Shown piece after piece: positions 1 through 64,000 of a DNA stretch of 64,000 nucleotides. Positions within the stretch are counted from its first letter, which is position 1. Each line of letters opens with the position of its first letter. Origin of the DNA: an uncultured Propionimicrobium sp. GTDB taxonomy: Bacteria > Actinomycetota > Actinomycetes > Propionibacteriales > Propionibacteriaceae. The position numbers were made by a program, and so were the translations under genes. The stretch lies in NCBI GenBank assembly GCA_963511305.1, contig CAUPIJ010000002.1, positions 40,034-104,033 of the forward strand, written 5' to 3'. The notes under the pieces are model-generated. The model was not told the DNA's origin, made no database searches, and was given only the letters and a program-made list of their open reading frames with translations.

Positions 1-293
1 CCGACCGCCTGATTTTGGGCGAGGAGGGTTTCATTTCGGTGGTCGCCGCCGTCGATCTGCGCGCTGGCACCATAGTGGCTGGCCCGGACGTTTCGGCCCG
101 CGGTTTCATCGAGGACAGCAACGTCTTCGACGAGGTCACCGAGGAGATCCGCAAGGGAATTCAGGACGCGCTGGACAACGGCCAGGACGACACCTTCCGA
201 CTGCAGCAGGTGGCCAGGCGAATCGTTGGCAGGTGGGTTTCGCGAACCTACCGCCGTCGGCCTATGATCGTTCCGGTGGTGATCGCAATCTAG
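1..293 (+). CDS. rnj: Ribonuclease J, C-terminal fragment (5' end lies outside the window)
   Basis: The frame is open from the window edge (phase from nt 3) to the stop at 291-293. The tail ...VSRTYRRRPMIVPVVIAI and the preceding region resemble the actinobacterial RNase J C-terminal domain. Recognised from memory only. Confidence 0.55.
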   Translation, partial: DRLILGEEGFISVVAAVDLRAGTIVAGPDVSARGFIEDSNVFDEVTEEIRKGIQDALDNGQDDTFRLQQVARRIVGRWVSRTYRRRPMIVPVVIAI

Positions 294-393
294 TGTTGCG
301 CGCATTTTGCTTGAGCGCGTCTGGCTAGATATGATTGCCAGGTTGCGTCCGCGAGGGCGCCTCGAATTATCAATCGCTGCAAGGAGTGTTCCC

Positions 394-579
394 ATGGCTG
401 CCGTATGCGAAATCTGCGGTAAGGGCCCGAGCTTCGGCCACAACGTGCCTTGGTCGAAGAAAAAGACGCCGCGGCGCTGGAACCCGAACATCCAGCGTGT
501 CCGTGCGGTTGTCAACGGCACCCACAAGCGCCTGAACGCCTGCACTGGCTGCATCAAGGCCGGTCGCGTCACGCGCTAA
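394..579 (+). CDS. rpmB: 50S ribosomal protein L28
   Basis: ATG at 394 is preceded by AAGGAG (381-386). The 61-aa product MAAVCEICGKGPSFGHNVPWSKKKTPRRWNPNIQ... is canonical L28. The 307-393 part of the listed ORF is a non-coding extension. Confidence 0.93.
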   Translation: MAAVCEICGKGPSFGHNVPWSKKKTPRRWNPNIQRVRAVVNGTHKRLNACTGCIKAGRVTR

Positions 580-595
580 CTTAAAGGCATTCGAG

Positions 596-627
596 AGGCC
601 CGTCCGTCACGGATGGGCCTTTTGCTT
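596..627 (+). terminator. Rho-independent terminator after rpmB
   Basis: Stem aggcccgtcc / ggatgggcct with a 5-nt loop, followed by tttgcttg. Confidence 0.6.
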
Positions 628-665
628 GCCCAGAATTGTCGGTGCCAGCAGCTAGGGTTTAGATC

Positions 666-2861
666 GTGGATTATCGACTGCGTACTTTTCAGCGCTTCGC
701 GGAGCCGCTGGCTGACGTGCTCGGCGGCAAAACCGCAAAGCCGCTAGCCAGCCTGGGTTTGGTGAGCGTCGGTGATCTGCTGCGCCATTTTCCCAGGCGC
801 TATCTTTCCGGCACGCAGGCCACCGATCTCTCTAGCGTCATGCCCGGCGAGGAGGTCTCGCTGGTTGCCAGGGCGTCGAACATGCAGAAGTATGTGGACG
901 GCCAGCGCTCGCACTTCGCCGCGGACATCGCCGCCCAGACGGGAGCCAGGGGTAAGTCGAGTGCGCGGAAGGGGCGTATGACTGGCTCGCTGCTGGGCAG
1001 CAACGGCGAGATCTCGGTGACTTTCTTCGGCCGCGAATACATGCTCGATTACTGGCATCGCGAGCTGGTCTCTGGGGCCACGGGAATCTTCGTCGGAAAG
1101 GTCGGTGTTTGGCGCAATCAGTTGCAGATGACCAACCCGCAGTTCATAATGCTGGACGAGGCCGGCCGGCCGATCGGCAAGGGAAAACAGGACAAGATCC
1201 GGCTTGCCAATCGGGTGCAGCGTTCCAGTTTCGTGGGCATCTATCCGGCCACCAGATCGGCCAGTACCTGGCTGATCGCAGACGCCGTCGAAGCCTTGCT
1301 CGACCTGCTGGTGAACCTGGATGATCCGCTCCCGGCCGAGCTTTGCGATGAGCTTGGCTTGATGGAGCTGAACCAGGCAGTCAACCAGATTCATCGTCCC
1401 GAAACCCTGGACGGCGACGAGGCCGCCAGGTATCGGCTCAAGTTCGACGAGGCCCTGGCGCTACAGGTTGCCATGGCCAATCGTCGCGAGGCCGCCCAGA
1501 AGAATCATTCCGCTCCGATAGAACGGAGCGCTGAGGGTCTGCTGGCCGATTTCGACGCTCAGCTGCCTTACCGGCTAACCAAGGGGCAGCTCGAGGTGGG
1601 CGAAGAAATCTTCGCGGACATGGCCAAGGATTCTCCGATGCAGCGCCTGCTGCAGGGCGAGGTCGGCTCGGGTAAGACGGTGGTCGCGCTACGCGCGATG
1701 CTGGCCGCGCTCGATGCAGGCAAGCAAGCCGTGCTGATGGCTCCGACCGAGGTTCTGGCGGTGCAGCACCAGAAATCAATGACGCAACTGCTGGCGGGTG
1801 TTGGGGTCGGAGTCGAGCTGCTCACCGGCTCGATGGCCGGTTCAGCGGCTAGGCAGACGCGCGAGCGAATCGCGTCGGGCCAGGCCGGAATCATCGTCGG
1901 CACCCACGCCTTGATCTCTGCCAGCACGAAGTTCAAAGACCTCGGCCTGGTGGTCATCGACGAGCAGCACCGATTCGGCGTCGATCAGCGCCAGCAGCTG
2001 CTGGCCAAGGCCGATTTATGGCCGCACACGTTGGTGCTCACAGCAACCCCGATCCCAAGATCGATAGCCATGACGATCTTCGGTGACCTGGACGTCTCGA
2101 CCCTGCGTCAACTGCCCGCCGGCAGGCAGGAGATTCAAACAACGGTGGTCAATCGCGCCAAGGATCCCGGCTGGGTGCCGAGGATCTGGCAGCGGATGCG
2201 CGAAGAGGTAGAAAACGGCCGGCAGGCATTCGTGGTCTGCCCGCGAATCACCGAGAGCGACGCCGATGTCGAGGAGGGGGCCGCGCCCAGCTCGACGGTG
2301 GAGGGCACCTTCAAGGAGCTGTCTGCCACGCTTTCCGGGCTTCGGATGGCTTGCCTGCACGGCAGGATGGAGCCGGAAGAGAAGGCCCAGGTCATGGCAG
2401 ATTTCGCCGCCGGAAAAACTGATGTGCTGATCGCCACTACTGTCATCGAGGTGGGCGTAGACGTGCCCAACGCCACGATGATGGTCATTCTCGACGCCGA
2501 ACGCTTCGGCGTCGCCCAACTGCATCAGCTGCGCGGACGAATCGGGCGCGGAGGTCACGCTGGGCTCTGCCTGCTGCTGACCAACAGCGCGCCCGGCGAT
2601 TCCCTGCAGCGCCTGGATTGGGTGGCGTCCACCCGAGACGGCTTCCAGCTTGCCGAATACGACCTGCAGGTGCGTAGGGAGGGCAACATCCTGGGGCCGC
2701 AACAGTCCGGCGGCCACTCCGCGCTGCGGCTGCTTCGGGTCAGCACCGACGCCGAGCTGATCGAGCGCACGTCCGAGGTCGCTGAAAAGATTAAAGGCAG
2801 GCCAGATCTAGCTGATCTGCGTCACGACATGGCGTGCTCGATCGAGTCGCAGGACACCTAG
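666..2861 (+). CDS. recG: ATP-dependent DNA helicase RecG
   Basis: 731 aa with a GTG start. Carries Walker A GEVGSGKT, VVIDEQHRFG, LTATPIPR and the QLHQLRGRIGRG helicase motifs. Confidence 0.93.
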   Translation: MDYRLRTFQRFAEPLADVLGGKTAKPLASLGLVSVGDLLRHFPRRYLSGTQATDLSSVMPGEEVSLVARASNMQKYVDGQRSHFAADIAAQTGARGKSSARKGRMTGSLLGSNGEISVTFFGREYMLDYWHRELVSGATGIFVGKVGVWRNQLQMTNPQFIMLDEAGRPIGKGKQDKIRLANRVQRSSFVGIYPATRSASTWLIADAVEALLDLLVNLDDPLPAELCDELGLMELNQAVNQIHRPETLDGDEAARYRLKFDEALALQVAMANRREAAQKNHSAPIERSAEGLLADFDAQLPYRLTKGQLEVGEEIFADMAKDSPMQRLLQGEVGSGKTVVALRAMLAALDAGKQAVLMAPTEVLAVQHQKSMTQLLAGVGVGVELLTGSMAGSAARQTRERIASGQAGIIVGTHALISASTKFKDLGLVVIDEQHRFGVDQRQQLLAKADLWPHTLVLTATPIPRSIAMTIFGDLDVSTLRQLPAGRQEIQTTVVNRAKDPGWVPRIWQRMREEVENGRQAFVVCPRITESDADVEEGAAPSSTVEGTFKELSATLSGLRMACLHGRMEPEEKAQVMADFAAGKTDVLIATTVIEVGVDVPNATMMVILDAERFGVAQLHQLRGRIGRGGHAGLCLLLTNSAPGDSLQRLDWVASTRDGFQLAEYDLQVRREGNILGPQQSGGHSALRLLRVSTDAELIERTSEVAEKIKGRPDLADLRHDMACSIESQDT

Positions 2862-2923
2862 CGCTGTTGATTGCCCTTGTAAAGCTGGTTTGGGCGCGTA
2901 AAGCGCGTTTAGACGCGAAAATT

Positions 2924-2966
2924 TGCCGGCTGGCGACGCTCCCAGCCGGCACCCAGCCTTTTTATT
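2924..2966 (+). terminator. Terminator hairpin after recG
   Basis: Stem tgccggctgg / ccagccggca followed by cccagccttttta. It sits between convergent genes. Confidence 0.5.
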
Positions 2967-3378
2967 ACTTTTCTTCGCCGAAGGCGAAGTTGCGCCCGGA
3001 GATCTCCTTGGTGGGTGTGACGCGGACGTAGTTCGGCTTTACCGTCGGCACCCAGGGCAGCAGCGGCAGCTTGTCGAGCAGCCTCAGCTCGGCCTCGTCG
3101 GTCACTACCTCGCCGCGGCCGTCGAGCAGCACGCTCCAGCCGGTCTCCTCGTTCCAGCCGTCGGCCTCGAAGCAGACGTGGCTGTTGGTGGCCAGCGCGT
3201 CGAGCTTGCTGCCTTCGGCGGAGCGGAAGACGATGGACTCGCCGTCCACCGCGTAGTTGATCGGGAAAATAGTCGGGGTGCCGTCCTGGTCGATGACTGC
3301 CAGGCGGCCCAGGGTCTGGGAGGCCAGGTAGCCCCAGCAGGAGGCTTCGGGGATTATCGATACTGGAGAATCGCTCAT
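2965..3378 (-). CDS. Pyridoxamine 5'-phosphate oxidase family (FMN/F420-binding split-barrel) protein
   Basis: 137 aa. The pattern C..LL....LGRLAV.D.DG.P.IFPINY.VDG.SIVFRS..GSKL is typical of the PPOX-class family. The opposite-strand ORF 2923-3414 has antisense-like composition. Confidence 0.72.
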   Translation of the reverse strand: MSDSPVSIIPEASCWGYLASQTLGRLAVIDQDGTPTIFPINYAVDGESIVFRSAEGSKLDALATNSHVCFEADGWNEETGWSVLLDGRGEVVTDEAELRLLDKLPLLPWVPTVKPNYVRVTPTKEISGRNFAFGEEK

Positions 3379-3432
3379 GTTCTAATCATCGCCTATTTTC
3401 GCCCAATTTGTTAGCTAGATAACCTACTTAGC

Positions 3433-4005
3433 GTGAGCAGAATTATTGCGGGTAGCGCGAAGGGTGCCAGATTGAAGGCTCCCGCGGGCGCGAAGACCCG
3501 CCCCACGACGGATCGCACGCGCGAGGCGTTGTTCAGCTCGCTGGTCACTTGGTTTGACTGCGCAGACGCCGAGACATCCTCTCAGCTGGCCGGGGTGGAG
3601 GTGCTCGATCTGTTCGCTGGTAGTGGGGCAATCGGCCTGGAGGCAGCCAGTAGGGGAGCCAGCGTCACCCTGGTCGAGAAGACCAAGCCTGCCGCCGCGG
3701 TGATCACGGCGAACATGAAGGCCACCAGGCTTTCCGCGAAACTCGCCAACTGCACGGTCGAATCCTTCCTCGAATCCGAGCCCAGGCCATTCGATCTGGT
3801 CTGGCTAGACCCGCCCTATGGCTTTGCCACCGTGAAGATTAACTCGCTGATCGCTAGACTTACCGAAGGCTGGCTGGGTGCCGACGCCTTGGTGGTGGTT
3901 GAGCGCTCGGTCAGAGACGAGCCGCCGACTTGGCCCGCGCGATACGACGAGTCGTGGCAAAAGAAGTATGGCGAAACCGCGCTCTACTACGCCAGATGCA
4001 GTTAA
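3433..4005 (+). CDS. rsmD: 16S rRNA (guanine966-N2)-methyltransferase RsmD
   Basis: 190 aa with a GTG start. Shows RIIAG...TRPTTDRTREALFS, the LDLFAGSGAIGLEA SAM motif and the LDPPY catalytic motif. Lies upstream of coaD as in many bacteria. Confidence 0.85.
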   Translation: MSRIIAGSAKGARLKAPAGAKTRPTTDRTREALFSSLVTWFDCADAETSSQLAGVEVLDLFAGSGAIGLEAASRGASVTLVEKTKPAAAVITANMKATRLSAKLANCTVESFLESEPRPFDLVWLDPPYGFATVKINSLIARLTEGWLGADALVVVERSVRDEPPTWPARYDESWQKKYGETALYYARCS

Positions 4006-4025
4006 ACATCTGTAGTTAGGAAACC

Positions 4026-4508
4026 ATGAAAAAGTCAGTAATCGCAGTCGTGCCGGGGTCATTCGACCCCATCACGCTCGGCCATCTAGACATCATCACC
4101 CGCGCAGCCGCGGTGTTTAACAAGGTAATCGTCGCGGTCGGCCGCAACTCCTCCAAGAACTACATGTTCACGCCCGATCGCCGCCTCGAGCTGGTGGCAA
4201 ACGCTGTCGCCGACATGCCCAACGTTCGAGCGGCAAGCATCGACGGGCTGCTGATCGACTTCTGCCGCGAAAACGACGCCTCGGTGATCGTCAAGGGCGT
4301 GCGGTTCGGCTCCGACTTCGACTACGAGCTGCAGATGGCTCAGATGAACCGCGCGCTGTCTGGCATCGAGACCGCGCTGCTGCCCGCCGGGCGCCAATAC
4401 GGCACCGTCTCGAGCACGATCCTGCGCGAGGTGGCCCACAACGGCGGCGACATCAGCCAGTTCGTCACTCCGGCGGTCAACCAGGCCGTGCAGGAAGTTG
4501 TGAAGTAG
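4026..4508 (+). CDS. coaD: Phosphopantetheine adenylyltransferase
   Basis: 160 aa. Shows PGSFDPITLGHLDII and the SSTILRE motifs. Confidence 0.95.
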   Translation: MKKSVIAVVPGSFDPITLGHLDIITRAAAVFNKVIVAVGRNSSKNYMFTPDRRLELVANAVADMPNVRAASIDGLLIDFCRENDASVIVKGVRFGSDFDYELQMAQMNRALSGIETALLPAGRQYGTVSSTILREVAHNGGDISQFVTPAVNQAVQEVVK

Positions 4509-4557
4509 TTTTCCGCTTGCCGAAAAACTGTCAGCCCGATGTGCTTGGCTTAAAGGC

Positions 4558-5061
4558 ATGAGAAATCCATACGAGGGCGTTCCCGCGCCCGCAAAACTCG
4601 ACGTCACCAGCGCCGACTTCGCCGATGGTCAGATCCTGCCGCGCGATACCACCGCCAGCGAGGGTGGCCAAAACATCTCGCCGCAGCTTTCCTGGTCGGG
4701 GGCGCCGGAGGGCACCAAGGCCTTCTATATTCACTGCTACGACCCGGACGCCCCGACCCCGTCGGGCTACTGGCACTGGTCGCTGGTCAACATTCCAGCC
4801 GACATCACCTCGCTCGATCGTGACGCGGCCAAGAGTCCACCGGCAGGCACGGTGACGTTGCGCAACGACAACGGCCAACGCGAGTACATGGGTGCTGCTC
4901 CGCCGGCTGGCCACGGCCCACACCGCTATTTCTTCACGGTTTACGCGCTTGACGCCCCGTTAGAGGTGGACGAAAATACCACCGCCACCACAGCGGCTTT
5001 CCTAGCCAGGATGCATACCCTGGCAAGGGGAAGCGTGGTTGGCATCTGGGAAAACAAGTGA
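4558..5061 (+). CDS. YbhB/YbcL family Raf-kinase-inhibitor-like (PEBP) protein
   Basis: 167 aa. Shows ISPQLSWSGAPEGTKAF...DPDAP...WHW...GHGPHRYFFTVYALD, which is diagnostic of bacterial PEBP. Confidence 0.85.
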   Translation: MRNPYEGVPAPAKLDVTSADFADGQILPRDTTASEGGQNISPQLSWSGAPEGTKAFYIHCYDPDAPTPSGYWHWSLVNIPADITSLDRDAAKSPPAGTVTLRNDNGQREYMGAAPPAGHGPHRYFFTVYALDAPLEVDENTTATTAAFLARMHTLARGSVVGIWENK

Positions 5062-5165
5062 TTTAACCGGTAGGAAAAACTCGGGCCATGTTTGCTCAAG
5101 GCGCAGCCCGAGATCGTTTTGCTCATTTCTAAATGAAATAGAGAAGAGCAGGCTTCTTTGTGGTT

Positions 5166-5489
5166 CTAGATGCGTCGGTGTTTGAAACTTAAGACGATTT
5201 GCAAAATTAATAGCACAGCAATCAAAAACCACCCAGCTAAAGACAGGTCAGCTGTACGCTGAGCTAAAAAATCGTAGACATCTATGTCTAGGTTTCGCTT
5301 AAAAAGATGAGTTAAGAACCGCGGAAGATAGATGGCAAGTATGGCTAAGACGAACATAACCAACTGTATTGGAAAGGAACTTCTGGCATTTTTAGTAAAA
5401 AATAGCCGGAGGGTGTTTATAACCAAAAAGAGTAGGTATACCCCGCAGAAGAATGCAGTAAGTAACAATACGATTAGCTGCCAATTCAT
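5166..5489 (-). CDS. Small integral membrane protein (about 3 TM), unknown function
   Basis: 107 aa with three hydrophobic segments. AGGAGCGG lies upstream of the ATG. I recognise no family. Confidence 0.55.
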   Translation of the reverse strand: MNWQLIVLLLTAFFCGVYLLFLVINTLRLFFTKNARSSFPIQLVMFVLAILAIYLPRFLTHLFKRNLDIDVYDFLAQRTADLSLAGWFLIAVLLILQIVLSFKHRRI

Positions 5490-5497
5490 TTCCGCTC

Positions 5498-5872
5498 CTA
5501 GTTGCAGGTGACCGGGTTAACGGAGTTTGGCCTTCTCGACGGCTCTAGGTTCCAAGGTACCTTAATCATTCCGTATCGAGCGTGGCAGAAGAACTGTTTA
5601 CGCATACTCTGGTCTAAGAGTTGAGCTTTTAGAGCTTGTTCTTCGGCATTAGATGAATCAAGGTAAAGGGCTATCTCTTCATCGGTTGGAACAGACCCGA
5701 ATTGTTCTAGGTAGGAAGTATATTCGGCATTATCTGGTACGTAGCCGAATGCCTGTTCAAAGAATTCTTTATGCTCAGACGGAATGCTGTCTGCAGCTTG
5801 AGAAAGCGGCGAGCACGCTAGCGAAACGGATAAGGACAAGCCAAGTCCTACGAGGAGTCTGGCAAGTTTCAT
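5498..5872 (-). CDS. Small secreted protein or lipoprotein, unknown function
   Basis: Start chosen at MKLARLLVGLGLSLSVSLAC..., with GAGGAG 6 nt upstream. The signal peptide has a possible lipobox-like SLAC or an SQA/AD cleavage site. Two C-terminal Cys are spaced 27 residues apart. Confidence 0.55.
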   Translation of the reverse strand: MKLARLLVGLGLSLSVSLACSPLSQAADSIPSEHKEFFEQAFGYVPDNAEYTSYLEQFGSVPTDEEIALYLDSSNAEEQALKAQLLDQSMRKQFFCHARYGMIKVPWNLEPSRRPNSVNPVTCN

Positions 5873-6202
5873 GTCTCTCCTCAAGGTGAATGAATGCAGC
5901 AAGACCACTACACAAGAATTAGGTTAGCCTCGCCTGTTTTGCTTTTGATTTAGTTCCACTAGGTTGTCAGGGGTTTAAGGAAACGGTCGGCAGTGCTTGT
6001 GATTCCGAGGCTAGTTGTTTTGGTTATTAAGGCTGTCTCGTCCTGCTAGGCTGCTCCTTGGGTTCATTTCGGTTTGATTCCTGTTGCGGTCTTGAATTTT
6101 GACCCTTGCCGGGTGCCGCGTTATGCTAGAGCGCTGTTGCACGCTAGCCGCGTGCTGATGAAGAATTTGAACTTACAATCTAGTGGAAGAGGGCTCGCGA
6201 CC

Positions 6203-6646
6203 GTGCCTACATACAGCCCAAAGCCTGGTGACCTGACCAGGAACTGGCTCGTCATTGATGCTGAGGACGTTGTCCTCGGCAGGTTGGCGACCACTGTTGC
6301 CAACTTGCTTCGTGGTAAGCACAAGCCGACCTACGCGCCGCACATGGACGGCGGAGATTTCGTAGTCGTCGTCAACGCTGGCAAGGTGTCGCTTTCCGGC
6401 AAGAAAGTCGAAGATGATATGCGCTACACCGTCACCGGTGGTCCCGGCGGCTTGAAGGCGGTTCCCGCTGGTGTGCTGCGCGATAAGGATCCGCGGAAAC
6501 TGGTTGAGCGCGCTGTCTGGGGCATGATGCCGAAGAACAAGCTAAGCCGCCGCCAGATGGGCAAGCTGAAGGTTTACGCAGGTGCCGAGCACCCGCACGC
6601 CGCTCAGAAGCCCCAGCCCTACGAGATCAAGAAGGTCGCGCAGTAG
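6203..6646 (+). CDS. rplM: 50S ribosomal protein L13
   Basis: GTG at 6203 with GGAAGAGGG upstream. The 147-aa product [29 protein letters not shown]... is canonical L13. The upstream part of the 6074 ORF is rejected. Confidence 0.92.
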
Positions 6647-6667
6647 GCGCGAAGGTAAGGACTTACA

Positions 6668-7198
6668 GTGACTGAAACGCAGACTGAAGACCTCTCCGTA
6701 GAGGCCACCGGAACCGAAGGTTTCGTTGACGAGAACGACCGTAACATTGCTTACCGTTCCGATTCGGCGCCGCAGACCGCAGCCGCTAACGCCGACCGCT
6801 CCGCTGTGATCGCCCCCGGTCACGGCACTGGTCGCCGCAAGCAGGCCGTCGCCCGCGTTCGCCTGATCCCGGGTTCAGGTAACTTCACCATCAATGGCCA
6901 CAAGCTCGATGAGGTTTTCCCCGACAAGCTGCACCAGCAGACCATCAAGGAGCCGCTGGTTACTCTCGGTGTGGAAGACGCTTACGACGTTGTCGTCCGC
7001 GTCAACGGCGGCGGCACCTCCGGCCAGGCTGGTGCGCTTCGCCTGGGCATCGCCCGCGCGCTGAACCTGATCGACCGCGACGCCAACCGTCCTGCCCTGA
7101 AGAAGGCTGGTCTGCTGACCCGCGACGCGCGTAAGAAGGAGCGCAAGAAGGCAGGTCTCAAGAAGGCCCGCAAGGCTCCGCAATACTCGAAGCGTTAA
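6668..7198 (+). CDS. rpsI: 30S ribosomal protein S9
   Basis: 176 aa with a GTG start. Has an actinobacterial-type N-terminal extension followed by [14 protein letters not shown]...[19 protein letters not shown]...[18 protein letters not shown]. Confidence 0.93.
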
Positions 7199-7211
7199 TT
7201 ACTTTTGCAAC

Positions 7212-7259
7212 AAGAGAACCGCTGCCCGGCAGGGTGGCGGTTCTCTTGGTTTCTTTGAA
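7212..7259 (+). terminator. Rho-independent terminator after rpsI
   Basis: 11-bp stem aagagaaccgc / gcggttctctt followed by ggtttcttt. Confidence 0.65.
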
Positions 7260-7327
7260 AAAGTTCACCGGGCTGTGCCCAGCAGAGTATCTTTATTCGA
7301 TCTACTGCCAATACAGAAAGCAGCGAT

Positions 7328-8053
7328 ATGGAAACACTCGAACAGCCCGCTTGGTCGCTGAGCCGCAGGCTTGGTGCTTGGGGAGTTCATTTCTTCACGA
7401 TGACTGGCCTGATTTGGGCAGTGCTTGCCATTGGAGCGTTGAATTCGGGCCAAATCAAGTTGATGTGGCTTTGGCTGGGTGTCTCGTTGGTTGTCGATTC
7501 TATTGACGGCCCGATCTCACGCAAGATCCGTGTCACAGAAATATATCCGTGGTTTTCTGGGGCCATGGTCGACAATATCGTCGACTACATGACGTGGACG
7601 CTGATCCCGGTGCTATTCATCGCGGCTCAAGTACCCTTGGGGCCCCGTCCGCTGGTTTATGTGGCCGTCGCGATGATCTTGATGTCGTCGATGTTCTGCT
7701 ACGCGAACACCAAGATGAAATCACATGATTGGTACTTTGTCGGGTTCCCGGCTGCCTGGAATATCGTCGCTGTCGTCATGTGGATATTCCAGACGACGAC
7801 GGCCGTCAACTGGGTGGTCATCGTCGTATTCTCGCTGCTGGCTCTCATTCCGTGGAAGTGGGTGCATCCTTTCAGGGTTGTGAAGCTGCGAAAGATCACT
7901 TCGGTGTCGGCTTGCCTTTGGGGCTTGGCAACCGCAGTTTTAGTGGTTACTTTCCCTAGCCGTCCGTGGTGGCTAATAACCCTGTGGTTAATCAGCGGGT
8001 TGTGGATAATTCTGGTTGGAGCGCTGCGCACCTTCACCCGGCTGCTGGACTAG
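7328..8053 (+). CDS. CDP-alcohol phosphatidyltransferase, phosphatidylcholine-synthase (Pcs)-like
   Basis: 241 aa, polytopic. The motif D-S-I-D-G-P-I-S-R-(12 aa)-G-x3-D-x3-D has the 12-residue spacing that I recall as typical of Pcs rather than the 8-residue spacing of other family members. The N-terminus WGVHFFTMTGLIWAVLAI is also Pcs-like. Confidence 0.65.
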   Translation: METLEQPAWSLSRRLGAWGVHFFTMTGLIWAVLAIGALNSGQIKLMWLWLGVSLVVDSIDGPISRKIRVTEIYPWFSGAMVDNIVDYMTWTLIPVLFIAAQVPLGPRPLVYVAVAMILMSSMFCYANTKMKSHDWYFVGFPAAWNIVAVVMWIFQTTTAVNWVVIVVFSLLALIPWKWVHPFRVVKLRKITSVSACLWGLATAVLVVTFPSRPWWLITLWLISGLWIILVGALRTFTRLLD

Positions 8054-8942
8054 GCGTTGCCAGGTTTCTATAGACGCGCCGGTCTAGCCAAACCTTTGAG
8101 CCCTCCAGCGCGAATGTGCTAGCGATGAGCAGGACGATCACGACGATGACGATGGGCGGATACCCCTTGCCGTTAATCGCAAAATAGACGTATGGAGCGA
8201 TGAAGGTGGCGATAGTTATCAGCATGCCAGCCAGACGCATCAGGAATTTCTTGGCGGTGAACATAGTCAGGATTCCCCAGGTGTAGGGGATCGCGGTGCC
8301 GAGATCAATCGCCCACAATGCCCACAAAGAGCCCTCGAACTGTTTGACGAAGGTAACCGGCAGCACCCGCAGCGCGGAATAGACGAGCACTACGACATAG
8401 GCCCAGAACTTGAAGTTCGTGAGAAGTCGGATTGTCCGGGAACGGGGGATCAACTTGATGCCGTGGTTGGATAATTTTTTGGCGTGCTTGGCGGATACCA
8501 GAAGGCTGTCTTGGCCGTCTAATACCTTGCGTAGAAATGCGAGTCCAGGCTGGTCGCCGCTTTCGAGCACGCGCTCAATGAGCTTCCGGGGTGCTAGACC
8601 CATTGGGGTTATTTCTCGGCCATCAACCAGTTGTTTTGGGCCCAGTTGCTCGATTGGCAGGAGACCCTCGCAGCGAGCTATCTCAGCATCAGTCATCGGT
8701 GCTAGCCAGAGCCGTTCGCGCTTGCGAAAGGCATCGCGAACCGCCGAAAAGAAGTATTCGCGCTGTTGCTCAGTCTGTGGAATATCGATGCCGGGCAGCT
8801 CGCGGATTTGGCTGTCGCGCAGATCGCATAGCCGATCTATTCCGGCAGCTTTGGCGACGGCTTGTGGCCAAAGCTCGAAGGAAGCTCCGACTGAAGGGCT
8901 GAGCGAAAATCTCATCGCGAATAATCTATCGTGCGTGGCCAA
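8034..8942 (-). CDS. Hypothetical membrane protein (soluble N-terminal half plus about 4 C-terminal TM)
   Basis: 302-aa ORF with coding-like composition. The opposite-strand ORFs are Arg/Ser-rich artefacts. I recognise no family, and the start is uncertain (M1 or M10). Confidence 0.5.
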   Translation of the reverse strand: MATHDRLFAMRFSLSPSVGASFELWPQAVAKAAGIDRLCDLRDSQIRELPGIDIPQTEQQREYFFSAVRDAFRKRERLWLAPMTDAEIARCEGLLPIEQLGPKQLVDGREITPMGLAPRKLIERVLESGDQPGLAFLRKVLDGQDSLLVSAKHAKKLSNHGIKLIPRSRTIRLLTNFKFWAYVVVLVYSALRVLPVTFVKQFEGSLWALWAIDLGTAIPYTWGILTMFTAKKFLMRLAGMLITIATFIAPYVYFAINGKGYPPIVIVVIVLLIASTFALEGSKVWLDRRVYRNLATPSPAAG

Positions 8943-8977
8943 AACTGCAGCGTTTTATCGCAGCATATGCTGGGAGC

Positions 8978-9280
8978 ATGCTAGTTGCGTTTTCTATCAG
9001 CCCATCCAGCTCAGGTGAGGACGGATCCGTCCACGAGGCCGTCGCGGCCGCAGTGAAAGTGGTTCGTGATTCCGGCCTGCCAAACGAGACCACCGCGATG
9101 TTCACCACCGTCGAGGGGGAGTGGGACGAGTGCATGAAGGTCGTCAAGGATGCCTGCGATGCGGTCGCCGCCTTCGGCCCCAGAGTTTCCCTGGTGTTGA
9201 AGGCCGACATTCGTGGCGACCGCACCGGCGAGCTTCAAGGCAAGGTCGATCGGCTAGAGAGGGCTCTCGAAGAGCTTTAG
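8978..9280 (+). CDS. MTH1187/YkoF family (DUF77) thiamine-binding-like protein
   Basis: 100 aa. Shows the family pattern MLVAFSISP....GSV...VAAAV.VV..SGL.....AMFTTVEGEWDE. Confidence 0.72.
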   Translation: MLVAFSISPSSSGEDGSVHEAVAAAVKVVRDSGLPNETTAMFTTVEGEWDECMKVVKDACDAVAAFGPRVSLVLKADIRGDRTGELQGKVDRLERALEEL

Positions 9281-10719
9281 ATGCCGTCTACCGAGGCGAT
9301 TCGGCCCTCCTGGATTGCCTTCACGAACTTCGCGTGGTCGGCCTCGTTCTGGTCGGCGTAGGCGCGCGCGAAATCGCACATGGCCACGGCCAACTTGTCG
9401 GACTTGCCGATGTAGCCGGTGATCATCGAGGCGCCAGAGGTTCGAGCGTGCGACTTGGCCATTATCAATCCCAGCACGCCCGCGTAGTCGGCGAGCGCCT
9501 TCGGGTCGAGGCCGTCGATCAGAATCGCGCCCTTCATGTTACGCCACTGACGAACGTAGAATTGCACCGGCCCGGAGCCTTCATCCAGGCCCTCGTCGTC
9601 CGGATCGTATTGGCCCAGAGCGGGCGTCGACGTCCAACCGAGCAGCGGGTCGCTGACCGTCTGCAGCGCCTGCTGATATTCCACCACGCGCTGTCCTTGA
9701 TGGGAGTGCAGCGGAACCTTGCCGTGGACGTGCTTGGCCAGCACCGAGCGCCGGGCCTGCTTGAGCTGCAGGAATAGGACGTCCTCGGGGCTCGAGCCCT
9801 GCAGCAGGGCGAGGTAGCTGCGCAGGCCGACCGAACCGACACCAACCACCTTGTGTGCGACGTCGACCAGTGTGTAACCGCCCAGAATCCGCTGCCACTG
9901 CGGCTGCAGCGTTTCGAGATACTGGTCGAGCGCGGTGGCCAGTTGTTCGGCACGGGCGGGAGAGGTGTGGATGAACAGCGGCGGATCGTCGATGATCTTG
10001 CGCTTTCCATCCGGCTTTTCTTTGGTGATCTTCGGCAGCGAGCGATCCGAGGTGCGCCTGCGTGCCTTCTTTACTGCGCGCGCGATTTCGGAATGCAGCG
10101 CGGTCTCGTTTACTGTCTCCTTCAGCCTGTCAACGTCAAGGCGGTTGAACGACCTGGCGAGCAACGCCTGGGTAGCTAACCAGCGAAGTTCGTCGCGATA
10201 CTCGATGACGCAGTTCATCACGGCCTCGCGGCAGTCTTCCTCGCTGACGCCATTATCGCGGCCGGCGATCCAGATGCTGGCGACCAGGCGCCGCAGATCC
10301 CATTCCCAAGGGCCGGGGTGAGCCTCGTCGAAGTCGTTGACGTCCAGAACTAGCTCGCCTTCGGAGGAGCGGTAAAAGCCGAAGTTGCCCATGTGTGCGT
10401 CGCCGCAGACCACGGGCTTGATGCCTGTGTAGGGCAGCTCGGCGCAGTCATCGGCGAAGATGCTAGCCGCGCCGCGGAAGAAACCGTACGGCGAGGTCGC
10501 CATCCTGCCGTGCCGCAGCGGCACCAGCATGGCCACTCTGCCGAAGTCGGAGTCGATGATCTGCTGCACGGGGTCGACTCGGTTTTCGCTTGCCCGCCAG
10601 ATGCCGAGGTCTTTGCGCGATACTTTCTCTCGCAACCCCTTGCCGTACGCTAGGCGCTCCGGGCGGGTGGACCGCTGCTTGGTCAGCGTTGGTTTAGCGA
10701 GAGGGTTGAAAGTTTCCAT
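9277..10719 (-). CDS. DUF2252 domain-containing protein
   Basis: 480 aa. RHGRMATSPYGFFRGAA...CGDAHMGNFGFY...LVLDVNDFDEAHPGPWEWDLRRLVAS matches the DUF2252 signature as I remember it. Confidence 0.8.
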   Translation of the reverse strand: METFNPLAKPTLTKQRSTRPERLAYGKGLREKVSRKDLGIWRASENRVDPVQQIIDSDFGRVAMLVPLRHGRMATSPYGFFRGAASIFADDCAELPYTGIKPVVCGDAHMGNFGFYRSSEGELVLDVNDFDEAHPGPWEWDLRRLVASIWIAGRDNGVSEEDCREAVMNCVIEYRDELRWLATQALLARSFNRLDVDRLKETVNETALHSEIARAVKKARRRTSDRSLPKITKEKPDGKRKIIDDPPLFIHTSPARAEQLATALDQYLETLQPQWQRILGGYTLVDVAHKVVGVGSVGLRSYLALLQGSSPEDVLFLQLKQARRSVLAKHVHGKVPLHSHQGQRVVEYQQALQTVSDPLLGWTSTPALGQYDPDDEGLDEGSGPVQFYVRQWRNMKGAILIDGLDPKALADYAGVLGLIMAKSHARTSGASMITGYIGKSDKLAVAMCDFARAYADQNEADHAKFVKAIQEGRIASVDGI

Positions 10720-10849
10720 AGCGGTATCTTGGCACTATCGCTTGTTCTTTTCTGAAAGTCCGTCGATTCTCTGTGACGTTGCTGTGCGGATATTGGTTTG
10801 GTGACGCCAAAGACTAGAATTAATTACGTAGTTTCTACTTAGGAGAAAA

Positions 10850-11614
10850 ATGCGAAGCAGTAACCCGGTGCTGACCAGGACGGATTTCGGCGCTGAGCAG
10901 CGTGGCTATGGCTACGATACCGCCCCCAGGGTGGCCGATTACGAGACCATGACTCTGCAGGACGTGATCAACAAGTCGTTCGTGTTGCTGATCTTGCTGG
11001 TCGGCGTTGCTATCGCAACCATCACTATCGTGCCGCTGCAGGCCATGCCCGGCGTCGCCGTTGTCTGCTCGGTCGCCGCACTAGTGGCGGCCCTCGTGGT
11101 CTCATTCCGGCGTCGGGTATCGCCGGTCGGCGTGCTCATCTATACGGTACTCGAGGGCGCGGTGATCGGCGCCTGGAGCTTCATCCTGGAGGTGATGTTT
11201 CCCGGTATCGTCTTCCAGGCGGTATTGGGCACGCTGATGGCAGCCGGCGCCACGTTCATCGCCTACCGCTTCGGCGGGGTGCGGGTGCGCGGAAAGTTCG
11301 CCCGCGGCGTCGTGATCGCGATGTTCGCCTACGTCGGCGTGGCTGTGGTCAACCTCGTGCTGTCGCTTTTCGGTGTCGGCTTCGGTTGGGGAGCCGTCGG
11401 GCCCAACGCGGGCATGATCGCTTGGCTTTCGGCCGGCATCGGCGTCGTCCTGGCCGTCGCGAGTCTGGTGATGGACTTCGACGAGATCGAGCGCGGTGTG
11501 CGCTCCGGTGCGCCCAGGCAGGAATCCTGGCGCGCGGCCTTCGGCCTGATGGTGACGATGATCTGGCTCTACACGCAGATCCTGCGGATATTGAGCTTCT
11601 TCCGAAGCGAATGA
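10850..11614 (+). CDS. Bax inhibitor-1/YccA family membrane protein
   Basis: 254 aa with about 7 TM. The N-terminus SNPVL...... and the C-terminal FGLMVTMIWLYTQILRILSF are typical of the family. Confidence 0.82.
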   Translation: MRSSNPVLTRTDFGAEQRGYGYDTAPRVADYETMTLQDVINKSFVLLILLVGVAIATITIVPLQAMPGVAVVCSVAALVAALVVSFRRRVSPVGVLIYTVLEGAVIGAWSFILEVMFPGIVFQAVLGTLMAAGATFIAYRFGGVRVRGKFARGVVIAMFAYVGVAVVNLVLSLFGVGFGWGAVGPNAGMIAWLSAGIGVVLAVASLVMDFDEIERGVRSGAPRQESWRAAFGLMVTMIWLYTQILRILSFFRSE

Positions 11615-11698
11615 TAGTTAACTAAATAATTTGAGAGGACAGCCGCCGGCTGGCCTCTCTTTTCTTTCTGGTGCTGTTATCTGACCAGGTCTTGCGAG

Positions 11699-12394
11699 TT
11701 AGATTTCGGGCACTTCGGACAGATGCCTGTCCAGCGTGGAACGTACCCACGACGACCACGGCAGCTGACGCCAGTTGTTTTCTGGCACCCAATCGGCCGA
11801 CAGAGTAGTCCCGCCGATTTCCGTGACGCGGGGCCGGGTCGGGTGACGGCAGGTGGCGCTGTAGACGATCCGAACGGCCTGAAAATCCTCCAGGGTGCCG
11901 TTTGGTGCGCGACCGACCCAGTGATCGGATTGGATATCGAGCAGCCGATCGAGCTCCACCGTTTGCGCGGTCTCTTCCTCGATCTCGCGCAGCAAGCCCT
12001 CACTAGGGCTTTCGCCGGCCTCGACCCCGCCGCCGGGCAGTTGCCAGAATTTTGGGACGGTCTCGTGCGGCGAGCAGACCGTGCCGAGCACGCCGAACTT
12101 CGAGCGCACGATGGCGTATGCCGCGATTCGCTGGCGAACCAGGGGGCTCTCGCCGTCTTGGATGACGAGGTGCGGGTCGACGCCACGGGCTTTGTAGTTC
12201 GGCGGCCGGGTGCGTTGCGTTTTGCCGGCCACCTGAGCGGTGATCACGATCTCGTCGTCGATCAGCTGGGCCGAAAGTAGTTTGGAAACCACGTAGCCGG
12301 ACTTCCAAAGCAGCATTTTTGGATCCAGGCCATGAGAGACACGAAGATTAACGGAAACAGGCGCGCCGGGCGCAGTTACTCCAATAATCCTCAT
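11699..12394 (-). CDS. NUDIX hydrolase
   Basis: 231 aa with the Nudix box WQLPGGGVEAGESPSEGLLREIEEETA. Confidence 0.82.
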   Translation of the reverse strand: MRIIGVTAPGAPVSVNLRVSHGLDPKMLLWKSGYVVSKLLSAQLIDDEIVITAQVAGKTQRTRPPNYKARGVDPHLVIQDGESPLVRQRIAAYAIVRSKFGVLGTVCSPHETVPKFWQLPGGGVEAGESPSEGLLREIEEETAQTVELDRLLDIQSDHWVGRAPNGTLEDFQAVRIVYSATCRHPTRPRVTEIGGTTLSADWVPENNWRQLPWSSWVRSTLDRHLSEVPEI

Positions 12395-12426
12395 ATAGCC
12401 ATCATGGCATCTAGGCCAAATTTTTC

Positions 12427-13308
12427 CTATCGTTCGGAAATGGCATGGCCGTCAAGCGAAATGATTTCCTCGCTACCGGAAATGCTCAAATTAATGTATG
12501 GCTCGGGAGCTTCCTCGGGCTGCTTGATCACCACAGTGTACGTGAGCTCCTGCTCATTGGCTGCGGAGAGCTTCTCCGCCAACACGCTCGGTATGATGCC
12601 CGCCGGGTCGAACTGCTGGTCGCTAACGGTCTGCTTGCGCTTGATCGAATAGACCGGCACCGCGCTCTTGCGGATTCTGCGTTCGACGGTCTGCTCCGAG
12701 CTAACTACGTCGACCCAGAGCTGGTCTGCGCTGATGCCCACGGCCAACACCTCGCTCGAGCTGCCGACGGCCTCGCTCAGGCCAGCGGTGATGCCGGCCT
12801 CTGTGGAGTAGTCGAGCGGCATGATGACGCTGCCGTCCGGGCGGAAGAATACGGTGGAGCTTTCCGGAGTGGTGTTGACCGTCATCATGATATTGGAGTT
12901 CGAATACTCTGTGATTTGCAGTTCCTGGTTGTCGCTCTTCCCGCTGATCCGGGCGGCCTGATCGAATATGGCGCCGACGTCCCTCAGGTTGAAGTCTTTC
13001 GGGTCAAAGCTAGACGAAACTACCGTGTCTGTGCCCTCATCCTGCGTGGTAGTAGTGCCGTCGTGCCAGATGAGCGAGACCGGGCGCGACCAATCGTCGA
13101 CGTAGGTCAGGCGGACTCTGTCCTGGGTGATGGTCAGCCGCACCACGCTGGAGTGCTCGGGCAACTCCTGCAGCAGGGTGTCGACCACGCCCTGCGCCAG
13201 ACCCGGCGAACGCAAGTCCGGGCCGGGGGTTGGCTCCGGCTCCTCGGCGTCTCCGCAGCCGGCCACCAGCGCCAGCAGCAGCATCGCCAACACGGCTAGC
13301 TTCTTCAT
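12427..13308 (-). CDS. Hypothetical lipoprotein
   Basis: 293 aa with N-terminal MKKLAVLAMLLLALVAGCGD (signal peptide plus lipobox). The plus-strand ORF 12445-13299 is Arg/His/Gly-rich and antisense-like. Confidence 0.65.
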   Translation of the reverse strand: MKKLAVLAMLLLALVAGCGDAEEPEPTPGPDLRSPGLAQGVVDTLLQELPEHSSVVRLTITQDRVRLTYVDDWSRPVSLIWHDGTTTTQDEGTDTVVSSSFDPKDFNLRDVGAIFDQAARISGKSDNQELQITEYSNSNIMMTVNTTPESSTVFFRPDGSVIMPLDYSTEAGITAGLSEAVGSSSEVLAVGISADQLWVDVVSSEQTVERRIRKSAVPVYSIKRKQTVSDQQFDPAGIIPSVLAEKLSAANEQELTYTVVIKQPEEAPEPYINLSISGSEEIISLDGHAISER

Positions 13309-13398
13309 GTGCTAAAGCGTACTAGCTTGCTGATAGCGCGCATATCGCCAGGTACAAGCAAGAATAGCTACTTGTTGGTTCTGGTAAGATTTATTCTC

Positions 13399-13956
13399 AT
13401 GGAGCTAAAAGTTGGACAGGTAGTTATTCATCCCCATCACGGGCCTGCCAAGGTAACCGACATTTACAGTCGTACGGTTAAGGGCGAGGAAGTCGAATAC
13501 GCGGACCTCGAGGTGCAGGGTAATAAACTACACGTCAGCTTGCCGACCGCGAACGCCGAGGAAATCGGCATTCGTGACGTGGCTGGCCGCGAAGAGCTCG
13601 GTGAGCTAACTGACGTTCTTTGCGCTCCGACTGTTAATGAAGAAAAGCAGTGGTCGCGCCGCTACAAGGCCAATCGCGCCGCGATGGCCACTGGCGATCC
13701 GCTGCAGCTCGCCACCGTGGTGCGCGACCTGGTGCGCAGGCGCGAACGATCCTCGCTTTCTCTCGGCGAGCGTGATCTGCTCCGTGAGGCCTCCGCGCCG
13801 CTAATTGCCGAGATCGCCATCGCCATGAAGGTCACTGAGGAAGAGGCCCAAGAGGCCATGTTCTCAATGATCATGGAGGAATCCGACAAGGTGCTCGACG
13901 ACATCGACAGTTCCGAGCAGCAGAAGGACAAGAAGCCGGCTAAGAAAGCCAAGTAA
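13399..13956 (+). CDS. carD: CarD family transcriptional regulator
   Basis: ATG at 13399. MELKVGQVVIHPHHGPAKV... is canonical CarD. The product is 185 aa with an acidic/lysine-rich C-terminal tail. Confidence 0.88.
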   Translation: MELKVGQVVIHPHHGPAKVTDIYSRTVKGEEVEYADLEVQGNKLHVSLPTANAEEIGIRDVAGREELGELTDVLCAPTVNEEKQWSRRYKANRAAMATGDPLQLATVVRDLVRRRERSSLSLGERDLLREASAPLIAEIAIAMKVTEEEAQEAMFSMIMEESDKVLDDIDSSEQQKDKKPAKKAK

Positions 13957-13968
13957 AGCAGATAAAGC

Positions 13969-14652
13969 CTAATCAAGCGCCCAGTCGATCGGCTGGGCGC
14001 TTTGCTTTTCCAGCGCCTCGTTAGCCCTGCTGAATGGCCTGGAACCGAAGAACCCTCTTGATGCCGAAAGTGGGGACGGATGCGGTGACGCGATGATCGG
14101 CACTCCAGCTGTCTCCAACTGCGGCTGTAGGGTCTGGGCGTCCCGTCCCCACAGAATCGCCACCAGCGGGCCGCCGCGGGCGATCAGAGCATCGATGGCT
14201 CGTTGGGTGATGGGCTCCCAGCCCTTGCCTCGGTGCGCTGCAGGCTTTCGCGGTTGCACGGTCAGGCATCTGTTTAGCAGCAGCACGCCCTGTTCGAACC
14301 AGCCACCGAGATCCCCGTGTTGGGGCGGGACGATGCCCAGGTCGTCGTGCAGCTCGCGGTAAATGTTGATCAGGCTCTTGGGTAGCGGCCGGACGTTTCG
14401 ATCGACGGCGAAGCTCAGCCCGATGGCGTGTCCAGGGGTGGGGTAGGGGTCTTGCCCTACGATCAGCACTCGAACGTCCGCCAGCGGCCGCGTGAATGCT
14501 CGAAGCACCTTGTCGCCTGCGGGTAGATAGCCGCGTCCGGCGGCGATCTCGGCGCGCAGGAAATCTCCCATCGCGTGAATCTGGGGCTCGACGTCGGCGA
14601 GGGCAGTGGCCCAGTCGGGGGCGAGCAGCTCGGAGATCGGTTTGCGGGTCAT
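13969..14652 (-). CDS. ung: Uracil-DNA glycosylase (family 1)
   Basis: 227 aa with the [10 protein letters not shown] and [16 protein letters not shown] motifs. Confidence 0.93.
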
Positions 14653-15807
14653 CTAGTTCTCCTTGAAAAACGGAGTTCGGACTGCGAAAAGGACTACCAA
14701 CAACATGATCGCAGAGCCCACCGCCATCGCTGCCTGCATGTCGAACAAGTCTAGGAGCGCGCCGGCCGCCAGCGGGCCGATGATGCTGCCGAGGTCCGAG
14801 AACATTTGGAAGACCGCGACCGGGGTGCCGCGCCCGGCGACGTCACCGACGATCGAGGCCGGGGCGGTGCCGAGCATGGAGGAGCCGATCGCAAAGACAC
14901 ACATCGCCACCGTCAGCCAGATGACGTTTGGCATTTGCGGGAAAATCAGGCTGGCCAGAGCGCAGATCAATAGCCCCGAGATCAATATCGGCTTGCGGCC
15001 GGCCTGGTCGACCGCCACGCCGACCGGGTTGATGACGAGCATTTGAACTGCCGCGGAGATCGCGAAGACGATTCCGGTGGTTGTGGTCGGCTGATCCAGT
15101 ACCTCGACGATCAGGATGGGAACCAGGGTGGAGCGCGCCCCGAAAGACTGCCAGCCGATGGTGAAGTTGGCCAGGCAAGCCAACTGGTACTTTCTGTTTC
15201 GCCAGACCTGACCCAGCGCCCCGCCCTCGCGACCCTTGCCGAAACGGCTGGGCGCCTGCAGCGCAAACATGCCAACTATCGCCCCAACAAGCAGGGTGGC
15301 TGCGTAGAAGAAGAACGGCGCGCGCAGCGAGATGGCGACGAAGACGGCCCCCACTGCGGGTCCTGCCATGTTGCCGATCAGAAACCCTGATTGGTAGACG
15401 GCCGTCGAGCGGCCGCGGTTCCTGGTGGTGGTCGCAGCGAAGAGCTGCGTCATGCCAGCGGTGGAAAACATCGCCGAGCCGATGCCGCCCGCCGCGCGCA
15501 TCAGCAGCAGTTGAACGTAGTCTTGCGCCATGCCGCAGCCGAAGCTGGAGGCGGCCACGATCAGCATTCCGATGCCCAGCGCCTTGCGCTCACCGATCTT
15601 GGTGTTGATAACGCCACAGAACGGGCCCATCGCCAGCCGAGTGATGGCGAAGAGTGAAACTATCGCGCCCACCTGCGTCGCAGATGCGCCGAAATCCCTG
15701 GCATATACAGGCAATACAGGCACGACTACGCCGAACCCCAGTGCCACCAGGAACGCGATTACCGTCAGCACCCAGGCGTCGCGGGGGATAGCTACTTTCT
15801 CAGCCAC
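14653..15807 (-). CDS. MFS transporter
   Basis: 384 aa with about 12 TM. The loop motif G..NTKIGERKAL is MFS-like. Confidence 0.82.
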   Translation of the reverse strand: MAEKVAIPRDAWVLTVIAFLVALGFGVVVPVLPVYARDFGASATQVGAIVSLFAITRLAMGPFCGVINTKIGERKALGIGMLIVAASSFGCGMAQDYVQLLLMRAAGGIGSAMFSTAGMTQLFAATTTRNRGRSTAVYQSGFLIGNMAGPAVGAVFVAISLRAPFFFYAATLLVGAIVGMFALQAPSRFGKGREGGALGQVWRNRKYQLACLANFTIGWQSFGARSTLVPILIVEVLDQPTTTTGIVFAISAAVQMLVINPVGVAVDQAGRKPILISGLLICALASLIFPQMPNVIWLTVAMCVFAIGSSMLGTAPASIVGDVAGRGTPVAVFQMFSDLGSIIGPLAAGALLDLFDMQAAMAVGSAIMLLVVLFAVRTPFFKEN

Positions 15808-15846
15808 GAATGTAAGGCTATCTCGCTTGGGGCTAAAGAGCTAAGA

Positions 15847-16980
15847 TTGGCTCATCCGAGGTTAGGAACGATATTGGCTACTTCGAAACTCGACGAATAC
15901 ACCCCCAAGGCACTCAAACTGGGCGCTGCTTGGAGCTGGCGCTTCCTGGTGATCGCCGGTGCCATCTTCGTGCTCTGGCAACTCGGTAGTTACCTGTCGG
16001 TGGTGGTCGTCCCGGTGATCCTGGCCGTCATGATAACTGCCGGTCTGGCCCCGATGCAGCGGGCTTTTATCAAGTGGCGCTGGCCGACCTGGCTAGCCGC
16101 GCTGGCTCCGATGCTCATTGTTTTTCTGATTTTTTGCGGCCTGGTGACGCTGGTCGGTGCCCAGATCGCCGGGCAGTGGGAAATGCTGGTCGACAAGGCA
16201 GTGGTTGGCTTCGGCAGCGTGGTCAAGTGGTTGGGCGAGGGTCCGCTACACGTCAGCCAGGAGCAGCTGAACGGTTGGCTCAATCAGGCCATCGAGGCGG
16301 CCAATAATTCTCGCAAGCAAATCGCCAGCGCCGCCGCGAGCGCGGGCAGCGGCATCGGTAAGTTCTTTGCCGGCGCAGCGACCTGCATCTTCGCCACCTT
16401 CTTCTTCATGAAGGACGGCCGCCGAATAATGAACAGGGCCGCCCGCAGGCTGCCGCACTACGCGCAAAAGAGCTTCGTGCCAGCGGTGCGAAACGGCTGG
16501 AAGTCGCTGGTGGTCTACATGCGCGCCGCGGTTATCGTGGCTGGCATCGACGGAGTCGGCGCCGGCATCGGTGCTCTCGTGCTGGGCTCCAACATGTGGC
16601 TGGCGATCCTGGTGCTGACATTCATCTGCTCGTTTGTGCCGCTGGTCGGCGCGTTCGTCGCCGGCACCATCGCGACGGTTGTCGTGCTTGTCACCCTGGG
16701 CTTCTGGAAGGCCGTCGTCATGCTGGTGGTCTTCGTCGCGGTGATGTCGATCGAATCCAACGTGCTGCAGCCGATGATCCTTGGACGCGCCGCCGAGATC
16801 CACCCGCTGCTGGTTCTGCTCGGCATCGCGGTCGGTAGCATCCTGGCCGGAATCGCCGGGGCGCTCTTCGCGATTCCCCTAGTCGCGTTCCTGTCGGGCA
16901 TGGTCCGGGAACTGATGGCGCAGTCTGACGCCAAGCGTAAGCAAGAAGGCACGGCTCTGACGCAGGTGACTGTCGAATAG
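15847..16980 (+). CDS. AI-2E family (PerM-like) transporter
   Basis: 377 aa, polytopic. Shows the typical C-terminal ...SIESNVLQPMILGRAAEIHPLLVLLGIAVGS. The TTG start is uncertain. Confidence 0.82.
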   Translation: MAHPRLGTILATSKLDEYTPKALKLGAAWSWRFLVIAGAIFVLWQLGSYLSVVVVPVILAVMITAGLAPMQRAFIKWRWPTWLAALAPMLIVFLIFCGLVTLVGAQIAGQWEMLVDKAVVGFGSVVKWLGEGPLHVSQEQLNGWLNQAIEAANNSRKQIASAAASAGSGIGKFFAGAATCIFATFFFMKDGRRIMNRAARRLPHYAQKSFVPAVRNGWKSLVVYMRAAVIVAGIDGVGAGIGALVLGSNMWLAILVLTFICSFVPLVGAFVAGTIATVVVLVTLGFWKAVVMLVVFVAVMSIESNVLQPMILGRAAEIHPLLVLLGIAVGSILAGIAGALFAIPLVAFLSGMVRELMAQSDAKRKQEGTALTQVTVE

Positions 16981-17136
16981 CTATTCACCCTCGATAGGGC
17001 TCGGCGGGGTTGAGGGCAGGCTCCAATGAAATGCGAACCAAGCAGCCGGCACAAGCTGGCATAAGACTTGGAGCTGACCTCGGCAACAAGGTCATACAAA
17101 CAAAAACAAATTAGTTTGTAACGGTAGGTTTGAGAC

Positions 17137-18081
17137 ATGGAAATCTCCATTAGCGCCATACTGCAGGCGGTTGCTGACCACGAAATCTCGGTCGAAGAGG
17201 CCGCCAAGAGGATAGCTCGACTCGTGCCGAGCAACAGCCGATTTCCGGCGGGTGGTTGGCCAGTGAGCTTCTACGATTCCATCGGGCCTTCTGATGACGA
17301 CGAGCCCAGCAACTTTGACGTCGCCGAGCTGGGAGAGGCCGCGGCTAGAAAGTTCGGCGAGGTCACCGAGAAGCTGGGGTCAGCGGTTAGTAGCGCGGCC
17401 AGGCTGCTGTTCGGCGATACCCAGCAGCCCCAGGAACAGGGAGAGCCAGCTCAGCAGCCCAGCGGGCCGACCAGCGATAGGCGTGCTCTACGCGCCCGGG
17501 TCAGCGCGGTCGGGCGAGACGTGAACATTGTGGCCGACGACAGCGTAGAGACCATCATGGTTCGGGGGCCGCACAAGACGCGCAGCCACGGAGACGTGCT
17601 CGAGGTGGTCAGTGAGGGCGATATCGCGCCGTCACTCAACGACCTGAAGATAACCGTGCTGCGCCGAGACGGAATCCGCAGCGGCAAGCAGCTTGAGGTG
17701 CGCATCAACCCGGGTCTGCTCCTGGACGTCGAACTGACCAGCGGCAGGCTCAGCGTCGAGGGTGTGCCCCGGCTGGGCAAGGTTCGGCTGACGGCCGGTT
17801 CGGTCCAGATCTCCGGTGTAAAAAACGTCGAGGACGCGCTGTTTCAGGCCAGCGGTTGCCACCTCGCGGGTAGCTTCGAGGAGGGCAACTCCAGCGTGAA
17901 GATCGAATCGGGCTCGGTCACCCTCGATCTAACCAATGCCGACGTGACAGTCACAGCCACCTCGCAGCTCGCCAAGATCAGCTGGCCAGGCGGTGCGAAG
18001 ATCGACGAATACGTCGCCGGCGACGGCCGTGGCCGACTGGCCTTGAGCGTGATTATGGGCAAGGCGAGCGTTAAGAGCTAG
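17137..18081 (+). CDS. Hypothetical protein (short helical N-terminus, acidic/Gln-rich linker, beta-strand-repeat C-terminal half; possibly DUF4097-like)
   Basis: 314-aa ORF with coding-like composition. The C-terminal half has repeated short V/L-x-V/I-x strands. Family assignment is a guess. Confidence 0.5.
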   Translation: MEISISAILQAVADHEISVEEAAKRIARLVPSNSRFPAGGWPVSFYDSIGPSDDDEPSNFDVAELGEAAARKFGEVTEKLGSAVSSAARLLFGDTQQPQEQGEPAQQPSGPTSDRRALRARVSAVGRDVNIVADDSVETIMVRGPHKTRSHGDVLEVVSEGDIAPSLNDLKITVLRRDGIRSGKQLEVRINPGLLLDVELTSGRLSVEGVPRLGKVRLTAGSVQISGVKNVEDALFQASGCHLAGSFEEGNSSVKIESGSVTLDLTNADVTVTATSQLAKISWPGGAKIDEYVAGDGRGRLALSVIMGKASVKS

Positions 18082-18120
18082 CCGCCCACAAGGTCGAATA
18101 ATCATCTAAACCAAAAGCTG

Positions 18121-18152
18121 CTCCCCACCCGCTGATCTCAGCTGGTGGGGAG
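18121..18152. terminator. Hairpin between convergent genes (17137-18081 and greA)
   Basis: Stem ctccccacc / ggtggggag flanked by aaaag on one side and caaaa on the other. It could terminate transcription in both directions. Confidence 0.5.
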
Positions 18153-18192
18153 CAAAATCATATTGGTTAAACCCGCTTAACCCTCAACGGGT

Positions 18193-18696
18193 TTAACCCT
18201 CAAAGGGTTCTACCTTGATGATTGTCACCTCGATGGACTTGCCGGTGGGTGCGGTATAGCTGACCTCGTCGCCCTTTGCGTGCCCAACTACGGCGGCCCC
18301 CAGCGGCGACTGCGGGCTGAATACCTGGGTCTCGATGTCATCGTCTAGGCCGAGCATCTCGCGGCTGCCCAGCAGGAAGGTGTCCGTGTCGTCTTCGTCG
18401 CCGAAATACGCCACCGTCACCAACGTGCCGACCGCGGCCTCGTCAGGATTCTTCGGGGCCTCGCCAACCTTGGCGAGCCTGAGAATGTGCTCTAGCTGGG
18501 TGATGCGGCTTTCCTGCTGGCCCTGCTCCTCGCGGGCGGCGTGGTAGCCGCCGTTCTCGGACAGGTCGCCCTCCGCGCGGGCAGCGGCGATTTTCGCGGA
18601 GACAGCTGGCCTGCCGACCTCTTTCAGGTAGGTCAATTCTTCTTCGAGCTTGTCGAACGCATCCTGGGTAAGCCAGATTTCTGTTTCTTCGGACAT
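18193..18696 (-). CDS. greA: Transcription elongation factor GreA
   Basis: 167 aa. Shows WLTQDAFDKLEEEL..L......ISAKIAAARAEGDLSENGGYHAAREEQ. Confidence 0.94.
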   Translation of the reverse strand: MSEETEIWLTQDAFDKLEEELTYLKEVGRPAVSAKIAAARAEGDLSENGGYHAAREEQGQQESRITQLEHILRLAKVGEAPKNPDEAAVGTLVTVAYFGDEDDTDTFLLGSREMLGLDDDIETQVFSPQSPLGAAVVGHAKGDEVSYTAPTGKSIEVTIIKVEPFEG

Positions 18697-18770
18697 TCTG
18701 TCAGCATAGCGCGAAAGGCAGAAAAGACGGTTTTTTAATTTTTTAAACTGCTATGACTAGCTGATTTGAG

Positions 18771-19736
18771 ATGTCAACGCCTTGGTGCATCATTGAACTT
18801 ATGCGTTCCGGTTCTAAATCTTTGGCTGCCGACGGCACTCAACTTAGGATGCTGCACCTGCATGCCCACCCCGACGATGAATCAAGCAAGGGCGCCGCCA
18901 CCACGGCGAAATACGTAGCCGAAGGCGCGCGCGTGATGATTGCCACCTTCACCGGCGGCGAGCGCGGTTCGGTGTTGAACGAGGCGATGGATCGACCCGA
19001 GGTCTGGGCGAATATCACCGAGATCCGCAAGCAGGAGATGGCTTTGGCGCAGAAGATTCTGGGTGCAGAGCATGTCGAGCTGGGTTTCGAGGACTCCGGG
19101 CTGCCCGAGGGCGACCCGATGCCGCCGCTGCCGGAGGACTCATTTGCTACGTATGATCCCGAGGACGCCGCGCACGGCCTGGTGAAGCTGCTTCGCGAGT
19201 TCCGTCCGCACGTCGTCACCACCTACGACGAGGCCGGCGGCTACCCGCACCCCGATCACATCCAGTGCCACCGGGTCAGCGTCGCCGCGCTCAAGCTGGC
19301 CGCAGACAAGAACTATGCGCCAGAGCTCGGCCCCGTCTGGAAGACCCCGAAGATCTACTATCAGATGGGCATGCATCGGGCTAAGTACGCCGCGCTGAGC
19401 GAGGCGATGGAGGCCAAAGGCATGGAATCGCCGTACGCCCACCGCCTAGCCGACTGGCAGGATTACAACTACGAGCACCGAATCACGACTAGGGTGCGCT
19501 GCGAGCAGTACTTTCCGGTGCGTGACAACGCGCTTCGGGCGCACGCCACCCAGGTAGACCCGCACGGGGCCTGGTTCGCGGTGCCGCGCGAGCTGGAGAA
19601 GCAGGTTTGGCCGACCGAGGACTGGCAGCTGGTCTACAGTTCCGTGCCCACCAAGATCCCGGAAAACGATCTTTTCGAGGGCCTTCGTCCCGAGGGCGAA
19701 GACCTGGCCGAGCCTCGGTCAGAATGGATTGTCTGA
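18771..19736 (+). CDS. mca: PIG-L family deacetylase, mycothiol-conjugate-amidase (Mca)-like
   Basis: LRMLHLHAHPDDESSKGAATTAKY..EGARVMIATFTGGERG closely parallels the N-terminus of mycobacterial Mca. The greA-adjacent position is as in mycobacteria. The start is uncertain (18771, 18801 or 18849). Confidence 0.78.
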   Translation: MSTPWCIIELMRSGSKSLAADGTQLRMLHLHAHPDDESSKGAATTAKYVAEGARVMIATFTGGERGSVLNEAMDRPEVWANITEIRKQEMALAQKILGAEHVELGFEDSGLPEGDPMPPLPEDSFATYDPEDAAHGLVKLLREFRPHVVTTYDEAGGYPHPDHIQCHRVSVAALKLAADKNYAPELGPVWKTPKIYYQMGMHRAKYAALSEAMEAKGMESPYAHRLADWQDYNYEHRITTRVRCEQYFPVRDNALRAHATQVDPHGAWFAVPRELEKQVWPTEDWQLVYSSVPTKIPENDLFEGLRPEGEDLAEPRSEWIV

Positions 19737-19925
19737 TTGCACGCCCGATTTGGGTTATCGGCCGCGCTCGTCGTAAGATGTCTAGTCGGCTCGTGAGTTT
19801 ACTGTGTCCAATTTCGGACGCTTAGGCTCGCGGGGACGGAAAGACGAAAACGGCTTCAAAAGGAGTCGTCCGATCAAACCAGAGCTTGCCTTTCGTCAAG
19901 GTTCGCTTGGGAAAATGAGAGGGTA

Positions 19926-20147
19926 ATGGCCAAGAAAGAAGGAGCGCTAGAGCTCGAAGGCGTCGTGACCGAGGCTCTGCCCAACGCGATGTTCCGCGTT
20001 GAGCTGGACAACGGCCACAAGGTGCTAGCAACCATCAGCGGCAAGATGCGTCAACATTACATTCGCATTCTGCCGCAGGATCGCGTCGTGGTTGAGCTTT
20101 CTCCTTACGATCTGAACCGCGGTCGTATCGTTTATCGTCACAAGTAG
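19926..20147 (+). CDS. infA: Translation initiation factor IF-1
   Basis: 73 aa: [42 protein letters not shown]... Confidence 0.96.
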
Positions 20148-20225
20148 TCGCAACGCTCTTCCGCCTGCCTAGTGCGGGCTGAGGGAATGCGACGCGTAAA
20201 AACAAGCAAAGAGGAGCAGCTCGAA

Positions 20226-20339
20226 ATGAAGGTTCAGCCGAGCGTGAAGCCGATCTGCGACAACTGCAAGGTGATTCGTCGCCGTGGTGTTGTTCGCGTG
20301 ATCTGCACGAATCCGCGCCACAAACAGCGCCAGGGCTAA
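20226..20339 (+). CDS. rpmJ: 50S ribosomal protein L36
   Basis: Not in the ORF track because it is under 60 aa. My own translation gives [37 protein letters not shown] (37 aa), which is canonical L36. Confidence 0.93.
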
Positions 20340-20608
20340 ACGTTGATGCCCGACCGGGCCGTCAACAGCTCCTGGCGAGGTCGACAACTGAATATTTCAA
20401 AAACGTGAGAGCAAGGCCGTTACGCAATCTCTAATAGAACTGCGTTGAATGGTCGAACCCCCGGACGAAGGCCGGGGCCCGCTGAAAAGGTTATAGACCC
20501 CTTAACGGGTGAAATTTCTTGGACGGCGTACGGGAACGCCTCACGCCAACACCTTCGCGAAGCGGGGATGCAAACCCGCTTCAGTAAACACTGAAAGGTA
20601 ACCGCCAC

Positions 20609-20986
20609 ATGGCACGCCTCCAAGGAGTCGATCTGCCGCGCGAGAAGCGCATCGAGATCGCACTCACCTACATTTACGGCATCGGCAAGACCCGTGCCGC
20701 TGAAACCCTGGCAGCTACAGGCATTAACCCAGACACTCACGTGAAAGATCTCACTGAGGAAAATCTGGTTGCACTACGTGATCACATCGACGAGAACTAC
20801 TCCGTCGAGGGTGACCTGCGTCGTGAGGTAGCGGCTGACATTCGCCGCAAGATCGAGATCGGCACCTATCAGGGTCGTCGTCACCGCAGCGGCCTGCCCG
20901 TTCGCGGTCAGCGCACTCGCACCAACGCACGCACTCGTAAGGGCCGTAAGAAGGCCGTCGCCGGTAAGAAGAAGGCCACGCGTTAA
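20609..20986 (+). CDS. rpsM: 30S ribosomal protein S13
   Basis: 125 aa: [26 protein letters not shown]... Confidence 0.96.
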
Positions 20987-21021
20987 TCGCGGCTAACTAA
21001 CAACTGCCAAGGAGAATATTT

Positions 21022-21423
21022 ATGGCTACAAGCCACAAGGGCGGCAAAGTTAAGCCGCGCCGCAAGTCTCGCAAGAATGTGGTTGCCGGAGCGGCCCACA
21101 TCAAGTCGACTTTCAATAACACAATCATTTCGATCACCGATCCGGCCGGCCAGGTTATTTCCTGGGCGTCCGCAGGCACCGTCGGCTTCAAGGGCTCGCG
21201 CAAGTCGACCCCGTTCGCCGCACAGATGGCAGCCGAGGCCGCTGGTCGTCGCGCCATGGAGCATGGCCTGAAGCGCGTTGACGTCTTCGTCAAGGGCCCG
21301 GGCTCCGGTCGCGAAACCGCCATTCGTTCGCTGGGCGCCATCGGCCTCGAGGTCGGTGCTATCCAGGACGTCACCCCGATGCCGCACAACGGCTGCCGTC
21401 CGCCAAAGCGTCGTCGCGTCTAA
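21022..21423 (+). CDS. rpsK: 30S ribosomal protein S11
   Basis: 133 aa: ...[42 protein letters not shown]... Confidence 0.96.
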
Positions 21424-21449
21424 CCCGAAACCGAAAGGACTGATACATC

Positions 21450-22055
21450 ATGGCCCGTTATACAGGCCCAATCACCAAGAAGTCCCGCCGTCTCGGGACA
21501 GACCTAGTTGGCAACGACAAATCGTTCGAGCGTCGCCCCTACCCGCCGGGCCAGCACGGCCGCGGCCGCGTTAAGAACTCCGAATACTCGATGCAGTTGA
21601 AGGAGAAGCAGAAGGCGCGTTACGCATATGGCGTTCTCGAGAAGCAGTTCCGCAGCTATTACAAGGAAGCCTCTCGCCGCCAGGGCAAGACCGGTGACCT
21701 GCTGCTGCAGATCCTCGAGTCTCGTCTCGACAACGTGATCTACCGCGCTGGGTTCGCCTCGACCCGTCGTCAGGCCCGCCAGCTCGTTAGCCACGGTCAC
21801 TTCCAGGTCAACGGTGTTCGTGTGGACATTCCTAGCTACCGCGTCACCCCGTACGACATCATCGACGTGATGCCGAAATCGGCCAACATCACGCCGCTGG
21901 TCGTCGCCCGCGAGACCTGGGGCGAGCGTGACGTTCCGGCCTGGCTGACTGTGCGCCCGAATAAGATGCGCATCTTCGTTCACCAGTTGCCGACCCGCGA
22001 TCAGATCGTCATCGACGTCAACGAGCAGAACATCGTCGAGCTCTACTCGCGTTAA
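21450..22055 (+). CDS. rpsD: 30S ribosomal protein S4
   Basis: 201 aa: MARYTGPITKKSRRLGTDL...LESRLDNVIYRAGFA.TRRQARQLVSHGHF.VNG. Confidence 0.96.
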   Translation: MARYTGPITKKSRRLGTDLVGNDKSFERRPYPPGQHGRGRVKNSEYSMQLKEKQKARYAYGVLEKQFRSYYKEASRRQGKTGDLLLQILESRLDNVIYRAGFASTRRQARQLVSHGHFQVNGVRVDIPSYRVTPYDIIDVMPKSANITPLVVARETWGERDVPAWLTVRPNKMRIFVHQLPTRDQIVIDVNEQNIVELYSR

Positions 22056-22066
22056 TCAGCAAAATA

Positions 22067-22095
22067 CCCGTGGCCGGGGTGGTCCCGGCCGCGGG
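22067..22095 (+). terminator. GC-rich hairpin between rpsD and rpoA (possible attenuator or processing site)
   Basis: 12-bp stem cccgtggccggg / cccggccgcggg with one G-U pair. There is no clear T-tract, so it is probably not a full terminator. Confidence 0.35.
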
Positions 22096-22198
22096 TGCTC
22101 TAACTAGCAGTTAGGTGCTCTAACAGAGCGCCTATGTGCTCTTTATAGGGCGAACCAATCGCGTCATCAGATGAAGGTTGACGCGGGAAGGAAAATCA

Positions 22199-23239
22199 AT
22201 GCTTATTGCTCAGCGTCCGACTCTGTCGGAGGAGTACATTAGCGACAGCCGCAGCCGCTTCGTTATCGAGCCGCTGGAGCCTGGGTTCGGCTACACCCTG
22301 GGTAACTCGCTTCGTCGCACGCTGCTTTCGTCGATCCCCGGCGCGGCAGTCACCAGTATCAAGATTGCTGATGCGCAGCATGAATTCGCGACGCTCCCGG
22401 GCGTTCTCGAGGACGTCACCGAGATCATTCTGAACCTCAAGCAGCTGGTTCTGACTAGCGAAGAGGACGAGCCCGTTGCTATGTACCTGCGTAAGTCGGG
22501 TGCCGGCAACGTGACCGCAGCGGACATCTCTGCGCCCGCCGGCGTCGAGATCCTGAACCCGGAACTGCACATCGCAGAACTTAACGAGCAGGGTTCGATC
22601 GACATGGAGCTGATCGTGGAGCGTGGCCGTGGCTACGTCTCTGCAGCCCAGAACAACGACCCGGATGCCGAGATCGGCCGCATCGCGGTCGACTCGATCT
22701 ACTCGCCAGTCAACAAGGTCAGCTACAAGGTTGAGGCCACTCGTGTTGAGCAGCGCACCGACTTCGATCGTCTGATCATCGACGTCGAGACCCGTCCGGC
22801 CATCAGCCCGCGCGACGCCCTGGCTTCTGCCGGCAGCACCCTGGTCGAGCTCTTTGGCCTGGCTCGCGACTTGAACGTGAACGCTGAGGGCATTGAGATC
22901 GGTCCTGGCCCGGTCGATGAACAACTGGCTAGCGATCTCGCCCAGCCGGTTGAGGACCTCGATCTTTCCGTTCGCTCCTACAACTGCCTGAAGCGCGAGG
23001 GTATTGAGACCGTCGGCGAACTGGTCAGCCGTTCCGAGCAGGATCTGCTGGACATTCGCAACTTCGGCACCAAGTCCATCGACGAGGTCAAGCAGAAGCT
23101 TGCCGAGATGGGCCTTTCGCTGAAGGACAGCGCTCCTGGCTTTGATCCGCTGGCAGCTGCCGACGAGTTCGGCGATCTTGCCGACGACGAAGAGTCTGAG
23201 GAGCTCGGCGATGACTTCGCCGAGACCGAGCAGTACTGA
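22199..23239 (+). CDS. rpoA: DNA-directed RNA polymerase subunit alpha
   Basis: ATG at 22199 with GGAAGG upstream. The 346-aa product MLIAQRPTL....[38 protein letters not shown] is canonical. Confidence 0.96.
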
Positions 23240-23290
23240 TGCCTGAGCAGCTTGCCTGCTGCATAATTTTAAGAAATTTGGAGAACTAAA

Positions 23291-23773
23291 ATGCCTAAGC
23301 CAACTAAGGGCCCCCGCATTGGTGGCTCGCCTGCCCACCAGCGCATCATCTTGGCTAACCTTGCCTCTCAGCTTTTCGAGCACGGCAAGATCAAGACCAC
23401 CGAAAACCGTGCTCGTCGCGTTCAGCCTCTGGCTGAGCGTCTGATCAGTCAGGCCAAGCGCGGCGATCTGCACTCTCGTCGCATCGTGAACCGCACGATC
23501 ACCGACAAGGGCATCGTGCACGTTCTGTTCACCGATATCGCCCCGAGCTTTGAGGGTCGCGACGGCGGTTACACCCGCATCACCAAGGTCGGAAACCGCA
23601 AGGGCGACAACGCTCCGATGGCCGTCATCGAGATCGTCACCGAGAAACTGACCCCGAAGGCTAAGCCCGCCAAGGCCGAGGAGCCGAAGGTCGAGGAAGC
23701 GAAAGCTGAAGAGGCCAAGACTGAGGAAAAGGTCGAAGAAGCCAAGGCTGAAGAAGCCGAAGCAGACAATTAA
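23291..23773 (+). CDS. rplQ: 50S ribosomal protein L17
   Basis: 160 aa: [38 protein letters not shown]..., with a low-complexity K/A/E C-terminal tail. Confidence 0.95.
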
Positions 23774-23786
23774 GTCGAGCTGCATA

Positions 23787-23829
23787 GGCCCGGGACGTCG
23801 CATGGCACCCGGGCCTTGTACATTTTTTC
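23787..23829 (+). terminator. Rho-independent terminator after rplQ
   Basis: Stem ggcccggg / cccgggcc followed by ttgtacatttttt. Confidence 0.6.
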
Positions 23830-23839
23830 AGGAGCGTCG

Positions 23840-24937
23840 ATGTTGCGGATAGCCCAGCTGGCTAATCTGGTTAGCCCCACGTCCGGGGGCATGAAGATCG
23901 CCATCGACCAGCTCGGAGCGGGCTATCTCGCCGCTGGCCACGAGCGTCTTTTGATCATTCCGGGTGCCAAAAACCGAGAGATCGAGACCGAAAGCGGGCT
24001 GCTGGTAACGATCGCCTCCCCGAAGATCTCTTCGGTCTATCGGCTCATCGTTCGTCCTGACAAAATGTTCGACGTGTTGAACCGTTATCGTCCGACGAAC
24101 GTCGAATGCTCTGATAAATGGACTATGACTGGTTCGGCCGGTTGGGCAAGAAAGAATAATGCGGGTTGCGTGCTTTTCAGCCACGAACGGCTCGAAGACA
24201 TGGCTGCCGACTTTCTTGGCTTCAAGTTTGGTGTCGCCGCCGCGGCACGAAGCCTGCATAAGCGGTTAGCCCGGAAATTCGACGCGGTCGTGGTGACCAG
24301 TGAGTACGCCAGAGCTGGCTTCGAGGGAATCGACGGCGACATCCGGCAGGTTCCTCTTGGCGTAGACCTTCGAACGTTTTCGCCACAAGCTGCTCCGGAT
24401 TCTGGCGGCCTTTTGCGTCTCATCTACGCGGGGCGAATGTCGCACGAGAAGTATCCCCACCTGGCCATCGGAGCCGCCGTGGAGCTAAACAGGCGCGGTT
24501 TTCCATTCGAGCTGCACGTCTACGGAAAGGGCCCAGACTTGGCAAAAATGCAGCGTCTGGCGGGGGACGCCCCAGTCTTCTTTCACGGTTTCCTGGCCGA
24601 TCGAAACCAGCTTGCCGCTAGGTACTCCGAAAGCCATATCGCCCTTTCCGTGTGCCCGACGGAGACGTTCGGGCTCGCCGTCCTTGAGGCCCTGGCGTGT
24701 GGCACTCCGGTAGTCACGGCAGACCGTGGGGGAGCAAGCGAACTTATCGATGAGAATTGTGGCCAATCGGGCACGCCGACGCCGCAGGGCATAGCAGACG
24801 CATTAGAGGCCCTAGCGGGCAGGCTGACTCCAGAGTTGCGCAGTAACGCCAGGGCGCGCGCACAAGAATACAGCTGGGATCGCAGTGCCGGCGAGATGCT
24901 TAAGATTCACCAAGAGCTGGCGCAAAGAAAAAGGTAG
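23840..24937 (+). CDS. Glycosyltransferase family 4
   Basis: ATG at 23840 with AGGAG upstream; 365 aa. Shows the C-terminal GT-B signature ...PTETFGLAVLEALACGTPVV. GC content looks intermediate between backbone and island. Confidence 0.8.
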   Translation: MLRIAQLANLVSPTSGGMKIAIDQLGAGYLAAGHERLLIIPGAKNREIETESGLLVTIASPKISSVYRLIVRPDKMFDVLNRYRPTNVECSDKWTMTGSAGWARKNNAGCVLFSHERLEDMAADFLGFKFGVAAAARSLHKRLARKFDAVVVTSEYARAGFEGIDGDIRQVPLGVDLRTFSPQAAPDSGGLLRLIYAGRMSHEKYPHLAIGAAVELNRRGFPFELHVYGKGPDLAKMQRLAGDAPVFFHGFLADRNQLAARYSESHIALSVCPTETFGLAVLEALACGTPVVTADRGGASELIDENCGQSGTPTPQGIADALEALAGRLTPELRSNARARAQEYSWDRSAGEMLKIHQELAQRKR

Positions 24938-25204
24938 CTAGAAAAGAAGCTCTCGTTAGTGCTTCAAACCGTCGAAAATTGGTACCGTAAACATTTTCTT
25001 TAAAGAACTTCTGACCTCGCATCTTCTCATGTAGAAAGATCAAGTCACCGATGGCTACGAAGAAAACCTCTAAAGCGAAAACAACTAGCGAGTAAAACTT
25101 AGGGATCATCGTAAGCAGGTAGGTTATACCGACAAGTGTCGGTATCCGGTCAAGGTCTTACCTGGTTACGATTGAGTCATTTCATACGTAAACCCTTGGG
25201 GGAA

Positions 25205-25405
25205 ATGATGTTTAAAATACCAGCTGTGCTGCTTGTCTTCGCCTACGCTGCCTTGCCTTGTCTTGGCCATATAAATGACGCTCAAGAAGCGTCTCTTTAT
25301 AATGATCTAGTTATATCTTCGCCAATATCGTCTGATGCGGTTTTGAGCGCTAGATTTTCCTTTAAGTGTGTTATTTATCCTGCGCTTCCGGAATGTAGAA
25401 GATAA
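25205..25405 (+). CDS. Small secreted Cys-containing peptide (66-aa precursor), unknown function
   Basis: ATG at 25205 with a GGGGGAA purine tract upstream. Signal-like N-terminus MMFKIPAVLLVFAYAALPCLG. The C-terminus ...FSFKCVIYPALPECRR has two Cys 9 residues apart (8 between). Lies immediately upstream of the kinase gene. Confidence 0.45.
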   Translation: MMFKIPAVLLVFAYAALPCLGHINDAQEASLYNDLVISSPISSDAVLSARFSFKCVIYPALPECRR

Positions 25406-25426
25406 CGATGAAGATAGGTGTAAATT

Positions 25427-26572
25427 GTGGAGGTATCTAGGAAAATAGGATTTTCAAGATACTTATTTTCTGCATTTTCTACATTTTCTACAGGAAAGAT
25501 TGTCTTCGTTGCTCTAGCTGTAATAATGCTTTTAGCAGAAATAGGCTATAGCATAGGGCAAAGTTATAATTTGTCTCTTCTGTCCCTTTTAGCACTTGTA
25601 TTGTTTTCTGTGCTTCTAGCGGCATGCGCCATCTCACTTACTGTCTTTGGAGTGTTTTACGCATTTACTTTCGTTGCGGTTTATGTGAGTGGGTTAGGTG
25701 ATTTATTAGCGTTTCCGATTCTTGGTTTCTACCTTATCTGTGGGGCATGGATAGTTTCTTCGAAAATCACACAAGCGTTGGTCTGTCTAGCTGGTACTGA
25801 GATTGTATTAATTGTGGTCTCGCCTGTTCCTGTTTCTCAATTAATTAGTAGCATATTCGGTTCTGCTGCAACATTAACCTTAAGTTTTTTGTTTCGTTAT
25901 TGGATTCATAAAAATGAACAGATGGCATACACCGCTGCGCGAGCCAGGCAGCAGGCTAGACAAGCGAGTCTGGCAGTTAGAAGCGAGCTCGCCCGCCAAC
26001 TTCACGACACCACTGCAAAAGACTTGGCTAGGGTTTCGATATTGGCGCAACAATTACAAGCTAAGGGTAAGGCTACGCCTGAAGAACTTGGTGATTTGGC
26101 AAGGATCGCATCAACCGCAGCGCGTGGTATACGCCCGATGATACTTAACCTGAACGCAACAGTTGATCGAACAGATGTTGCAAAGGCAGTGGAGGCCGTG
26201 ACGAAAATGCTATCGACACGAGAAATTTGTTTATCATCGTCCGTGCCCGAAGGGCTGAACAATAAGCTATCGCGTCAGCAAGCCCTGGTGGCTAGCACAG
26301 TGGTTAGAGAAAGCGCAACCAATGTTTTGAAGTATGCCCCAGAGGGCTCACAGGCAAGCCTGGATATTGATACAGAAGGTAGCGAAATCACTATTTCGCT
26401 GAGTAACGAGATCGGCGAAAAGCCGGCGAGCGACATCACGGGCGGTTTCGGGCTGGTTAATCTTGAAAGGCAGCTAGACGAAGTGAAAGGTGAACTTTCC
26501 TACGGGGAAACTGGCTCAAGATGGATCTTGTATGCAAGCATTCCTCTAACAAACGGAGACCAAGATGAGTGA
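25427..26572 (+). CDS. Sensor histidine kinase, HisKA_3/NarL-partner type, membrane-embedded sensor
   Basis: 381 aa with a GTG start. Has about 5 TM with only short loops, then the H-box ELARQLHDTTAKDLARV, the N-box ESATNVLKYA and the G-box GGFGLVNLERQL. Confidence 0.85.
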   Translation: MEVSRKIGFSRYLFSAFSTFSTGKIVFVALAVIMLLAEIGYSIGQSYNLSLLSLLALVLFSVLLAACAISLTVFGVFYAFTFVAVYVSGLGDLLAFPILGFYLICGAWIVSSKITQALVCLAGTEIVLIVVSPVPVSQLISSIFGSAATLTLSFLFRYWIHKNEQMAYTAARARQQARQASLAVRSELARQLHDTTAKDLARVSILAQQLQAKGKATPEELGDLARIASTAARGIRPMILNLNATVDRTDVAKAVEAVTKMLSTREICLSSSVPEGLNNKLSRQQALVASTVVRESATNVLKYAPEGSQASLDIDTEGSEITISLSNEIGEKPASDITGGFGLVNLERQLDEVKGELSYGETGSRWILYASIPLTNGDQDE

Positions 26573-27227
26573 AGAAATCCGGCTGTTGGTCGCAGACGAC
26601 GATGAAATAATCCGCTTGGGCCTGGCTTCATTGTTGGATTCCCGAGATGGTTTGAGAGTAGTTGCTGCCGTTGCAAATGGCGCAGAAGCTTTGAGAGTTC
26701 TTGAGCTCCAAAAGGTAGATGTTGCCTTGATAGATGTCGACATGCCAGGTATAGACGGCATCCAAGCCGCCAAGCGTATTGGCGAAAAATATCCGAATAT
26801 AGCGATCGTGATGTTAACCGCATTTGAGCATGAGGAATCTCTTGCAAAATCAATCTCGGCTGGGGTTAGGGGCTTCTTGACGAAGGACATTCCGGTTGAC
26901 GAACTCGCTATGTTAATCAAGAAAGCCCACAGCGGTCAGACGGTAATGGGGCCGAAACCAACCCAGATGCTTACGAGTGCTTATGCGAACGCGAATAGTA
27001 ATAAGGAAGCATATGCAGATTTCATTGATGCCTTGCACAGCTTGCCCGCCCACTTGTGCCCTACCTTCAAATTGCTATTACAAGCGAAAACGAATAAGGA
27101 GATAGCAAAACAGCTGCACTTGACACCCGCTACCGTCCGTTCTTATGTGTCAGACATTCTTAGTCATACGGGATGCTTGAGCAGAGGAAAACTAGCGATA
27201 GTTGCTATCAAAGCAGGTTTCGAATAA
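26565..27227 (+). CDS. Response regulator, LuxR/NarL family
   Basis: 220 aa. Receiver domain LLVADDDEIIR...DVALIDVDMPGIDG plus a C-terminal HTH ...TNKEIAKQLHLTPATVRSYVSDIL. Its start overlaps the kinase stop by 8 nt. Confidence 0.9.
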   Translation: MSEEIRLLVADDDEIIRLGLASLLDSRDGLRVVAAVANGAEALRVLELQKVDVALIDVDMPGIDGIQAAKRIGEKYPNIAIVMLTAFEHEESLAKSISAGVRGFLTKDIPVDELAMLIKKAHSGQTVMGPKPTQMLTSAYANANSNKEAYADFIDALHSLPAHLCPTFKLLLQAKTNKEIAKQLHLTPATVRSYVSDILSHTGCLSRGKLAIVAIKAGFE

Positions 27228-27368
27228 TAGTTAGGTTGTTCTTTTCTGGTCGATGTTAAACGAAGTTTTAGGTAGCCTTTATTCAGTTATCTGAGCAACC
27301 GAATTATTACGATCAAAATCACCGATACGTGACAGTGTCGAAAATGTGAGTCGAGCAATTAACTATTG

Positions 27369-27393
27369 GTAGGCAATGAAAGACAGTGCCTAC
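27369..27393. promoter_or_regulatory. Inverted repeat upstream of the bacteriocin gene (candidate operator)
   Basis: gtaggca-N11-tgcctac lies 64-88 nt upstream of ATG 27457, followed by tacgtaaac (27391-27399). The same 9-mer also occurs at 25185-25193, upstream of the small peptide gene. Confidence 0.3.
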
Positions 27394-27456
27394 GTAAACA
27401 TGTTGCGTTACCTTTTTGAGCGCTGGTCAAAGAAGATCGGCAAAGGAGGAGAAACG

Positions 27457-27753
27457 ATGAACAAAAAACTGAAGAAAGCTGTGGCGGTCGGAGTAATGTC
27501 GGTTTCACTGTTGGGAGTTGGAACAGCCGTCGCACATGCAGACACTGTTTACTACAAGGGAAGTGCGGTTTCTTGGGATCACGGACGATGGATGGCTGCC
27601 TGGAGCTATTCGAATGTTCAGTCAAGTAGCTATGAACATGTATCGACCGCAAACCAGACGTCTTCTGGCTGGCAGCAGCCAGGAGTAATGGCTAAAGCAA
27701 AGCAGTGGGTTGGAACAGGTCAAGCAACTGCCTACTGGAACTGCAGGGGCTAG
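27457..27753 (+). CDS. Lactococcin 972 family bacteriocin precursor (candidate)
   Basis: ATG at 27457 with AAGGAGGA upstream; 98 aa. Sec signal MNKKLKKAVAVGVMSVSLLGVGTAVAHA/DT. The mature part shows W.HG...SYSN....H.ST.......G.MAKA......A.YWN, which parallels Lcn972 (W.HG..SAYSNY..H.SATV...AGVWAKA...FYYN) as recalled from memory. The downstream gene pair is the one typical of this family. Confidence 0.68.
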   Translation: MNKKLKKAVAVGVMSVSLLGVGTAVAHADTVYYKGSAVSWDHGRWMAAWSYSNVQSSSYEHVSTANQTSSGWQQPGVMAKAKQWVGTGQATAYWNCRG

Positions 27754-27786
27754 GAAATAGAAAATTCATCGTCGCGGTGGTGCGAA

Positions 27787-29982
27787 ATGCAAAAAATTAT
27801 CAACGTAGCCGTTATTGTGTTATTTGCGTTAATGGCGGTTGCGTTCACTCTGGAATCTATAGTTAATGTGGGAATTGATTTTGGTCAGAAGGTTAGGGAG
27901 TATCCCGATTCTGGTTTTGAATTTTCGCTAATTAAGGCTCCCGAAGAATCTGCTAACAAAGTTCAAGAGTTTCTTTGGAAATGCGCAGATGATAATGATG
28001 CAATGATCATCCGCCGCGACGATGTTTTATCTAAAATAGATGGCAGTGTGGATGCCTATCATTTAGGCTTCTACGGAAATGTGAGCAAAAACTCAGATGC
28101 TCTAGAGCTTAAAATGGGTTCTGCCGATCTACTGAATGAAGTTAATCTTTCAAAGCTGCTCACCTCTGGGCCAGATAGCACGCTTGGCCTAGACAAGATC
28201 CGCCCCGATATGGTTGGCGGGATTCCATCCATTAAGTTCTCGCCAAGGCTGGTTGCCGTTCAACTACAAAAGTTGATTGAAGATTCGGGAACGATCCGTG
28301 GGAAGTACTCAGTTGTTGGATTGTCGCAGCAGCAATTTGATTCCCTGGTTGGTGAGCTGAGCAGCGCAACGGGCCTTACAACAGATGAAATACTTCATCC
28401 ATTAGCTGGGAGCGCAACATCTGAAAGCTTTTTTAACAGCATCATGCTTGCTGTAGGGATTATTTGTTTTGTTCTGGTTGGCCTAGTGACTCTGATCTGG
28501 GCGTTACTACAAGTCAAGCCTTTTGGAGTGCATCTGATTCTAGGTTGGTCAAAGGCTGGTTACCTGCTAAAAAGCTACGCGATATTTCTGGCGGGCATAG
28601 CATGCTTGGCTATCGTGCCGGTGATTCTATGTCTGCATTGTTTCATCGATTTTCCATTGCAGTTCGTGCTGCTTTCGGTGGTGCCGGCGCAGATCCTGAA
28701 ATTCTTTGTTATCGCTGTTTTGGCATTGCTGCCAAGCGTCCTTGCTGTGCTGCTCGTGCGTCCGGTAGCGGCTATCCGTGGCCAGATATCCCATCGAAGC
28801 CTCTTGGTGCTCGTGGTCGGTTTATTCTTGTTTTCCTCGGTGGGCACAGTGGCTTCACTGAGAATGATCGATGGCCCGCTTAGGGAAGTTCGGAATCTGT
28901 CGGAAGTCCAAGCGAAGTGGCAAGACTACGGTGATTATCAAATACTTTATAAAGACTCTGTTGGAGACAATCCCAGTAGTTTCGCACAGCAAAGCGATGA
29001 GCATCTGAAAGAGTTGTATAGCTGGTATTCTGCTATCCAGGATTTACCTGGCGTCAGTCTCGTGCATACGGCCTACTATGGCAGCGACTTATTTGATATC
29101 TGGAAGGGTAGCTTCAACACGGTTCCCATAAAGCCGTTCTGGTACATGACTGCCTCTCCTTCGTATCTGCAAGAGGTTGGCTTTGATGTCACCACTGAAG
29201 ATTCGGCATCCGCGAAAGACGGCGTGCGTGTCTACTATCTTCCTGACACCTATTCAGAGGATGAACGTCAGGCATTGGAGGGCTGGCTGAGCGAAGACGC
29301 TCTGAAAGATCGAGGCGAATCAATCGTCACGCCGTTTATGCAAGACCAACAGATTGAATTCCGTTATTACACGCCGAAAGATAATCTCTTCATGTGGAAT
29401 AGCGAATTGTCTGAGTCTTTCGAAGCTCCAGACCCGGTTGTACTGCTTACCACGGCAGAAAACATGACCCCGTTTGAATCCGAAAGCCTAAACGCCATCG
29501 GGCTTTCTCAAAGCTATCTGAAGCTAACTGGCGAAGCCGTCGCAAGCTACGCTAACCAAGATTATCTTGCGCAATACAGCCTGGATGACAACCAGCTTGA
29601 GTTCAGGCCTGCGAACGATTTCATTGCGGGTTTGCAAAAGAATATGACAGAGTTTATCCAGCTCTTTGGGGGAGTGGCGTTGTTCATCATCATCCTGGAT
29701 CTAGGTCTACTAGCGGCTGTGATTACCTTGTACGGCAAGATTAATCTTGAAACAGTGGCAGTTAAGAGGTTGCTAGGTTTCCCGTTGATGAATATCTTTT
29801 GGATGCCGTTCATCCTCGTGATATCAGTCGGCTTAATTAGCGTGGTTACCTCCGCGCTATTGGGGTCAGCTATCGGTGTGCGAATAGTCTTCGCGCTCTT
29901 TGTTGCGCAACTGCTCCTGATGTTCTTCCAGGCAAATGCAATGGCTACCAAACAAATCGTCTCCGTTGTAAAAGATCGTTAG
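27787..29982 (+). CDS. Bacteriocin-associated integral membrane protein (DUF1430 / bact_immun_7tm-like), putative permease or immunity component
   Basis: 731 aa. Has an N-terminal TM, a large extracytoplasmic segment, a central TM cluster (about aa 215-350), a second large loop and a C-terminal TM cluster. It sits between an Lcn972-like gene and an ABC ATPase, as in lactococcin 972 loci. Confidence 0.68.
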   Translation: MQKIINVAVIVLFALMAVAFTLESIVNVGIDFGQKVREYPDSGFEFSLIKAPEESANKVQEFLWKCADDNDAMIIRRDDVLSKIDGSVDAYHLGFYGNVSKNSDALELKMGSADLLNEVNLSKLLTSGPDSTLGLDKIRPDMVGGIPSIKFSPRLVAVQLQKLIEDSGTIRGKYSVVGLSQQQFDSLVGELSSATGLTTDEILHPLAGSATSESFFNSIMLAVGIICFVLVGLVTLIWALLQVKPFGVHLILGWSKAGYLLKSYAIFLAGIACLAIVPVILCLHCFIDFPLQFVLLSVVPAQILKFFVIAVLALLPSVLAVLLVRPVAAIRGQISHRSLLVLVVGLFLFSSVGTVASLRMIDGPLREVRNLSEVQAKWQDYGDYQILYKDSVGDNPSSFAQQSDEHLKELYSWYSAIQDLPGVSLVHTAYYGSDLFDIWKGSFNTVPIKPFWYMTASPSYLQEVGFDVTTEDSASAKDGVRVYYLPDTYSEDERQALEGWLSEDALKDRGESIVTPFMQDQQIEFRYYTPKDNLFMWNSELSESFEAPDPVVLLTTAENMTPFESESLNAIGLSQSYLKLTGEAVASYANQDYLAQYSLDDNQLEFRPANDFIAGLQKNMTEFIQLFGGVALFIIILDLGLLAAVITLYGKINLETVAVKRLLGFPLMNIFWMPFILVISVGLISVVTSALLGSAIGVRIVFALFVAQLLLMFFQANAMATKQIVSVVKDR

Positions 29983-29996
29983 TGATTGGATCAATC

Positions 29997-30653
29997 ATGT
30001 CTGCCTTATTGAAACTAAACCAAGTAACAAAAACATATGGCTCCAGAACAATTCTGGATCGAATTGATCTGACACTAGACTATGGCGAGAGCCTCGCTAT
30101 TACGGGGCCTTCGGGCTGCGGAAAAAGCACCCTGCTAAACATCGTCGGCCTGCTTGAGAGCCCCTCAAGTGGGAAGATTCAGATAGAGAAGCATCCATAC
30201 CCGAGCGTGAACTCGGCCAAAGCCTCGGCGATTCGTCGGGAACTGATCTCGTACCTATTTCAGTCCTACGCCCTGATTCAAAGCAAGAGCGCGCTAGAGA
30301 ACGTCATGCTAGGCATGAAATACGTCGACGGTAGTACAAAGCAGAAAAAGGCGAAAGCCCTGCAGATGCTTTCTCGACTGGGGCTAGGCCACGTGGCAAA
30401 CGACAAAGTAGTCACGCTTTCCGGTGGCGAGCAGCAGCGCGTTGCGTTAGCAAGATGCGTTCTGAAGCCTGGCAAGCTGATCCTTGCCGACGAGCCAACC
30501 GGCGCCTTGGACCCGCATCTAGCCAATGTGGTGCTGAAGGAAATCCTGCAGCTTCAGCACGAATTCGGTAAATCGCTGATAGTGGTGACGCACGATCTTA
30601 AAGTCGCAGCAGCCTGCGACAGGCAACTGCAACTGGCCGTGCACCAGCGCTAA
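29997..30653 (+). CDS. ABC transporter ATP-binding protein (antimicrobial-peptide / MacB-LolD type)
   Basis: Walker A GPSGCGKST, signature LSGGEQQRVALARC and Walker B LILADEPTGALD. An alternative GTG start at 29982 overlaps the upstream stop codon. Confidence 0.9.
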   Translation: MSALLKLNQVTKTYGSRTILDRIDLTLDYGESLAITGPSGCGKSTLLNIVGLLESPSSGKIQIEKHPYPSVNSAKASAIRRELISYLFQSYALIQSKSALENVMLGMKYVDGSTKQKKAKALQMLSRLGLGHVANDKVVTLSGGEQQRVALARCVLKPGKLILADEPTGALDPHLANVVLKEILQLQHEFGKSLIVVTHDLKVAAACDRQLQLAVHQR

Positions 30654-30683
30654 AGGTATCACTCTAAGACTGAACCCACTCAA

Positions 30684-30836
30684 GTGGCAGTCGCATGCTA
30701 TACCAGCCCCCAAGACCAAGCAAAAGCAGGGCATCCGTCGGAACTACCCGGATTTCCGTGGTGGGCCGTGATCTTCGGGACGGCCACCGTGACGGCCGTT
30801 GCCGTCTTCTGGCGGTTCGGCTTCGTAAACACCTAA
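30684..30836 (+). pseudogene. GC3-rich coding-like patch: small TM peptide ORF or 3' remnant of a host gene
   Basis: My own translation of the frame open from 30654 gives ...PGFPWWAVIFGTATVTAVAVFWRFGFVNT*. Third codon positions are strongly G/C, unlike the island. There is no SD before the only in-frame GTG (30684). Confidence 0.25.
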
Positions 30837-31038
30837 CAAAGGGTAGCCAAATGTTATTTATAAAATAATGCATTAAATAACGACAGCATTATTGAGACCT
30901 CTTTAATCTTTTTGTTTGGTGGGCCTAACCTTTCTTCTTATTTCGCTAGCCTTATCCTTGCCTGAGAATCGTTGCCGAACTAAATGCCGATAACTAAGTT
31001 GGTTATTGCCAGGTCAATTTCTAGTGGAAGGCAAAATC

Positions 31039-31320
31039 ATGGCAACTCTTACTTCAATCAAATCTTGCAGCGTTTCTACCTGCGCTTTCAACAACGGCGG
31101 CTGCACCGCAGCCGCTATCACCATGGGTGGTGCTCAGGGCGCTGCCAAGTGCGGCACCTTCATCGCTCTTGACGCCCGCGGCGGGCTTGGCACTGCTGAT
31201 GTCCACGTCGGCGCTTGCCACCGCCTGGAGTGCGTCCACAACAACGACCTGATGTGCAGCCTAGGTCAGATCGACATCGCTGGTGATAACGCTCAGTGCG
31301 GCCAGTACGAGACTCGCTAA
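31039..31320 (+). CDS. DUF1540 domain-containing Cys-rich protein (two repeats)
   Basis: ATG at 31039; 93 aa. Has two copies of the C-x-V-x2-C-x-(F/H)-N-x4-C-x-A/L-x2-I pattern characteristic of DUF1540. Confidence 0.72.
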   Translation: MATLTSIKSCSVSTCAFNNGGCTAAAITMGGAQGAAKCGTFIALDARGGLGTADVHVGACHRLECVHNNDLMCSLGQIDIAGDNAQCGQYETR

Positions 31321-31370
31321 GACCACAAGTGGTCCGTCGCCAATAGACGAAAAACCACTAGGAAACCAAG

Positions 31371-31403
31371 ATTGCCTGCCGGTTTCGGCAGGCAATCTTT
31401 TTC
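31371..31403 (+). terminator. Rho-independent terminator after the DUF1540 gene
   Basis: Stem attgcctgcc / ggcaggcaat with loop ggtttc, followed by ctttttc. Confidence 0.65.
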
Positions 31404-31406
31404 TAT

Positions 31407-32210
31407 TTAAATCCCTTTTGCAAAGCAGATCTTCTCGAACTCGTCCTCGAATTCTTTGATGCTGCTCACTGGGTTCTCGAACGCGGCAAAAACCGTGGTT
31501 ATCTCGTCATCGCGAATGTGGGTTAGCGTGACGCCGAGCCTGTCTATGTCGGCACATACCACCTTGTTTGCTATGTGCCCGCAGATTAGGGATTGGGGGC
31601 AGCGGCCGCATATTTTTCCTGGCAGCTCGCCGTTCTCGACCGCCTGGCAGACGTTTAACAGTCGGTCGTTGCAGACAGTAAGCAGCTGGCTGCAGTCTAT
31701 TTCCTCCGACTGGCTGGGGAAGCTGCCTGGCGAGAAGCGCAGCGAGCGTGGGCAGATCTTCGAGACCCCGGACGGATCATGCAGCATGAGCTTCTGGATG
31801 TCGACGGCACCGATCCTGATGTTCGCGCCGTGCGCCGCCTGACGGATGTTCTCGGGCGCCTCGCCCGTGGCCAGCAACTGTCTCGAATCGGCCAGGCTGA
31901 GCCACTCGACCTCGCCGAAGATGTGGGCAGAAGCGGTGACCAGCTTCACCGCCGGGCTCATCGCCTCTCGAAGGATTTCGACCTGGATTGGGGTGATGGT
32001 GGGGGTGAGCAGGGCAGGGTCATCGTGGTCGGAGAAATAGGCGATCATGAACACGCCGTCCGCGCTGGTGCCGTGCAGCAAGCAACGAAACTCGACGCCC
32101 GGCTCGACGTCGTAGCAGAGAGCGCGGGCGCGGCCGGTGCCGTGCAGAAGCCTTGTGACTAGCGAGTTTGAGAGCACATCGAATTTTGCTTCCGGTTTTG
32201 GATCGTCCAT
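31407..32210 (-). CDS. Hypothetical protein with Cys-rich C-terminal half
   Basis: 267-aa ORF with coding-like composition. Has several Cys in C-x2-C / C-x6-C arrangements (GKICGRCPQSLICGH). I cannot assign a family with confidence. Confidence 0.5.
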   Translation of the reverse strand: MDDPKPEAKFDVLSNSLVTRLLHGTGRARALCYDVEPGVEFRCLLHGTSADGVFMIAYFSDHDDPALLTPTITPIQVEILREAMSPAVKLVTASAHIFGEVEWLSLADSRQLLATGEAPENIRQAAHGANIRIGAVDIQKLMLHDPSGVSKICPRSLRFSPGSFPSQSEEIDCSQLLTVCNDRLLNVCQAVENGELPGKICGRCPQSLICGHIANKVVCADIDRLGVTLTHIRDDEITTVFAAFENPVSSIKEFEDEFEKICFAKGI

Positions 32211-32336
32211 TTTTCCTCCCGATAGGCAAGCCTAACCTATCGAAATAGATTGGTCGAAACGCAAACCTTCTTCTCAGTCCCGAGTTGCAGTCGGCGAAAA
32301 TGTGCTCATAGTAAAGCTGATTTTTAGTTCGCAAAA

Positions 32337-32370
32337 GATACGGGACGAGCCCGAAGGCCCGTCCCGTATC
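32337..32370 (-). terminator. Rho-independent terminator after the rpfB-like gene
   Basis: Strong stem gatacgggacg...cgtcccgtatc. On the minus strand it is followed by ttttgcgaactaaaaa. Confidence 0.7.
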
Positions 32371-32380
32371 GTTTAGTTGC

Positions 32381-33523
<1,143 letters not shown>

Positions 33524-33667
33524 TTAAAACAATTCCTGAGAAAAACCAAAGAAATCTTAATAATTGCTTGGAAAGCTGCAACTCGCCTCGGTGAGAGTAA
33601 AAAAGGCTCTTAGGACGAATCGCGCTATGCGCTTGCGCTCGAGTTTATTTAAGAATCTTAAGGTTAC

Positions 33668-34792
33668 TTAATACCAGCCATTGGCGTCGGAGTGTGCCAG
33701 CGCCTGGCTCCAGCCGCCATAGCGATTCTTGACGTAGTTGTCGCCCCACCTGAGTGCGTTGACCGGATCACTCCAGTTGGCGCCCAGCTTCGAGCAGGGC
33801 AGCGCCTGAACCAGGCCGCAGGCTCCGCTCGAGGCGTTCACCGCAGTTGGGTTCCAGCCGGATTCGCGCTGAATCAGCCTGTTGGCGGCGGCAAAATCCG
33901 CCGGGGCGATGCCGGCATCGTTCATCAGCTTGACTCTGCCCTCGTCGCCGACCAGCGCGGCAGCGTTCATCGTTCCCACGGACTTCTGCTCGGCGGTCGG
34001 TGCCTTGATCACGGTCTCCCGCAAAACGTGCCTGGTCTTGACTTGGCCGTTGACGATGGTCAGCCGAGCCAGCACCTTCTTCTGACCCCTGACGCCCTCT
34101 ACCAGCACCCGCTCGACGCCCCTGGGTAGGCCGGGATCGTCGGTCTTCTTGGTCTCAAAGTCGATCGGAACCAATTCTTCCCTGGTCTCGACTGATACTC
34201 GGCTGATTGTGATGACCATCTCAGGCGTGATAGCAACGCCATAGCCGGGGGAGAGCTGGTCGTGCTGATCCAGATTGATCGACTCGCTTCGCAGTAGCTC
34301 GCCCACCGTGCCCGCAGTGGTCACGATCTGGCGGGATTTTCCGCCGTCGTTGATCGTGACGGTTTTCGGTGTGTAGACGGTCAGAGTGACGCCGTCGCGG
34401 CCCAGCGGCATTGAGCGATCGACCGACAGCCTGTTTGCCGAGTCGCGCATTCCGATCTGGTCTAGGGCCTCGTCCAGCGTAGTTGCCGTGGTCCAGAAAG
34501 TGGTTAACTTGCCGTCCACGATCAACGTGATCGGCTTGCCGAACTTGACCTCGACGAGTGAACCGTCAGTGATTTTGGAATTTTGAGTAGGCCACACCTC
34601 GTCGTGCTCGCCGAGCTTGACGCCAGACGCCGAGAGTAGATCCGAAACCTTGGTGCCGAAGAAGTTTGCCTGCCTTACCTGACCATCGAGGCTCAGCATC
34701 GCCTGCCTGTCTAGGCTCGCGCCGATGGCGCCTGCACCGAAACCGCTCATGATGACGGCTCCCGCGAGTAGCCCTGCCGATAGCCTACGCAT
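33668..34792 (-). CDS. DUF348-G5 protein with a C-terminal lysozyme-like (IsaA/SceD/Apf-type transglycosylase) domain
   Basis: 374 aa. The N-terminal architecture matches the neighbouring rpfB-like gene. The C-terminus LIQRESGWNPTAVNASSGACGLVQALP...NYVKNRYGGW differs from the Rpf domain. Confidence 0.78.
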   Translation of the reverse strand: MRRLSAGLLAGAVIMSGFGAGAIGASLDRQAMLSLDGQVRQANFFGTKVSDLLSASGVKLGEHDEVWPTQNSKITDGSLVEVKFGKPITLIVDGKLTTFWTTATTLDEALDQIGMRDSANRLSVDRSMPLGRDGVTLTVYTPKTVTINDGGKSRQIVTTAGTVGELLRSESINLDQHDQLSPGYGVAITPEMVITISRVSVETREELVPIDFETKKTDDPGLPRGVERVLVEGVRGQKKVLARLTIVNGQVKTRHVLRETVIKAPTAEQKSVGTMNAAALVGDEGRVKLMNDAGIAPADFAAANRLIQRESGWNPTAVNASSGACGLVQALPCSKLGANWSDPVNALRWGDNYVKNRYGGWSQALAHSDANGWY

Positions 34793-34886
34793 TTACTCCC
34801 TCTCGCCGGCTGAATTAAAAATGCCGGAAAACTCTGTTCAAGTTAAAGGATATTTAAATGTTGAGGGTTGCTCAAAATTTTTGATA

Positions 34887-34934
34887 AAAATTTCCAAAAA
34901 ACTGCCCGGCAGCCTTGATTGCTGCCGGGCAGTT
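34887..34934 (-). terminator. Rho-independent terminator after sodA
   Basis: 14-bp stem aactgcccggcagc / gctgccgggcagtt. On the minus strand it is followed by ttttttggaaattttt. Confidence 0.75.
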
Positions 34935-34962
34935 AGTTAATGAACTTTGGCGCTAGTGGCCT

Positions 34963-35568
34963 TTACTTGGCCGCGCGAGCCGCGTCGAAACGCTGCGCCA
35001 CGTCGGTCCAGTTTACGATGTTCCAGAACGCGTCGACGTAGTCGGCCTTAACGTTCTTGTACTGCAGGTAGTAGGCGTGTTCCCACATGTCGAGCAGCAG
35101 CAGCGGAACCGAGCCAACCGGAAGGTTGTTCTGGTGATCGTAGAACGCCAGGGTGTTCAGGCGCTTGCCGATCGGGTCGTAGACCAGTGCGCCCCAGCCG
35201 GAGCCCTGAATGGACTTAGCTGCCGCGTTGAACTGAGCCACGAGGTTGTCGTAGCCACCGAAGAACTCGTCGATCGCGCTGGCCAGCTCGCCCTCGGGAC
35301 GCTCAGGGGCGTCGGGGGAGAGGTTCTTCCAGAACACGGTGTGGTTCTGGTGGCCGGCCAGGTTGAAGGCGAGGTCCTTCTCTAGCTTGCTGATCGCGCC
35401 GAAGTTGCCCTTTTCGCGGCATTCGGCCAGCTGCTCTAGAGCGGTATTCGCGCCGTCGACGTAGGTCTGGTGGTGCTTGTCGTGGTGCAGCTTCATGATC
35501 TCGCCGCTGATGTACGGCTCGAGCGCACCATAGTCGTAGTCAAGTTCAGGCAGGCTGTAGATAGCCAT
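34963..35568 (-). CDS. sodA: Superoxide dismutase (Mn/Fe)
   Basis: 201 aa: [32 protein letters not shown]...[14 protein letters not shown]. Confidence 0.95.
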
Positions 35569-35606
35569 CGGATCTCCTAAAGTGGTTGAACTAGCTGGTC
35601 TGTGAC

Positions 35607-35804
35607 TTAGTTGCCAGTCAGCTTGTCCTTGACGGTCTCAGCGGCGTCCTTGATCGACTCGCCAACCTGCTCAGCCTTGGCCTTGATCTGCTCGCCAACG
35701 CCCTCGGCCTGTGCCTGCTCGTTGCCGGTGGCCTTGCCAGCGGCTTCCTTAGCCTTGCCCTTAACCTCGTCGGCCTTGTTCTTGATGTCGTCGGTGAAAG
35801 CCAT
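35607..35804 (-). CDS. CsbD family stress-response protein
   Basis: 65 aa: ...[37 protein letters not shown]. Confidence 0.85.
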
Positions 35805-35925
35805 TTCTGTCTCCGTTTCTGAGCTGATGCTCTTTTAGAAGTTTCCCAAGCAAGCCTTGCTTTGCCTGCTTACACCAGACTAAACGGCTTCCTCTTGCGA
35901 ATTATTCCAAAAACAAAAATCTTTT

Positions 35926-36531
35926 TTACTGCTGTTTTGTAGTGACGCGTAGTACCCGGAAACCCTTTGCCGAAGCGTATTTCTCGCTTTCCCAGCCCCG
36001 CTCGGTCAGCCACCTGGACAGCGAATCTGCGCCCAGGTTCTTTCCGACCACCAGCCAGGCGATGCCGTCCTGAGCCAGCTTAGGTAGCCAGGTCAGTAGC
36101 AGCGCGTGTAGCGCCTGCTTACCGATCCTGATCGGAGGGTTCGACCAGATCTCGTCGTAGTAGCCATCCGGACGTTCGCCGACCAGGGATTCGGGAAGGG
36201 TGGCGTTGACCTTGACGCCGTGCTTTTCCGCGTTCTCTTGGGTCAGCTTCAAGGCCAGCTCGTTGACATCTACGGCGTCCACCTCTGCCCACGGGCACTC
36301 CTTGGCCAGCGCGACGGCTATCGGGCCGAAGCCGCAGCCAAGATCGAGGACGGTCTTCGCGTCCTCGCCTGGCGGAGTGGTTCGACTCAGCAAGACGCGG
36401 GTGCCCAGGTCGAGCCGGTGCGCGCTGAATACCCCACTTGCCGCAACGAATTCGTAGTCGCGATCCCAGATCTTCGCTCGGATCACGTTTCGGCTGCCGC
36501 CGTCTTCTGGTGTGACGAAATAGTGGCTCAT
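35926..36531 (-). CDS. Class I SAM-dependent methyltransferase (RsmC/RlmG-like small-domain MTase)
   Basis: 201 aa with the VLDLGCGFGPIAVALA SAM motif and SNPPIRIGK catalytic motif. Overlaps the truA stop by 4 nt. Confidence 0.8.
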   Translation of the reverse strand: MSHYFVTPEDGGSRNVIRAKIWDRDYEFVAASGVFSAHRLDLGTRVLLSRTTPPGEDAKTVLDLGCGFGPIAVALAKECPWAEVDAVDVNELALKLTQENAEKHGVKVNATLPESLVGERPDGYYDEIWSNPPIRIGKQALHALLLTWLPKLAQDGIAWLVVGKNLGADSLSRWLTERGWESEKYASAKGFRVLRVTTKQQ

Positions 36532-37367
36532 CGCTCCTGCCTCTCAGGTAGCACTCGCTTGGCTCTGGCCTCGGTGACGCGGGCGGCCAGCTGATCGTCG
36601 CTGGGGTAACCGACGCCCTCGAGCGTCAACCCCCTCGCGGGCATTACCAGGACCTCTGTGCTTCGCTTGTCGGCCTCCAGCAGGCCTGCGATCCATTCGA
36701 CGCTGCGCAGGCCAGAGCCCACCGAGCACAACGCGCCCGCAAGCGAGCGCACCATCGAGTGACAGAAGGCATCGGCCTGGACGGTCATCTCGATCGTGCC
36801 GCAGTGATCCTCTGCCCTAACGACGCTCAGTTTTTGCAGGCACCTGATGCTGGTTGCGCCCTCGCGGTATTTGCAGAAAGCGACGAAATCGTGCAGCCCG
36901 ATCAGCTTGCTTGCCGCCTCGTTCATAGCGTCCACGTCCAGGCTGTGCCGCACGGGCGCGTTGAAGCCTCGCAGCAGCGGATCCTGGAAGCTGTCTGCGT
37001 CCCAGACGCGGTAGACGTAGCGACGCCAGAGCGCGGAGAAGCGGGCGTCGAAGTGTGGCGGGGCGACCGAGACCCGATTAATCCTGATGTCCTCCGGCAG
37101 CGCCCGCTTTAGGCGACGATGGAGCTGGTGAGGGTCGGTGCACGACGGCAGGTCGATGTGCGCGACCTGGCTGCGCGCGTGGACTCCTGCGTCCGTGCGC
37201 CCCGCCACGGTCAGTTGAGCCGGTTGCTCTAGCCGAAGCACCATCGTTATCCAGTCTTCGATGGTGCCCTGAATCGTGCGCAGCCCCTCCTGCGTGGCCC
37301 AGCCGTGGAAGTCGGTTCCGTCGTACGAGATGTCCAGGCGTAGGCGAGTTAAATCAGACACGGTCAA
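36528..37367 (-). CDS. truA: tRNA pseudouridine(38-40) synthase TruA
   Basis: 279 aa: RLDISYDGTDFHGWA.Q.GLRT.QG...AGRTDAGVHA. Confidence 0.93.
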   Translation of the reverse strand: MTVSDLTRLRLDISYDGTDFHGWATQEGLRTIQGTIEDWITMVLRLEQPAQLTVAGRTDAGVHARSQVAHIDLPSCTDPHQLHRRLKRALPEDIRINRVSVAPPHFDARFSALWRRYVYRVWDADSFQDPLLRGFNAPVRHSLDVDAMNEAASKLIGLHDFVAFCKYREGATSIRCLQKLSVVRAEDHCGTIEMTVQADAFCHSMVRSLAGALCSVGSGLRSVEWIAGLLEADKRSTEVLVMPARGLTLEGVGYPSDDQLAARVTEARAKRVLPERQER

Positions 37368-37397
37368 GAATCCTATCGTGGCTAAGGCCAGTTGTGG

Positions 37398-38336
37398 CTA
37401 AAGCCAGCCCGGCCAGCAGGTCAGCTGCCAACCTCGAGAACTCGCTCGCTGGTAGGCGGCGCTCATGTTCTTGGCGGCGTCCGCGCGATTTTCTCTGGCG
37501 CTCGCCGCGACGACGTGCGCCCAGCTATCGGCAACCGCCTTCTCTAGCTCCAGCCAGATCTGGGCGTGTTGGGCGGGATCCTGCAGCCTGGAGCTGTCCA
37601 CCTCGCCCAGCGGTTTCGGTGACGGGGCGGCAATCGCCGCTAAAGTTGCGTCGCGCTCCTTGCGGGCCTGCTGCAGCCGCTGCTGCATTTCCTCGCCCGC
37701 GCCGTTGCCGATCATTGCTTCCAGGCCTGAGACCAGGTTCTGTTGGTTAGCCGCCAGGGAGTTCATCGCCTCGTCAGCACTCAGCGGCTCCACAACGCTG
37801 GGCAGGCTGGAGGTGACATCTACTTTGAGAGAGCCGCCAGCTGCCAGCGCCTTGGCGATTGTGTCGGAGGAGGTGTAGAGAGAGGCCTTCAGCAATGCGG
37901 TGGACGGGTCGTCGTCGGAGAAGCTGGCCAGGTAGAACTCTGCTGCTCGCGTTTCTGCCTCGAGCAGCTTTTCTAGCGTGGTGCCGGACGCGGGCTCGAC
38001 CTTGCTCTGGGCGTCGGGATTTGTCTCGCTACTGGCTTCGAAATCGGTCGAGATGCCTCGGGCTTCAAAGGCACTCGGTTGCTGCAAGACCTGTGCTTGC
38101 AGATCGTGCAGCTTGGCGATGTCGGCTAGCCAGGCGTGTTCGCTGCTGATGGCTTGAGCCATTGACGCTAGGTTTGCCTGTTTTGCCGCAGCATCCTGCT
38201 GGAACTGCGAGGCCGAAGTCTCATGCGTCGTTTTTACCACTGGGCTGGGGGAGCAGCCGGTTAGCGCTGCGGGGAGCGTCAGCAGGGCAGCTGCGATGGC
38301 CGCGGAAAGTGCCTGAGTTATTTTCGCCACATGCAA
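37398..38336 (-). CDS. Alanine-rich lipoprotein, possibly DUF4439/ferritin-like
   Basis: 312 aa with signal plus lipobox ...LLTLPAALTGCSP. Lies divergent from rimP, as do the alanine-rich proteins next to rimP in mycobacteria. The family call is tentative. Confidence 0.55.
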   Translation of the reverse strand: MHVAKITQALSAAIAAALLTLPAALTGCSPSPVVKTTHETSASQFQQDAAAKQANLASMAQAISSEHAWLADIAKLHDLQAQVLQQPSAFEARGISTDFEASSETNPDAQSKVEPASGTTLEKLLEAETRAAEFYLASFSDDDPSTALLKASLYTSSDTIAKALAAGGSLKVDVTSSLPSVVEPLSADEAMNSLAANQQNLVSGLEAMIGNGAGEEMQQRLQQARKERDATLAAIAAPSPKPLGEVDSSRLQDPAQHAQIWLELEKAVADSWAHVVAASARENRADAAKNMSAAYQRASSRGWQLTCWPGWL

Positions 38337-38442
38337 AACTTATCGCGTTAGAAGAAAATAAGCTTTAGACGTTATAATTTGGTGATTGTCCGAGCGCTCA
38401 GAGCTTGGAAGGTAAAACAGGAACTGACAAGAGGATGACGCC

Positions 38443-38958
38443 GTGAACGACGAGAAACTGACGCAACTTCTGAGCCCAGTCCTGCAAGAACAAGCCCTAG
38501 AGATCGACGAGTTGAAGATCGTTAGGGCAGGAAAAAACCGCGTGGTTCGCGTTGACGTCGATGGTGATGGCCCTGAGGGGAACGGGCCGGATCTCGACCA
38601 GATTTCTGCCGCGACCCGCGTCATTTCGGAACTTCTCGATGAAACAGACGTCATGGGCACCCAGCCCTACACGCTCGAGGTCAGCAGTCGTGGGGCTTCC
38701 AAGCCGTTGCTCAAGCCGGCCCACTATCGCCGCAACGTCGGCCGCCTGGTCAAGCTCAACCTGGCTGAAGGGAACGCGCTGGAGAAGGGCGAGCTGCTAG
38801 GGCGGATCTTGGATGCCAGCGAGGACGAGGTTCGCATCGCGCCGCAGCCGAAGCCGGCCAAAAAGGGCGCCAAGCCGAAGAAGTCTGACATCGAAGAGAT
38901 CAGCATCGGCTATCAAGACATCAATAAAGCAGTCGTTCAGTTGGAACTGAACAAATAG
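38443..38958 (+). CDS. rimP: Ribosome maturation factor RimP
   Basis: 171 aa with a GTG start, positioned upstream of nusA. Shows the L.P...........L.............VRV.VD pattern and a YTLEVSSRG(A) motif equivalent to YxLEVSSPG. Confidence 0.88.
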   Translation: MNDEKLTQLLSPVLQEQALEIDELKIVRAGKNRVVRVDVDGDGPEGNGPDLDQISAATRVISELLDETDVMGTQPYTLEVSSRGASKPLLKPAHYRRNVGRLVKLNLAEGNALEKGELLGRILDASEDEVRIAPQPKPAKKGAKPKKSDIEEISIGYQDINKAVVQLELNK

Positions 38959-38995
38959 GTTCAGACTGTCTGAACAGTAAGGATTAGGAGATCTG

Positions 38996-39973
38996 ATGGA
39001 CATCGATATGGCCGCCTTGCGGGCAATCGAACGCGACAAGGAGATTCCGCTCGACTATCTGGTCGAGGCTCTTGAGGACGCCCTGCTGAACGCTTACAAC
39101 AAGACCGAGCACCCGGTACCCGGCGCTCGGGTCGATCTAGATCGCAAGTCTGGCAAGGTTTCGGTGGTCGTGCCCGAGACCGACGAGGACGGCAACAAGA
39201 TCGGTGAATACGACGACACCCCCTCCGACTTCGGCCGGGTGGCGGCTTCCACCGCCCGCCAGGTTATTTTCCAGCGCCTTCGCGAGGCAGAGGACGAACA
39301 GAAATACGGCGAGTTCGTGGCTGCCGAGGGTGACATCATGGTCGGTGTGATCCAGCAGGATCGGGATTCTCGCACGGTTCGGGTCGATCTAGGCGCGGTA
39401 GAGGCGATCATGCCGCTGGCCGAGCAGGCTCCCGGCGAGGACTATTCGCACGGTCGCAGGATTCGCGTTTACGTGGTTGCGGTGCGTCGCGAGATGCGGG
39501 GGCCGCAGGTTGTGGTCAGCCGAACCCACCCGAATCTGGTCAAGAAGCTTTTCGAGCTGGAGGTTCCGGAGATCTCCGAGGGAGTCGTCCAGGTGAAGGC
39601 CATCGCGCGAGAGGCTGGACACCGCAGCAAGATCGCGGTTTATACCGAAAATCCGGATGTCAACGCCAAGGGCGCCTGCATCGGCCCAATGGGTGCTCGC
39701 GTGCGCGCGGTTACGAACGAGCTGGGCGACGAGAAGATCGACATCGTCGATTGGAGCGAGGATCCGGCGCAGTTCGTGGCGAACGCGCTTAGCCCGGCCA
39801 AAGTCAGCTCGGTCAGTGTGGTTGACGAGGCCGCCCGCGCAGCCCGCGTCATCGTGCCCGATTATCAGCTTTCGCTGGCGATTGGCCGCGAGGGTCAGAA
39901 CGCTCGCTTGGCCGCCCGTCTGACGGGTTGGCGAATCGACATCAAGCCGGATACCGCGCCAGAAGGCCGTTAG
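38996..39973 (+). CDS. nusA: Transcription termination/antitermination factor NusA
   Basis: 325 aa with an S1 domain plus two KH domains: ...[38 protein letters not shown]...[23 protein letters not shown]. Confidence 0.95.
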
Positions 39974-40185
39974 TGGGCGAGCCTCTTCGCACCTGCGTGG
40001 GGTGCAGGGAGATAACTGCTCAGTCGGTGCTTTCCCGCTACGTCCTGGTGGACGGGAGGGCGGTCTTGGACGAGAGTAAGAGCGCGCCCGGTCGTGGGGC
40101 CTGGGTACACCCTCGTGAGGACTGCCTAGAGAGAGCCAAGAAGCGCGGGTTTTCAAGAAGCTTCCGTGCTGGGGTCAGGCCTTAA
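39973..40185 (+). CDS. ylxR: YlxR family (DUF448) RNA-binding protein
   Basis: GTG at 39973 overlaps the nusA stop; 70 aa. PLRTCVGCRE......L.R.V........D.....PGRGAWVH is the family signature. Confidence 0.8.
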   Translation: MGEPLRTCVGCREITAQSVLSRYVLVDGRAVLDESKSAPGRGAWVHPREDCLERAKKRGFSRSFRAGVRP

Positions 40186-40442
40186 AACGTCGGTTCAGCG
40201 GGTGGTTTTCCGCCGGTTAGAACAATTCGGCTCGAAGGTCTAAACTTGTTTGCTGTGTGTAGCCGCGCGTAATTGATTCGTGCAGCCGCGCGCAGATAAC
40301 CGCTCTATTTAGTCATGGCCGGCTGGCCATGCAGTAAGAAAGTGGGCTAGCGCTCATGAACACTCGATGAGTATGCCGAAATGAGCATTACAACTAACTA
40401 GTGGCCCTTGCGCGCGAAAGACGCTGGGCCTGGAGGAGATAA

Positions 40443-43283
40443 GTGGCTAAGGTCCGCGTCTACGAGCTAGCGAAACAGCTCGGACTCGAAAGTAAACAAT
40501 TAATCGCAAAACTTAATGACATGGGCGAATTCGTTCGCTCTGCCTCTTCGACCATCGAGGCACCCGTGGTGCGTCGCGTCAAAGAGAAGATCTCTCAAGA
40601 GGGCGGCCTGGACGAGGCCGCCAAGAAGTCTGCCAGCAAGACCAAGGCAGCCAGCCGTAAGGCTCCGACTCCCGGCGTGACGAAAGCTCCGGTCGAGACG
40701 AAGGAGCCGATCAAGCCTGCTGCGCCGGCCAAGACGGCTAAGAGCGTGGAAGGCAAGCCGGCAGCGAAGGCCAAGCCTAAGGCGAGCCCGTCTGCTGCTA
40801 GCCCTGCGGCAATGCCAGGCGCCAAGGCGGCGGCCAACCGTAACGCGCCGCGCCCGAGCCAGGCAGGGGTGGTGCCGTCTACCTCTAAGCCCGTTTCCGA
40901 GCAGGCAGCCGAGCCCACCGCCAGGGACGCGGATCCGAAGCCCGGCCCCAGGCCGACGCCGAAGACTGCTCACCAGAGCGCCGCGAAGGCTAAGCCCGCT
41001 CCCGGCCCGCAGGGCCGCCGCAGTGGCAAGCCGCGCCCGGGCAACAACCCGTTCAGTTCAACGCAGGGCATGGGCCAGAGTCGCCCGCACTCTGGCGGTC
41101 AGCGTCGCTCTGCTGGCGGCGGTAGTGGCCAGCGCCAGCGCGGCGCGACTCCTGCTATGCCTCGTCCCGGTGGCAGCATGGGCGGCGTTCCTGGCATGCC
41201 GAAGCCTAACCCGGCGATGATGCCCAAGCGCGCCAATAACGAGTTGGCCAAGCCAACCGGCGGTCGTAGTGGTCGTCGTGGCGGCCGTTCTAACAATCAG
41301 GGTGGCGGCTTCGGTCGTCCGGGTGGCGCACCGCCGCGCGGACGCACTTTCCGCGGCAGCACCCAGGGTGCGTTCGGCCGTGGTACTGGTAGCCGCAAGC
41401 GCAAGTCTAAGAAGCAGCGCAGGCAAGAGTTCGACGAGATGCAGGCACCGGTCATCGGTGGAGTTCGCATCCGTAAGGGCGAGGGTCAGACCGTTCGGCT
41501 TCGCAGGGGCGCATCGCTCACCGACCTGGCCGAAAAGATCGAGGTCGATGCAGCACAGCTGGTGCAGGTGCTCTTCAACATGGGTGAAATGATCACCGCC
41601 ACGCAGTCGGTTCCCGATGAGACGTTGGAGATCCTCGGCACCGAGCTGGATTACAACATCCAGGTGGTTTCGCCCGAGGACGAGGATCGCGAGCTGCTGG
41701 AAAGCTTCGACCTAGAATTCGGCGAAGATGCCGGCGACGATGAGGATCTGTCCGCCCGTCCGCCGGTCGTTACAGTCATGGGTCACGTCGACCACGGTAA
41801 GACCAAGCTCCTGGACGCCCTGCGCCATTCAAACGTGCAGGCCAAGGAGGCCGGTGGCATTACGCAGTCCATCGGCGCCTACCAGATCGAGACCGAGTTG
41901 GAAGGCGAGACCCGCCCGATTACCTTCATCGATACCCCTGGTCACGAGGCCTTCACCCAGATGCGTGCCCGCGGCGCGAAGTCCACGGACATCGCGGTGC
42001 TGGTCGTCGCTGCCGATGACGGTGTGATGCCACAGACCGTAGAGGCGATGAATCACGCAAAGGCCGCCGATGTGCCGATCGTGGTCGCCGTCAACAAGGT
42101 TGATAAGCCCGCTGCTGACCCGGCCAAGGTTCGCGGTCAGCTGATGGAATTCGGCCTGACTCCGGAGGAATACGGCGGCGACACCATGTTCGTCGATGTC
42201 TCCGCGGTGACCCGCCAGGGCATCGACGATCTGCTCGAGGCGATCGTGCTGACCGCCGACGCGGCTCTCGATCTGCGTGCCAACCCGGATATGCTGGCCC
42301 AGGGTGTCGCCATCGAGGCGCACCTCGACCAGGGCCGCGGCCCAGTGGCCACCGTCCTGATCCAACGCGGTACGCTGCGCAAGGGCGAGTCGATCGTTGC
42401 CGGGTCCTCGTACGGACGCGTCCGCGCGATGATCAACGACCACGGCGAAAACGTGGACGAGGCGCCGCCCTCGATGCCGGTTCAGGTGCTCGGACTAACC
42501 AGCGTTCCCGGCGCAGGCGATAATTTCCTGGTCGTCGACGACGACCGCGTCGCCCGCCAAATTGCCGACAAGCGCGAGGCTCGCATGCGTGCCGCTCTGC
42601 AGGCGGCCAGCAGCCGCCGCAAGACCCTCGACGAGCTGTTCGAGCAGCTCGAGAAGGGCGAGACCAGCGAGCTGACGCTGATCCTGAAGGGCGACGGCGC
42701 AGGTTCCGTCGAGGCCCTGGAGGATTCGCTGTCGCGCATCGAGGTCAGCGACGAGGTCAGCCTGCGCGTCATCGACCGCGGAGTTGGTGCCATTACCGAG
42801 ACGAACGTTTCGCTGGCAGCGGCGAGCGATCCGCACGCCGTCATCATCGGCTTCAACGTTCGTCCGACCGCGCAGGCGGCCAAGCTCGCCGACACCGAAA
42901 ACGTCGATATCCGCTACTACTCGGTTATCTACGACGCGATCGACGAGATCGAGGCGGCGCTCAAGGGCATGCTCAAGCCGATCTACGAAGAGAAGACGCT
43001 CGGCCAGGCTGAGATCAGACAGATCTTCCGCAGCTCGAAGGTCGGCAATATCGCCGGCTGTATGGTCGAGTCCGGTCTCATTCGTCGCAACGCCAAGGCT
43101 CGTCTGCTTCGCGACGGCGTCGTGATCCGCGAAACGAGCATCGCGTCGCTGCGTCGCGAGAAGGACGATGCCACCGAGGTTCGCGAGGGCTTCGAGTGTG
43201 GTATCACCTTGGAGCACTACGACGACATCCAGACCGGTGATGTCATCGAGTGCTACGAGATGGTTGAAAAGCCGCGCGACTAG
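40443..43283 (+). CDS. infB: Translation initiation factor IF-2
   Basis: 946 aa with a GTG start. Has a low-complexity A/P/K/G-rich N-terminal region, then the GTPase [25 protein letters not shown] and NKVD motifs. Confidence 0.96.
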
Positions 43284-43291
43284 GAGAAACA

Positions 43292-43732
43292 ATGACTAAT
43301 CCGCGCATCGCAAAGATCGCAGATCAGATTCACCAAATAGTCGCGCAGCTGCTCGAGCGACGCATCAAGGACCCGCGCCTCGGTTTCGTGACCATCACCG
43401 ATGTTCGCGTCACCGGGGACGGTCGCGAGGCCACGGTCTTCTACACCGAATTCGGCTCATCGCTCGATGGGCGCGAGGCCGATGCGGTGGACGGAAAGAC
43501 CGACACCGAGGCCGCGCTCGAGTCCGCCAAGGGCATGATGCGCAGCGTGATCGGCAAGAAGCTCGGCATGAAGTTCGTGCCCTCCCTGACCTTCGTGAAG
43601 GACGGTTCGGTAGAATCGGCCCGCGAGATTGAGGAGCTGCTCGACCGGGTTCGGCTCGCCGATGAGGAGCTGGCCAGCCACCGCGGCGACCAGTTCGCGG
43701 GCGAGATCGATCCCTATCGCAGCGATGAGTGA
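43292..43732 (+). CDS. rbfA: Ribosome-binding factor A
   Basis: 146 aa: ...RIAKIADQIHQIVAQLLERRIKDPRLGFVTITDVRVTGD... Confidence 0.92.
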   Translation: MTNPRIAKIADQIHQIVAQLLERRIKDPRLGFVTITDVRVTGDGREATVFYTEFGSSLDGREADAVDGKTDTEAALESAKGMMRSVIGKKLGMKFVPSLTFVKDGSVESAREIEELLDRVRLADEELASHRGDQFAGEIDPYRSDE

Positions 43733-44603
43733 TTCTGGAATCCTGATAGTCGACAAGCCCGCCGGGCTCACCAGCCAGCAAGTGGTTGGCCGGGTTCGGC
43801 GGGTTTTCGACGCCCGAAAACGAAAGCTCAAGGTTGGCCACGCGGGCACTCTAGACCCGATGGCCACCGGCGTGCTGATCGTGGGCGTCGGCAAGGCCAC
43901 CCGCCTGCTCGGTCATCTGGCGCTGCACGACAAGGCTTACACGGCGACGATCAGGCTCGGACAGTCGACCAGCACCGACGACGCCGAGGGAGAGATTACC
44001 GAAAGCCGCGATGCAAGCTCGCTCACTTTGGAGCAGGTTCGAACCGCCATAGCGCAGTTCACCGGGGACATCACGCAGGTGCCCAGCTCGGTCTCTGCAA
44101 TCAAGGTGGACGGCAAGCGGGCCTACGCGCTGGCCCGAAAGGGCGAGGACGTGAAACTCGCGGCCAGACAGGTCAACGTCAGCCGCTTTGACGCGCTCAG
44201 CTTCGTCGCCCACGACGCCCTGGTCGATGTCGATGTCGAGGTTGAGGTCAGCTCCGGCACCTACGTTCGCGCTCTGGCCAGGGATCTTGGTGAGGCCCTT
44301 GGCGTCGGCGCTCACCTGAGTGCGCTTCGTCGCACGCGCATCGGGCGTTACCAGATCGCGGAGACGATCGCCCTAGACGACGTCGACGAGAGCGCGCTGA
44401 TGCCGATGGCTCAGGCCGCCAGGCTCAGCTTCCCCGTGCTCCAGGTAGACGAGGCGCAAGAGCGCGAGATCGGCTTCGGCAGAGGGTTGGATATCGAATT
44501 GAGCGATGGAGTCACCGGCCTGGTGAACCAGTCAGGTGAATTATTGGCGCTGTACCGGCCGGCCGAAGACGGCTCGGCGAAACCCGTAGCCGTGCTCATC
44601 TAA
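43725..44603 (+). CDS. truB: tRNA pseudouridine(55) synthase TruB
   Basis: ATG at 43725 overlaps the rbfA stop; 292 aa. Shows GILIVDKPAGLTSQQVV...KVGHAGTLDPMATGVL. Confidence 0.92.
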   Translation: MSDSGILIVDKPAGLTSQQVVGRVRRVFDARKRKLKVGHAGTLDPMATGVLIVGVGKATRLLGHLALHDKAYTATIRLGQSTSTDDAEGEITESRDASSLTLEQVRTAIAQFTGDITQVPSSVSAIKVDGKRAYALARKGEDVKLAARQVNVSRFDALSFVAHDALVDVDVEVEVSSGTYVRALARDLGEALGVGAHLSALRRTRIGRYQIAETIALDDVDESALMPMAQAARLSFPVLQVDEAQEREIGFGRGLDIELSDGVTGLVNQSGELLALYRPAEDGSAKPVAVLI

Positions 44604-44665
44604 CGTTTCTAGACATAAAAAGAAGACCCCTCGGGGTCCTCTTGGTGTCTTGGCTCAGTGCTAGA

Positions 44666-45268
44666 TCAGTGCGCCCCAAGCGAGAAATACTCGGAGATGC
44701 CGTTTAGCGTCATCTGAACCGCCACGATGACCAGCACCATGCCCATCAGACGCTCGATCGCCACCAGCGTCTTCTCGCCCAGCAGCTTGATCAGCGACTG
44801 CGAGAATAACAGCACGATGGCCGTCACCAGCCAAGAGACGACGAGAGCCAGCAGATACCAGCCGAGCGCGTGCGGGTTGCGCGAGACCAGCACGATCTCC
44901 ATCGCCAGCAGGCTAGGCCCCGCCACGTACGGCACCGCGAGCGGGACGATGAACGGCTCGTCCTCGGGCACCCTCTCGCTCAGCGAATAGGTCGGGGTGG
45001 GGAAGATCATCCGCAGCGCGATCAACATCAGGATCACACCGCCCGCGGTGGTCAGCGCCGGGGGCGAGATATTGAAAACCTTCATGAAGGTCTGGCCGCC
45101 GAACAGGAAGATCAGCATCACCACTAGGGCAATCAGCAGCTCGCGGACGACGATCCGCTTCCTGCGTTTGACCACCGTGTGCCGAAGGGCGGTCAGGAAG
45201 AGAGGAATGTTGCCCACCGGATCCATGATCAATATGAAGATAGCCGCAGCCGAGATAAACAGTTCCAC
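44666..45268 (-). CDS. MarC family (UPF0056) membrane protein
   Basis: 200 aa with 6 TM. The N-terminus FILIMDPVGNIPLFL is typical of the family. Confidence 0.82.
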   Translation of the reverse strand: MELFISAAAIFILIMDPVGNIPLFLTALRHTVVKRRKRIVVRELLIALVVMLIFLFGGQTFMKVFNISPPALTTAGGVILMLIALRMIFPTPTYSLSERVPEDEPFIVPLAVPYVAGPSLLAMEIVLVSRNPHALGWYLLALVVSWLVTAIVLLFSQSLIKLLGEKTLVAIERLMGMVLVIVAVQMTLNGISEYFSLGAH

Positions 45269-45328
45269 GCGCCGAAGACTATCGCAGTTGGGTTGAGTTG
45301 GTTAATTCGCCCCCGATGGCTCTAAGCT

Positions 45329-46285
45329 GTGGTGCGGTTACGAAAAGATCTGGAGGCTCGAGTGCGCCGCAGCGTGGTGTTGATCGGTAATTTCGATGGG
45401 GTCCATCTGGGCCACCAAAGCCTCATTCAGCGAGCCAAAAAACATGCCCAGCGCTTGGCTGACGACGCCGGCCCGCTGCCCGTGCTTGCCGTGACTTTCT
45501 GGCCGCACCCGACCACGGTCTTCGCGCCCGAGCGCACCCCGAAACTGCTGTGCTCGCTGCCGCAACGCATCGATTTGCTGCGCGCTAACGGCGTCGACGA
45601 GGTTCGAGTGGTGCAGTTCACCGCAGATCTTGCCGGCTGGAGCCCGCAACGCTTCATCGAGATCGTGCTGGCGCCGCTCAACCCCGCAGAGGTCGTGGTG
45701 GGCGAGAATTTCCGCTTCGGCAAGGCCGCCTCCGGCACCCCGCAGACGCTCCAGGAATACGCCCGCTCCATGTCTGGGGGCTTCGGCGTCGACGAGGTGC
45801 CGCTGGCCGAGATCGAGGGCAAAGTGGCTAGCTCCAGCGTCATCCGCGCAGCGCTCAGCGAGGGCGATGTGACCACCGCCGCAGAGAATCTGGGCAGATA
45901 CTTCCGGGTGCAGGGCGTGGTCGTCGTCGGTGATCAGCGTGGCAGACTGCTTGGCTTCCCGACCGCAAACCTGCCCGTCAGTGCCGAATACGAGGTGCCA
46001 GCCGACGGTGTCTACGCCGGCTGGGTGAGCATGCTGGACACGCCCGGCGGAATGCTGCCGGCCGCGATCAGCGTGGGCAGCAACCCGACCTTCGAGGGTG
46101 TCATCAACCGCAGGGTAGAAGCATACGTGCTAGACCGCGATGATTTGGAACTCTATGGCAGGTGGATCGCCGTTGACTTCGTGCAACAGCTGAGGGGCAT
46201 GGTCAAATTCGGCTCCGTCGAAGAGCTCGTCTCCCAGATGAACAGGGACGTCGAAGAGAGCCGATGTATCCTCCTGGCGACGTAG
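45329..46285 (+). CDS. ribF: Bifunctional riboflavin kinase / FAD synthetase
   Basis: 318 aa: ...VVLIGNFDGVHLGHQSLI...GDQRGRLLGFPTANL...GVYA...NPTF. The start is uncertain (GTG cluster at 45329-45334). Confidence 0.9.
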   Translation: MVRLRKDLEARVRRSVVLIGNFDGVHLGHQSLIQRAKKHAQRLADDAGPLPVLAVTFWPHPTTVFAPERTPKLLCSLPQRIDLLRANGVDEVRVVQFTADLAGWSPQRFIEIVLAPLNPAEVVVGENFRFGKAASGTPQTLQEYARSMSGGFGVDEVPLAEIEGKVASSSVIRAALSEGDVTTAAENLGRYFRVQGVVVVGDQRGRLLGFPTANLPVSAEYEVPADGVYAGWVSMLDTPGGMLPAAISVGSNPTFEGVINRRVEAYVLDRDDLELYGRWIAVDFVQQLRGMVKFGSVEELVSQMNRDVEESRCILLAT

Positions 46286-46429
46286 ACCGTCCGAATCTCG
46301 GCTTGCACTCGATTTAGGCTGCTCGACGGCTAGCTGCTAGAGTGGTCAATCGCCGTCTGATCGGCCGCGGAAGCCCAAGAGCAGTAAAACCTGCGCCGCG
46401 CAACGGGAATTGAAAGGAGAGCTGTCTTC

Positions 46430-46693
46430 ATGGATGCAGCTGAAAAGAACAAGATTATTGAAGAGTACGCAACGCACCCGGGTGACACTGGCTCTCCCGA
46501 CGTTCAGATTGCGCTGCTGAGCAAGCGAATCTCGCACCTCACCGAACACCTGAAGCAGCACAAGGGCGACCACCACTCGCGTCGTGGCCTGATGCTGATG
46601 GTTGGTAAGCGTCGTCGCCTGCTTAACTACGTGGCTAAGGAAGACATCAACCACTACCGTGAACTCATCAAGCGGTTGGGTCTGCGCCGGTGA
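46430..46693 (+). CDS. rpsO: 30S ribosomal protein S15
   Basis: 87 aa: ...[45 protein letters not shown]. Confidence 0.95.
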
Positions 46694-46707
46694 CGCTTTG
46701 ACTTATA

Positions 46708-46740
46708 GGGAGTGGCTGCTCAAGCAGCCGCTCCCTTTTA
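46708..46740 (+). terminator. Rho-independent terminator/attenuator after rpsO
   Basis: 12-bp stem gggagtggctgc / gcagccgctccc with loop tcaa, followed by tttta. Confidence 0.6.
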
Positions 46741-46778
46741 GCGTGTTCGAGACACGTTTAGCGTGTTCGAGACACGTT
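46739..46778 (+). repeat. Perfect 20-bp tandem duplication (2 copies), each containing a small hairpin
   Basis: tagcgtgttcgagacacgtt occurs at 46739-46758 and again at 46759-46778. Each unit has cgtgt(t)...(g)acacg arms followed by T residues. Confidence 0.9.
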
Positions 46779-46939
46779 TTTGACTAGTCGTATCCGATAA
46801 CTAAAGATTGAACTGGGGATAACGGTTTGGTCCTCGGTAGTGGCTGCCGGGAAATGTTTACGCCCGGAAGCCTCGATCGAAGACCGGCCCGTGCCCCCGA
46901 AGTAACCAGCCGTTTGGCTGCAAAACGTAAGGAGGACCC
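46779..46939 (+). ncRNA. Structured pnp 5' leader (candidate Actino-pnp-type regulatory element)
   Basis: A 160-nt untranslated stretch has pairing potential visible by eye (ggtcctcgg...tcgaagacc; ccggg...cccgg) before AAGGAGGA and ATG 46940. An Actino-pnp RNA motif has been described upstream of actinobacterial pnp genes; I have not verified a match here. Confidence 0.3.
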
Positions 46940-49156
46940 ATGGAAGGGCCTGAAATTAAATTTTCCGAAGCCATTATCGACAATGGCAAATTTGGTAAGC
47001 ACGTAATGCGCTTTGAGACCGGTCTGCTGGCTCAGCAGGCCGACGGCGCTGCCGCCGTCTACTTTGACGGCGACTCGATGCTGCTGTCCACCACCACCGC
47101 GCAGAAGACGCCTCGCGAGGCCATCGACTTCTTCCCGCTGACCGTCGACGTCGAGGAGAAGATGTTCTCGATTGGCAAGATCCCCGGCAGCTTCTTCCGC
47201 CGCGAAGGCCGTCCCACCGACAACGCTGTGCTGGCCTGCCGCCTGATTGACCGCCCGCTGCGCCCGGCATTCGTTAAGGGCCTGCGCAACGAGGTGCAGG
47301 TCGTTGTCACCGTGCTGGCACTCGACATGCAGGTGCAGTATGACGTGGTTGCCATCAACGCAGCCTCGATGTCCACCCAGATCGCTGGCCTGCCGTTCAG
47401 CGGCCCGATCGGTGGCGTCCGCATCAGCCTGATCGACGATCAGTGGGTCGCCTTCCCGACCTACGAGCAGGACGCTGCGGCAACCTTCTCGATGGTGGTT
47501 GCCGGCCGCGTGCTGGCCGACGGTGACATTGCCGTGATGATGGTTGAGGCCGGCGGCACCGAGGCCACTTGGGATAACGTTCGCGCAGGCAAGACCGCTC
47601 CGACCGAGGAGGTCGTTGCTGAGGGTCTAGACGCCGCCAAGCCGTTCATCAAGGTGCTGTGCGACGCGCAGGCCGAGCTGGCCGAGCAGGTCAATAAGGA
47701 GACCTACCCGTTCCCGGTTTTCAAGGACTACGAGGACGACGCCTACGAAGCAGTCGAGAAGCTCGCTGCAGACGAGCTCGACCGCATCATGCTGATCGCT
47801 GACAAGCTGGAGCGTCAGGACGCCGAGAAGGAGCTCAAGACCAAGGTTGTCGAGGAGCTCGTCGGTAGGGAAGAGTTTGCCGAGCGCGAGAACGAGATCA
47901 GCGGCGCTTTCAAGGCTCTGCAGAAGAAGATCGTTCGCAACCGCGTCCTGAAGGAGGGCGTGCGCATTGACGGCCGCGGCCCCAGGGATCTGCGTACCCT
48001 GAGCTCTCAGGTAGGCATCATACCGCGCGTTCACGGCAGCTCGCTGTTCCAGCGCGGTGAGACCCAGGTGATGGGCGTCACCACCCTGAACATGCTCGAC
48101 ATGGAGCAGAAGCTCGATGCGTTGAGCCCGATCACCACCAAGCGCTACATGCACCAGTACGAGATGCCGCCGTATTCGACCGGCGAAACCGGTCGCGTCG
48201 GCTCCCCGAAGCGCCGCGAGGTAGGCCACGGCCACCTGGCTGAGCGCGCTATCGTTCCGGTGCTGCCCACTCGCGAGGAGTTCCCGTATGCCATCCGCCA
48301 GAACTCGATGGCGGTCGGCTCGAACGGATCCACCTCGATGGGCTCGGTTTGCGCCTCCAGCTTGGCGCTGCTGAACGCCGGCGTGCCGCTGCGCGCACCG
48401 ATCGCGGGCATCGCCATGGGCCTGATGAGCGAGACCGATGAGAATGGCGAGACCCAGTACCTGGCTTTGACCGACATTCTAGGCGCTGAGGATGCCCTCG
48501 GTGACATGGACTTCAAGGTCGCGGGCACTGAGGACTACATCACGGCCCTGCAGCTCGACACCAAGCTGAACGGCATCCCAGCCGACGTGCTGGCGTCCGC
48601 GCTGAAGCAGGCCCACGAGGCCCGCACCACCATCCTGAACGTGATGAACGAGGCCATCAACGAGCCCGACGAGATGGCTGAGACCGCTCCGCGCATCATC
48701 ACCGTCAATATCCCGACCGACAAGATCGGCGAGGTGATCGGCCCCAAGGGTAAGATCATCAACCAGATCCAGGATGAGACCGGAGCCAACATCTCCATCG
48801 AGGAGGACGGCACTGTCTACATCGGTGCTGACAACGGCGAATCCGCCGAGGCAGCCCGCAAGCAGGTCAACGCGATTGCGAACCCCGTCATGCCGGAGAA
48901 GGGCGAGCGCTACCTGGGTACCGTCGTCAAGCTGACGAACTTCGGTGCCTTCGTTTCGCTGCTGCCCGGCAAGGATGGCCTGCTGCACATCTCCAAACTG
49001 CGCAAGCTCAACGATGGCAAGCGCGTGGAAGAGGTCGAGGACGTGGTGAGCGTCGGCCAGAAGCTCCAGGTCGAGATCACCGACATCGACGATCGCGGCA
49101 AGCTCTCGCTGAGCCCGGTGGTCGAGGACGACTCCTCCGACGAGGACGACGAGTAG
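46940..49156 (+). CDS. pnp: Polyribonucleotide nucleotidyltransferase (PNPase)
   Basis: 738 aa with two RNase PH domains, KH ([13 protein letters not shown]) and S1 (G.V....[16 protein letters not shown]), plus an acidic tail. Confidence 0.96.
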
Positions 49157-49179
49157 TCAGAAAATAATTAAAGATAGGG

Positions 49180-49212
49180 AAAATGGCGGCTTTCGAGCCG
49201 CCATTTTCTCTG
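49180..49212 (+). terminator. Rho-independent terminator after pnp
   Basis: Stem aaaatggcggc / gccgccatttt with loop tttcga. Confidence 0.65.
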
Positions 49213-49273
49213 CATTTTGTCGGTGGCGCCTAGTAGCATTCAAAACATAGACGACTACTAGGGAGGCACTAAT

Positions 49274-50008
49274 TTGATCAAGGTCGCAGTCTTTGGCGCT
49301 AAGGGCAGGATGGGTCAGCGGATTTGCCAGGCCGTCGAGCAGGCGGACGACATGGAGCTGGTTGCTCAGATAGACATGGGCGACGCCCGGGATGCGGCAA
49401 AGGGTGCCGACGTCGCTATCGATTTCACCGTGCCAGATTCGGTGCTGGCAAATGTCGAGTGGTGCCTTGCCAACGACATTCACGTGGTGGTTGGCACTAC
49501 CGGTTTCACAGACGAAAAATACGAGCAGGTGCGGCAGTGGCAGGCCAGTAGCAAGGCGAATGCCCTGATCGCGTCGAACTTCTCCATCGCAGCCGTTCTG
49601 ATGATGAGCTTCGCCGCCAAGGCGGCGCCGTACTTCGAGTCGGCCGAAATCATCGAGCTGCATCATCCGGACAAGGTGGACGCTCCCTCCGGAACCGCCC
49701 AGACTACGGCTAGGGCTATTTCTCAGGCCCGTGAGCAGGCCGGCTGCGCGCAGATGCCGGACGCTACCCAGATCGACCCGCATGGGGCGAGGGGAGCGCA
49801 GGTGGACGGCGTCCACATTCACGCCGTTCGATCCAGGGGCTTGTTCGCTCACCAAGAAGTAATCCTAGGCAACCCTGGTGAACAGCTGACCATCAGGGAC
49901 GACTCATTCGACAGGGGCAGCTACATGCCAGGAATCTTGTCTGCGGTTCGGGCGGTTCCCAATCGCCCTGGCCTAACCATCGGGCTAGACGACCTTTTAG
50001 GGGTTTAG
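49274..50008 (+). CDS. dapB: 4-hydroxy-tetrahydrodipicolinate reductase
   Basis: 244 aa with a TTG start after GGGAGG: IKVAVFGAKGRMGQ...ELHHPDKVDAPSGTA. Confidence 0.92.
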   Translation: MIKVAVFGAKGRMGQRICQAVEQADDMELVAQIDMGDARDAAKGADVAIDFTVPDSVLANVEWCLANDIHVVVGTTGFTDEKYEQVRQWQASSKANALIASNFSIAAVLMMSFAAKAAPYFESAEIIELHHPDKVDAPSGTAQTTARAISQAREQAGCAQMPDATQIDPHGARGAQVDGVHIHAVRSRGLFAHQEVILGNPGEQLTIRDDSFDRGSYMPGILSAVRAVPNRPGLTIGLDDLLGV

Positions 50009-50010
50009 AA

Positions 50011-50715
50011 ATGAAGAAATTTGGTTTCGTGCTGCTCGGTATTTTCGTCGTGGTGGCGCTTCTCGGCGGCTTCTTCGTCGCCGACAACGTGGTTCGCGAT
50101 CAGGCCGAGACGAGAGTCCAAGAGCAGCTGGTTACTAAGTTCTCCGCGCCAGAAGGCCAGACTCAGGCAGACGTCAAGCTCAACGGCTTCCCGTTCCTGG
50201 CTTATCTGGTCACGCACAAGGTTAAGTCAGGCACTATCAGCGCTAGCAACGTATATCTTGCCGAGGACGACCTAACAATTGCCCATGCAAATTTCGACTT
50301 TACGGATCTGTACAACCCTAAGAGCGGCCCCGGTAAAGTTGGCTCTGCTCAGGGCACGCTCGTGCTGTCCTACGACGAATTGACCAAGCAATCTGGCACT
50401 GACGAATTCACCATGCGGTACGCGGGCAACGAGCGTGTCGAGGCCAAGACGAGCGTAGATATGTTTGGCACGCCCGCCGAGATAACGATGAGCTTTGGCC
50501 TGAAGATCGAAGGAAACGTGCTCTCCTATGTCGATCCCAAGATTTCGGTTTCCGGCTTGGATATTCCCCAGTCGTTACTAGATTCGGCCTTGTCCGAGGA
50601 GGATCTTTCGACCGAGCTGCCGAATGCGGACGGCCTCAAATACGAGTCGGTGACGCTGGCCGAGGAGGGCATCATCATTAACGTCTCCGCCACGGATTGG
50701 GAGATTCCCGAGTAA
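50011..50715 (+). CDS. DUF2993 (LmeA-like) membrane-anchored protein
   Basis: 234 aa. Has an N-terminal TM, then the ...V.L.GFPFL.....G......S..... pattern typical of DUF2993. Follows dapB. Confidence 0.7.
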   Translation: MKKFGFVLLGIFVVVALLGGFFVADNVVRDQAETRVQEQLVTKFSAPEGQTQADVKLNGFPFLAYLVTHKVKSGTISASNVYLAEDDLTIAHANFDFTDLYNPKSGPGKVGSAQGTLVLSYDELTKQSGTDEFTMRYAGNERVEAKTSVDMFGTPAEITMSFGLKIEGNVLSYVDPKISVSGLDIPQSLLDSALSEEDLSTELPNADGLKYESVTLAEEGIIINVSATDWEIPE

Positions 50716-50773
50716 GACGGATGGGGCCGCTTCGAGTGTTAACCGAAGCGGCACCCCAGTTGGTTTTAGCGTT

Positions 50774-50816
50774 TTGCGCGTCTATCGTGTTTGCGCGTCA
50801 ACCGCGCTTGCGCGTC
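50774..50816 (+). repeat. Three direct repeats TTGCGCGTC with a 17-bp period upstream of glmM
   Basis: Exact 9-mers at 50774-50782, 50791-50799 and 50808-50816. Confidence 0.9.
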
Positions 50817-50856
50817 AAAGGTGAAGTGAAAGTGAGTTCACGGTAGTTTTATACCC

Positions 50857-52206
50857 ATGGCTCGACTTTTTGGAACTGACGGCGTCCGTGGCGTCGCGAA
50901 TATCGATCTAACTGCCGATTTGGCTTTGCGGCTTTCTGTTGCTGCTGCTCACGTGCTGGGTGAGGCCGGCGCGTTCAGCGACAAGCGGCCCAGGGCTATC
51001 GTCGGTCGGGATACCCGCATTTCGGGGCTTTTCTTGAAGTCCGCGGTTTGTGCTGGCCTGGCTAGCGCTGGTGTTGACGTCGTCGATGTGGACGTCGTCC
51101 CGACCCCTGGCCTGGCTCACTTGGTGGCCAGCGAGGGTTTCGACTTGGGCGTGATGCTTTCGGCAAGCCACAACCCGATGCCTGATAACGGCATAAAGTT
51201 TTTCCAGCGCGGCGGGGTGAAACTCGACGATGATCTGGAGGACGAGATTGAGCGTCAGCTTGATGTTAAGTGGCAGCTGCCGACCGGCGCTAAGGTGGGC
51301 GAGATTTCCTATGACCCGGAACTGCTCGACAAGTACATCGCGTATCTTGCCGAGAGCCTGGAGGGCCAGTCGTTGAAGGGGATAAAGGTGGTGCTGGATG
51401 GGGCTAACGGCTCCTCGGCGTACACCGCGGTGCCGGCTTTCGAGGCCGTGGGCGCCGAGGTCATCGGCATCAACGTCAATCCGGACGGCCTGAATATCAA
51501 CGAGAACGCCGGTTCTACGCACCTGGGTGGCCTGCAAAAGACGGTTGTCGAGCATGAGGCTGACGCAGGTTTCGCGATGGACGGCGATGCCGACCGCTGC
51601 CTGGCAGTGGATGCGCAGGGTAACGTGATTGACGGCGACCAGATCATGGCCATCTTGGCTTTGGCGTTGAAGTCGCAGGGCAAGCTGCACGGCGACACCC
51701 TGGTCGCCACGATCATGAGCAACCTCGGCCTGAAGCTGGCCATGAAGGAAAACGGCATCAAGATCGATCAGACGAAGGTCGGCGACCGCTACGTGCTGGA
51801 GTCGATGCAGGCCAACGGCTTCACCCTGGGTGGTGAGCAGTCTGGCCACGTCATTATCAGCGAATACGCCAACACCGGCGATGGTGTGCTGACCGCGCTG
51901 CACGTCGCCGAGGCGATGGTTCGCCAGGGCAAGTCTCTGGCCACGCTGGCCGGCGTTATGGAGAAGCTGCCGCAGACTCTGGTGAATGTGCCGAATGTTG
52001 ATAAACTGCGCGCTTCCCTCGACCCGGAGATCACCAAGGCGGTGACCGCCGCTAATCAGGAGCTCGGCGAGAGTGGCCGCGTCGTGTTGCGCCCGAGCGG
52101 TACCGAGCCGTTGGTTCGCGTCATGGTGGAGGCTCCGACGCAGCAGAAGGCTGACGAGGTGGCGCAGCGCCTGGCGGATCTGGTGGCGCAGCGTTTGGCC
52201 TTGTAA
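50857..52206 (+). CDS. glmM: Phosphoglucosamine mutase
   Basis: 449 aa: MARLFGTDGVRG.AN..LT...A..L...SASHNPMPDNGIKFF...GDGDADR. Confidence 0.95.
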   Translation: MARLFGTDGVRGVANIDLTADLALRLSVAAAHVLGEAGAFSDKRPRAIVGRDTRISGLFLKSAVCAGLASAGVDVVDVDVVPTPGLAHLVASEGFDLGVMLSASHNPMPDNGIKFFQRGGVKLDDDLEDEIERQLDVKWQLPTGAKVGEISYDPELLDKYIAYLAESLEGQSLKGIKVVLDGANGSSAYTAVPAFEAVGAEVIGINVNPDGLNINENAGSTHLGGLQKTVVEHEADAGFAMDGDADRCLAVDAQGNVIDGDQIMAILALALKSQGKLHGDTLVATIMSNLGLKLAMKENGIKIDQTKVGDRYVLESMQANGFTLGGEQSGHVIISEYANTGDGVLTALHVAEAMVRQGKSLATLAGVMEKLPQTLVNVPNVDKLRASLDPEITKAVTAANQELGESGRVVLRPSGTEPLVRVMVEAPTQQKADEVAQRLADLVAQRLAL

Positions 52207-52221
52207 ACAGGCGAAAATGGT

Positions 52222-52256
52222 AAGGCTGGCGGCTGTATGGCCGCCAGTCTTTGCTT
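52222..52256. terminator. Hairpin between convergent glmM and coaA
   Basis: Stem (aagg)ctggcggc / gccgccag(tctt) followed by tgctt. Confidence 0.5.
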
Positions 52257-53223
52257 AGATCTTTCGGATTCGCACGTGCCGGATCGAGTGGTCGCTGGAT
52301 TTGCGCAGCACGACGGTGGCTCGCTCGCGGGTCGGGTTGATGTTGGCCCGCAGGTTCGGCCCGTTGGTGGATTCCCAGATCGAGTAGGCGGTCTCGCGCG
52401 CCTCGGAATCATCCAGTGTCGCGTACTTATGGAAGTAGCTCTGCGGGTCCGCGAAGGCGCTGGAACGCAGGGCCAGGAATCGCGATAGGTACCAGTCTCG
52501 AATGTCCGACTCGTCCGCGTCCACGTAGACCGAGAAGTCCAGGAAGTCGCTGAGGCTGAGGTGCTGCCCGTTGCGTTGGATCGTGGCCGGCTGCAGCACG
52601 TTAAGGCCCTCGACGATCAGCACGTCCGGCTGCTCGATGACGATCTCTTCGTCTTCGACGATGTCGTAGATCAGGTGCGAATACTTGGGGGCCACCACTT
52701 GTGGTTTGCCTGATTTAACAGCGATGACGAATTCGAGCATCGCCCGCTGGTCGTAGCTTTCTGGGAACCCCTTTCGTTCCAGGATTCCCCGCCTTTGCAG
52801 CTCCTCGTTCGGAAAGAGGAAACCGTCAGTGGTTACCAAGTCGACTTTCGGCGCCGAGGGTTGCCTTCGCAGCAGTTCTGCGAGCAGGCGGGCGGTTGTC
52901 GATTTGCCGACTGCGACCGAGCCTGCAACCCCGATCACAAATGGTGTTCGCGTGGGGGAGATGCCCAGGAAGTCGTTAGAGCTGGAAAACATCCTGGTGG
53001 TGTTCTTGCGGTAGAGCTCAACGAGTTGAGTCAGCGGAAGGTAGACCTCTTCGACGTCTTGCAGGCTTGTCGGGTCTTGAAGGCCGCGCAGGCGCTCAAG
53101 AGTTTCGCCGTCAAGAGTTTCGTGAGAGGCGTGAGCCAACTGGGCCCAACTTTCCCTGGGAAGGATGAGCCAGGGTCGATTAGGCGACTGTCGTACTGGT
53201 ATCGTCATGTGGCTATTCGTCAT
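52255..53223 (-). CDS. coaA: Type I pantothenate kinase
   Basis: 322 aa: ...PFVIGVAGSVAVGKSTTARLL...TTDGFLFPN..L......RKGFPESYD. Confidence 0.93.
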   Translation of the reverse strand: MTNSHMTIPVRQSPNRPWLILPRESWAQLAHASHETLDGETLERLRGLQDPTSLQDVEEVYLPLTQLVELYRKNTTRMFSSSNDFLGISPTRTPFVIGVAGSVAVGKSTTARLLAELLRRQPSAPKVDLVTTDGFLFPNEELQRRGILERKGFPESYDQRAMLEFVIAVKSGKPQVVAPKYSHLIYDIVEDEEIVIEQPDVLIVEGLNVLQPATIQRNGQHLSLSDFLDFSVYVDADESDIRDWYLSRFLALRSSAFADPQSYFHKYATLDDSEARETAYSIWESTNGPNLRANINPTRERATVVLRKSSDHSIRHVRIRKI

Positions 53224-53503
53224 TAGATCTTAGAAGGGCAAACCGCTACTAGAATACGTTACAGCTGAATTCAGCTATTGTCATTCCAGATCTTAAGCCT
53301 TTGGTTAAAGTACGATTCTAGGAAGAAACTTTTAGGGGGGCAGTTCACAACCGTCAAGCTAGATTCATGTTGGCGACTGAAAAGCGAGAACAATTTGTAA
53401 CTAGCAAATGTGCGGTTCTGGGTTCCAGATCGTTAGTTGGCTAGTCGGTGAGAAACGCCGGCTATCATTGGTCGCTGTAACAATATGTGGAAAGTAGTTC
53501 AAG

Positions 53504-54475
53504 GTGTCCTTAGAGAAGACAGAAAATGGCGAGCAAGTAAGGCTCATGGCACGCGTTGCGCGCTTACACTATGAGCAAGGTATAAAACAGAAGGCCATCG
53601 CCGAGAAATTGAACCTTTCTGCCTCAAAAGTCTCTCGTTTATTGCGTAAGGCTAATGAAACAGGAATCGTCAGAACGGTTGTCCAACTTCCAGACGGTGT
53701 TCACGCTGATATAGAAGAAAAAATCGAAGCTAAGTATGGCCTGGATGAGGTTGTCATTGCTGACATCCGAGGTACTCATAAGGAAGTATTGAAGGCTTTA
53801 AGTTCCGCTGGCGCTGAGTACCTGAAGACAACACTTAACTCTTCTATGGTAATGGGCATATCTGCATGGAGCGAAACCCTAATGGCTGTGGCTAACCGTC
53901 TTGCGGAAAACGACGGCATATGTCTTAAAGATGTTGTTCAGCTTGATGGTGGCGCAGGCCATGCTGATGCACAGCTTAGGGCTGCAAGAATGCTGGATAA
54001 ATTGGCGAGAGTTAGCAACGCTAAACCGATTGTTTTACCTGTACCCGGTGTAGCTCCAACCGTTAGAGCCTATGAAACCTACATTCATGATCCAGGGGTG
54101 GTAGCCGTTTCATCTGTCTGGAACAGCGTTGATGTTGCTCTGGTAGGTATCGGGTCGCTTTCCCCTTCTCCTGTGCTTAGGCAAAGTGGGAATTACGCTA
54201 GTCAAGACGTAATAAATCAACTAATTTCGTTTGGCGCAGTAGGCGATGTCTGTCTACGTTTTTTTGATCGAGACGGGCGTGCTGTGGAGACCGAATTTGA
54301 TAGCAGGGTTATAGGGGTAACCTTAAATAGGCTCAAGAAAGTTAGACGCAGAATCGCAATTGCGGGTGGCAGTGAGAAGATAGGTGCTATCCAGGCTGCT
54401 TTGCGTGGTTCAATCGTGAACACAATAGTGACAGACCTGGGAGTTGCAGAGTCTCTGCTTGGCCTGCGAGCTTAG
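53504..54475 (+). CDS. SorC/DeoR-type sugar-binding transcriptional regulator
   Basis: 323 aa: ...MARVARLHYEQGIKQKAIAEKLNLSASKVSRLLRKA (HTH), then a SorC-like sugar-binding domain ...ALVGIGS. The GTG start is uncertain. Confidence 0.83.
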   Translation: MSLEKTENGEQVRLMARVARLHYEQGIKQKAIAEKLNLSASKVSRLLRKANETGIVRTVVQLPDGVHADIEEKIEAKYGLDEVVIADIRGTHKEVLKALSSAGAEYLKTTLNSSMVMGISAWSETLMAVANRLAENDGICLKDVVQLDGGAGHADAQLRAARMLDKLARVSNAKPIVLPVPGVAPTVRAYETYIHDPGVVAVSSVWNSVDVALVGIGSLSPSPVLRQSGNYASQDVINQLISFGAVGDVCLRFFDRDGRAVETEFDSRVIGVTLNRLKKVRRRIAIAGGSEKIGAIQAALRGSIVNTIVTDLGVAESLLGLRA

Positions 54476-54633
54476 CGACCTCGTCGCGGTGCGATAATAT
54501 TCTCGAACTGGTTTCTCAGGAACATCTGTGTGCTAGTCTTTCTGTGAAAGAAAACGCAGGGCTGAAATTTATTTCATTGGTGATTTAGGTTTTGTGCTTA
54601 TGCGTGACAGTGTCTGAAGAAGTGATTTTAAAG

Positions 54634-54891
54634 ATGAAACGTGAAGCTATCGTTGCAGCTCCGGAGGGTCTTCATGCGAGGCCGGCTTCGGAGTTTGTTA
54701 GAGCCGTCAAAAGTTCTGGAAAAAATGTTCAGGTTTCTGCGAATGGCCGGGGGCCTGTCTCGGCTGCCTCAATACTTTCTGTTTTAGGCTTGGGGGTTCA
54801 GCAAGGGCAAAAAGTTGTCTTGGAAACCGTGTGTGATGATGCAGCTGCTGTGTTGGACAAGCTTGTGAAACTTCTAGAGGAAGCGTCATGA
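54634..54891 (+). CDS. ptsH: Phosphocarrier protein HPr
   Basis: ATG at 54634; 85 aa, with the active-site His in EGLHARPAS. Confidence 0.9.
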   Translation: MKREAIVAAPEGLHARPASEFVRAVKSSGKNVQVSANGRGPVSAASILSVLGLGVQQGQKVVLETVCDDAAAVLDKLVKLLEEAS

Positions 54892-56594
54892 GTGGTGATG
54901 CGTTGCGCGGTATAGGAGTTGGTGTCGCAAGTATTGTCGGGCAGGTTAGGAGGTTCGATAGCCAAATACTTGTACCTGATGATGAAAAGGTGCCGTGTGG
55001 CTCTGCTGAGGTCGAGAAAGCTTTAGAGTTTGTCAGGTTTTGCCTTGAGAGAGTTCGTGAAGAGCTAGAGGCCCAAGCGAATGCACAGGGTGATCAGGTT
55101 GTGGCTGATGTTGTCATAGCTAATGCGGAAATAGTGGCTGATCCTGAGTTGGCGAAACGTATTGAAAATTTAGTTCGTGAGGGAAATGGCCCTGCAGGCG
55201 CTGTCAATAAAGCTTTTGCTGAGTGTGAAGAGCTTTTCGACAGCTTAGGGGGGTACATGGCTGAACGTAAATCTGATCTACGTTCTTTACGCGACCGCGT
55301 GCTCGCTAAAATTTTGGGTAAGCCTGACCCGGTAGTTGAGCTTGAGGAGCCAAGAATCCTTGTAGCAAAAGACCTCACGCCCGCAGACACTGTCTCTTTA
55401 GATTTGTCAAATGTTTTGGCTGTCGTGACTCAGGAAGGCGGTTCTACGTCTCACACAGCAATAATTGCTCGGCAAAATGGAATTCCTTGCGTGGTTGGTG
55501 TTGCTTCTGCCGATAAGTTAACCGATGGCGCCTTAGTTGCGGTAGAAAGTGCTAAAGGACTAGTTACGTTGGCTCCGGACGAAAAGCTTGTTGAGCATAT
55601 CCGACGTGAAAAACAGTTCAGGCGATCGCTCGCATCGGATAGAAGACTTGGTGCTACGAAAGATGGTAGGCGCGTGGAGCTGCTTGCCAATATTGGTGGT
55701 AAAAAAGACGCCAATCGAGCTGTGGAGCTTGGAGCTGAAGGTGTTGGCTTATTTAGAACAGAATTCTTGTTCTTGGGTGCTGATTTAGAGCCAACTGTTT
55801 CAGAACAAGAGGCGGCTTATTCTGCTGTTTTTGAAAGATTTAGAGGCAAAAAAGTCGTTTTGAGGACATTAGATGCGGGCTCTGATAAACCGCTGTCGTT
55901 TGCTAACAATACTGACGAACCCAATCCTGCTTTAGGTGTTCGTGGGTACAGATTAGCCAAAAGTAATCAAGAATTGTTGCTTAATCAATTAGTGGCGGTA
56001 AATCAGGCAGCAGCTAGGAATCCTGAAACAGATGTTTGGGTTATGGCGCCGATGGTCTCAACTGAAAAAGAATCTGCTGATTTCGCTCGCTTGGTTAGAA
56101 ACCTAGAAAGTGACATAAAAGTGGGTGTCATGGTGGAGGTGCCTTCGGCGGCGCTTTGTGCATATAGCATTCTTTCTACAGTTGATTTCGTTTCTCTAGG
56201 GACGAATGATCTTGCCCAGTATGTTATGGCGAGTGATCGTCAGTTGGCCTCACTCGCCGACCTGCTGAGTCCATGGCAGCCGGCGGTGTTGCAGTTAGTT
56301 TCAAAGACCGTTTTAGCGGCAAAAGCTGCTGGCAAGCCCGTTGGAGTCTGCGGTGAGGCGGCTTCCGATCCCTTGCTTGCACTTTTCCTGGTGGGTCTTG
56401 GTGCTTCCAGCTTGTCTATGTCGGCGGCTTCAATCGCAGAAGTGCGCTTTGCTCTTCGAAACATGACTAAAAGTGAGTGCGCTGACTTGGCCCATTCGGT
56501 GCTCTTGGCTGGTAATGCAAATGAAGCTAGGGCTTGTGCATTGGAGATGACGAGCCCGGAAGCCTTGAAAGTGTTGGGTCTGAACTCAAAGTAG
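54888..56594 (+). CDS. ptsI: Phosphoenolpyruvate-protein phosphotransferase (PTS Enzyme I)
   Basis: 568 aa: GGSTSHTAIIARQNGIPCVVG, GLFRTEFLF, SLGTNDLAQY. Overlaps the HPr stop by 4 nt. Confidence 0.93.
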   Translation: MSGDALRGIGVGVASIVGQVRRFDSQILVPDDEKVPCGSAEVEKALEFVRFCLERVREELEAQANAQGDQVVADVVIANAEIVADPELAKRIENLVREGNGPAGAVNKAFAECEELFDSLGGYMAERKSDLRSLRDRVLAKILGKPDPVVELEEPRILVAKDLTPADTVSLDLSNVLAVVTQEGGSTSHTAIIARQNGIPCVVGVASADKLTDGALVAVESAKGLVTLAPDEKLVEHIRREKQFRRSLASDRRLGATKDGRRVELLANIGGKKDANRAVELGAEGVGLFRTEFLFLGADLEPTVSEQEAAYSAVFERFRGKKVVLRTLDAGSDKPLSFANNTDEPNPALGVRGYRLAKSNQELLLNQLVAVNQAAARNPETDVWVMAPMVSTEKESADFARLVRNLESDIKVGVMVEVPSAALCAYSILSTVDFVSLGTNDLAQYVMASDRQLASLADLLSPWQPAVLQLVSKTVLAAKAAGKPVGVCGEAASDPLLALFLVGLGASSLSMSAASIAEVRFALRNMTKSECADLAHSVLLAGNANEARACALEMTSPEALKVLGLNSK

Positions 56595-56678
56595 GAAAAA
56601 GTTCTAGACACAGTCCTACCTCGGTGTTATCATGAAATTAATATCACAAGTGAAAGAAATTTCACTCAAAGGAGAGAG

Positions 56679-57548
56679 ATGTTAGTAAATTTCAATGAAA
56701 TGCTTGCTGATGCGCAAGCAAAGCACTACGGAATTGGTTGTATTAATACTCCCAATAGAACATACTTGCGAGCTTTGATTGATGCTGCAGAGGAGGTGAA
56801 CATTCCTCTAATTATTGACCACGCAGAGGTTCATGATCCTCTTATTCCTTTGGAAGATGTCGCAAAAGATATGGTCGAGTATGCAGAGAAGGCTAAAGTC
56901 CCCGTAGCGGTACATGTGGACCATGGTGAAAGCATGGGATTCATCATGCGTGGTGTAAATAATGGCTTTACTTCGGTGATGTACGACTGCTCGAAGTTGC
57001 CGTTTGAAGAGAATGTCAGGCGAGTAAAAGAGTTCGTCGAGATGGTTCGTCCTGCAGGAATTAGTGTAGAAGCAGAGCTCGGCGAGATGCCGTCAACTCT
57101 TGAAGATACACATGGAGGAGCAAACGACACTAAGCCTGGTTTCACTGACCCGCAGAAAGCAGCGGAATTTATCGAACGCACTGGAGTTGATGCGTTGGCG
57201 GTGACTTTTGGTACTTCGCACGGTATTTACACCGAGACGCCGAAGCTTGACTTCGAGCATTTGAAAGAGCTCAGGAAAGCTACAGGGGATACGCCCTTAG
57301 TTATGCATGGAAGTTCTGGTGTCCCGTTGCCTGACATTCAAAAAGCAATTCAAATGGGTATTAGTAAAGTAAATTATTACTCTTATCTCGCAGTTGATTC
57401 ATCTGAGTTCGCGTTGCAAACACTAAGCGACGATAAGTCTACGGGTCACGCTACCTTTTATCATGAATTAGTAGAAAAAGTTTATGAACATACTAAGGAA
57501 GAGGCAAAGAAGCTATATCGAATTTTCTTGAATGGAAATGAACTTTAG
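56679..57548 (+). CDS. Class II ketose-bisphosphate aldolase family protein (FBA/GatY/KbaY/IolJ family)
   Basis: 289 aa: ...YGIGCINT.......A.I.AAEE...PLIID.........VAVHVDHGES...ELG......FGTSHG.Y....L......PLVMHGSSG. Confidence 0.87.
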   Translation: MLVNFNEMLADAQAKHYGIGCINTPNRTYLRALIDAAEEVNIPLIIDHAEVHDPLIPLEDVAKDMVEYAEKAKVPVAVHVDHGESMGFIMRGVNNGFTSVMYDCSKLPFEENVRRVKEFVEMVRPAGISVEAELGEMPSTLEDTHGGANDTKPGFTDPQKAAEFIERTGVDALAVTFGTSHGIYTETPKLDFEHLKELRKATGDTPLVMHGSSGVPLPDIQKAIQMGISKVNYYSYLAVDSSEFALQTLSDDKSTGHATFYHELVEKVYEHTKEEAKKLYRIFLNGNEL

Positions 57549-57549
57549 T

Positions 57550-58011
57550 ATGTCGGAGTTGGATAATCTTTTAAATCCCAACTTGGTGAAGTTGAACATA
57601 GACCCGCCTAAAAATTTTAATTCCCTTTTGTGTTTGATAGCCGATTGCTTGGCTTCTGAGGGCATGTTGGTTGATAGGAGCAAATATATCGCTGATGTGT
57701 TGGTCCGTGAGGCAGAAGGGTCTACTTATATGGGAAGAGGAATTGGTATTCCTCATGCCAAAACTTCGGGAGTAAAGCAGGCTGCTATCTGCATGCTACG
57801 TTTTAAGATCCCGATGGTCTATGAATCGAACGGTGATAGTGGGCCTGTGGATAAGATTTTTGCTATTAGTGTGCCGGAAAATGCTGGTCGACAGCATTTA
57901 GAAATTTTGGCAAGTCTAGCAAGGCTTCTTGTAGATGATGATGTTCTATATCAGCTTTCTGATGCGAAAACTTCTGAAGAATATCTATCGATAATAAATA
58001 AACAGTTGTGA
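57550..58011 (+). CDS. PTS EIIA component (fructose/mannitol/Ntr family)
   Basis: 153 aa from ATG 57550, with an alternative start at 57532 that overlaps the aldolase 3' end. The active-site region is GIGIPHAKT. Confidence 0.83.
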   Translation: MSELDNLLNPNLVKLNIDPPKNFNSLLCLIADCLASEGMLVDRSKYIADVLVREAEGSTYMGRGIGIPHAKTSGVKQAAICMLRFKIPMVYESNGDSGPVDKIFAISVPENAGRQHLEILASLARLLVDDDVLYQLSDAKTSEEYLSIINKQL

Positions 58012-58021
58012 GGCGAAAACA

Positions 58022-58348
58022 ATGGTACGTGTAATAGGAGTGACTTCGTGCGCTACTGGTATCGCTCATTCTTATATGGCAGCTGAAGCTATAGAAAAAC
58101 TGTGTAAAAAACAGGGTATTTCTGTAAAGATTGAGATTCAAGGCGCTCTCGGAATAGAGAATGAACTTTCGAGCAGAGATATCGCGAATGCGAATTTAAT
58201 TATATTTGCTAATGATGTCGCGATAAATAGGTTCGAGAGGTTTAACGGATCTGAAGAGAAAATTGTCAACGTGTCTCCGCATTCTGTCATTCAGAAGCCT
58301 GAATGTTTAATGGATGTCATGCGTGAACGTGGCCTTTTGGAAGGGTGA
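58022..58348 (+). CDS. PTS fructose-type EIIB component
   Basis: 108 aa: VIGVTSCATGIAHSYMAAEAIEK, the fructose-family IIB Cys motif. Confidence 0.88.
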   Translation: MVRVIGVTSCATGIAHSYMAAEAIEKLCKKQGISVKIEIQGALGIENELSSRDIANANLIIFANDVAINRFERFNGSEEKIVNVSPHSVIQKPECLMDVMRERGLLEG

Positions 58349-59409
58349 AAATTATGTCTTGGCGTGATGAAGGGAAAAAGCTTACTGGAGCTTTACTGAC
58401 CGGCGTTTCCTATATGATTCCGTTTGTTGTCGCTGGCGGTATTCTAATTGCGATAGGTTTTGGATTTGGCGGCATATTTGTGGGTGACGGCTCGGGGTTC
58501 TGGACCGATGTGTTTGGTATTGGCAAAGTCGCAATGGGCCTGATGACTGCTGTGTTGGGCGGATACATTGCGTATGGAATAGCTGATAAACCTGCGCTGG
58601 CCGCAGGGTTCGTTGCAGGATCTATTGCTGCCACCCAAGGGTCTGGATTTATTGGTGCTATATTGGGTGGAATTGCTGCTGGTTATCTTTGCAAATTGCT
58701 CAAGAAAATTAAACTTCCAATCGCGCTGCGTTCACTGCTTCCAGTGTTAATTATCCCTGTGGTCTCAGTTTTTATAATTGGATTAGTGATGCAGTACGTG
58801 GTGGGCACTCCTGTTTCTTGGCTCAACCACTCGTTGCAAAATGCACTCTCGGGCATGAGCGGTGGGGCAGCAGTCTTGCTTGGTATTGTGCAGGGCGCAA
58901 TGCTTGCTTCTGACATGGGTGGTCCCATTAATAAGGCTGCATACGCTTTTGCTTTAGCAGCTACTGAAAGTGGTAACTGGGCTCCGATGGCTGCGAATTT
59001 CATTGCTTCTATGTCTCCACCGTTGGGTATTGCCTTGGCGATGATGATTATGCCTAAAAAATTCACTAAATCAGAAAGAGGATCCATGGGTGGTTTGCTC
59101 GTTGGTGGCTTCGGGATGATTACTGAATTTGCAATTCCTTTTGCTGCTAGCAAACCGTTCAGAGTTATTCCTTCACTTATGGTTGGTAGCGCAGTAGGTG
59201 CCGCATTGTCATATCTCGCTGGGCTAACTATGCAGGCTCCGCATGGCGGTTTGTTTGTGATCTTGCTATGTAACAAACCTGTGATCTTCTTGATGATACT
59301 GCTATTAGCGGGCTTGGTTACTGCGGGAATGCTTTTGCTGTTAAAGCAAAAGCCGACCGATGAAGAGTTGCAAGAAGACTCGGAACTAACGAATATTGCT
59401 GAAATGTAA
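58345..59409 (+). CDS. PTS fructose-type EIIC permease
   Basis: 354 aa, polytopic. Has the DMGGPINKAAYAFA motif typical of fructose-family IIC. Start is GTG 58345 or ATG 58354. Confidence 0.9.
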   Translation: MKIMSWRDEGKKLTGALLTGVSYMIPFVVAGGILIAIGFGFGGIFVGDGSGFWTDVFGIGKVAMGLMTAVLGGYIAYGIADKPALAAGFVAGSIAATQGSGFIGAILGGIAAGYLCKLLKKIKLPIALRSLLPVLIIPVVSVFIIGLVMQYVVGTPVSWLNHSLQNALSGMSGGAAVLLGIVQGAMLASDMGGPINKAAYAFALAATESGNWAPMAANFIASMSPPLGIALAMMIMPKKFTKSERGSMGGLLVGGFGMITEFAIPFAASKPFRVIPSLMVGSAVGAALSYLAGLTMQAPHGGLFVILLCNKPVIFLMILLLAGLVTAGMLLLLKQKPTDEELQEDSELTNIAEM

Positions 59410-59437
59410 TTTAATTAATTAAGGAAGGTGCATAGAA

Positions 59438-60358
59438 GTGCCAAAATTTGTAGATGTTCTCGAACGTTTCCCATTTGAACCTGAAGACAAGAAAATTACT
59501 TTAATTCGTAAAGCTGATTATTTGCATCACATTTATCCACCGAATAACGCTTTTACAAGCGATAATAATTATCTTATTGTCTCGACTGATACAATGTTGC
59601 TTGGGATTTATGAACTTGCCCCAGGTGCCTCTTTCGAACCAATCGACATTCACCCTGGTGATGAAATGTATTACATTCTCGAGGGTCCTGTGGTGCAAAA
59701 AAGCAATTATGGTCAATATGTTGAAATGCAAACTGGAGATGGTTTGCTGATCCCTCAAGAGACTTGGCATCAAGGAAATAATTTTTCCGATCATAAGGCT
59801 AGAATATTGTTCTTCATAGCTCCGAAAGCTTGGGGCGAAGATGTCCCACCTAAGGTTTTTCCTGTAGCGGATGACACAAAGACATTTAAAGGTCGAAAGA
59901 ATTCTGAAATTCCAGATGTTTCGGGTCGAACTGGCATTACTCGTATGCCTACAACGGATGATCTTGGCAAATGGCCGGTGGATGGCCCGACTGCTCGCCA
60001 AAAGCCGTCGAATATTTACCATATTTCTGATAAAAATAAGCTTGTGACGATTATGGGAAATGATAGCCCGACTCTCATGAAGTTTACTGTTAGTACCGAT
60101 TATGGACATATGGGTGAGATTATTATCCCTGTCGGTGGCGGAAAAGGCCCTAGATGTTCTGAACCCATGTCGCATGATGGGGATACAGCACTTTATTGTT
60201 TAACCGGTCCTATAACTATTAATTTCCCTGATAGGCTCGAATGCTTTATTGTTGAACCGGAAGAGTCAATATTTATTCCAAAGGGCGAGAAGTATCAATT
60301 AGTTAATTTTGAAGGTTATCCGGTTAAAGCTGTGTTTGCCATTGCTCCAAATTTGTAA
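59438..60358 (+). CDS. Bicupin protein of unknown function (last gene of the PTS cassette)
   Basis: 306 aa with a GTG start after AAGGAAGG. Has two cupin-like segments (...IHPGDEMYYILEGP...GDGLLIPQETWH and ...SHDGDTALYCLTGP...ESIFIPKGEKYQ). Confidence 0.68.
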   Translation: MPKFVDVLERFPFEPEDKKITLIRKADYLHHIYPPNNAFTSDNNYLIVSTDTMLLGIYELAPGASFEPIDIHPGDEMYYILEGPVVQKSNYGQYVEMQTGDGLLIPQETWHQGNNFSDHKARILFFIAPKAWGEDVPPKVFPVADDTKTFKGRKNSEIPDVSGRTGITRMPTTDDLGKWPVDGPTARQKPSNIYHISDKNKLVTIMGNDSPTLMKFTVSTDYGHMGEIIIPVGGGKGPRCSEPMSHDGDTALYCLTGPITINFPDRLECFIVEPEESIFIPKGEKYQLVNFEGYPVKAVFAIAPNL

Positions 60359-60376
60359 TCTTGTCATGGTTTGATT

Positions 60377-60434
60377 AATGTTTTTGGGGTAGTCACTTTA
60401 ATGGCTACCCCAAAAACATTTCTTTATTTATCTT
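60377..60434 (+). terminator. Rho-independent terminator at the right end of the PTS island
   Basis: Perfect 16-bp stem aatgtttttggggtag / ctaccccaaaaacatt with a 12-nt loop, followed by tctttatttatctt. Confidence 0.7.
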
Positions 60435-60509
60435 ATTTTAGTTTTCAAATAGTTATTTATTGCAACACCTATTTTGCTTTTGAGTTACTGTTGCCGATAA
60501 AATTTAACT

Positions 60510-62351
60510 ATGTGTGGAATCATCGGATACGTCGGCTCGAAGTCGGCTCAAAAAGTAGTAATCGAGGGTCTTCGTAGGCTGGAATATCGCGGATACGATT
60601 CTGCGGGAATCGCGCTGGTCGGGGCTGACGGCATGCACACTTCTAAGAAGGCCGGCAAGCTCTCCAACCTAGAAAACGAACTCGCGCTGCATGAGCTTCC
60701 CGAAGCCACCACAGGCATCGGGCACACCAGGTGGGCGACGCACGGCGGTCCCACCGACGCCAACGCTCATCCGCACGTCAGCGCCAATGGCCGCGTCGCG
60801 CTGGTACACAACGGAATCGTGGAGAACTTCGCCCAGTTGCGCGACGAGCTGATCGCGGCTGGCGTTGAATTCAGCTCCGAGACCGACACCGAGGTCGTCG
60901 CTCAGCTGCTGGGGCTGGAGGTCGAGAAGGCAGACTTGTGCGAGGCGATGCGCGCTGTGGTGGCCAGGCTGGAGGGCACTTTCACGCTGGTGGCCGTCGA
61001 TAGCACCGACCCGGATCACGTGGTCGCGGCCCGCAGGAATTCGCCGCTAGTGGTTGGCGTTGGCCAGGGCGAGAACTTCGTCGCCTCCGATGTCGCCGCC
61101 TTCATCGAGCACACCCGCGAGGCCATCGAGCTAGGCCAAGACCAGATTGTGCGGATCAGCTCTGCTGGCATCGAGGCCATCAACTTCGACGGCACCCCAG
61201 CTCAGACCCGTAGCTATCACATCGACTGGGACGCTTCGGCGGCTGAGAAGGATGGCTACGACTGGTTCATGCGTAAAGAGATTTTCGAGCAGCCGAGGGC
61301 CGTCGCCGACACTCTGCTGGGGCGCTACTCCGAAAAGGGCGAGCTAGTTCTAGATGAGATGAGCATTCGCCCGGAGGAGCTGCGCCGAATCAACAAGATC
61401 GTCATCGTTGCTTGTGGCACGGCCTACTACGCGGGCATGGTGGCCAAGTACGCCATCGAGCACTGGACCCGCGTGCCGTGCGAGGTCGAGCTGGCCAGCG
61501 AGTTCCGCTACCGCGATCCGATCGTCGACCCGATGACGCTGTGCGTGACCATTAGCCAGTCTGGTGAGACCGCCGACACCCTGATGGCCATCCGCCACGC
61601 CCGTGAGCAGCACTGCAAGGTGATCGCGATCTGCAACACCAACGGCGCCACGATCCCGCGCGAGTCCGACGCCGTGATCTACACCCACGCCGGTCCGGAG
61701 ATCGGCGTGGCATCGACGAAGGGCTTCCTGACCCAGCTCGCTGCCTGCTACCTGCTCGGCCTCTACCTGGCTCAGGTACGTGGCATGAAGTATGGCGACG
61801 AGATCAAGACGATCATGGCTGAGCTGGAGAGCACCCCGAAGTTGATACAGCGGGTGCTGGACAAGGCGGAAGAGGTCTACGACCTGGCGAAGGAGGTCGT
61901 CGGCCAGAACGACTTCATTTTCCTCGGTCGTCACGTCGGCTATCCCGTCGCCCTGGAGGGCGCGCTTAAGCTCAAGGAGATCGCCTATCAGCATGCCGAG
62001 GGCTTCGCTGCAGGCGAGCTCAAGCACGGCCCGATCGCCATCATCGAGCCGGGCATGCCGGTCTTCGTGATCGTCCCGCCCAAGGGCCGTGACCAGCTGC
62101 ACGATAAGGTCGTGTCCAATATCCAGGAGGTGAGGGCCAGGGGAGCACGCACTATAGTGTTGACAGAGGAGGGCGACGACTCGGTCGTGCCCTTCGCCGA
62201 CAAGGTGATTTGGCTGCCGCACGTTTCGACGCTGCTGCAGCCGCTGGTTTCGGTGGTTCCGTTGCAGCTCTTTGCCTGTGAGCTGGCCACGCTGCTCGGC
62301 AACGATGTCGATCAGCCGCGAAACCTGGCTAAATCAGTAACAGTGGAGTGA
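60510..62351 (+). CDS. glmS: Glutamine--fructose-6-phosphate aminotransferase
   Basis: 613 aa: MCGIIGYVG...GIGHTRWATHG...two SIS domains...KSVTVE. Confidence 0.96.
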   Translation: MCGIIGYVGSKSAQKVVIEGLRRLEYRGYDSAGIALVGADGMHTSKKAGKLSNLENELALHELPEATTGIGHTRWATHGGPTDANAHPHVSANGRVALVHNGIVENFAQLRDELIAAGVEFSSETDTEVVAQLLGLEVEKADLCEAMRAVVARLEGTFTLVAVDSTDPDHVVAARRNSPLVVGVGQGENFVASDVAAFIEHTREAIELGQDQIVRISSAGIEAINFDGTPAQTRSYHIDWDASAAEKDGYDWFMRKEIFEQPRAVADTLLGRYSEKGELVLDEMSIRPEELRRINKIVIVACGTAYYAGMVAKYAIEHWTRVPCEVELASEFRYRDPIVDPMTLCVTISQSGETADTLMAIRHAREQHCKVIAICNTNGATIPRESDAVIYTHAGPEIGVASTKGFLTQLAACYLLGLYLAQVRGMKYGDEIKTIMAELESTPKLIQRVLDKAEEVYDLAKEVVGQNDFIFLGRHVGYPVALEGALKLKEIAYQHAEGFAAGELKHGPIAIIEPGMPVFVIVPPKGRDQLHDKVVSNIQEVRARGARTIVLTEEGDDSVVPFADKVIWLPHVSTLLQPLVSVVPLQLFACELATLLGNDVDQPRNLAKSVTVE

Positions 62352-62357
62352 TGAGAG

Positions 62358-62735
62358 ATGACCAGGATCGTTGGTATCGGTGTTGACATCTGTCAGGTCG
62401 ATCGGATGAGCGCCGCGCTGCGCAGGCATCCCGGCTTGGCGAATAAGCTCTTTACGCCGAAGGAACTGGTTAATGAATCGGGCGAGCGGCTCTCCGACGA
62501 GTCTTTGGCGGCAAGATTCGCCGCTAAGGAGGCCCTGGTAAAGGCACTCGGTGGGCCGGGCGGCCTGCGCTGGCACGACTGCGAGGTGCTCAGCGACGAG
62601 TCTGGCAAGACGCACCTGGTGCTGAGCGGGACTGTTGCGGCGGCAGCCGAGGAGGCGGGCGTGTTGGACACGCATCTGTCGTTCTCGCACGACGCGGGTT
62701 TGGCAGTCGCCCAGGTGATCTGCGAGGGGCAGTGA
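62358..62735 (+). CDS. acpS: Holo-[acyl-carrier-protein] synthase
   Basis: 125 aa: IVGIGVDI..V.R........LA.KLFT..E........SLAARFAAKEA..KA. Confidence 0.9.
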   Translation: MTRIVGIGVDICQVDRMSAALRRHPGLANKLFTPKELVNESGERLSDESLAARFAAKEALVKALGGPGGLRWHDCEVLSDESGKTHLVLSGTVAAAAEEAGVLDTHLSFSHDAGLAVAQVICEGQ

Positions 62736-63622
62736 GAAAGGTCGCCTCCGTCGACGGGATCAGGGCGGCGCAGAACAGCTACCTAGATGCCCGTCCGGGT
62801 GCCAAGACCCAACGGTCGGATCTCATCCTGAAGGTGCCTGCAGGCCAGGTCGTGCAGCTGGAAAACCAGGACGTAGCCGAGCTTTGGCCGTACCCGGATC
62901 GCACTTCCGACAAGTATTCACGAGGGGTCTTGGGCGTCGACACCGGCTCAGAGGCTTATTACGGAGCCGCGCTGCTGAATCTGGCCGGTGCCCTGAACTC
63001 GGGGGTCGGGATGGTGCGCTATGCCGGCCCGGTGCCCAGGCAGTTGCTGGTTAGCAAGTATCCATCGGCAACTTTCGGCGAGGGCAGGGTGCAGGCCTGG
63101 CTGGTCGGGTCCGGCTGGGGAGCAGCAGACAATGCTCGGCTGGCTAGGCGAATTGCTGATGGCGTACCGATGGTCGTCGACGCGGAGGCGATCGCTTCGA
63201 TCGGAGATGCCAAGCTGCCGGAAAATAGTCTGCTCACCCCGCACGCCGGCGAGCTGGCCAGGGCGTTGGGCGTCGAGCGCGCCGAGGTAGAGGCAGACCC
63301 GATTGGTCACGCCAAGGCGGCCGCCCAAAAGTTCGGGGCAACGGTTCTGCTTAAGGGCGCCACGCAGTACGTCAGCGACGGCGAGAGCGTCGTGCTGGCG
63401 GTTCCCGGCTCGCCGTGGACCGCGCAGGCGGGTTCCGGCGACGTGCTGGCGGGCATCTGCGGCACGCTGCTCGCCGCGATGACCGAGCGCTATCCCACGA
63501 TATTGATCGGCGCGCTGGCAGCCTCGATCCAGGCGATTGCGGCGAGCGCGAATCTCGGGCCTTTCCCACCGGATCGGGCGGCGAGCCAACTACCCGGCGT
63601 CATCGGCGGCCTGGCGGGCTGA
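62732..63622 (+). CDS. nnrD: ADP-dependent NAD(P)H-hydrate dehydratase (stand-alone YjeF C-terminal domain)
   Basis: 296 aa with a GTG start overlapping the acpS stop: DKYSRGVLGV.TGS..YYGAALL...GAL.SGVGMVRY...LLKGA......GSPWTAQAGSGDVLAG. Confidence 0.83.
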   Translation: MRKVASVDGIRAAQNSYLDARPGAKTQRSDLILKVPAGQVVQLENQDVAELWPYPDRTSDKYSRGVLGVDTGSEAYYGAALLNLAGALNSGVGMVRYAGPVPRQLLVSKYPSATFGEGRVQAWLVGSGWGAADNARLARRIADGVPMVVDAEAIASIGDAKLPENSLLTPHAGELARALGVERAEVEADPIGHAKAAAQKFGATVLLKGATQYVSDGESVVLAVPGSPWTAQAGSGDVLAGICGTLLAAMTERYPTILIGALAASIQAIAASANLGPFPPDRAASQLPGVIGGLAG

Positions 63623-63649
63623 TCCGCGGCCTAGACGGTGACCGATCCG

Positions 63650-64000
63650 TTAAACCCTGGCTCGGGCGCTGATGGCCTCTCGGTAGTAGTCCAGTAGCTG
63701 GTCGCAGAGCTTCTCCCAGCTGCGCTGCTCGGCTCTGGCGCGCCCGGCCGCACCGAAGATCTTGCGCTTGTGCTCGTCGGCCACCAGATCTGCCACGTAT
63801 TGGCGAAGCGCGTCCAAATTCCCCGGCGGGTAGAGCCGGCCGTTGACGCCGTCAGCCACGATATCGATCGGGCCGCCGCTGCCGGTCGCGACGACCGCTA
63901 GCCCAGAGGCCTGCGCCTCCTGCAGGGTCTGACCAAACGTTTCGGTCTCGCCTGGGTGGACGAAGATATCAGCGCTGGCTAGGTGTATCGGTAGATCCTC
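63650..64000 (-). CDS. Glycosyltransferase family 4, C-terminal fragment (5' end lies outside the window)
   Basis: The minus-strand frame is open to the window edge. My own translation gives ...ADIFVHPGETETFGQTLQEAQASGLAVVATGSGGPIDIVADGVNGRLYPPG..., the GT-B/GT4 nucleotide-sugar binding region. Confidence 0.78.
   Translation of the reverse strand, partial: EDLPIHLASADIFVHPGETETFGQTLQEAQASGLAVVATGSGGPIDIVADGVNGRLYPPGNLDALRQYVADLVADEHKRKIFGAAGRARAEQRSWEKLCDQLLDYYREAISARARV

Follow-up and report, generated by a model that had tools for sequence, protein, structure and literature searches.

We found that the window (the whole 64,000-nt stretch of DNA analyzed here) carries a compositionally foreign, horizontally acquired block between the divergent genes coaA and glmS. 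The explanation that we consider probable is that a catabolic island entered a permissive coaA/glmS spacer in one piece from an unsampled donor, bringing with it a proposed PTS-aldolase route and an autonomous ptsHI pair. As gene transfer this is an ordinary case, a sugar-utilization operon placed in an intergenic spacer; its added interest is that the nearest relatives of the host have no free-standing HPr and Enzyme I (EI).

The island and its insertion site

We delimited the insert by alignment to the empty coaA/glmS spacer (about 140 bp) of Propionimicrobium lymphophilum DSM 4903 (G001). The island proper occupies 53285..60427 on the plus strand (about 7.14 kb) and is bounded on both sides by halves of the ancestral spacer, with remnants of about 60 nt on the left (53224..53284; window positions 53212-53284 correspond to 2441-2519 of the G001 spacer) and about 80 nt on the right, the glmS promoter side (60428..60509; window positions 60428-60524 correspond to 2529-2620). 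The native flanking genes are coaA, encoding a type I pantothenate kinase (52255..53223, minus strand; TIGR00554, 433 bits; 90% identical to its G001 counterpart), and glmS (60510..62351, plus strand; TIGR01135, 822 bits; 91% identical). Both are G001-like right up to the island junctions, and no recombination tract was found at the island-proximal end of coaA.

The island's composition differs sharply from its surroundings. In 500-bp windows, the GC content is 0.36-0.51 across 53.2-60.5 kb, compared to 0.57-0.70 on either side, and the island as a whole lies about 14 points below the host. Among 5-kb windows of the 1.94-Mb genome (58.8% GC), the stretch ranks within the lowest 1% or so. All eight island genes have a GC3 of 0.32-0.43, compared to 0.75 for coaA, 0.81 for glmS and a genome median of 0.744 (1st percentile, 0.42), and this common value is a sign that the block arrived in one piece. 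The AT-rich block and compositional contrast noticed by the first-pass annotation therefore persist when computed, and its proposal of horizontal acquisition is supported by the foreign composition together with the absence of the block from close relatives.

Mobility signatures are absent, as the same annotation had observed: none of the eight island ORFs encodes an integrase or any other mobility function, 45-64 kb of the window contains no tRNA, and the island junctions show no significant direct repeat. The one sequence found near each junction, the 6-nt ATCTTA, could have arisen by chance. A search for plasmid matches to the island found none. Near-identical island proteins are present on several other assemblies, and the island is consequently not an assembly artifact.

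Across most of the Propionibacteriaceae, as in P. lymphophilum, the coaA/glmS spacer is about 100-150 bp long and empty, including in the next relative of the host (G022). Orthologues of the island's bicupin occur in only 4 of 301 family genomes, distributed over three genera, and the three other cassette-bearing genomes have no HPr or EI gene in the cassette. One of them, Propionimicrobium sp. PCR01-08-3 (G184; a genus distinct from that of the island host), carries its cassette in the same coaA/glmS spacer, and the site is empty in all ten of its evaluable congeners. In other genera, the spacer holds ABC-transporter, hydrolase or methyltransferase genes. With this unrelated cargo, the spacer is an insertion hotspot, one that repeatedly takes up foreign DNA in this family while showing no recognizable recombinase signatures.

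Genes and candidate control sites

The first-pass list of genes was borne out by profile matches, and all eight lie on the plus strand. The first gene (53504..54475) encodes a regulator of the SorC/DeoR(Bsu) type, with a predicted two-domain architecture consisting of a helix-turn-helix (residues 11-58) and a sugar-phosphate-binding domain (PF04198, 178 bits, residues 68-319); the equivalog models for DeoR and LsrR score below cut-off. The regulator is 53-55% identical to those of the cassettes in G184 and in Propionibacterium (Acidipropionibacterium) acidifaciens DSM 21887, and 47% identical to that of Cellulomonas. The HPr gene, ptsH (54634..54891), matches PF00381 (71.5 bits) and TIGR01003 (73.5 bits; cut-off 47.9); its ORF opens at 54592, the ATG at 54634 is the likely start, and the GLHARPA motif containing His-15 is at ORF residue 28. 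EI is encoded by ptsI (54888..56594; TIGR01417, 404.5 bits; cut-off 341.7), in which PF05524, PF00391 and PF02896, for the N-terminal, mobile-His and PEP-binding domains, were all detected and the GGSTSHTAI (active-site His) and GVCGE (catalytic Cys) motifs are intact.

The class II ketose-phosphate aldolase (56679..57548) belongs by profile to PF01116 (262 bits) and passes the TIGR00167 subfamily model (221.3 bits; cut-off 215.6). It stays below the equivalog cut-offs of TIGR01859 (231.9 versus 343), TIGR01858 (201 versus 443.6) and NF005284 (232.9 versus 406), which argues against an equivalog-level assignment as a fructose-bisphosphate (FBA) or tagatose-bisphosphate aldolase. Its best solved relative is YdjI (6OFU, 7e-52), with AgaY marginally behind (4e-47), and we refer to it as YdjI-like. 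Downstream are EIIA (57532..58011; PF00359, 106 bits; GIPH phosphorylation motif), EIIB (58022..58348; TIGR00829, 92.3 bits; cut-off 76.85; N-terminal SCATGIAH cysteine motif) and EIIC (58345..59409; TIGR01427, 299.9 bits; cut-off 157.55), which is the sole fructose-family EIIC match genome-wide. EIIA misses the fructose-specific model (TIGR00848, 79.6 bits; cut-off 103.5) and is placed only in the broad Pfam PTS_EIIA_2 family (fructose/mannitol/Ntr type); it is also the most divergent protein among the sister cassettes (42-51% identity). The EIIB and EIIC profiles point to a fructose-family Enzyme II (TC 4.A.2). The phosphorelay motifs are intact in EI, HPr, EIIA and EIIB. The island contains no kinase, and the best 1-phosphofructokinase match of the whole genome scores 72.8 bits, below the cut-off of 216.4.

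The last gene (59438..60358) encodes a bicupin, the hallmark of the cassette family. Pfam Cupin_2 matches its N-terminal barrel only, while an AF2 model contains two barrels (pLDDT 83.5, pTM 0.87). Foldseek matches to YxaG, BacB, OxdC and YlbA (probability 1.0, TM 0.5-0.6) indicate a generic bicupin fold and nothing more specific. Residues D70, H72, E76 and H111 are invariant. The operon ends in an intrinsic terminator (60377..60420, plus strand) with a 6-nt loop and a T-rich tail. Its stem, described previously as a perfect 16-bp stem, does contain 16 contiguous perfect pairs, though in full it has 19 pairs, one of them G-U. Similarly, the gene overlaps of 4-17 nt that had been attributed to the whole block are present at three junctions (4, 17 and 4 nt), and the other junctions are gaps of 10-158 nt.

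By motif search and sequence reading, we identified a candidate operator pair upstream of ptsH (54545..54576, plus strand), composed of a weaker site, TGAAAGAAAACGCA, and an exact one, TGAAATTTATTTCA. Together with 56643-56664, this region makes up a 22-nt inverted repeat (I2). A promoter-like site upstream of the aldolase gene (56605..56664, plus strand; TAGACA-17-TATCAT) overlaps two operator-like palindromes, TGAAATTAATATCA and TGAAAGAAATTTCA. The candidate palindromes lie at 54563, 56633 and 56651; they are enriched in the island and common to the sister cassettes, with similar palindromes upstream of the aldolase gene in both G184 and P. acidifaciens.

Cassette family and origin of the island

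We surveyed 79 cassette loci. Loci of Bacillota and Coriobacteriia repeatedly show the core order aldolase-IIA-IIB-IIC-bicupin; those of Anaerolineae have IIA-IIB-IIC-bicupin without the aldolase. Conservation of the bicupin alongside the aldolase is strict and extends to cases in which the PTS genes sit elsewhere. Neighboring genes encode Dak1 kinases (53 loci), RpiB (44), xylose-isomerase-like barrels (35) and TIM (13), and not fruK or fruR. The five-gene core is a widespread, biochemically uncharacterized operon family, mainly of Bacillota, where only its deep ancestry lies; gut members of that phylum, among them Anaerostipes, Lachnospiraceae and Erysipelotrichaceae, commonly carry it. A SorC-type repressor was added in a small actinobacterial sub-clade, and in the present copy sorC and the aldolase gene are also separated by the unit's own free-standing ptsH and ptsI. 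In a concatenated tree, the copies of the island host, G184 and P. acidifaciens form a clade with 100% support, which sits on a long stem beside Enterococcus/Tetragenococcus.

A direct and recent transfer in which a Firmicute passed on the whole block, as the Firmicute-like codon usage noted in the first-pass annotation might suggest, would suit the GC3 of the island, which matches that of Lachnospiraceae copies (0.32-0.44), as well as the Bacillota-centered core family, some of whose copies also have HPr-EI. However, all eight island proteins have actinobacterial nearest relatives. The aldolase, EIIC and bicupin are 73-84% identical to the Propionibacteriaceae copies and just 51-65% to those of Bacillota. 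The island EI shares 33-37% identity with the cassette EIs of Bacillota versus 50-55% with actinobacterial EIs; it falls in the actinobacterial clade of the EI tree, and its closest matches in a search of 5.8e9 proteins (51-55% identical) are all Actinomycetota where named. The SorC regulator occurs only with actinobacterial copies, those of Bacillota having mostly Mga/EIIA-type or DeoR regulators. The actinobacterial type of EI, HPr and SorC thus gives no support to a direct Firmicute donor, and we judge such a transfer unlikely. Even less likely, and already disfavored, is ancient vertical inheritance, whereby the cassette entered the common ancestor of Propionimicrobium-like genera once and was then precisely lost from most descendants. 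It would explain why the island host and G184 share homologous cassettes in the same spacer, and the identities of the cassette proteins (51-84%) are in the range of those of the flanks (coaA 59-62%, glmS 77%). But the empty sites in P. lymphophilum, G022 and the G184 congeners would demand many precise deletions, the low GC3 of the island is incompatible with long residence, the cassette tree does not place the island host and G184 as sisters, and unrelated cargo occupies the same spacer elsewhere in the family.

The preferred origin is a horizontal insertion in one piece, whose donor would belong to an unsampled lineage, with a GC3 near 0.4 and with EI, HPr and SorC of actinobacterial type. 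Composition is the one pointer to a recent date, because searches of 5.8e9 proteins and 185k species genomes yielded neither a donor nor an intermediate copy (85-98% identical).

Proposed route and comparison with known systems

In the route that we propose, SorC would repress two promoters, before ptsH and before the aldolase gene, through paired TGAAA-N4-TTTCA-like palindromes, and a sugar phosphate would release it. With all relay motifs in place, phosphate would pass from PEP through EI, HPr, EIIA and EIIB to a ketose-like sugar entering via EIIC, and the PTS product would be a ketose 1-phosphate. The bicupin, presumably metal-dependent, may isomerize or epimerize this compound or a product of it. 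Direct cleavage of the monophosphate by the YdjI-like aldolase would then give DHAP plus an unphosphorylated aldehyde, a step that would make a sugar-phosphate kinase unnecessary. The aldehyde or dihydroxyacetone may finally pass to the DhaK-DhaL-DhaM system that the host genome encodes.

The unit could also be read as no more than an ordinary fructose PTS plus a fructose-bisphosphate aldolase, given that EIIB and EIIC score above the cut-offs of the fructose-family NCBIfam models and that the aldolase matches FBA models at 1e-68. We consider this reading improbable: the island has no fruK and the genome no 1-phosphofructokinase above cut-off, the aldolase falls below every FBA and tagatose-bisphosphate equivalog cut-off with YdjI as its nearest relative, the bicupin is strictly conserved with it, and the surveyed neighborhoods hold Dak, RpiB, xylose-isomerase-like and TIM genes in place of fruK and fruR. 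The broadest version of the proposed route, which we put forward tentatively and regard as somewhat doubtful, is that the cassette family constitutes an undescribed kinase-less PTS route in which the bicupin is a new sugar-phosphate isomerase or epimerase acting on a ketose (or tetrulose) 1-phosphate, and the YdjI-like aldolase yields DHAP and a triose, the latter recovered by a PTS-dependent Dak kinase. Such a route would draw twice on the phosphorelay and would therefore repeatedly recruit its own HPr and EI, and this autonomy could let the cassette colonize lineages without a general PTS (e.g. Propionimicrobium) via the permissive coaA/glmS spacer.

The private HPr and EI had been taken as a means to install sugar uptake regardless of what a host already has, and this idea holds in part. 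Neither of the two nearest relatives has a free-standing pair: P. lymphophilum DSM 4903 encodes a single fused HPr-EI and lacks an EIIC, and G022 has one fused EIIA-HPr-EI plus an EIIBC. Free-standing HPr and EI are found in G184 and in genome G122, and the cassette copies devoid of HPr/EI reside in genomes of this kind. Over three Propionibacteriaceae lineages, where comparisons are few and not independent, a private pair goes with genera that have no free-standing general pair. The island pair would give the unit autonomy in a genus in which the HPr-EI proteins of the other members are all fused and dedicated. On the other side, the island host has three other EI/HPr sets; there is a free-standing HPr and EI on contig C15, and the C5 and C54 loci encode fusions of EI, HPr and EIIA. 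Because of the C15 pair, the private pair is not strictly needed by the host now. As a general rule the idea fails, since Lachnospiraceae and Cellulomonas cassettes carry a private EI despite other EIs in the same genomes.

A serious possibility, though one that we rate somewhat below even, is that the private pair serves the pathway and not portability; this would be compatible with the island's proposed origin and route. The pair could form an insulated, dedicated phosphorelay, could supply more flux where uptake and a DhaK-type triose kinase both use PEP via the PTS, or could reflect the specificity of EIIA for its own HPr. The recruitment of HPr/EI to the cassette on at least three independent occasions (Lachnospiraceae, Cellulomonas and the present island), in genomes having other EIs, argues in this direction, as do the Dak1 genes adjoining so many loci, the duplicated candidate operator that puts ptsHI under the same presumed regulator, and the existence of fructose-family PTSs equipped with an EI/HPr of their own (PMC5141268). 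However, a private pair is absent from the majority of cassette copies, the two closest among them, and in the three Propionibacteriaceae lineages its presence follows the lack of a free-standing general one. Cassettes with and without the pair provide a natural experiment on PTS modularity, for which P. lymphophilum DSM 4903 is an island-free, essentially PTS-free comparator.

The closest known counterparts are the cassettes of G184 and P. acidifaciens, which have the same order (sorC-aldolase-IIA-IIB-IIC-bicupin) and are 76-77% (aldolase), 73-79% (EIIC) and 79-84% (bicupin) identical to the island; we found no experimental characterization of either in the literature. Like the island, both are GC-depressed in their hosts, but their GC3 is much higher (0.54-0.78) and, unlike the island, they lack HPr and EI. 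The P. acidifaciens cassette lies at a different locus, among catabolic genes, which include RpiB (by similarity clustering), a fused Dak and a xylose-isomerase-like gene (by Pfam).

The gat and aga operons of Escherichia coli (GatY/KbaY) resemble the island in that they pair PTS uptake with a class II ketose-phosphate aldolase belonging to the Pfam family of the island enzyme; the island's regulator belongs to the SorC family (PF04198). These operons employ galactitol- or mannose-family EIIs and depend on a kinase or dehydrogenase step for a bisphosphate; they are not known to include a bicupin or a private EI/HPr. E. coli YdjI (PDB 6OFU; Huddleston et al. 2019 Biochemistry 58:3340, referenced in PMC11194214) is, like the island aldolase, class II and metal-dependent. 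Identity between the two is moderate, and the AgaY/KbaY and FBA structures score slightly lower. YdjI is reportedly active on ketose 1-monophosphates, an activity that fits a kinase-less route, and ydjI itself is part of a non-PTS cluster with kinases and dehydrogenases.

Self-contained fructose-family systems offer the nearest parallel to the private phosphorelay. In Pseudomonas putida PTS-Fru, FruB is an EI-HPr-EIIA protein and FruA an EIIBC (PMC5141268, PMC3312210), and Reizer, Reizer and Saier 1995, as cited in PMC6643234, reported a "unique enzyme I" in a fructose-like cluster of E. coli. As in the island, a fructose-family permease is encoded there with its own EI and HPr functions, and the operon is therefore a complete phosphorelay. 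In those systems, EI, HPr and EIIA are fused, and the Pseudomonas operon has fruK. The island instead encodes HPr, EI and EIIA as three separate genes, unlike a fused multiphosphoryl transfer protein (FruB/FryA-like), and it combines them, without a kinase, with an aldolase and a bicupin in one unit.

A delimited AT-rich insert between coaA and glmS

The stretch between coaA (52255-53223, minus strand, the left neighbour) and glmS (60510-62351, plus strand, the right neighbour) is a real, well-delimited genomic island. Its GC content is 0.36-0.51 in 500-bp windows, compared to 0.57-0.70 outside, with sharp edges, and it ranks in the lowest ~1% of 5-kb windows across the host genome (1.94 Mb, 58.8% GC), of which the window represents C2:40034-104033. 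The contrast is stronger at third codon positions: GC3 is 0.32-0.43 across the eight island genes, versus 0.75, 0.81 and 0.76 in the native neighbours coaA, glmS and glmM, and versus a genome baseline of 835 long ORFs with a median of 0.744 and a 1st percentile of 0.42. The computed profiles thus bear out the compositional contrast claimed in the first-pass annotation. A second low-GC stretch of the window lies at ~22968-31967 (host contig C2:63001-72000; minimum 0.46 in 5-kb windows), and the lowest GC of the host genome is found on contig C22:1-14000 (0.43 in 5-kb windows), where C22:6886-7794 encodes a distant SorC-family homologue, 24% identical to the island's SorC.

Pfam and NCBIfam searches returned the same genes that had been read from the sequence: a SorC-type regulator (53504-54475, PF04198), HPr (ORF 54592-54891, PF00381), Enzyme I (EI; 54888-56594, TIGR01417 score 404.5, cut-off 341.7), a class II aldolase (56679-57548, PF01116), EIIA (57532-58011, PF00359), EIIB (58022-58348, TIGR00829), EIIC (58345-59409, TIGR01427 score 299.9, cut-off 157.55) and a Cupin_2 protein (59438-60358), which the AF2 model (pLDDT 83.5) shows to be a bicupin. 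Overlaps had been claimed at all junctions; three exist (4, 17 and 4 nt) and the other genes do not overlap. Because the GLHARPA motif sits at residue 28 of the HPr ORF, translation probably starts at the ATG at 54634 rather than at the ORF's opening. A terminator hairpin (60377-60420, 19 pairs plus a T-tail) closes the block, and a permissive Rfam scan of 52.2-62.4 kb matched no RNA family. The earlier observation that integrase, tRNA and flanking direct repeats are absent held in every search: we found no integrase or phage-like gene among the island ORFs (Pfam and PHROGs, the latter without a mobility function), no tRNA around the island and no significant flanking repeat at its ends. A 6-nt ATCTTA found at both junctions is compatible with chance.

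In P. lymphophilum DSM 4903, in the next relative (G022) and in at least 11 other genera of the family, coaA and glmS lie side by side in divergent orientation with ~100-310 bp between them, and the spacer is short and island-free in the first two. Host coaA and glmS are 90% and 91% identical to those of P. lymphophilum, and 80% and 82% identical to those of G022; judged by the former values, the host is another Propionimicrobium species than P. lymphophilum. Because the P. lymphophilum spacer aligns as two pieces flanking the island (2441-2519 to window 53212-53284, and 2529-2620 to 60428-60524), we place the insert at ~53285-60427 (7.14 kb); by this alignment, the two halves of the original spacer persist with their promoters. 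Several further public assemblies encode near-identical island proteins (EI in a variant with 567/568 identity, and bicupins whose identity rounds to 100%), indicating a real, circulating feature. The whole island had 0 matches in a plasmid collection (blastn, distant mode), and a sequencing-run search listed one dust metagenome with 7% of the words and no RNA run, a result that we do not count as evidence.

Homologous replacement through the coaA/glmS coding flanks would be an alternative route of entry. The host's coaA and glmS are 70-93% identical to P. lymphophilum up to the junctions and everywhere nearer to it than to Propionimicrobium sp. PCR01-08-3, and no tract with lower identity to the former or higher identity to the latter lies beside the island. 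We therefore reject replacement from a distant donor, the case that this comparison covers; a very close donor may have acted in this way. Vertical inheritance followed by loss must also be weighed, since the cassette of strain PCR01-08-3 (sorC-aldolase-IIA-IIB-IIC-bicupin) also sits between that strain's own coaA and glmS. Among its congeners with both genes placeable, coaA and glmS are directly adjacent in 10/10. Because the nearest relatives of both carriers have an empty spacer, many precise losses are an implausible explanation for one spacer holding the same cassette in single species of two genera. A direct alignment of the two sets of junctions is too diverged to judge the homology of the insertion points. 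Other genera hold unrelated cargo in the same spacer: ABC-transporter genes of ~3.7 kb (locus L314, genome G010), an alpha/beta-hydrolase of ~1.4 kb (L315, G023) and a methyltransferase of ~1.1 kb (L316, G009). By this comparison of loci, the coaA/glmS spacer is consequently a recurrent insertion site in Propionibacteriaceae.

HPr and Enzyme I in the host and its relatives

It had been proposed that HPr and EI make the cassette installable regardless of its host. The host itself is not without a PTS: it carries four EI/HPr sets, the island pair included. The three others are an EIIA(Glc)-HPr-EI fusion of 847 aa with EIIBC downstream (C5:33125-37467; locus L219 7126-11468), a DhaK-DhaL pair followed by a DhaM with full-length EI (C54:788-4716, locus L220; EIIA-Man, HPr and EI; 770 aa or more, cut off by the end of the contig) and a free-standing HPr and EI adjoining a mannose-family EIIABCD on contig C15. 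The island EIIC is the sole fructose-family permease of the host genome. P. lymphophilum DSM 4903 (100% complete) has one HPr-EI, within an 801-aa DhaM-type fused frame; no PF02378-type EIIC or mannose-family EIID was found in its genome, and this type strain appears to be without any sugar PTS. The sole EI of G022 is one fused EIIA-HPr-EI with its EIIBC, and EI in the genus Propionimicrobium is, from these gene models, mainly present as fusions. The cassettes of strain PCR01-08-3 and P. acidifaciens lack HPr and EI, yet both genomes encode free-standing copies elsewhere. For a lineage without a general phosphorelay, the proposal is supported by the pattern across three related lineages, where P. 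lymphophilum and G022 have no free-standing pair, and it is weakened by the host's three other sets; the reading of the island as a portable, self-sufficient PTS is partly supported.

The C15 block (C15:6260-13493, locus L218) encodes the free-standing HPr and EI, a GFO/IDH/MocA oxidoreductase, a GntR regulator and mannose-family EIIA-B-C-D. Its GC3 is depressed (0.51-0.63 versus 0.76-0.84 in adjacent SBP and ABC-transporter genes) and its hallmark families, free-standing HPr/EI and mannose-family EIID, were not found in P. lymphophilum or G022, so that this block, too, appears to be an acquired, self-contained PTS.

HPr and EI were also recruited independently into cassettes of Lachnospiraceae, between EIIC and the bicupin (Faecalicatena contorta), and beside a Cellulomonas cassette. 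Since these genomes contain two to four EI matches each, a pathway-specific reason for private HPr and EI is also likely. The F. contorta ET52 locus (L213, 3198-10915) reads regulator(Mga-HTH + EIIA)-aldolase-IIA-IIB-IIC-HPr-EI-bicupin with an adjoining TIM gene, and EI lies likewise between EIIC and the bicupin in Lachnospiraceae loci L153, L155, L157, L172, L174 and L150.

Origin and relatives of the cassette

The order aldolase-IIA-IIB-IIC-bicupin is a recurring one among the 79 loci that we fetched; some of these loci have aldolase and bicupin side by side, with the PTS genes nearby or with ABC-transporter genes in their place. The nearest bicupins are those of strain PCR01-08-3 (84% identity), P. 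acidifaciens DSM 21887 and a Propionibacterium MAG (both 79%) and metagenomic relatives (73-83%), followed by Cellulomonas MAGs (65-68%), a large Bacillota pool together with Coriobacteriia (51-60%) and Anaerolineae (46-48%). The Bacillota holders include Anaerostipes, other Lachnospiraceae, Erysipelotrichaceae, Enterococcus hirae, Tetragenococcus, Propionispora, Pectinatus and Oceanobacillus. True bicupin orthologues occur in 4/301 family genomes searched, from three genera. A SorC regulator, 47-55% identical, is common to actinobacterial cassettes; most Bacillota cassettes have a Mga/EIIA-type or DeoR regulator. In a quick tree of concatenated aldolase, EIIC and bicupin (midpoint root), the four Propionibacteriaceae copies group as a single clade with SH-aLRT 100 and a long stem, beside Enterococcus/Tetragenococcus and inside Bacillota diversity. 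The earliest branch of this clade is the window's copy, which is not the specific sister of the PCR01-08-3 copy.

The codon usage had been described as Firmicute-like; the EI data do not support a Firmicute donor. Among 5.8 billion proteins, no EI relative exceeded ~55% identity, and the named neighbours are all actinobacterial (Brooklawnia, Georgenia, Cellulomonas, Propionibacterium australiense and Streptomyces). In the EI tree, a long branch of its own leads to the island EI within the actinobacterial clade (SH-aLRT 99). The EIs embedded in cassettes of Lachnospiraceae cluster apart from it, in a Bacillota clade, and the EI of the Cellulomonas cassette clusters with those of Cellulomonas type. 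Because GC3 is equally low in all eight island genes, they were probably acquired together, from a genome that combines a GC3 of about 0.4 with actinobacterial-type SorC, HPr and EI; our searches found no donor genome. Cassette GC3 approaches that of the host by degrees, from the window (0.32-0.43; genome median 0.74) to PCR01-08-3 (0.54-0.70; flanks ~0.8), P. acidifaciens (0.67-0.78; flanks ~0.9) and Cellulomonas (0.91-1.0, fully host-like). This gradation fits separate acquisitions of different ages, not one old vertical inheritance.

The P. acidifaciens cassette lies away from coaA/glmS, amid catabolic genes, with no mobility gene among the ten flanking ORFs that we scanned. Its neighbours (locus L139, 3157-4191 and 12084-17009) encode a PdxA-like dehydrogenase, MFS transporters, a xylose-isomerase-like protein, a beta-hydroxyacid dehydrogenase and a fused Dak1-Dak2 kinase, a set that we take to resemble C4 sugar or acid-sugar catabolism.

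Regulation, sugar route and known systems

A 22-nt inverted repeat brackets ptsHI, and its arms are operator-like palindromes: TGAAATTTATTTCA upstream of ptsH, and TGAAATTAATATCA and TGAAAGAAATTTCA upstream of the aldolase gene, where a promoter-like site overlaps the palindrome pair. With up to one mismatch, the motif has eight matches in the window, versus 1.4 expected, three of them in the two short promoter regions just named. The aldolase genes of PCR01-08-3 and P. acidifaciens also have related palindromes upstream. We rejected a reading of the repeat as a scar of ptsHI module insertion and prefer duplicated operator sites, because each arm has the palindrome type found upstream of sister-cassette aldolases. 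SorC would then control a two-promoter unit (ptsH and aldolase) through these candidate operators.

The phosphorylation motifs are all intact (HPr His, EI His and Cys, EIIA His and EIIB Cys). The island encodes no kinase, and nothing in the host genome reaches the cut-off for a 1-phosphofructokinase. The aldolase scores below every FBA and tagatose-bisphosphate equivalog cut-off, and its best solved relative is YdjI, which cleaves ketose 1-monophosphates. The commonest neighbours in the cassette family are Dak1-type kinases (53 loci), RpiB (44) and xylose-isomerase-like barrels (35), followed by HAD phosphatases (22 and 9) and TIM (13), and the host has DhaKLM. From these observations we infer a kinase-less route: PTS uptake would give a ketose 1-phosphate, the bicupin would isomerise or epimerise it, the aldolase would cleave the product directly into DHAP and an unphosphorylated aldehyde, and Dak would salvage the triose. 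This combination of neighbours (a xylose-isomerase-like barrel, a TIM paralogue, RpiB and a Dak-type kinase) presumably resembles erythritol/tetrose pathways. In the bicupin, conservation of D70, H72, E76 and H111 suggests one metal site in the first barrel. Searches for its function returned weak cupin matches in PDB sequences (best 9e-5), generic bicupins at 10-15% identity with Foldseek and unnamed cupin clusters in the ESM Atlas.

Operons that combine a PTS with a class II aldolase are known (gat and aga). We found no description of the aldolase-EIIABC-bicupin cassette in the literature on bicupin or cupin with PTS and aldolase, or on erythrulose with PTS, RpiB and Dak. Fructose-family systems with their own EI and HPr include FruB of P. 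putida, an EI-HPr-EIIA protein (PMC5141268, PMC3312210), and an E. coli fructose-like cluster with a unique enzyme I (Reizer et al. 1995, as cited in PMC6643234). The EI and HPr functions are fused in both of these self-contained systems, whereas the island encodes them as separate genes, and the Pseudomonas fructose PTS uses a kinase, whereas the island has none.
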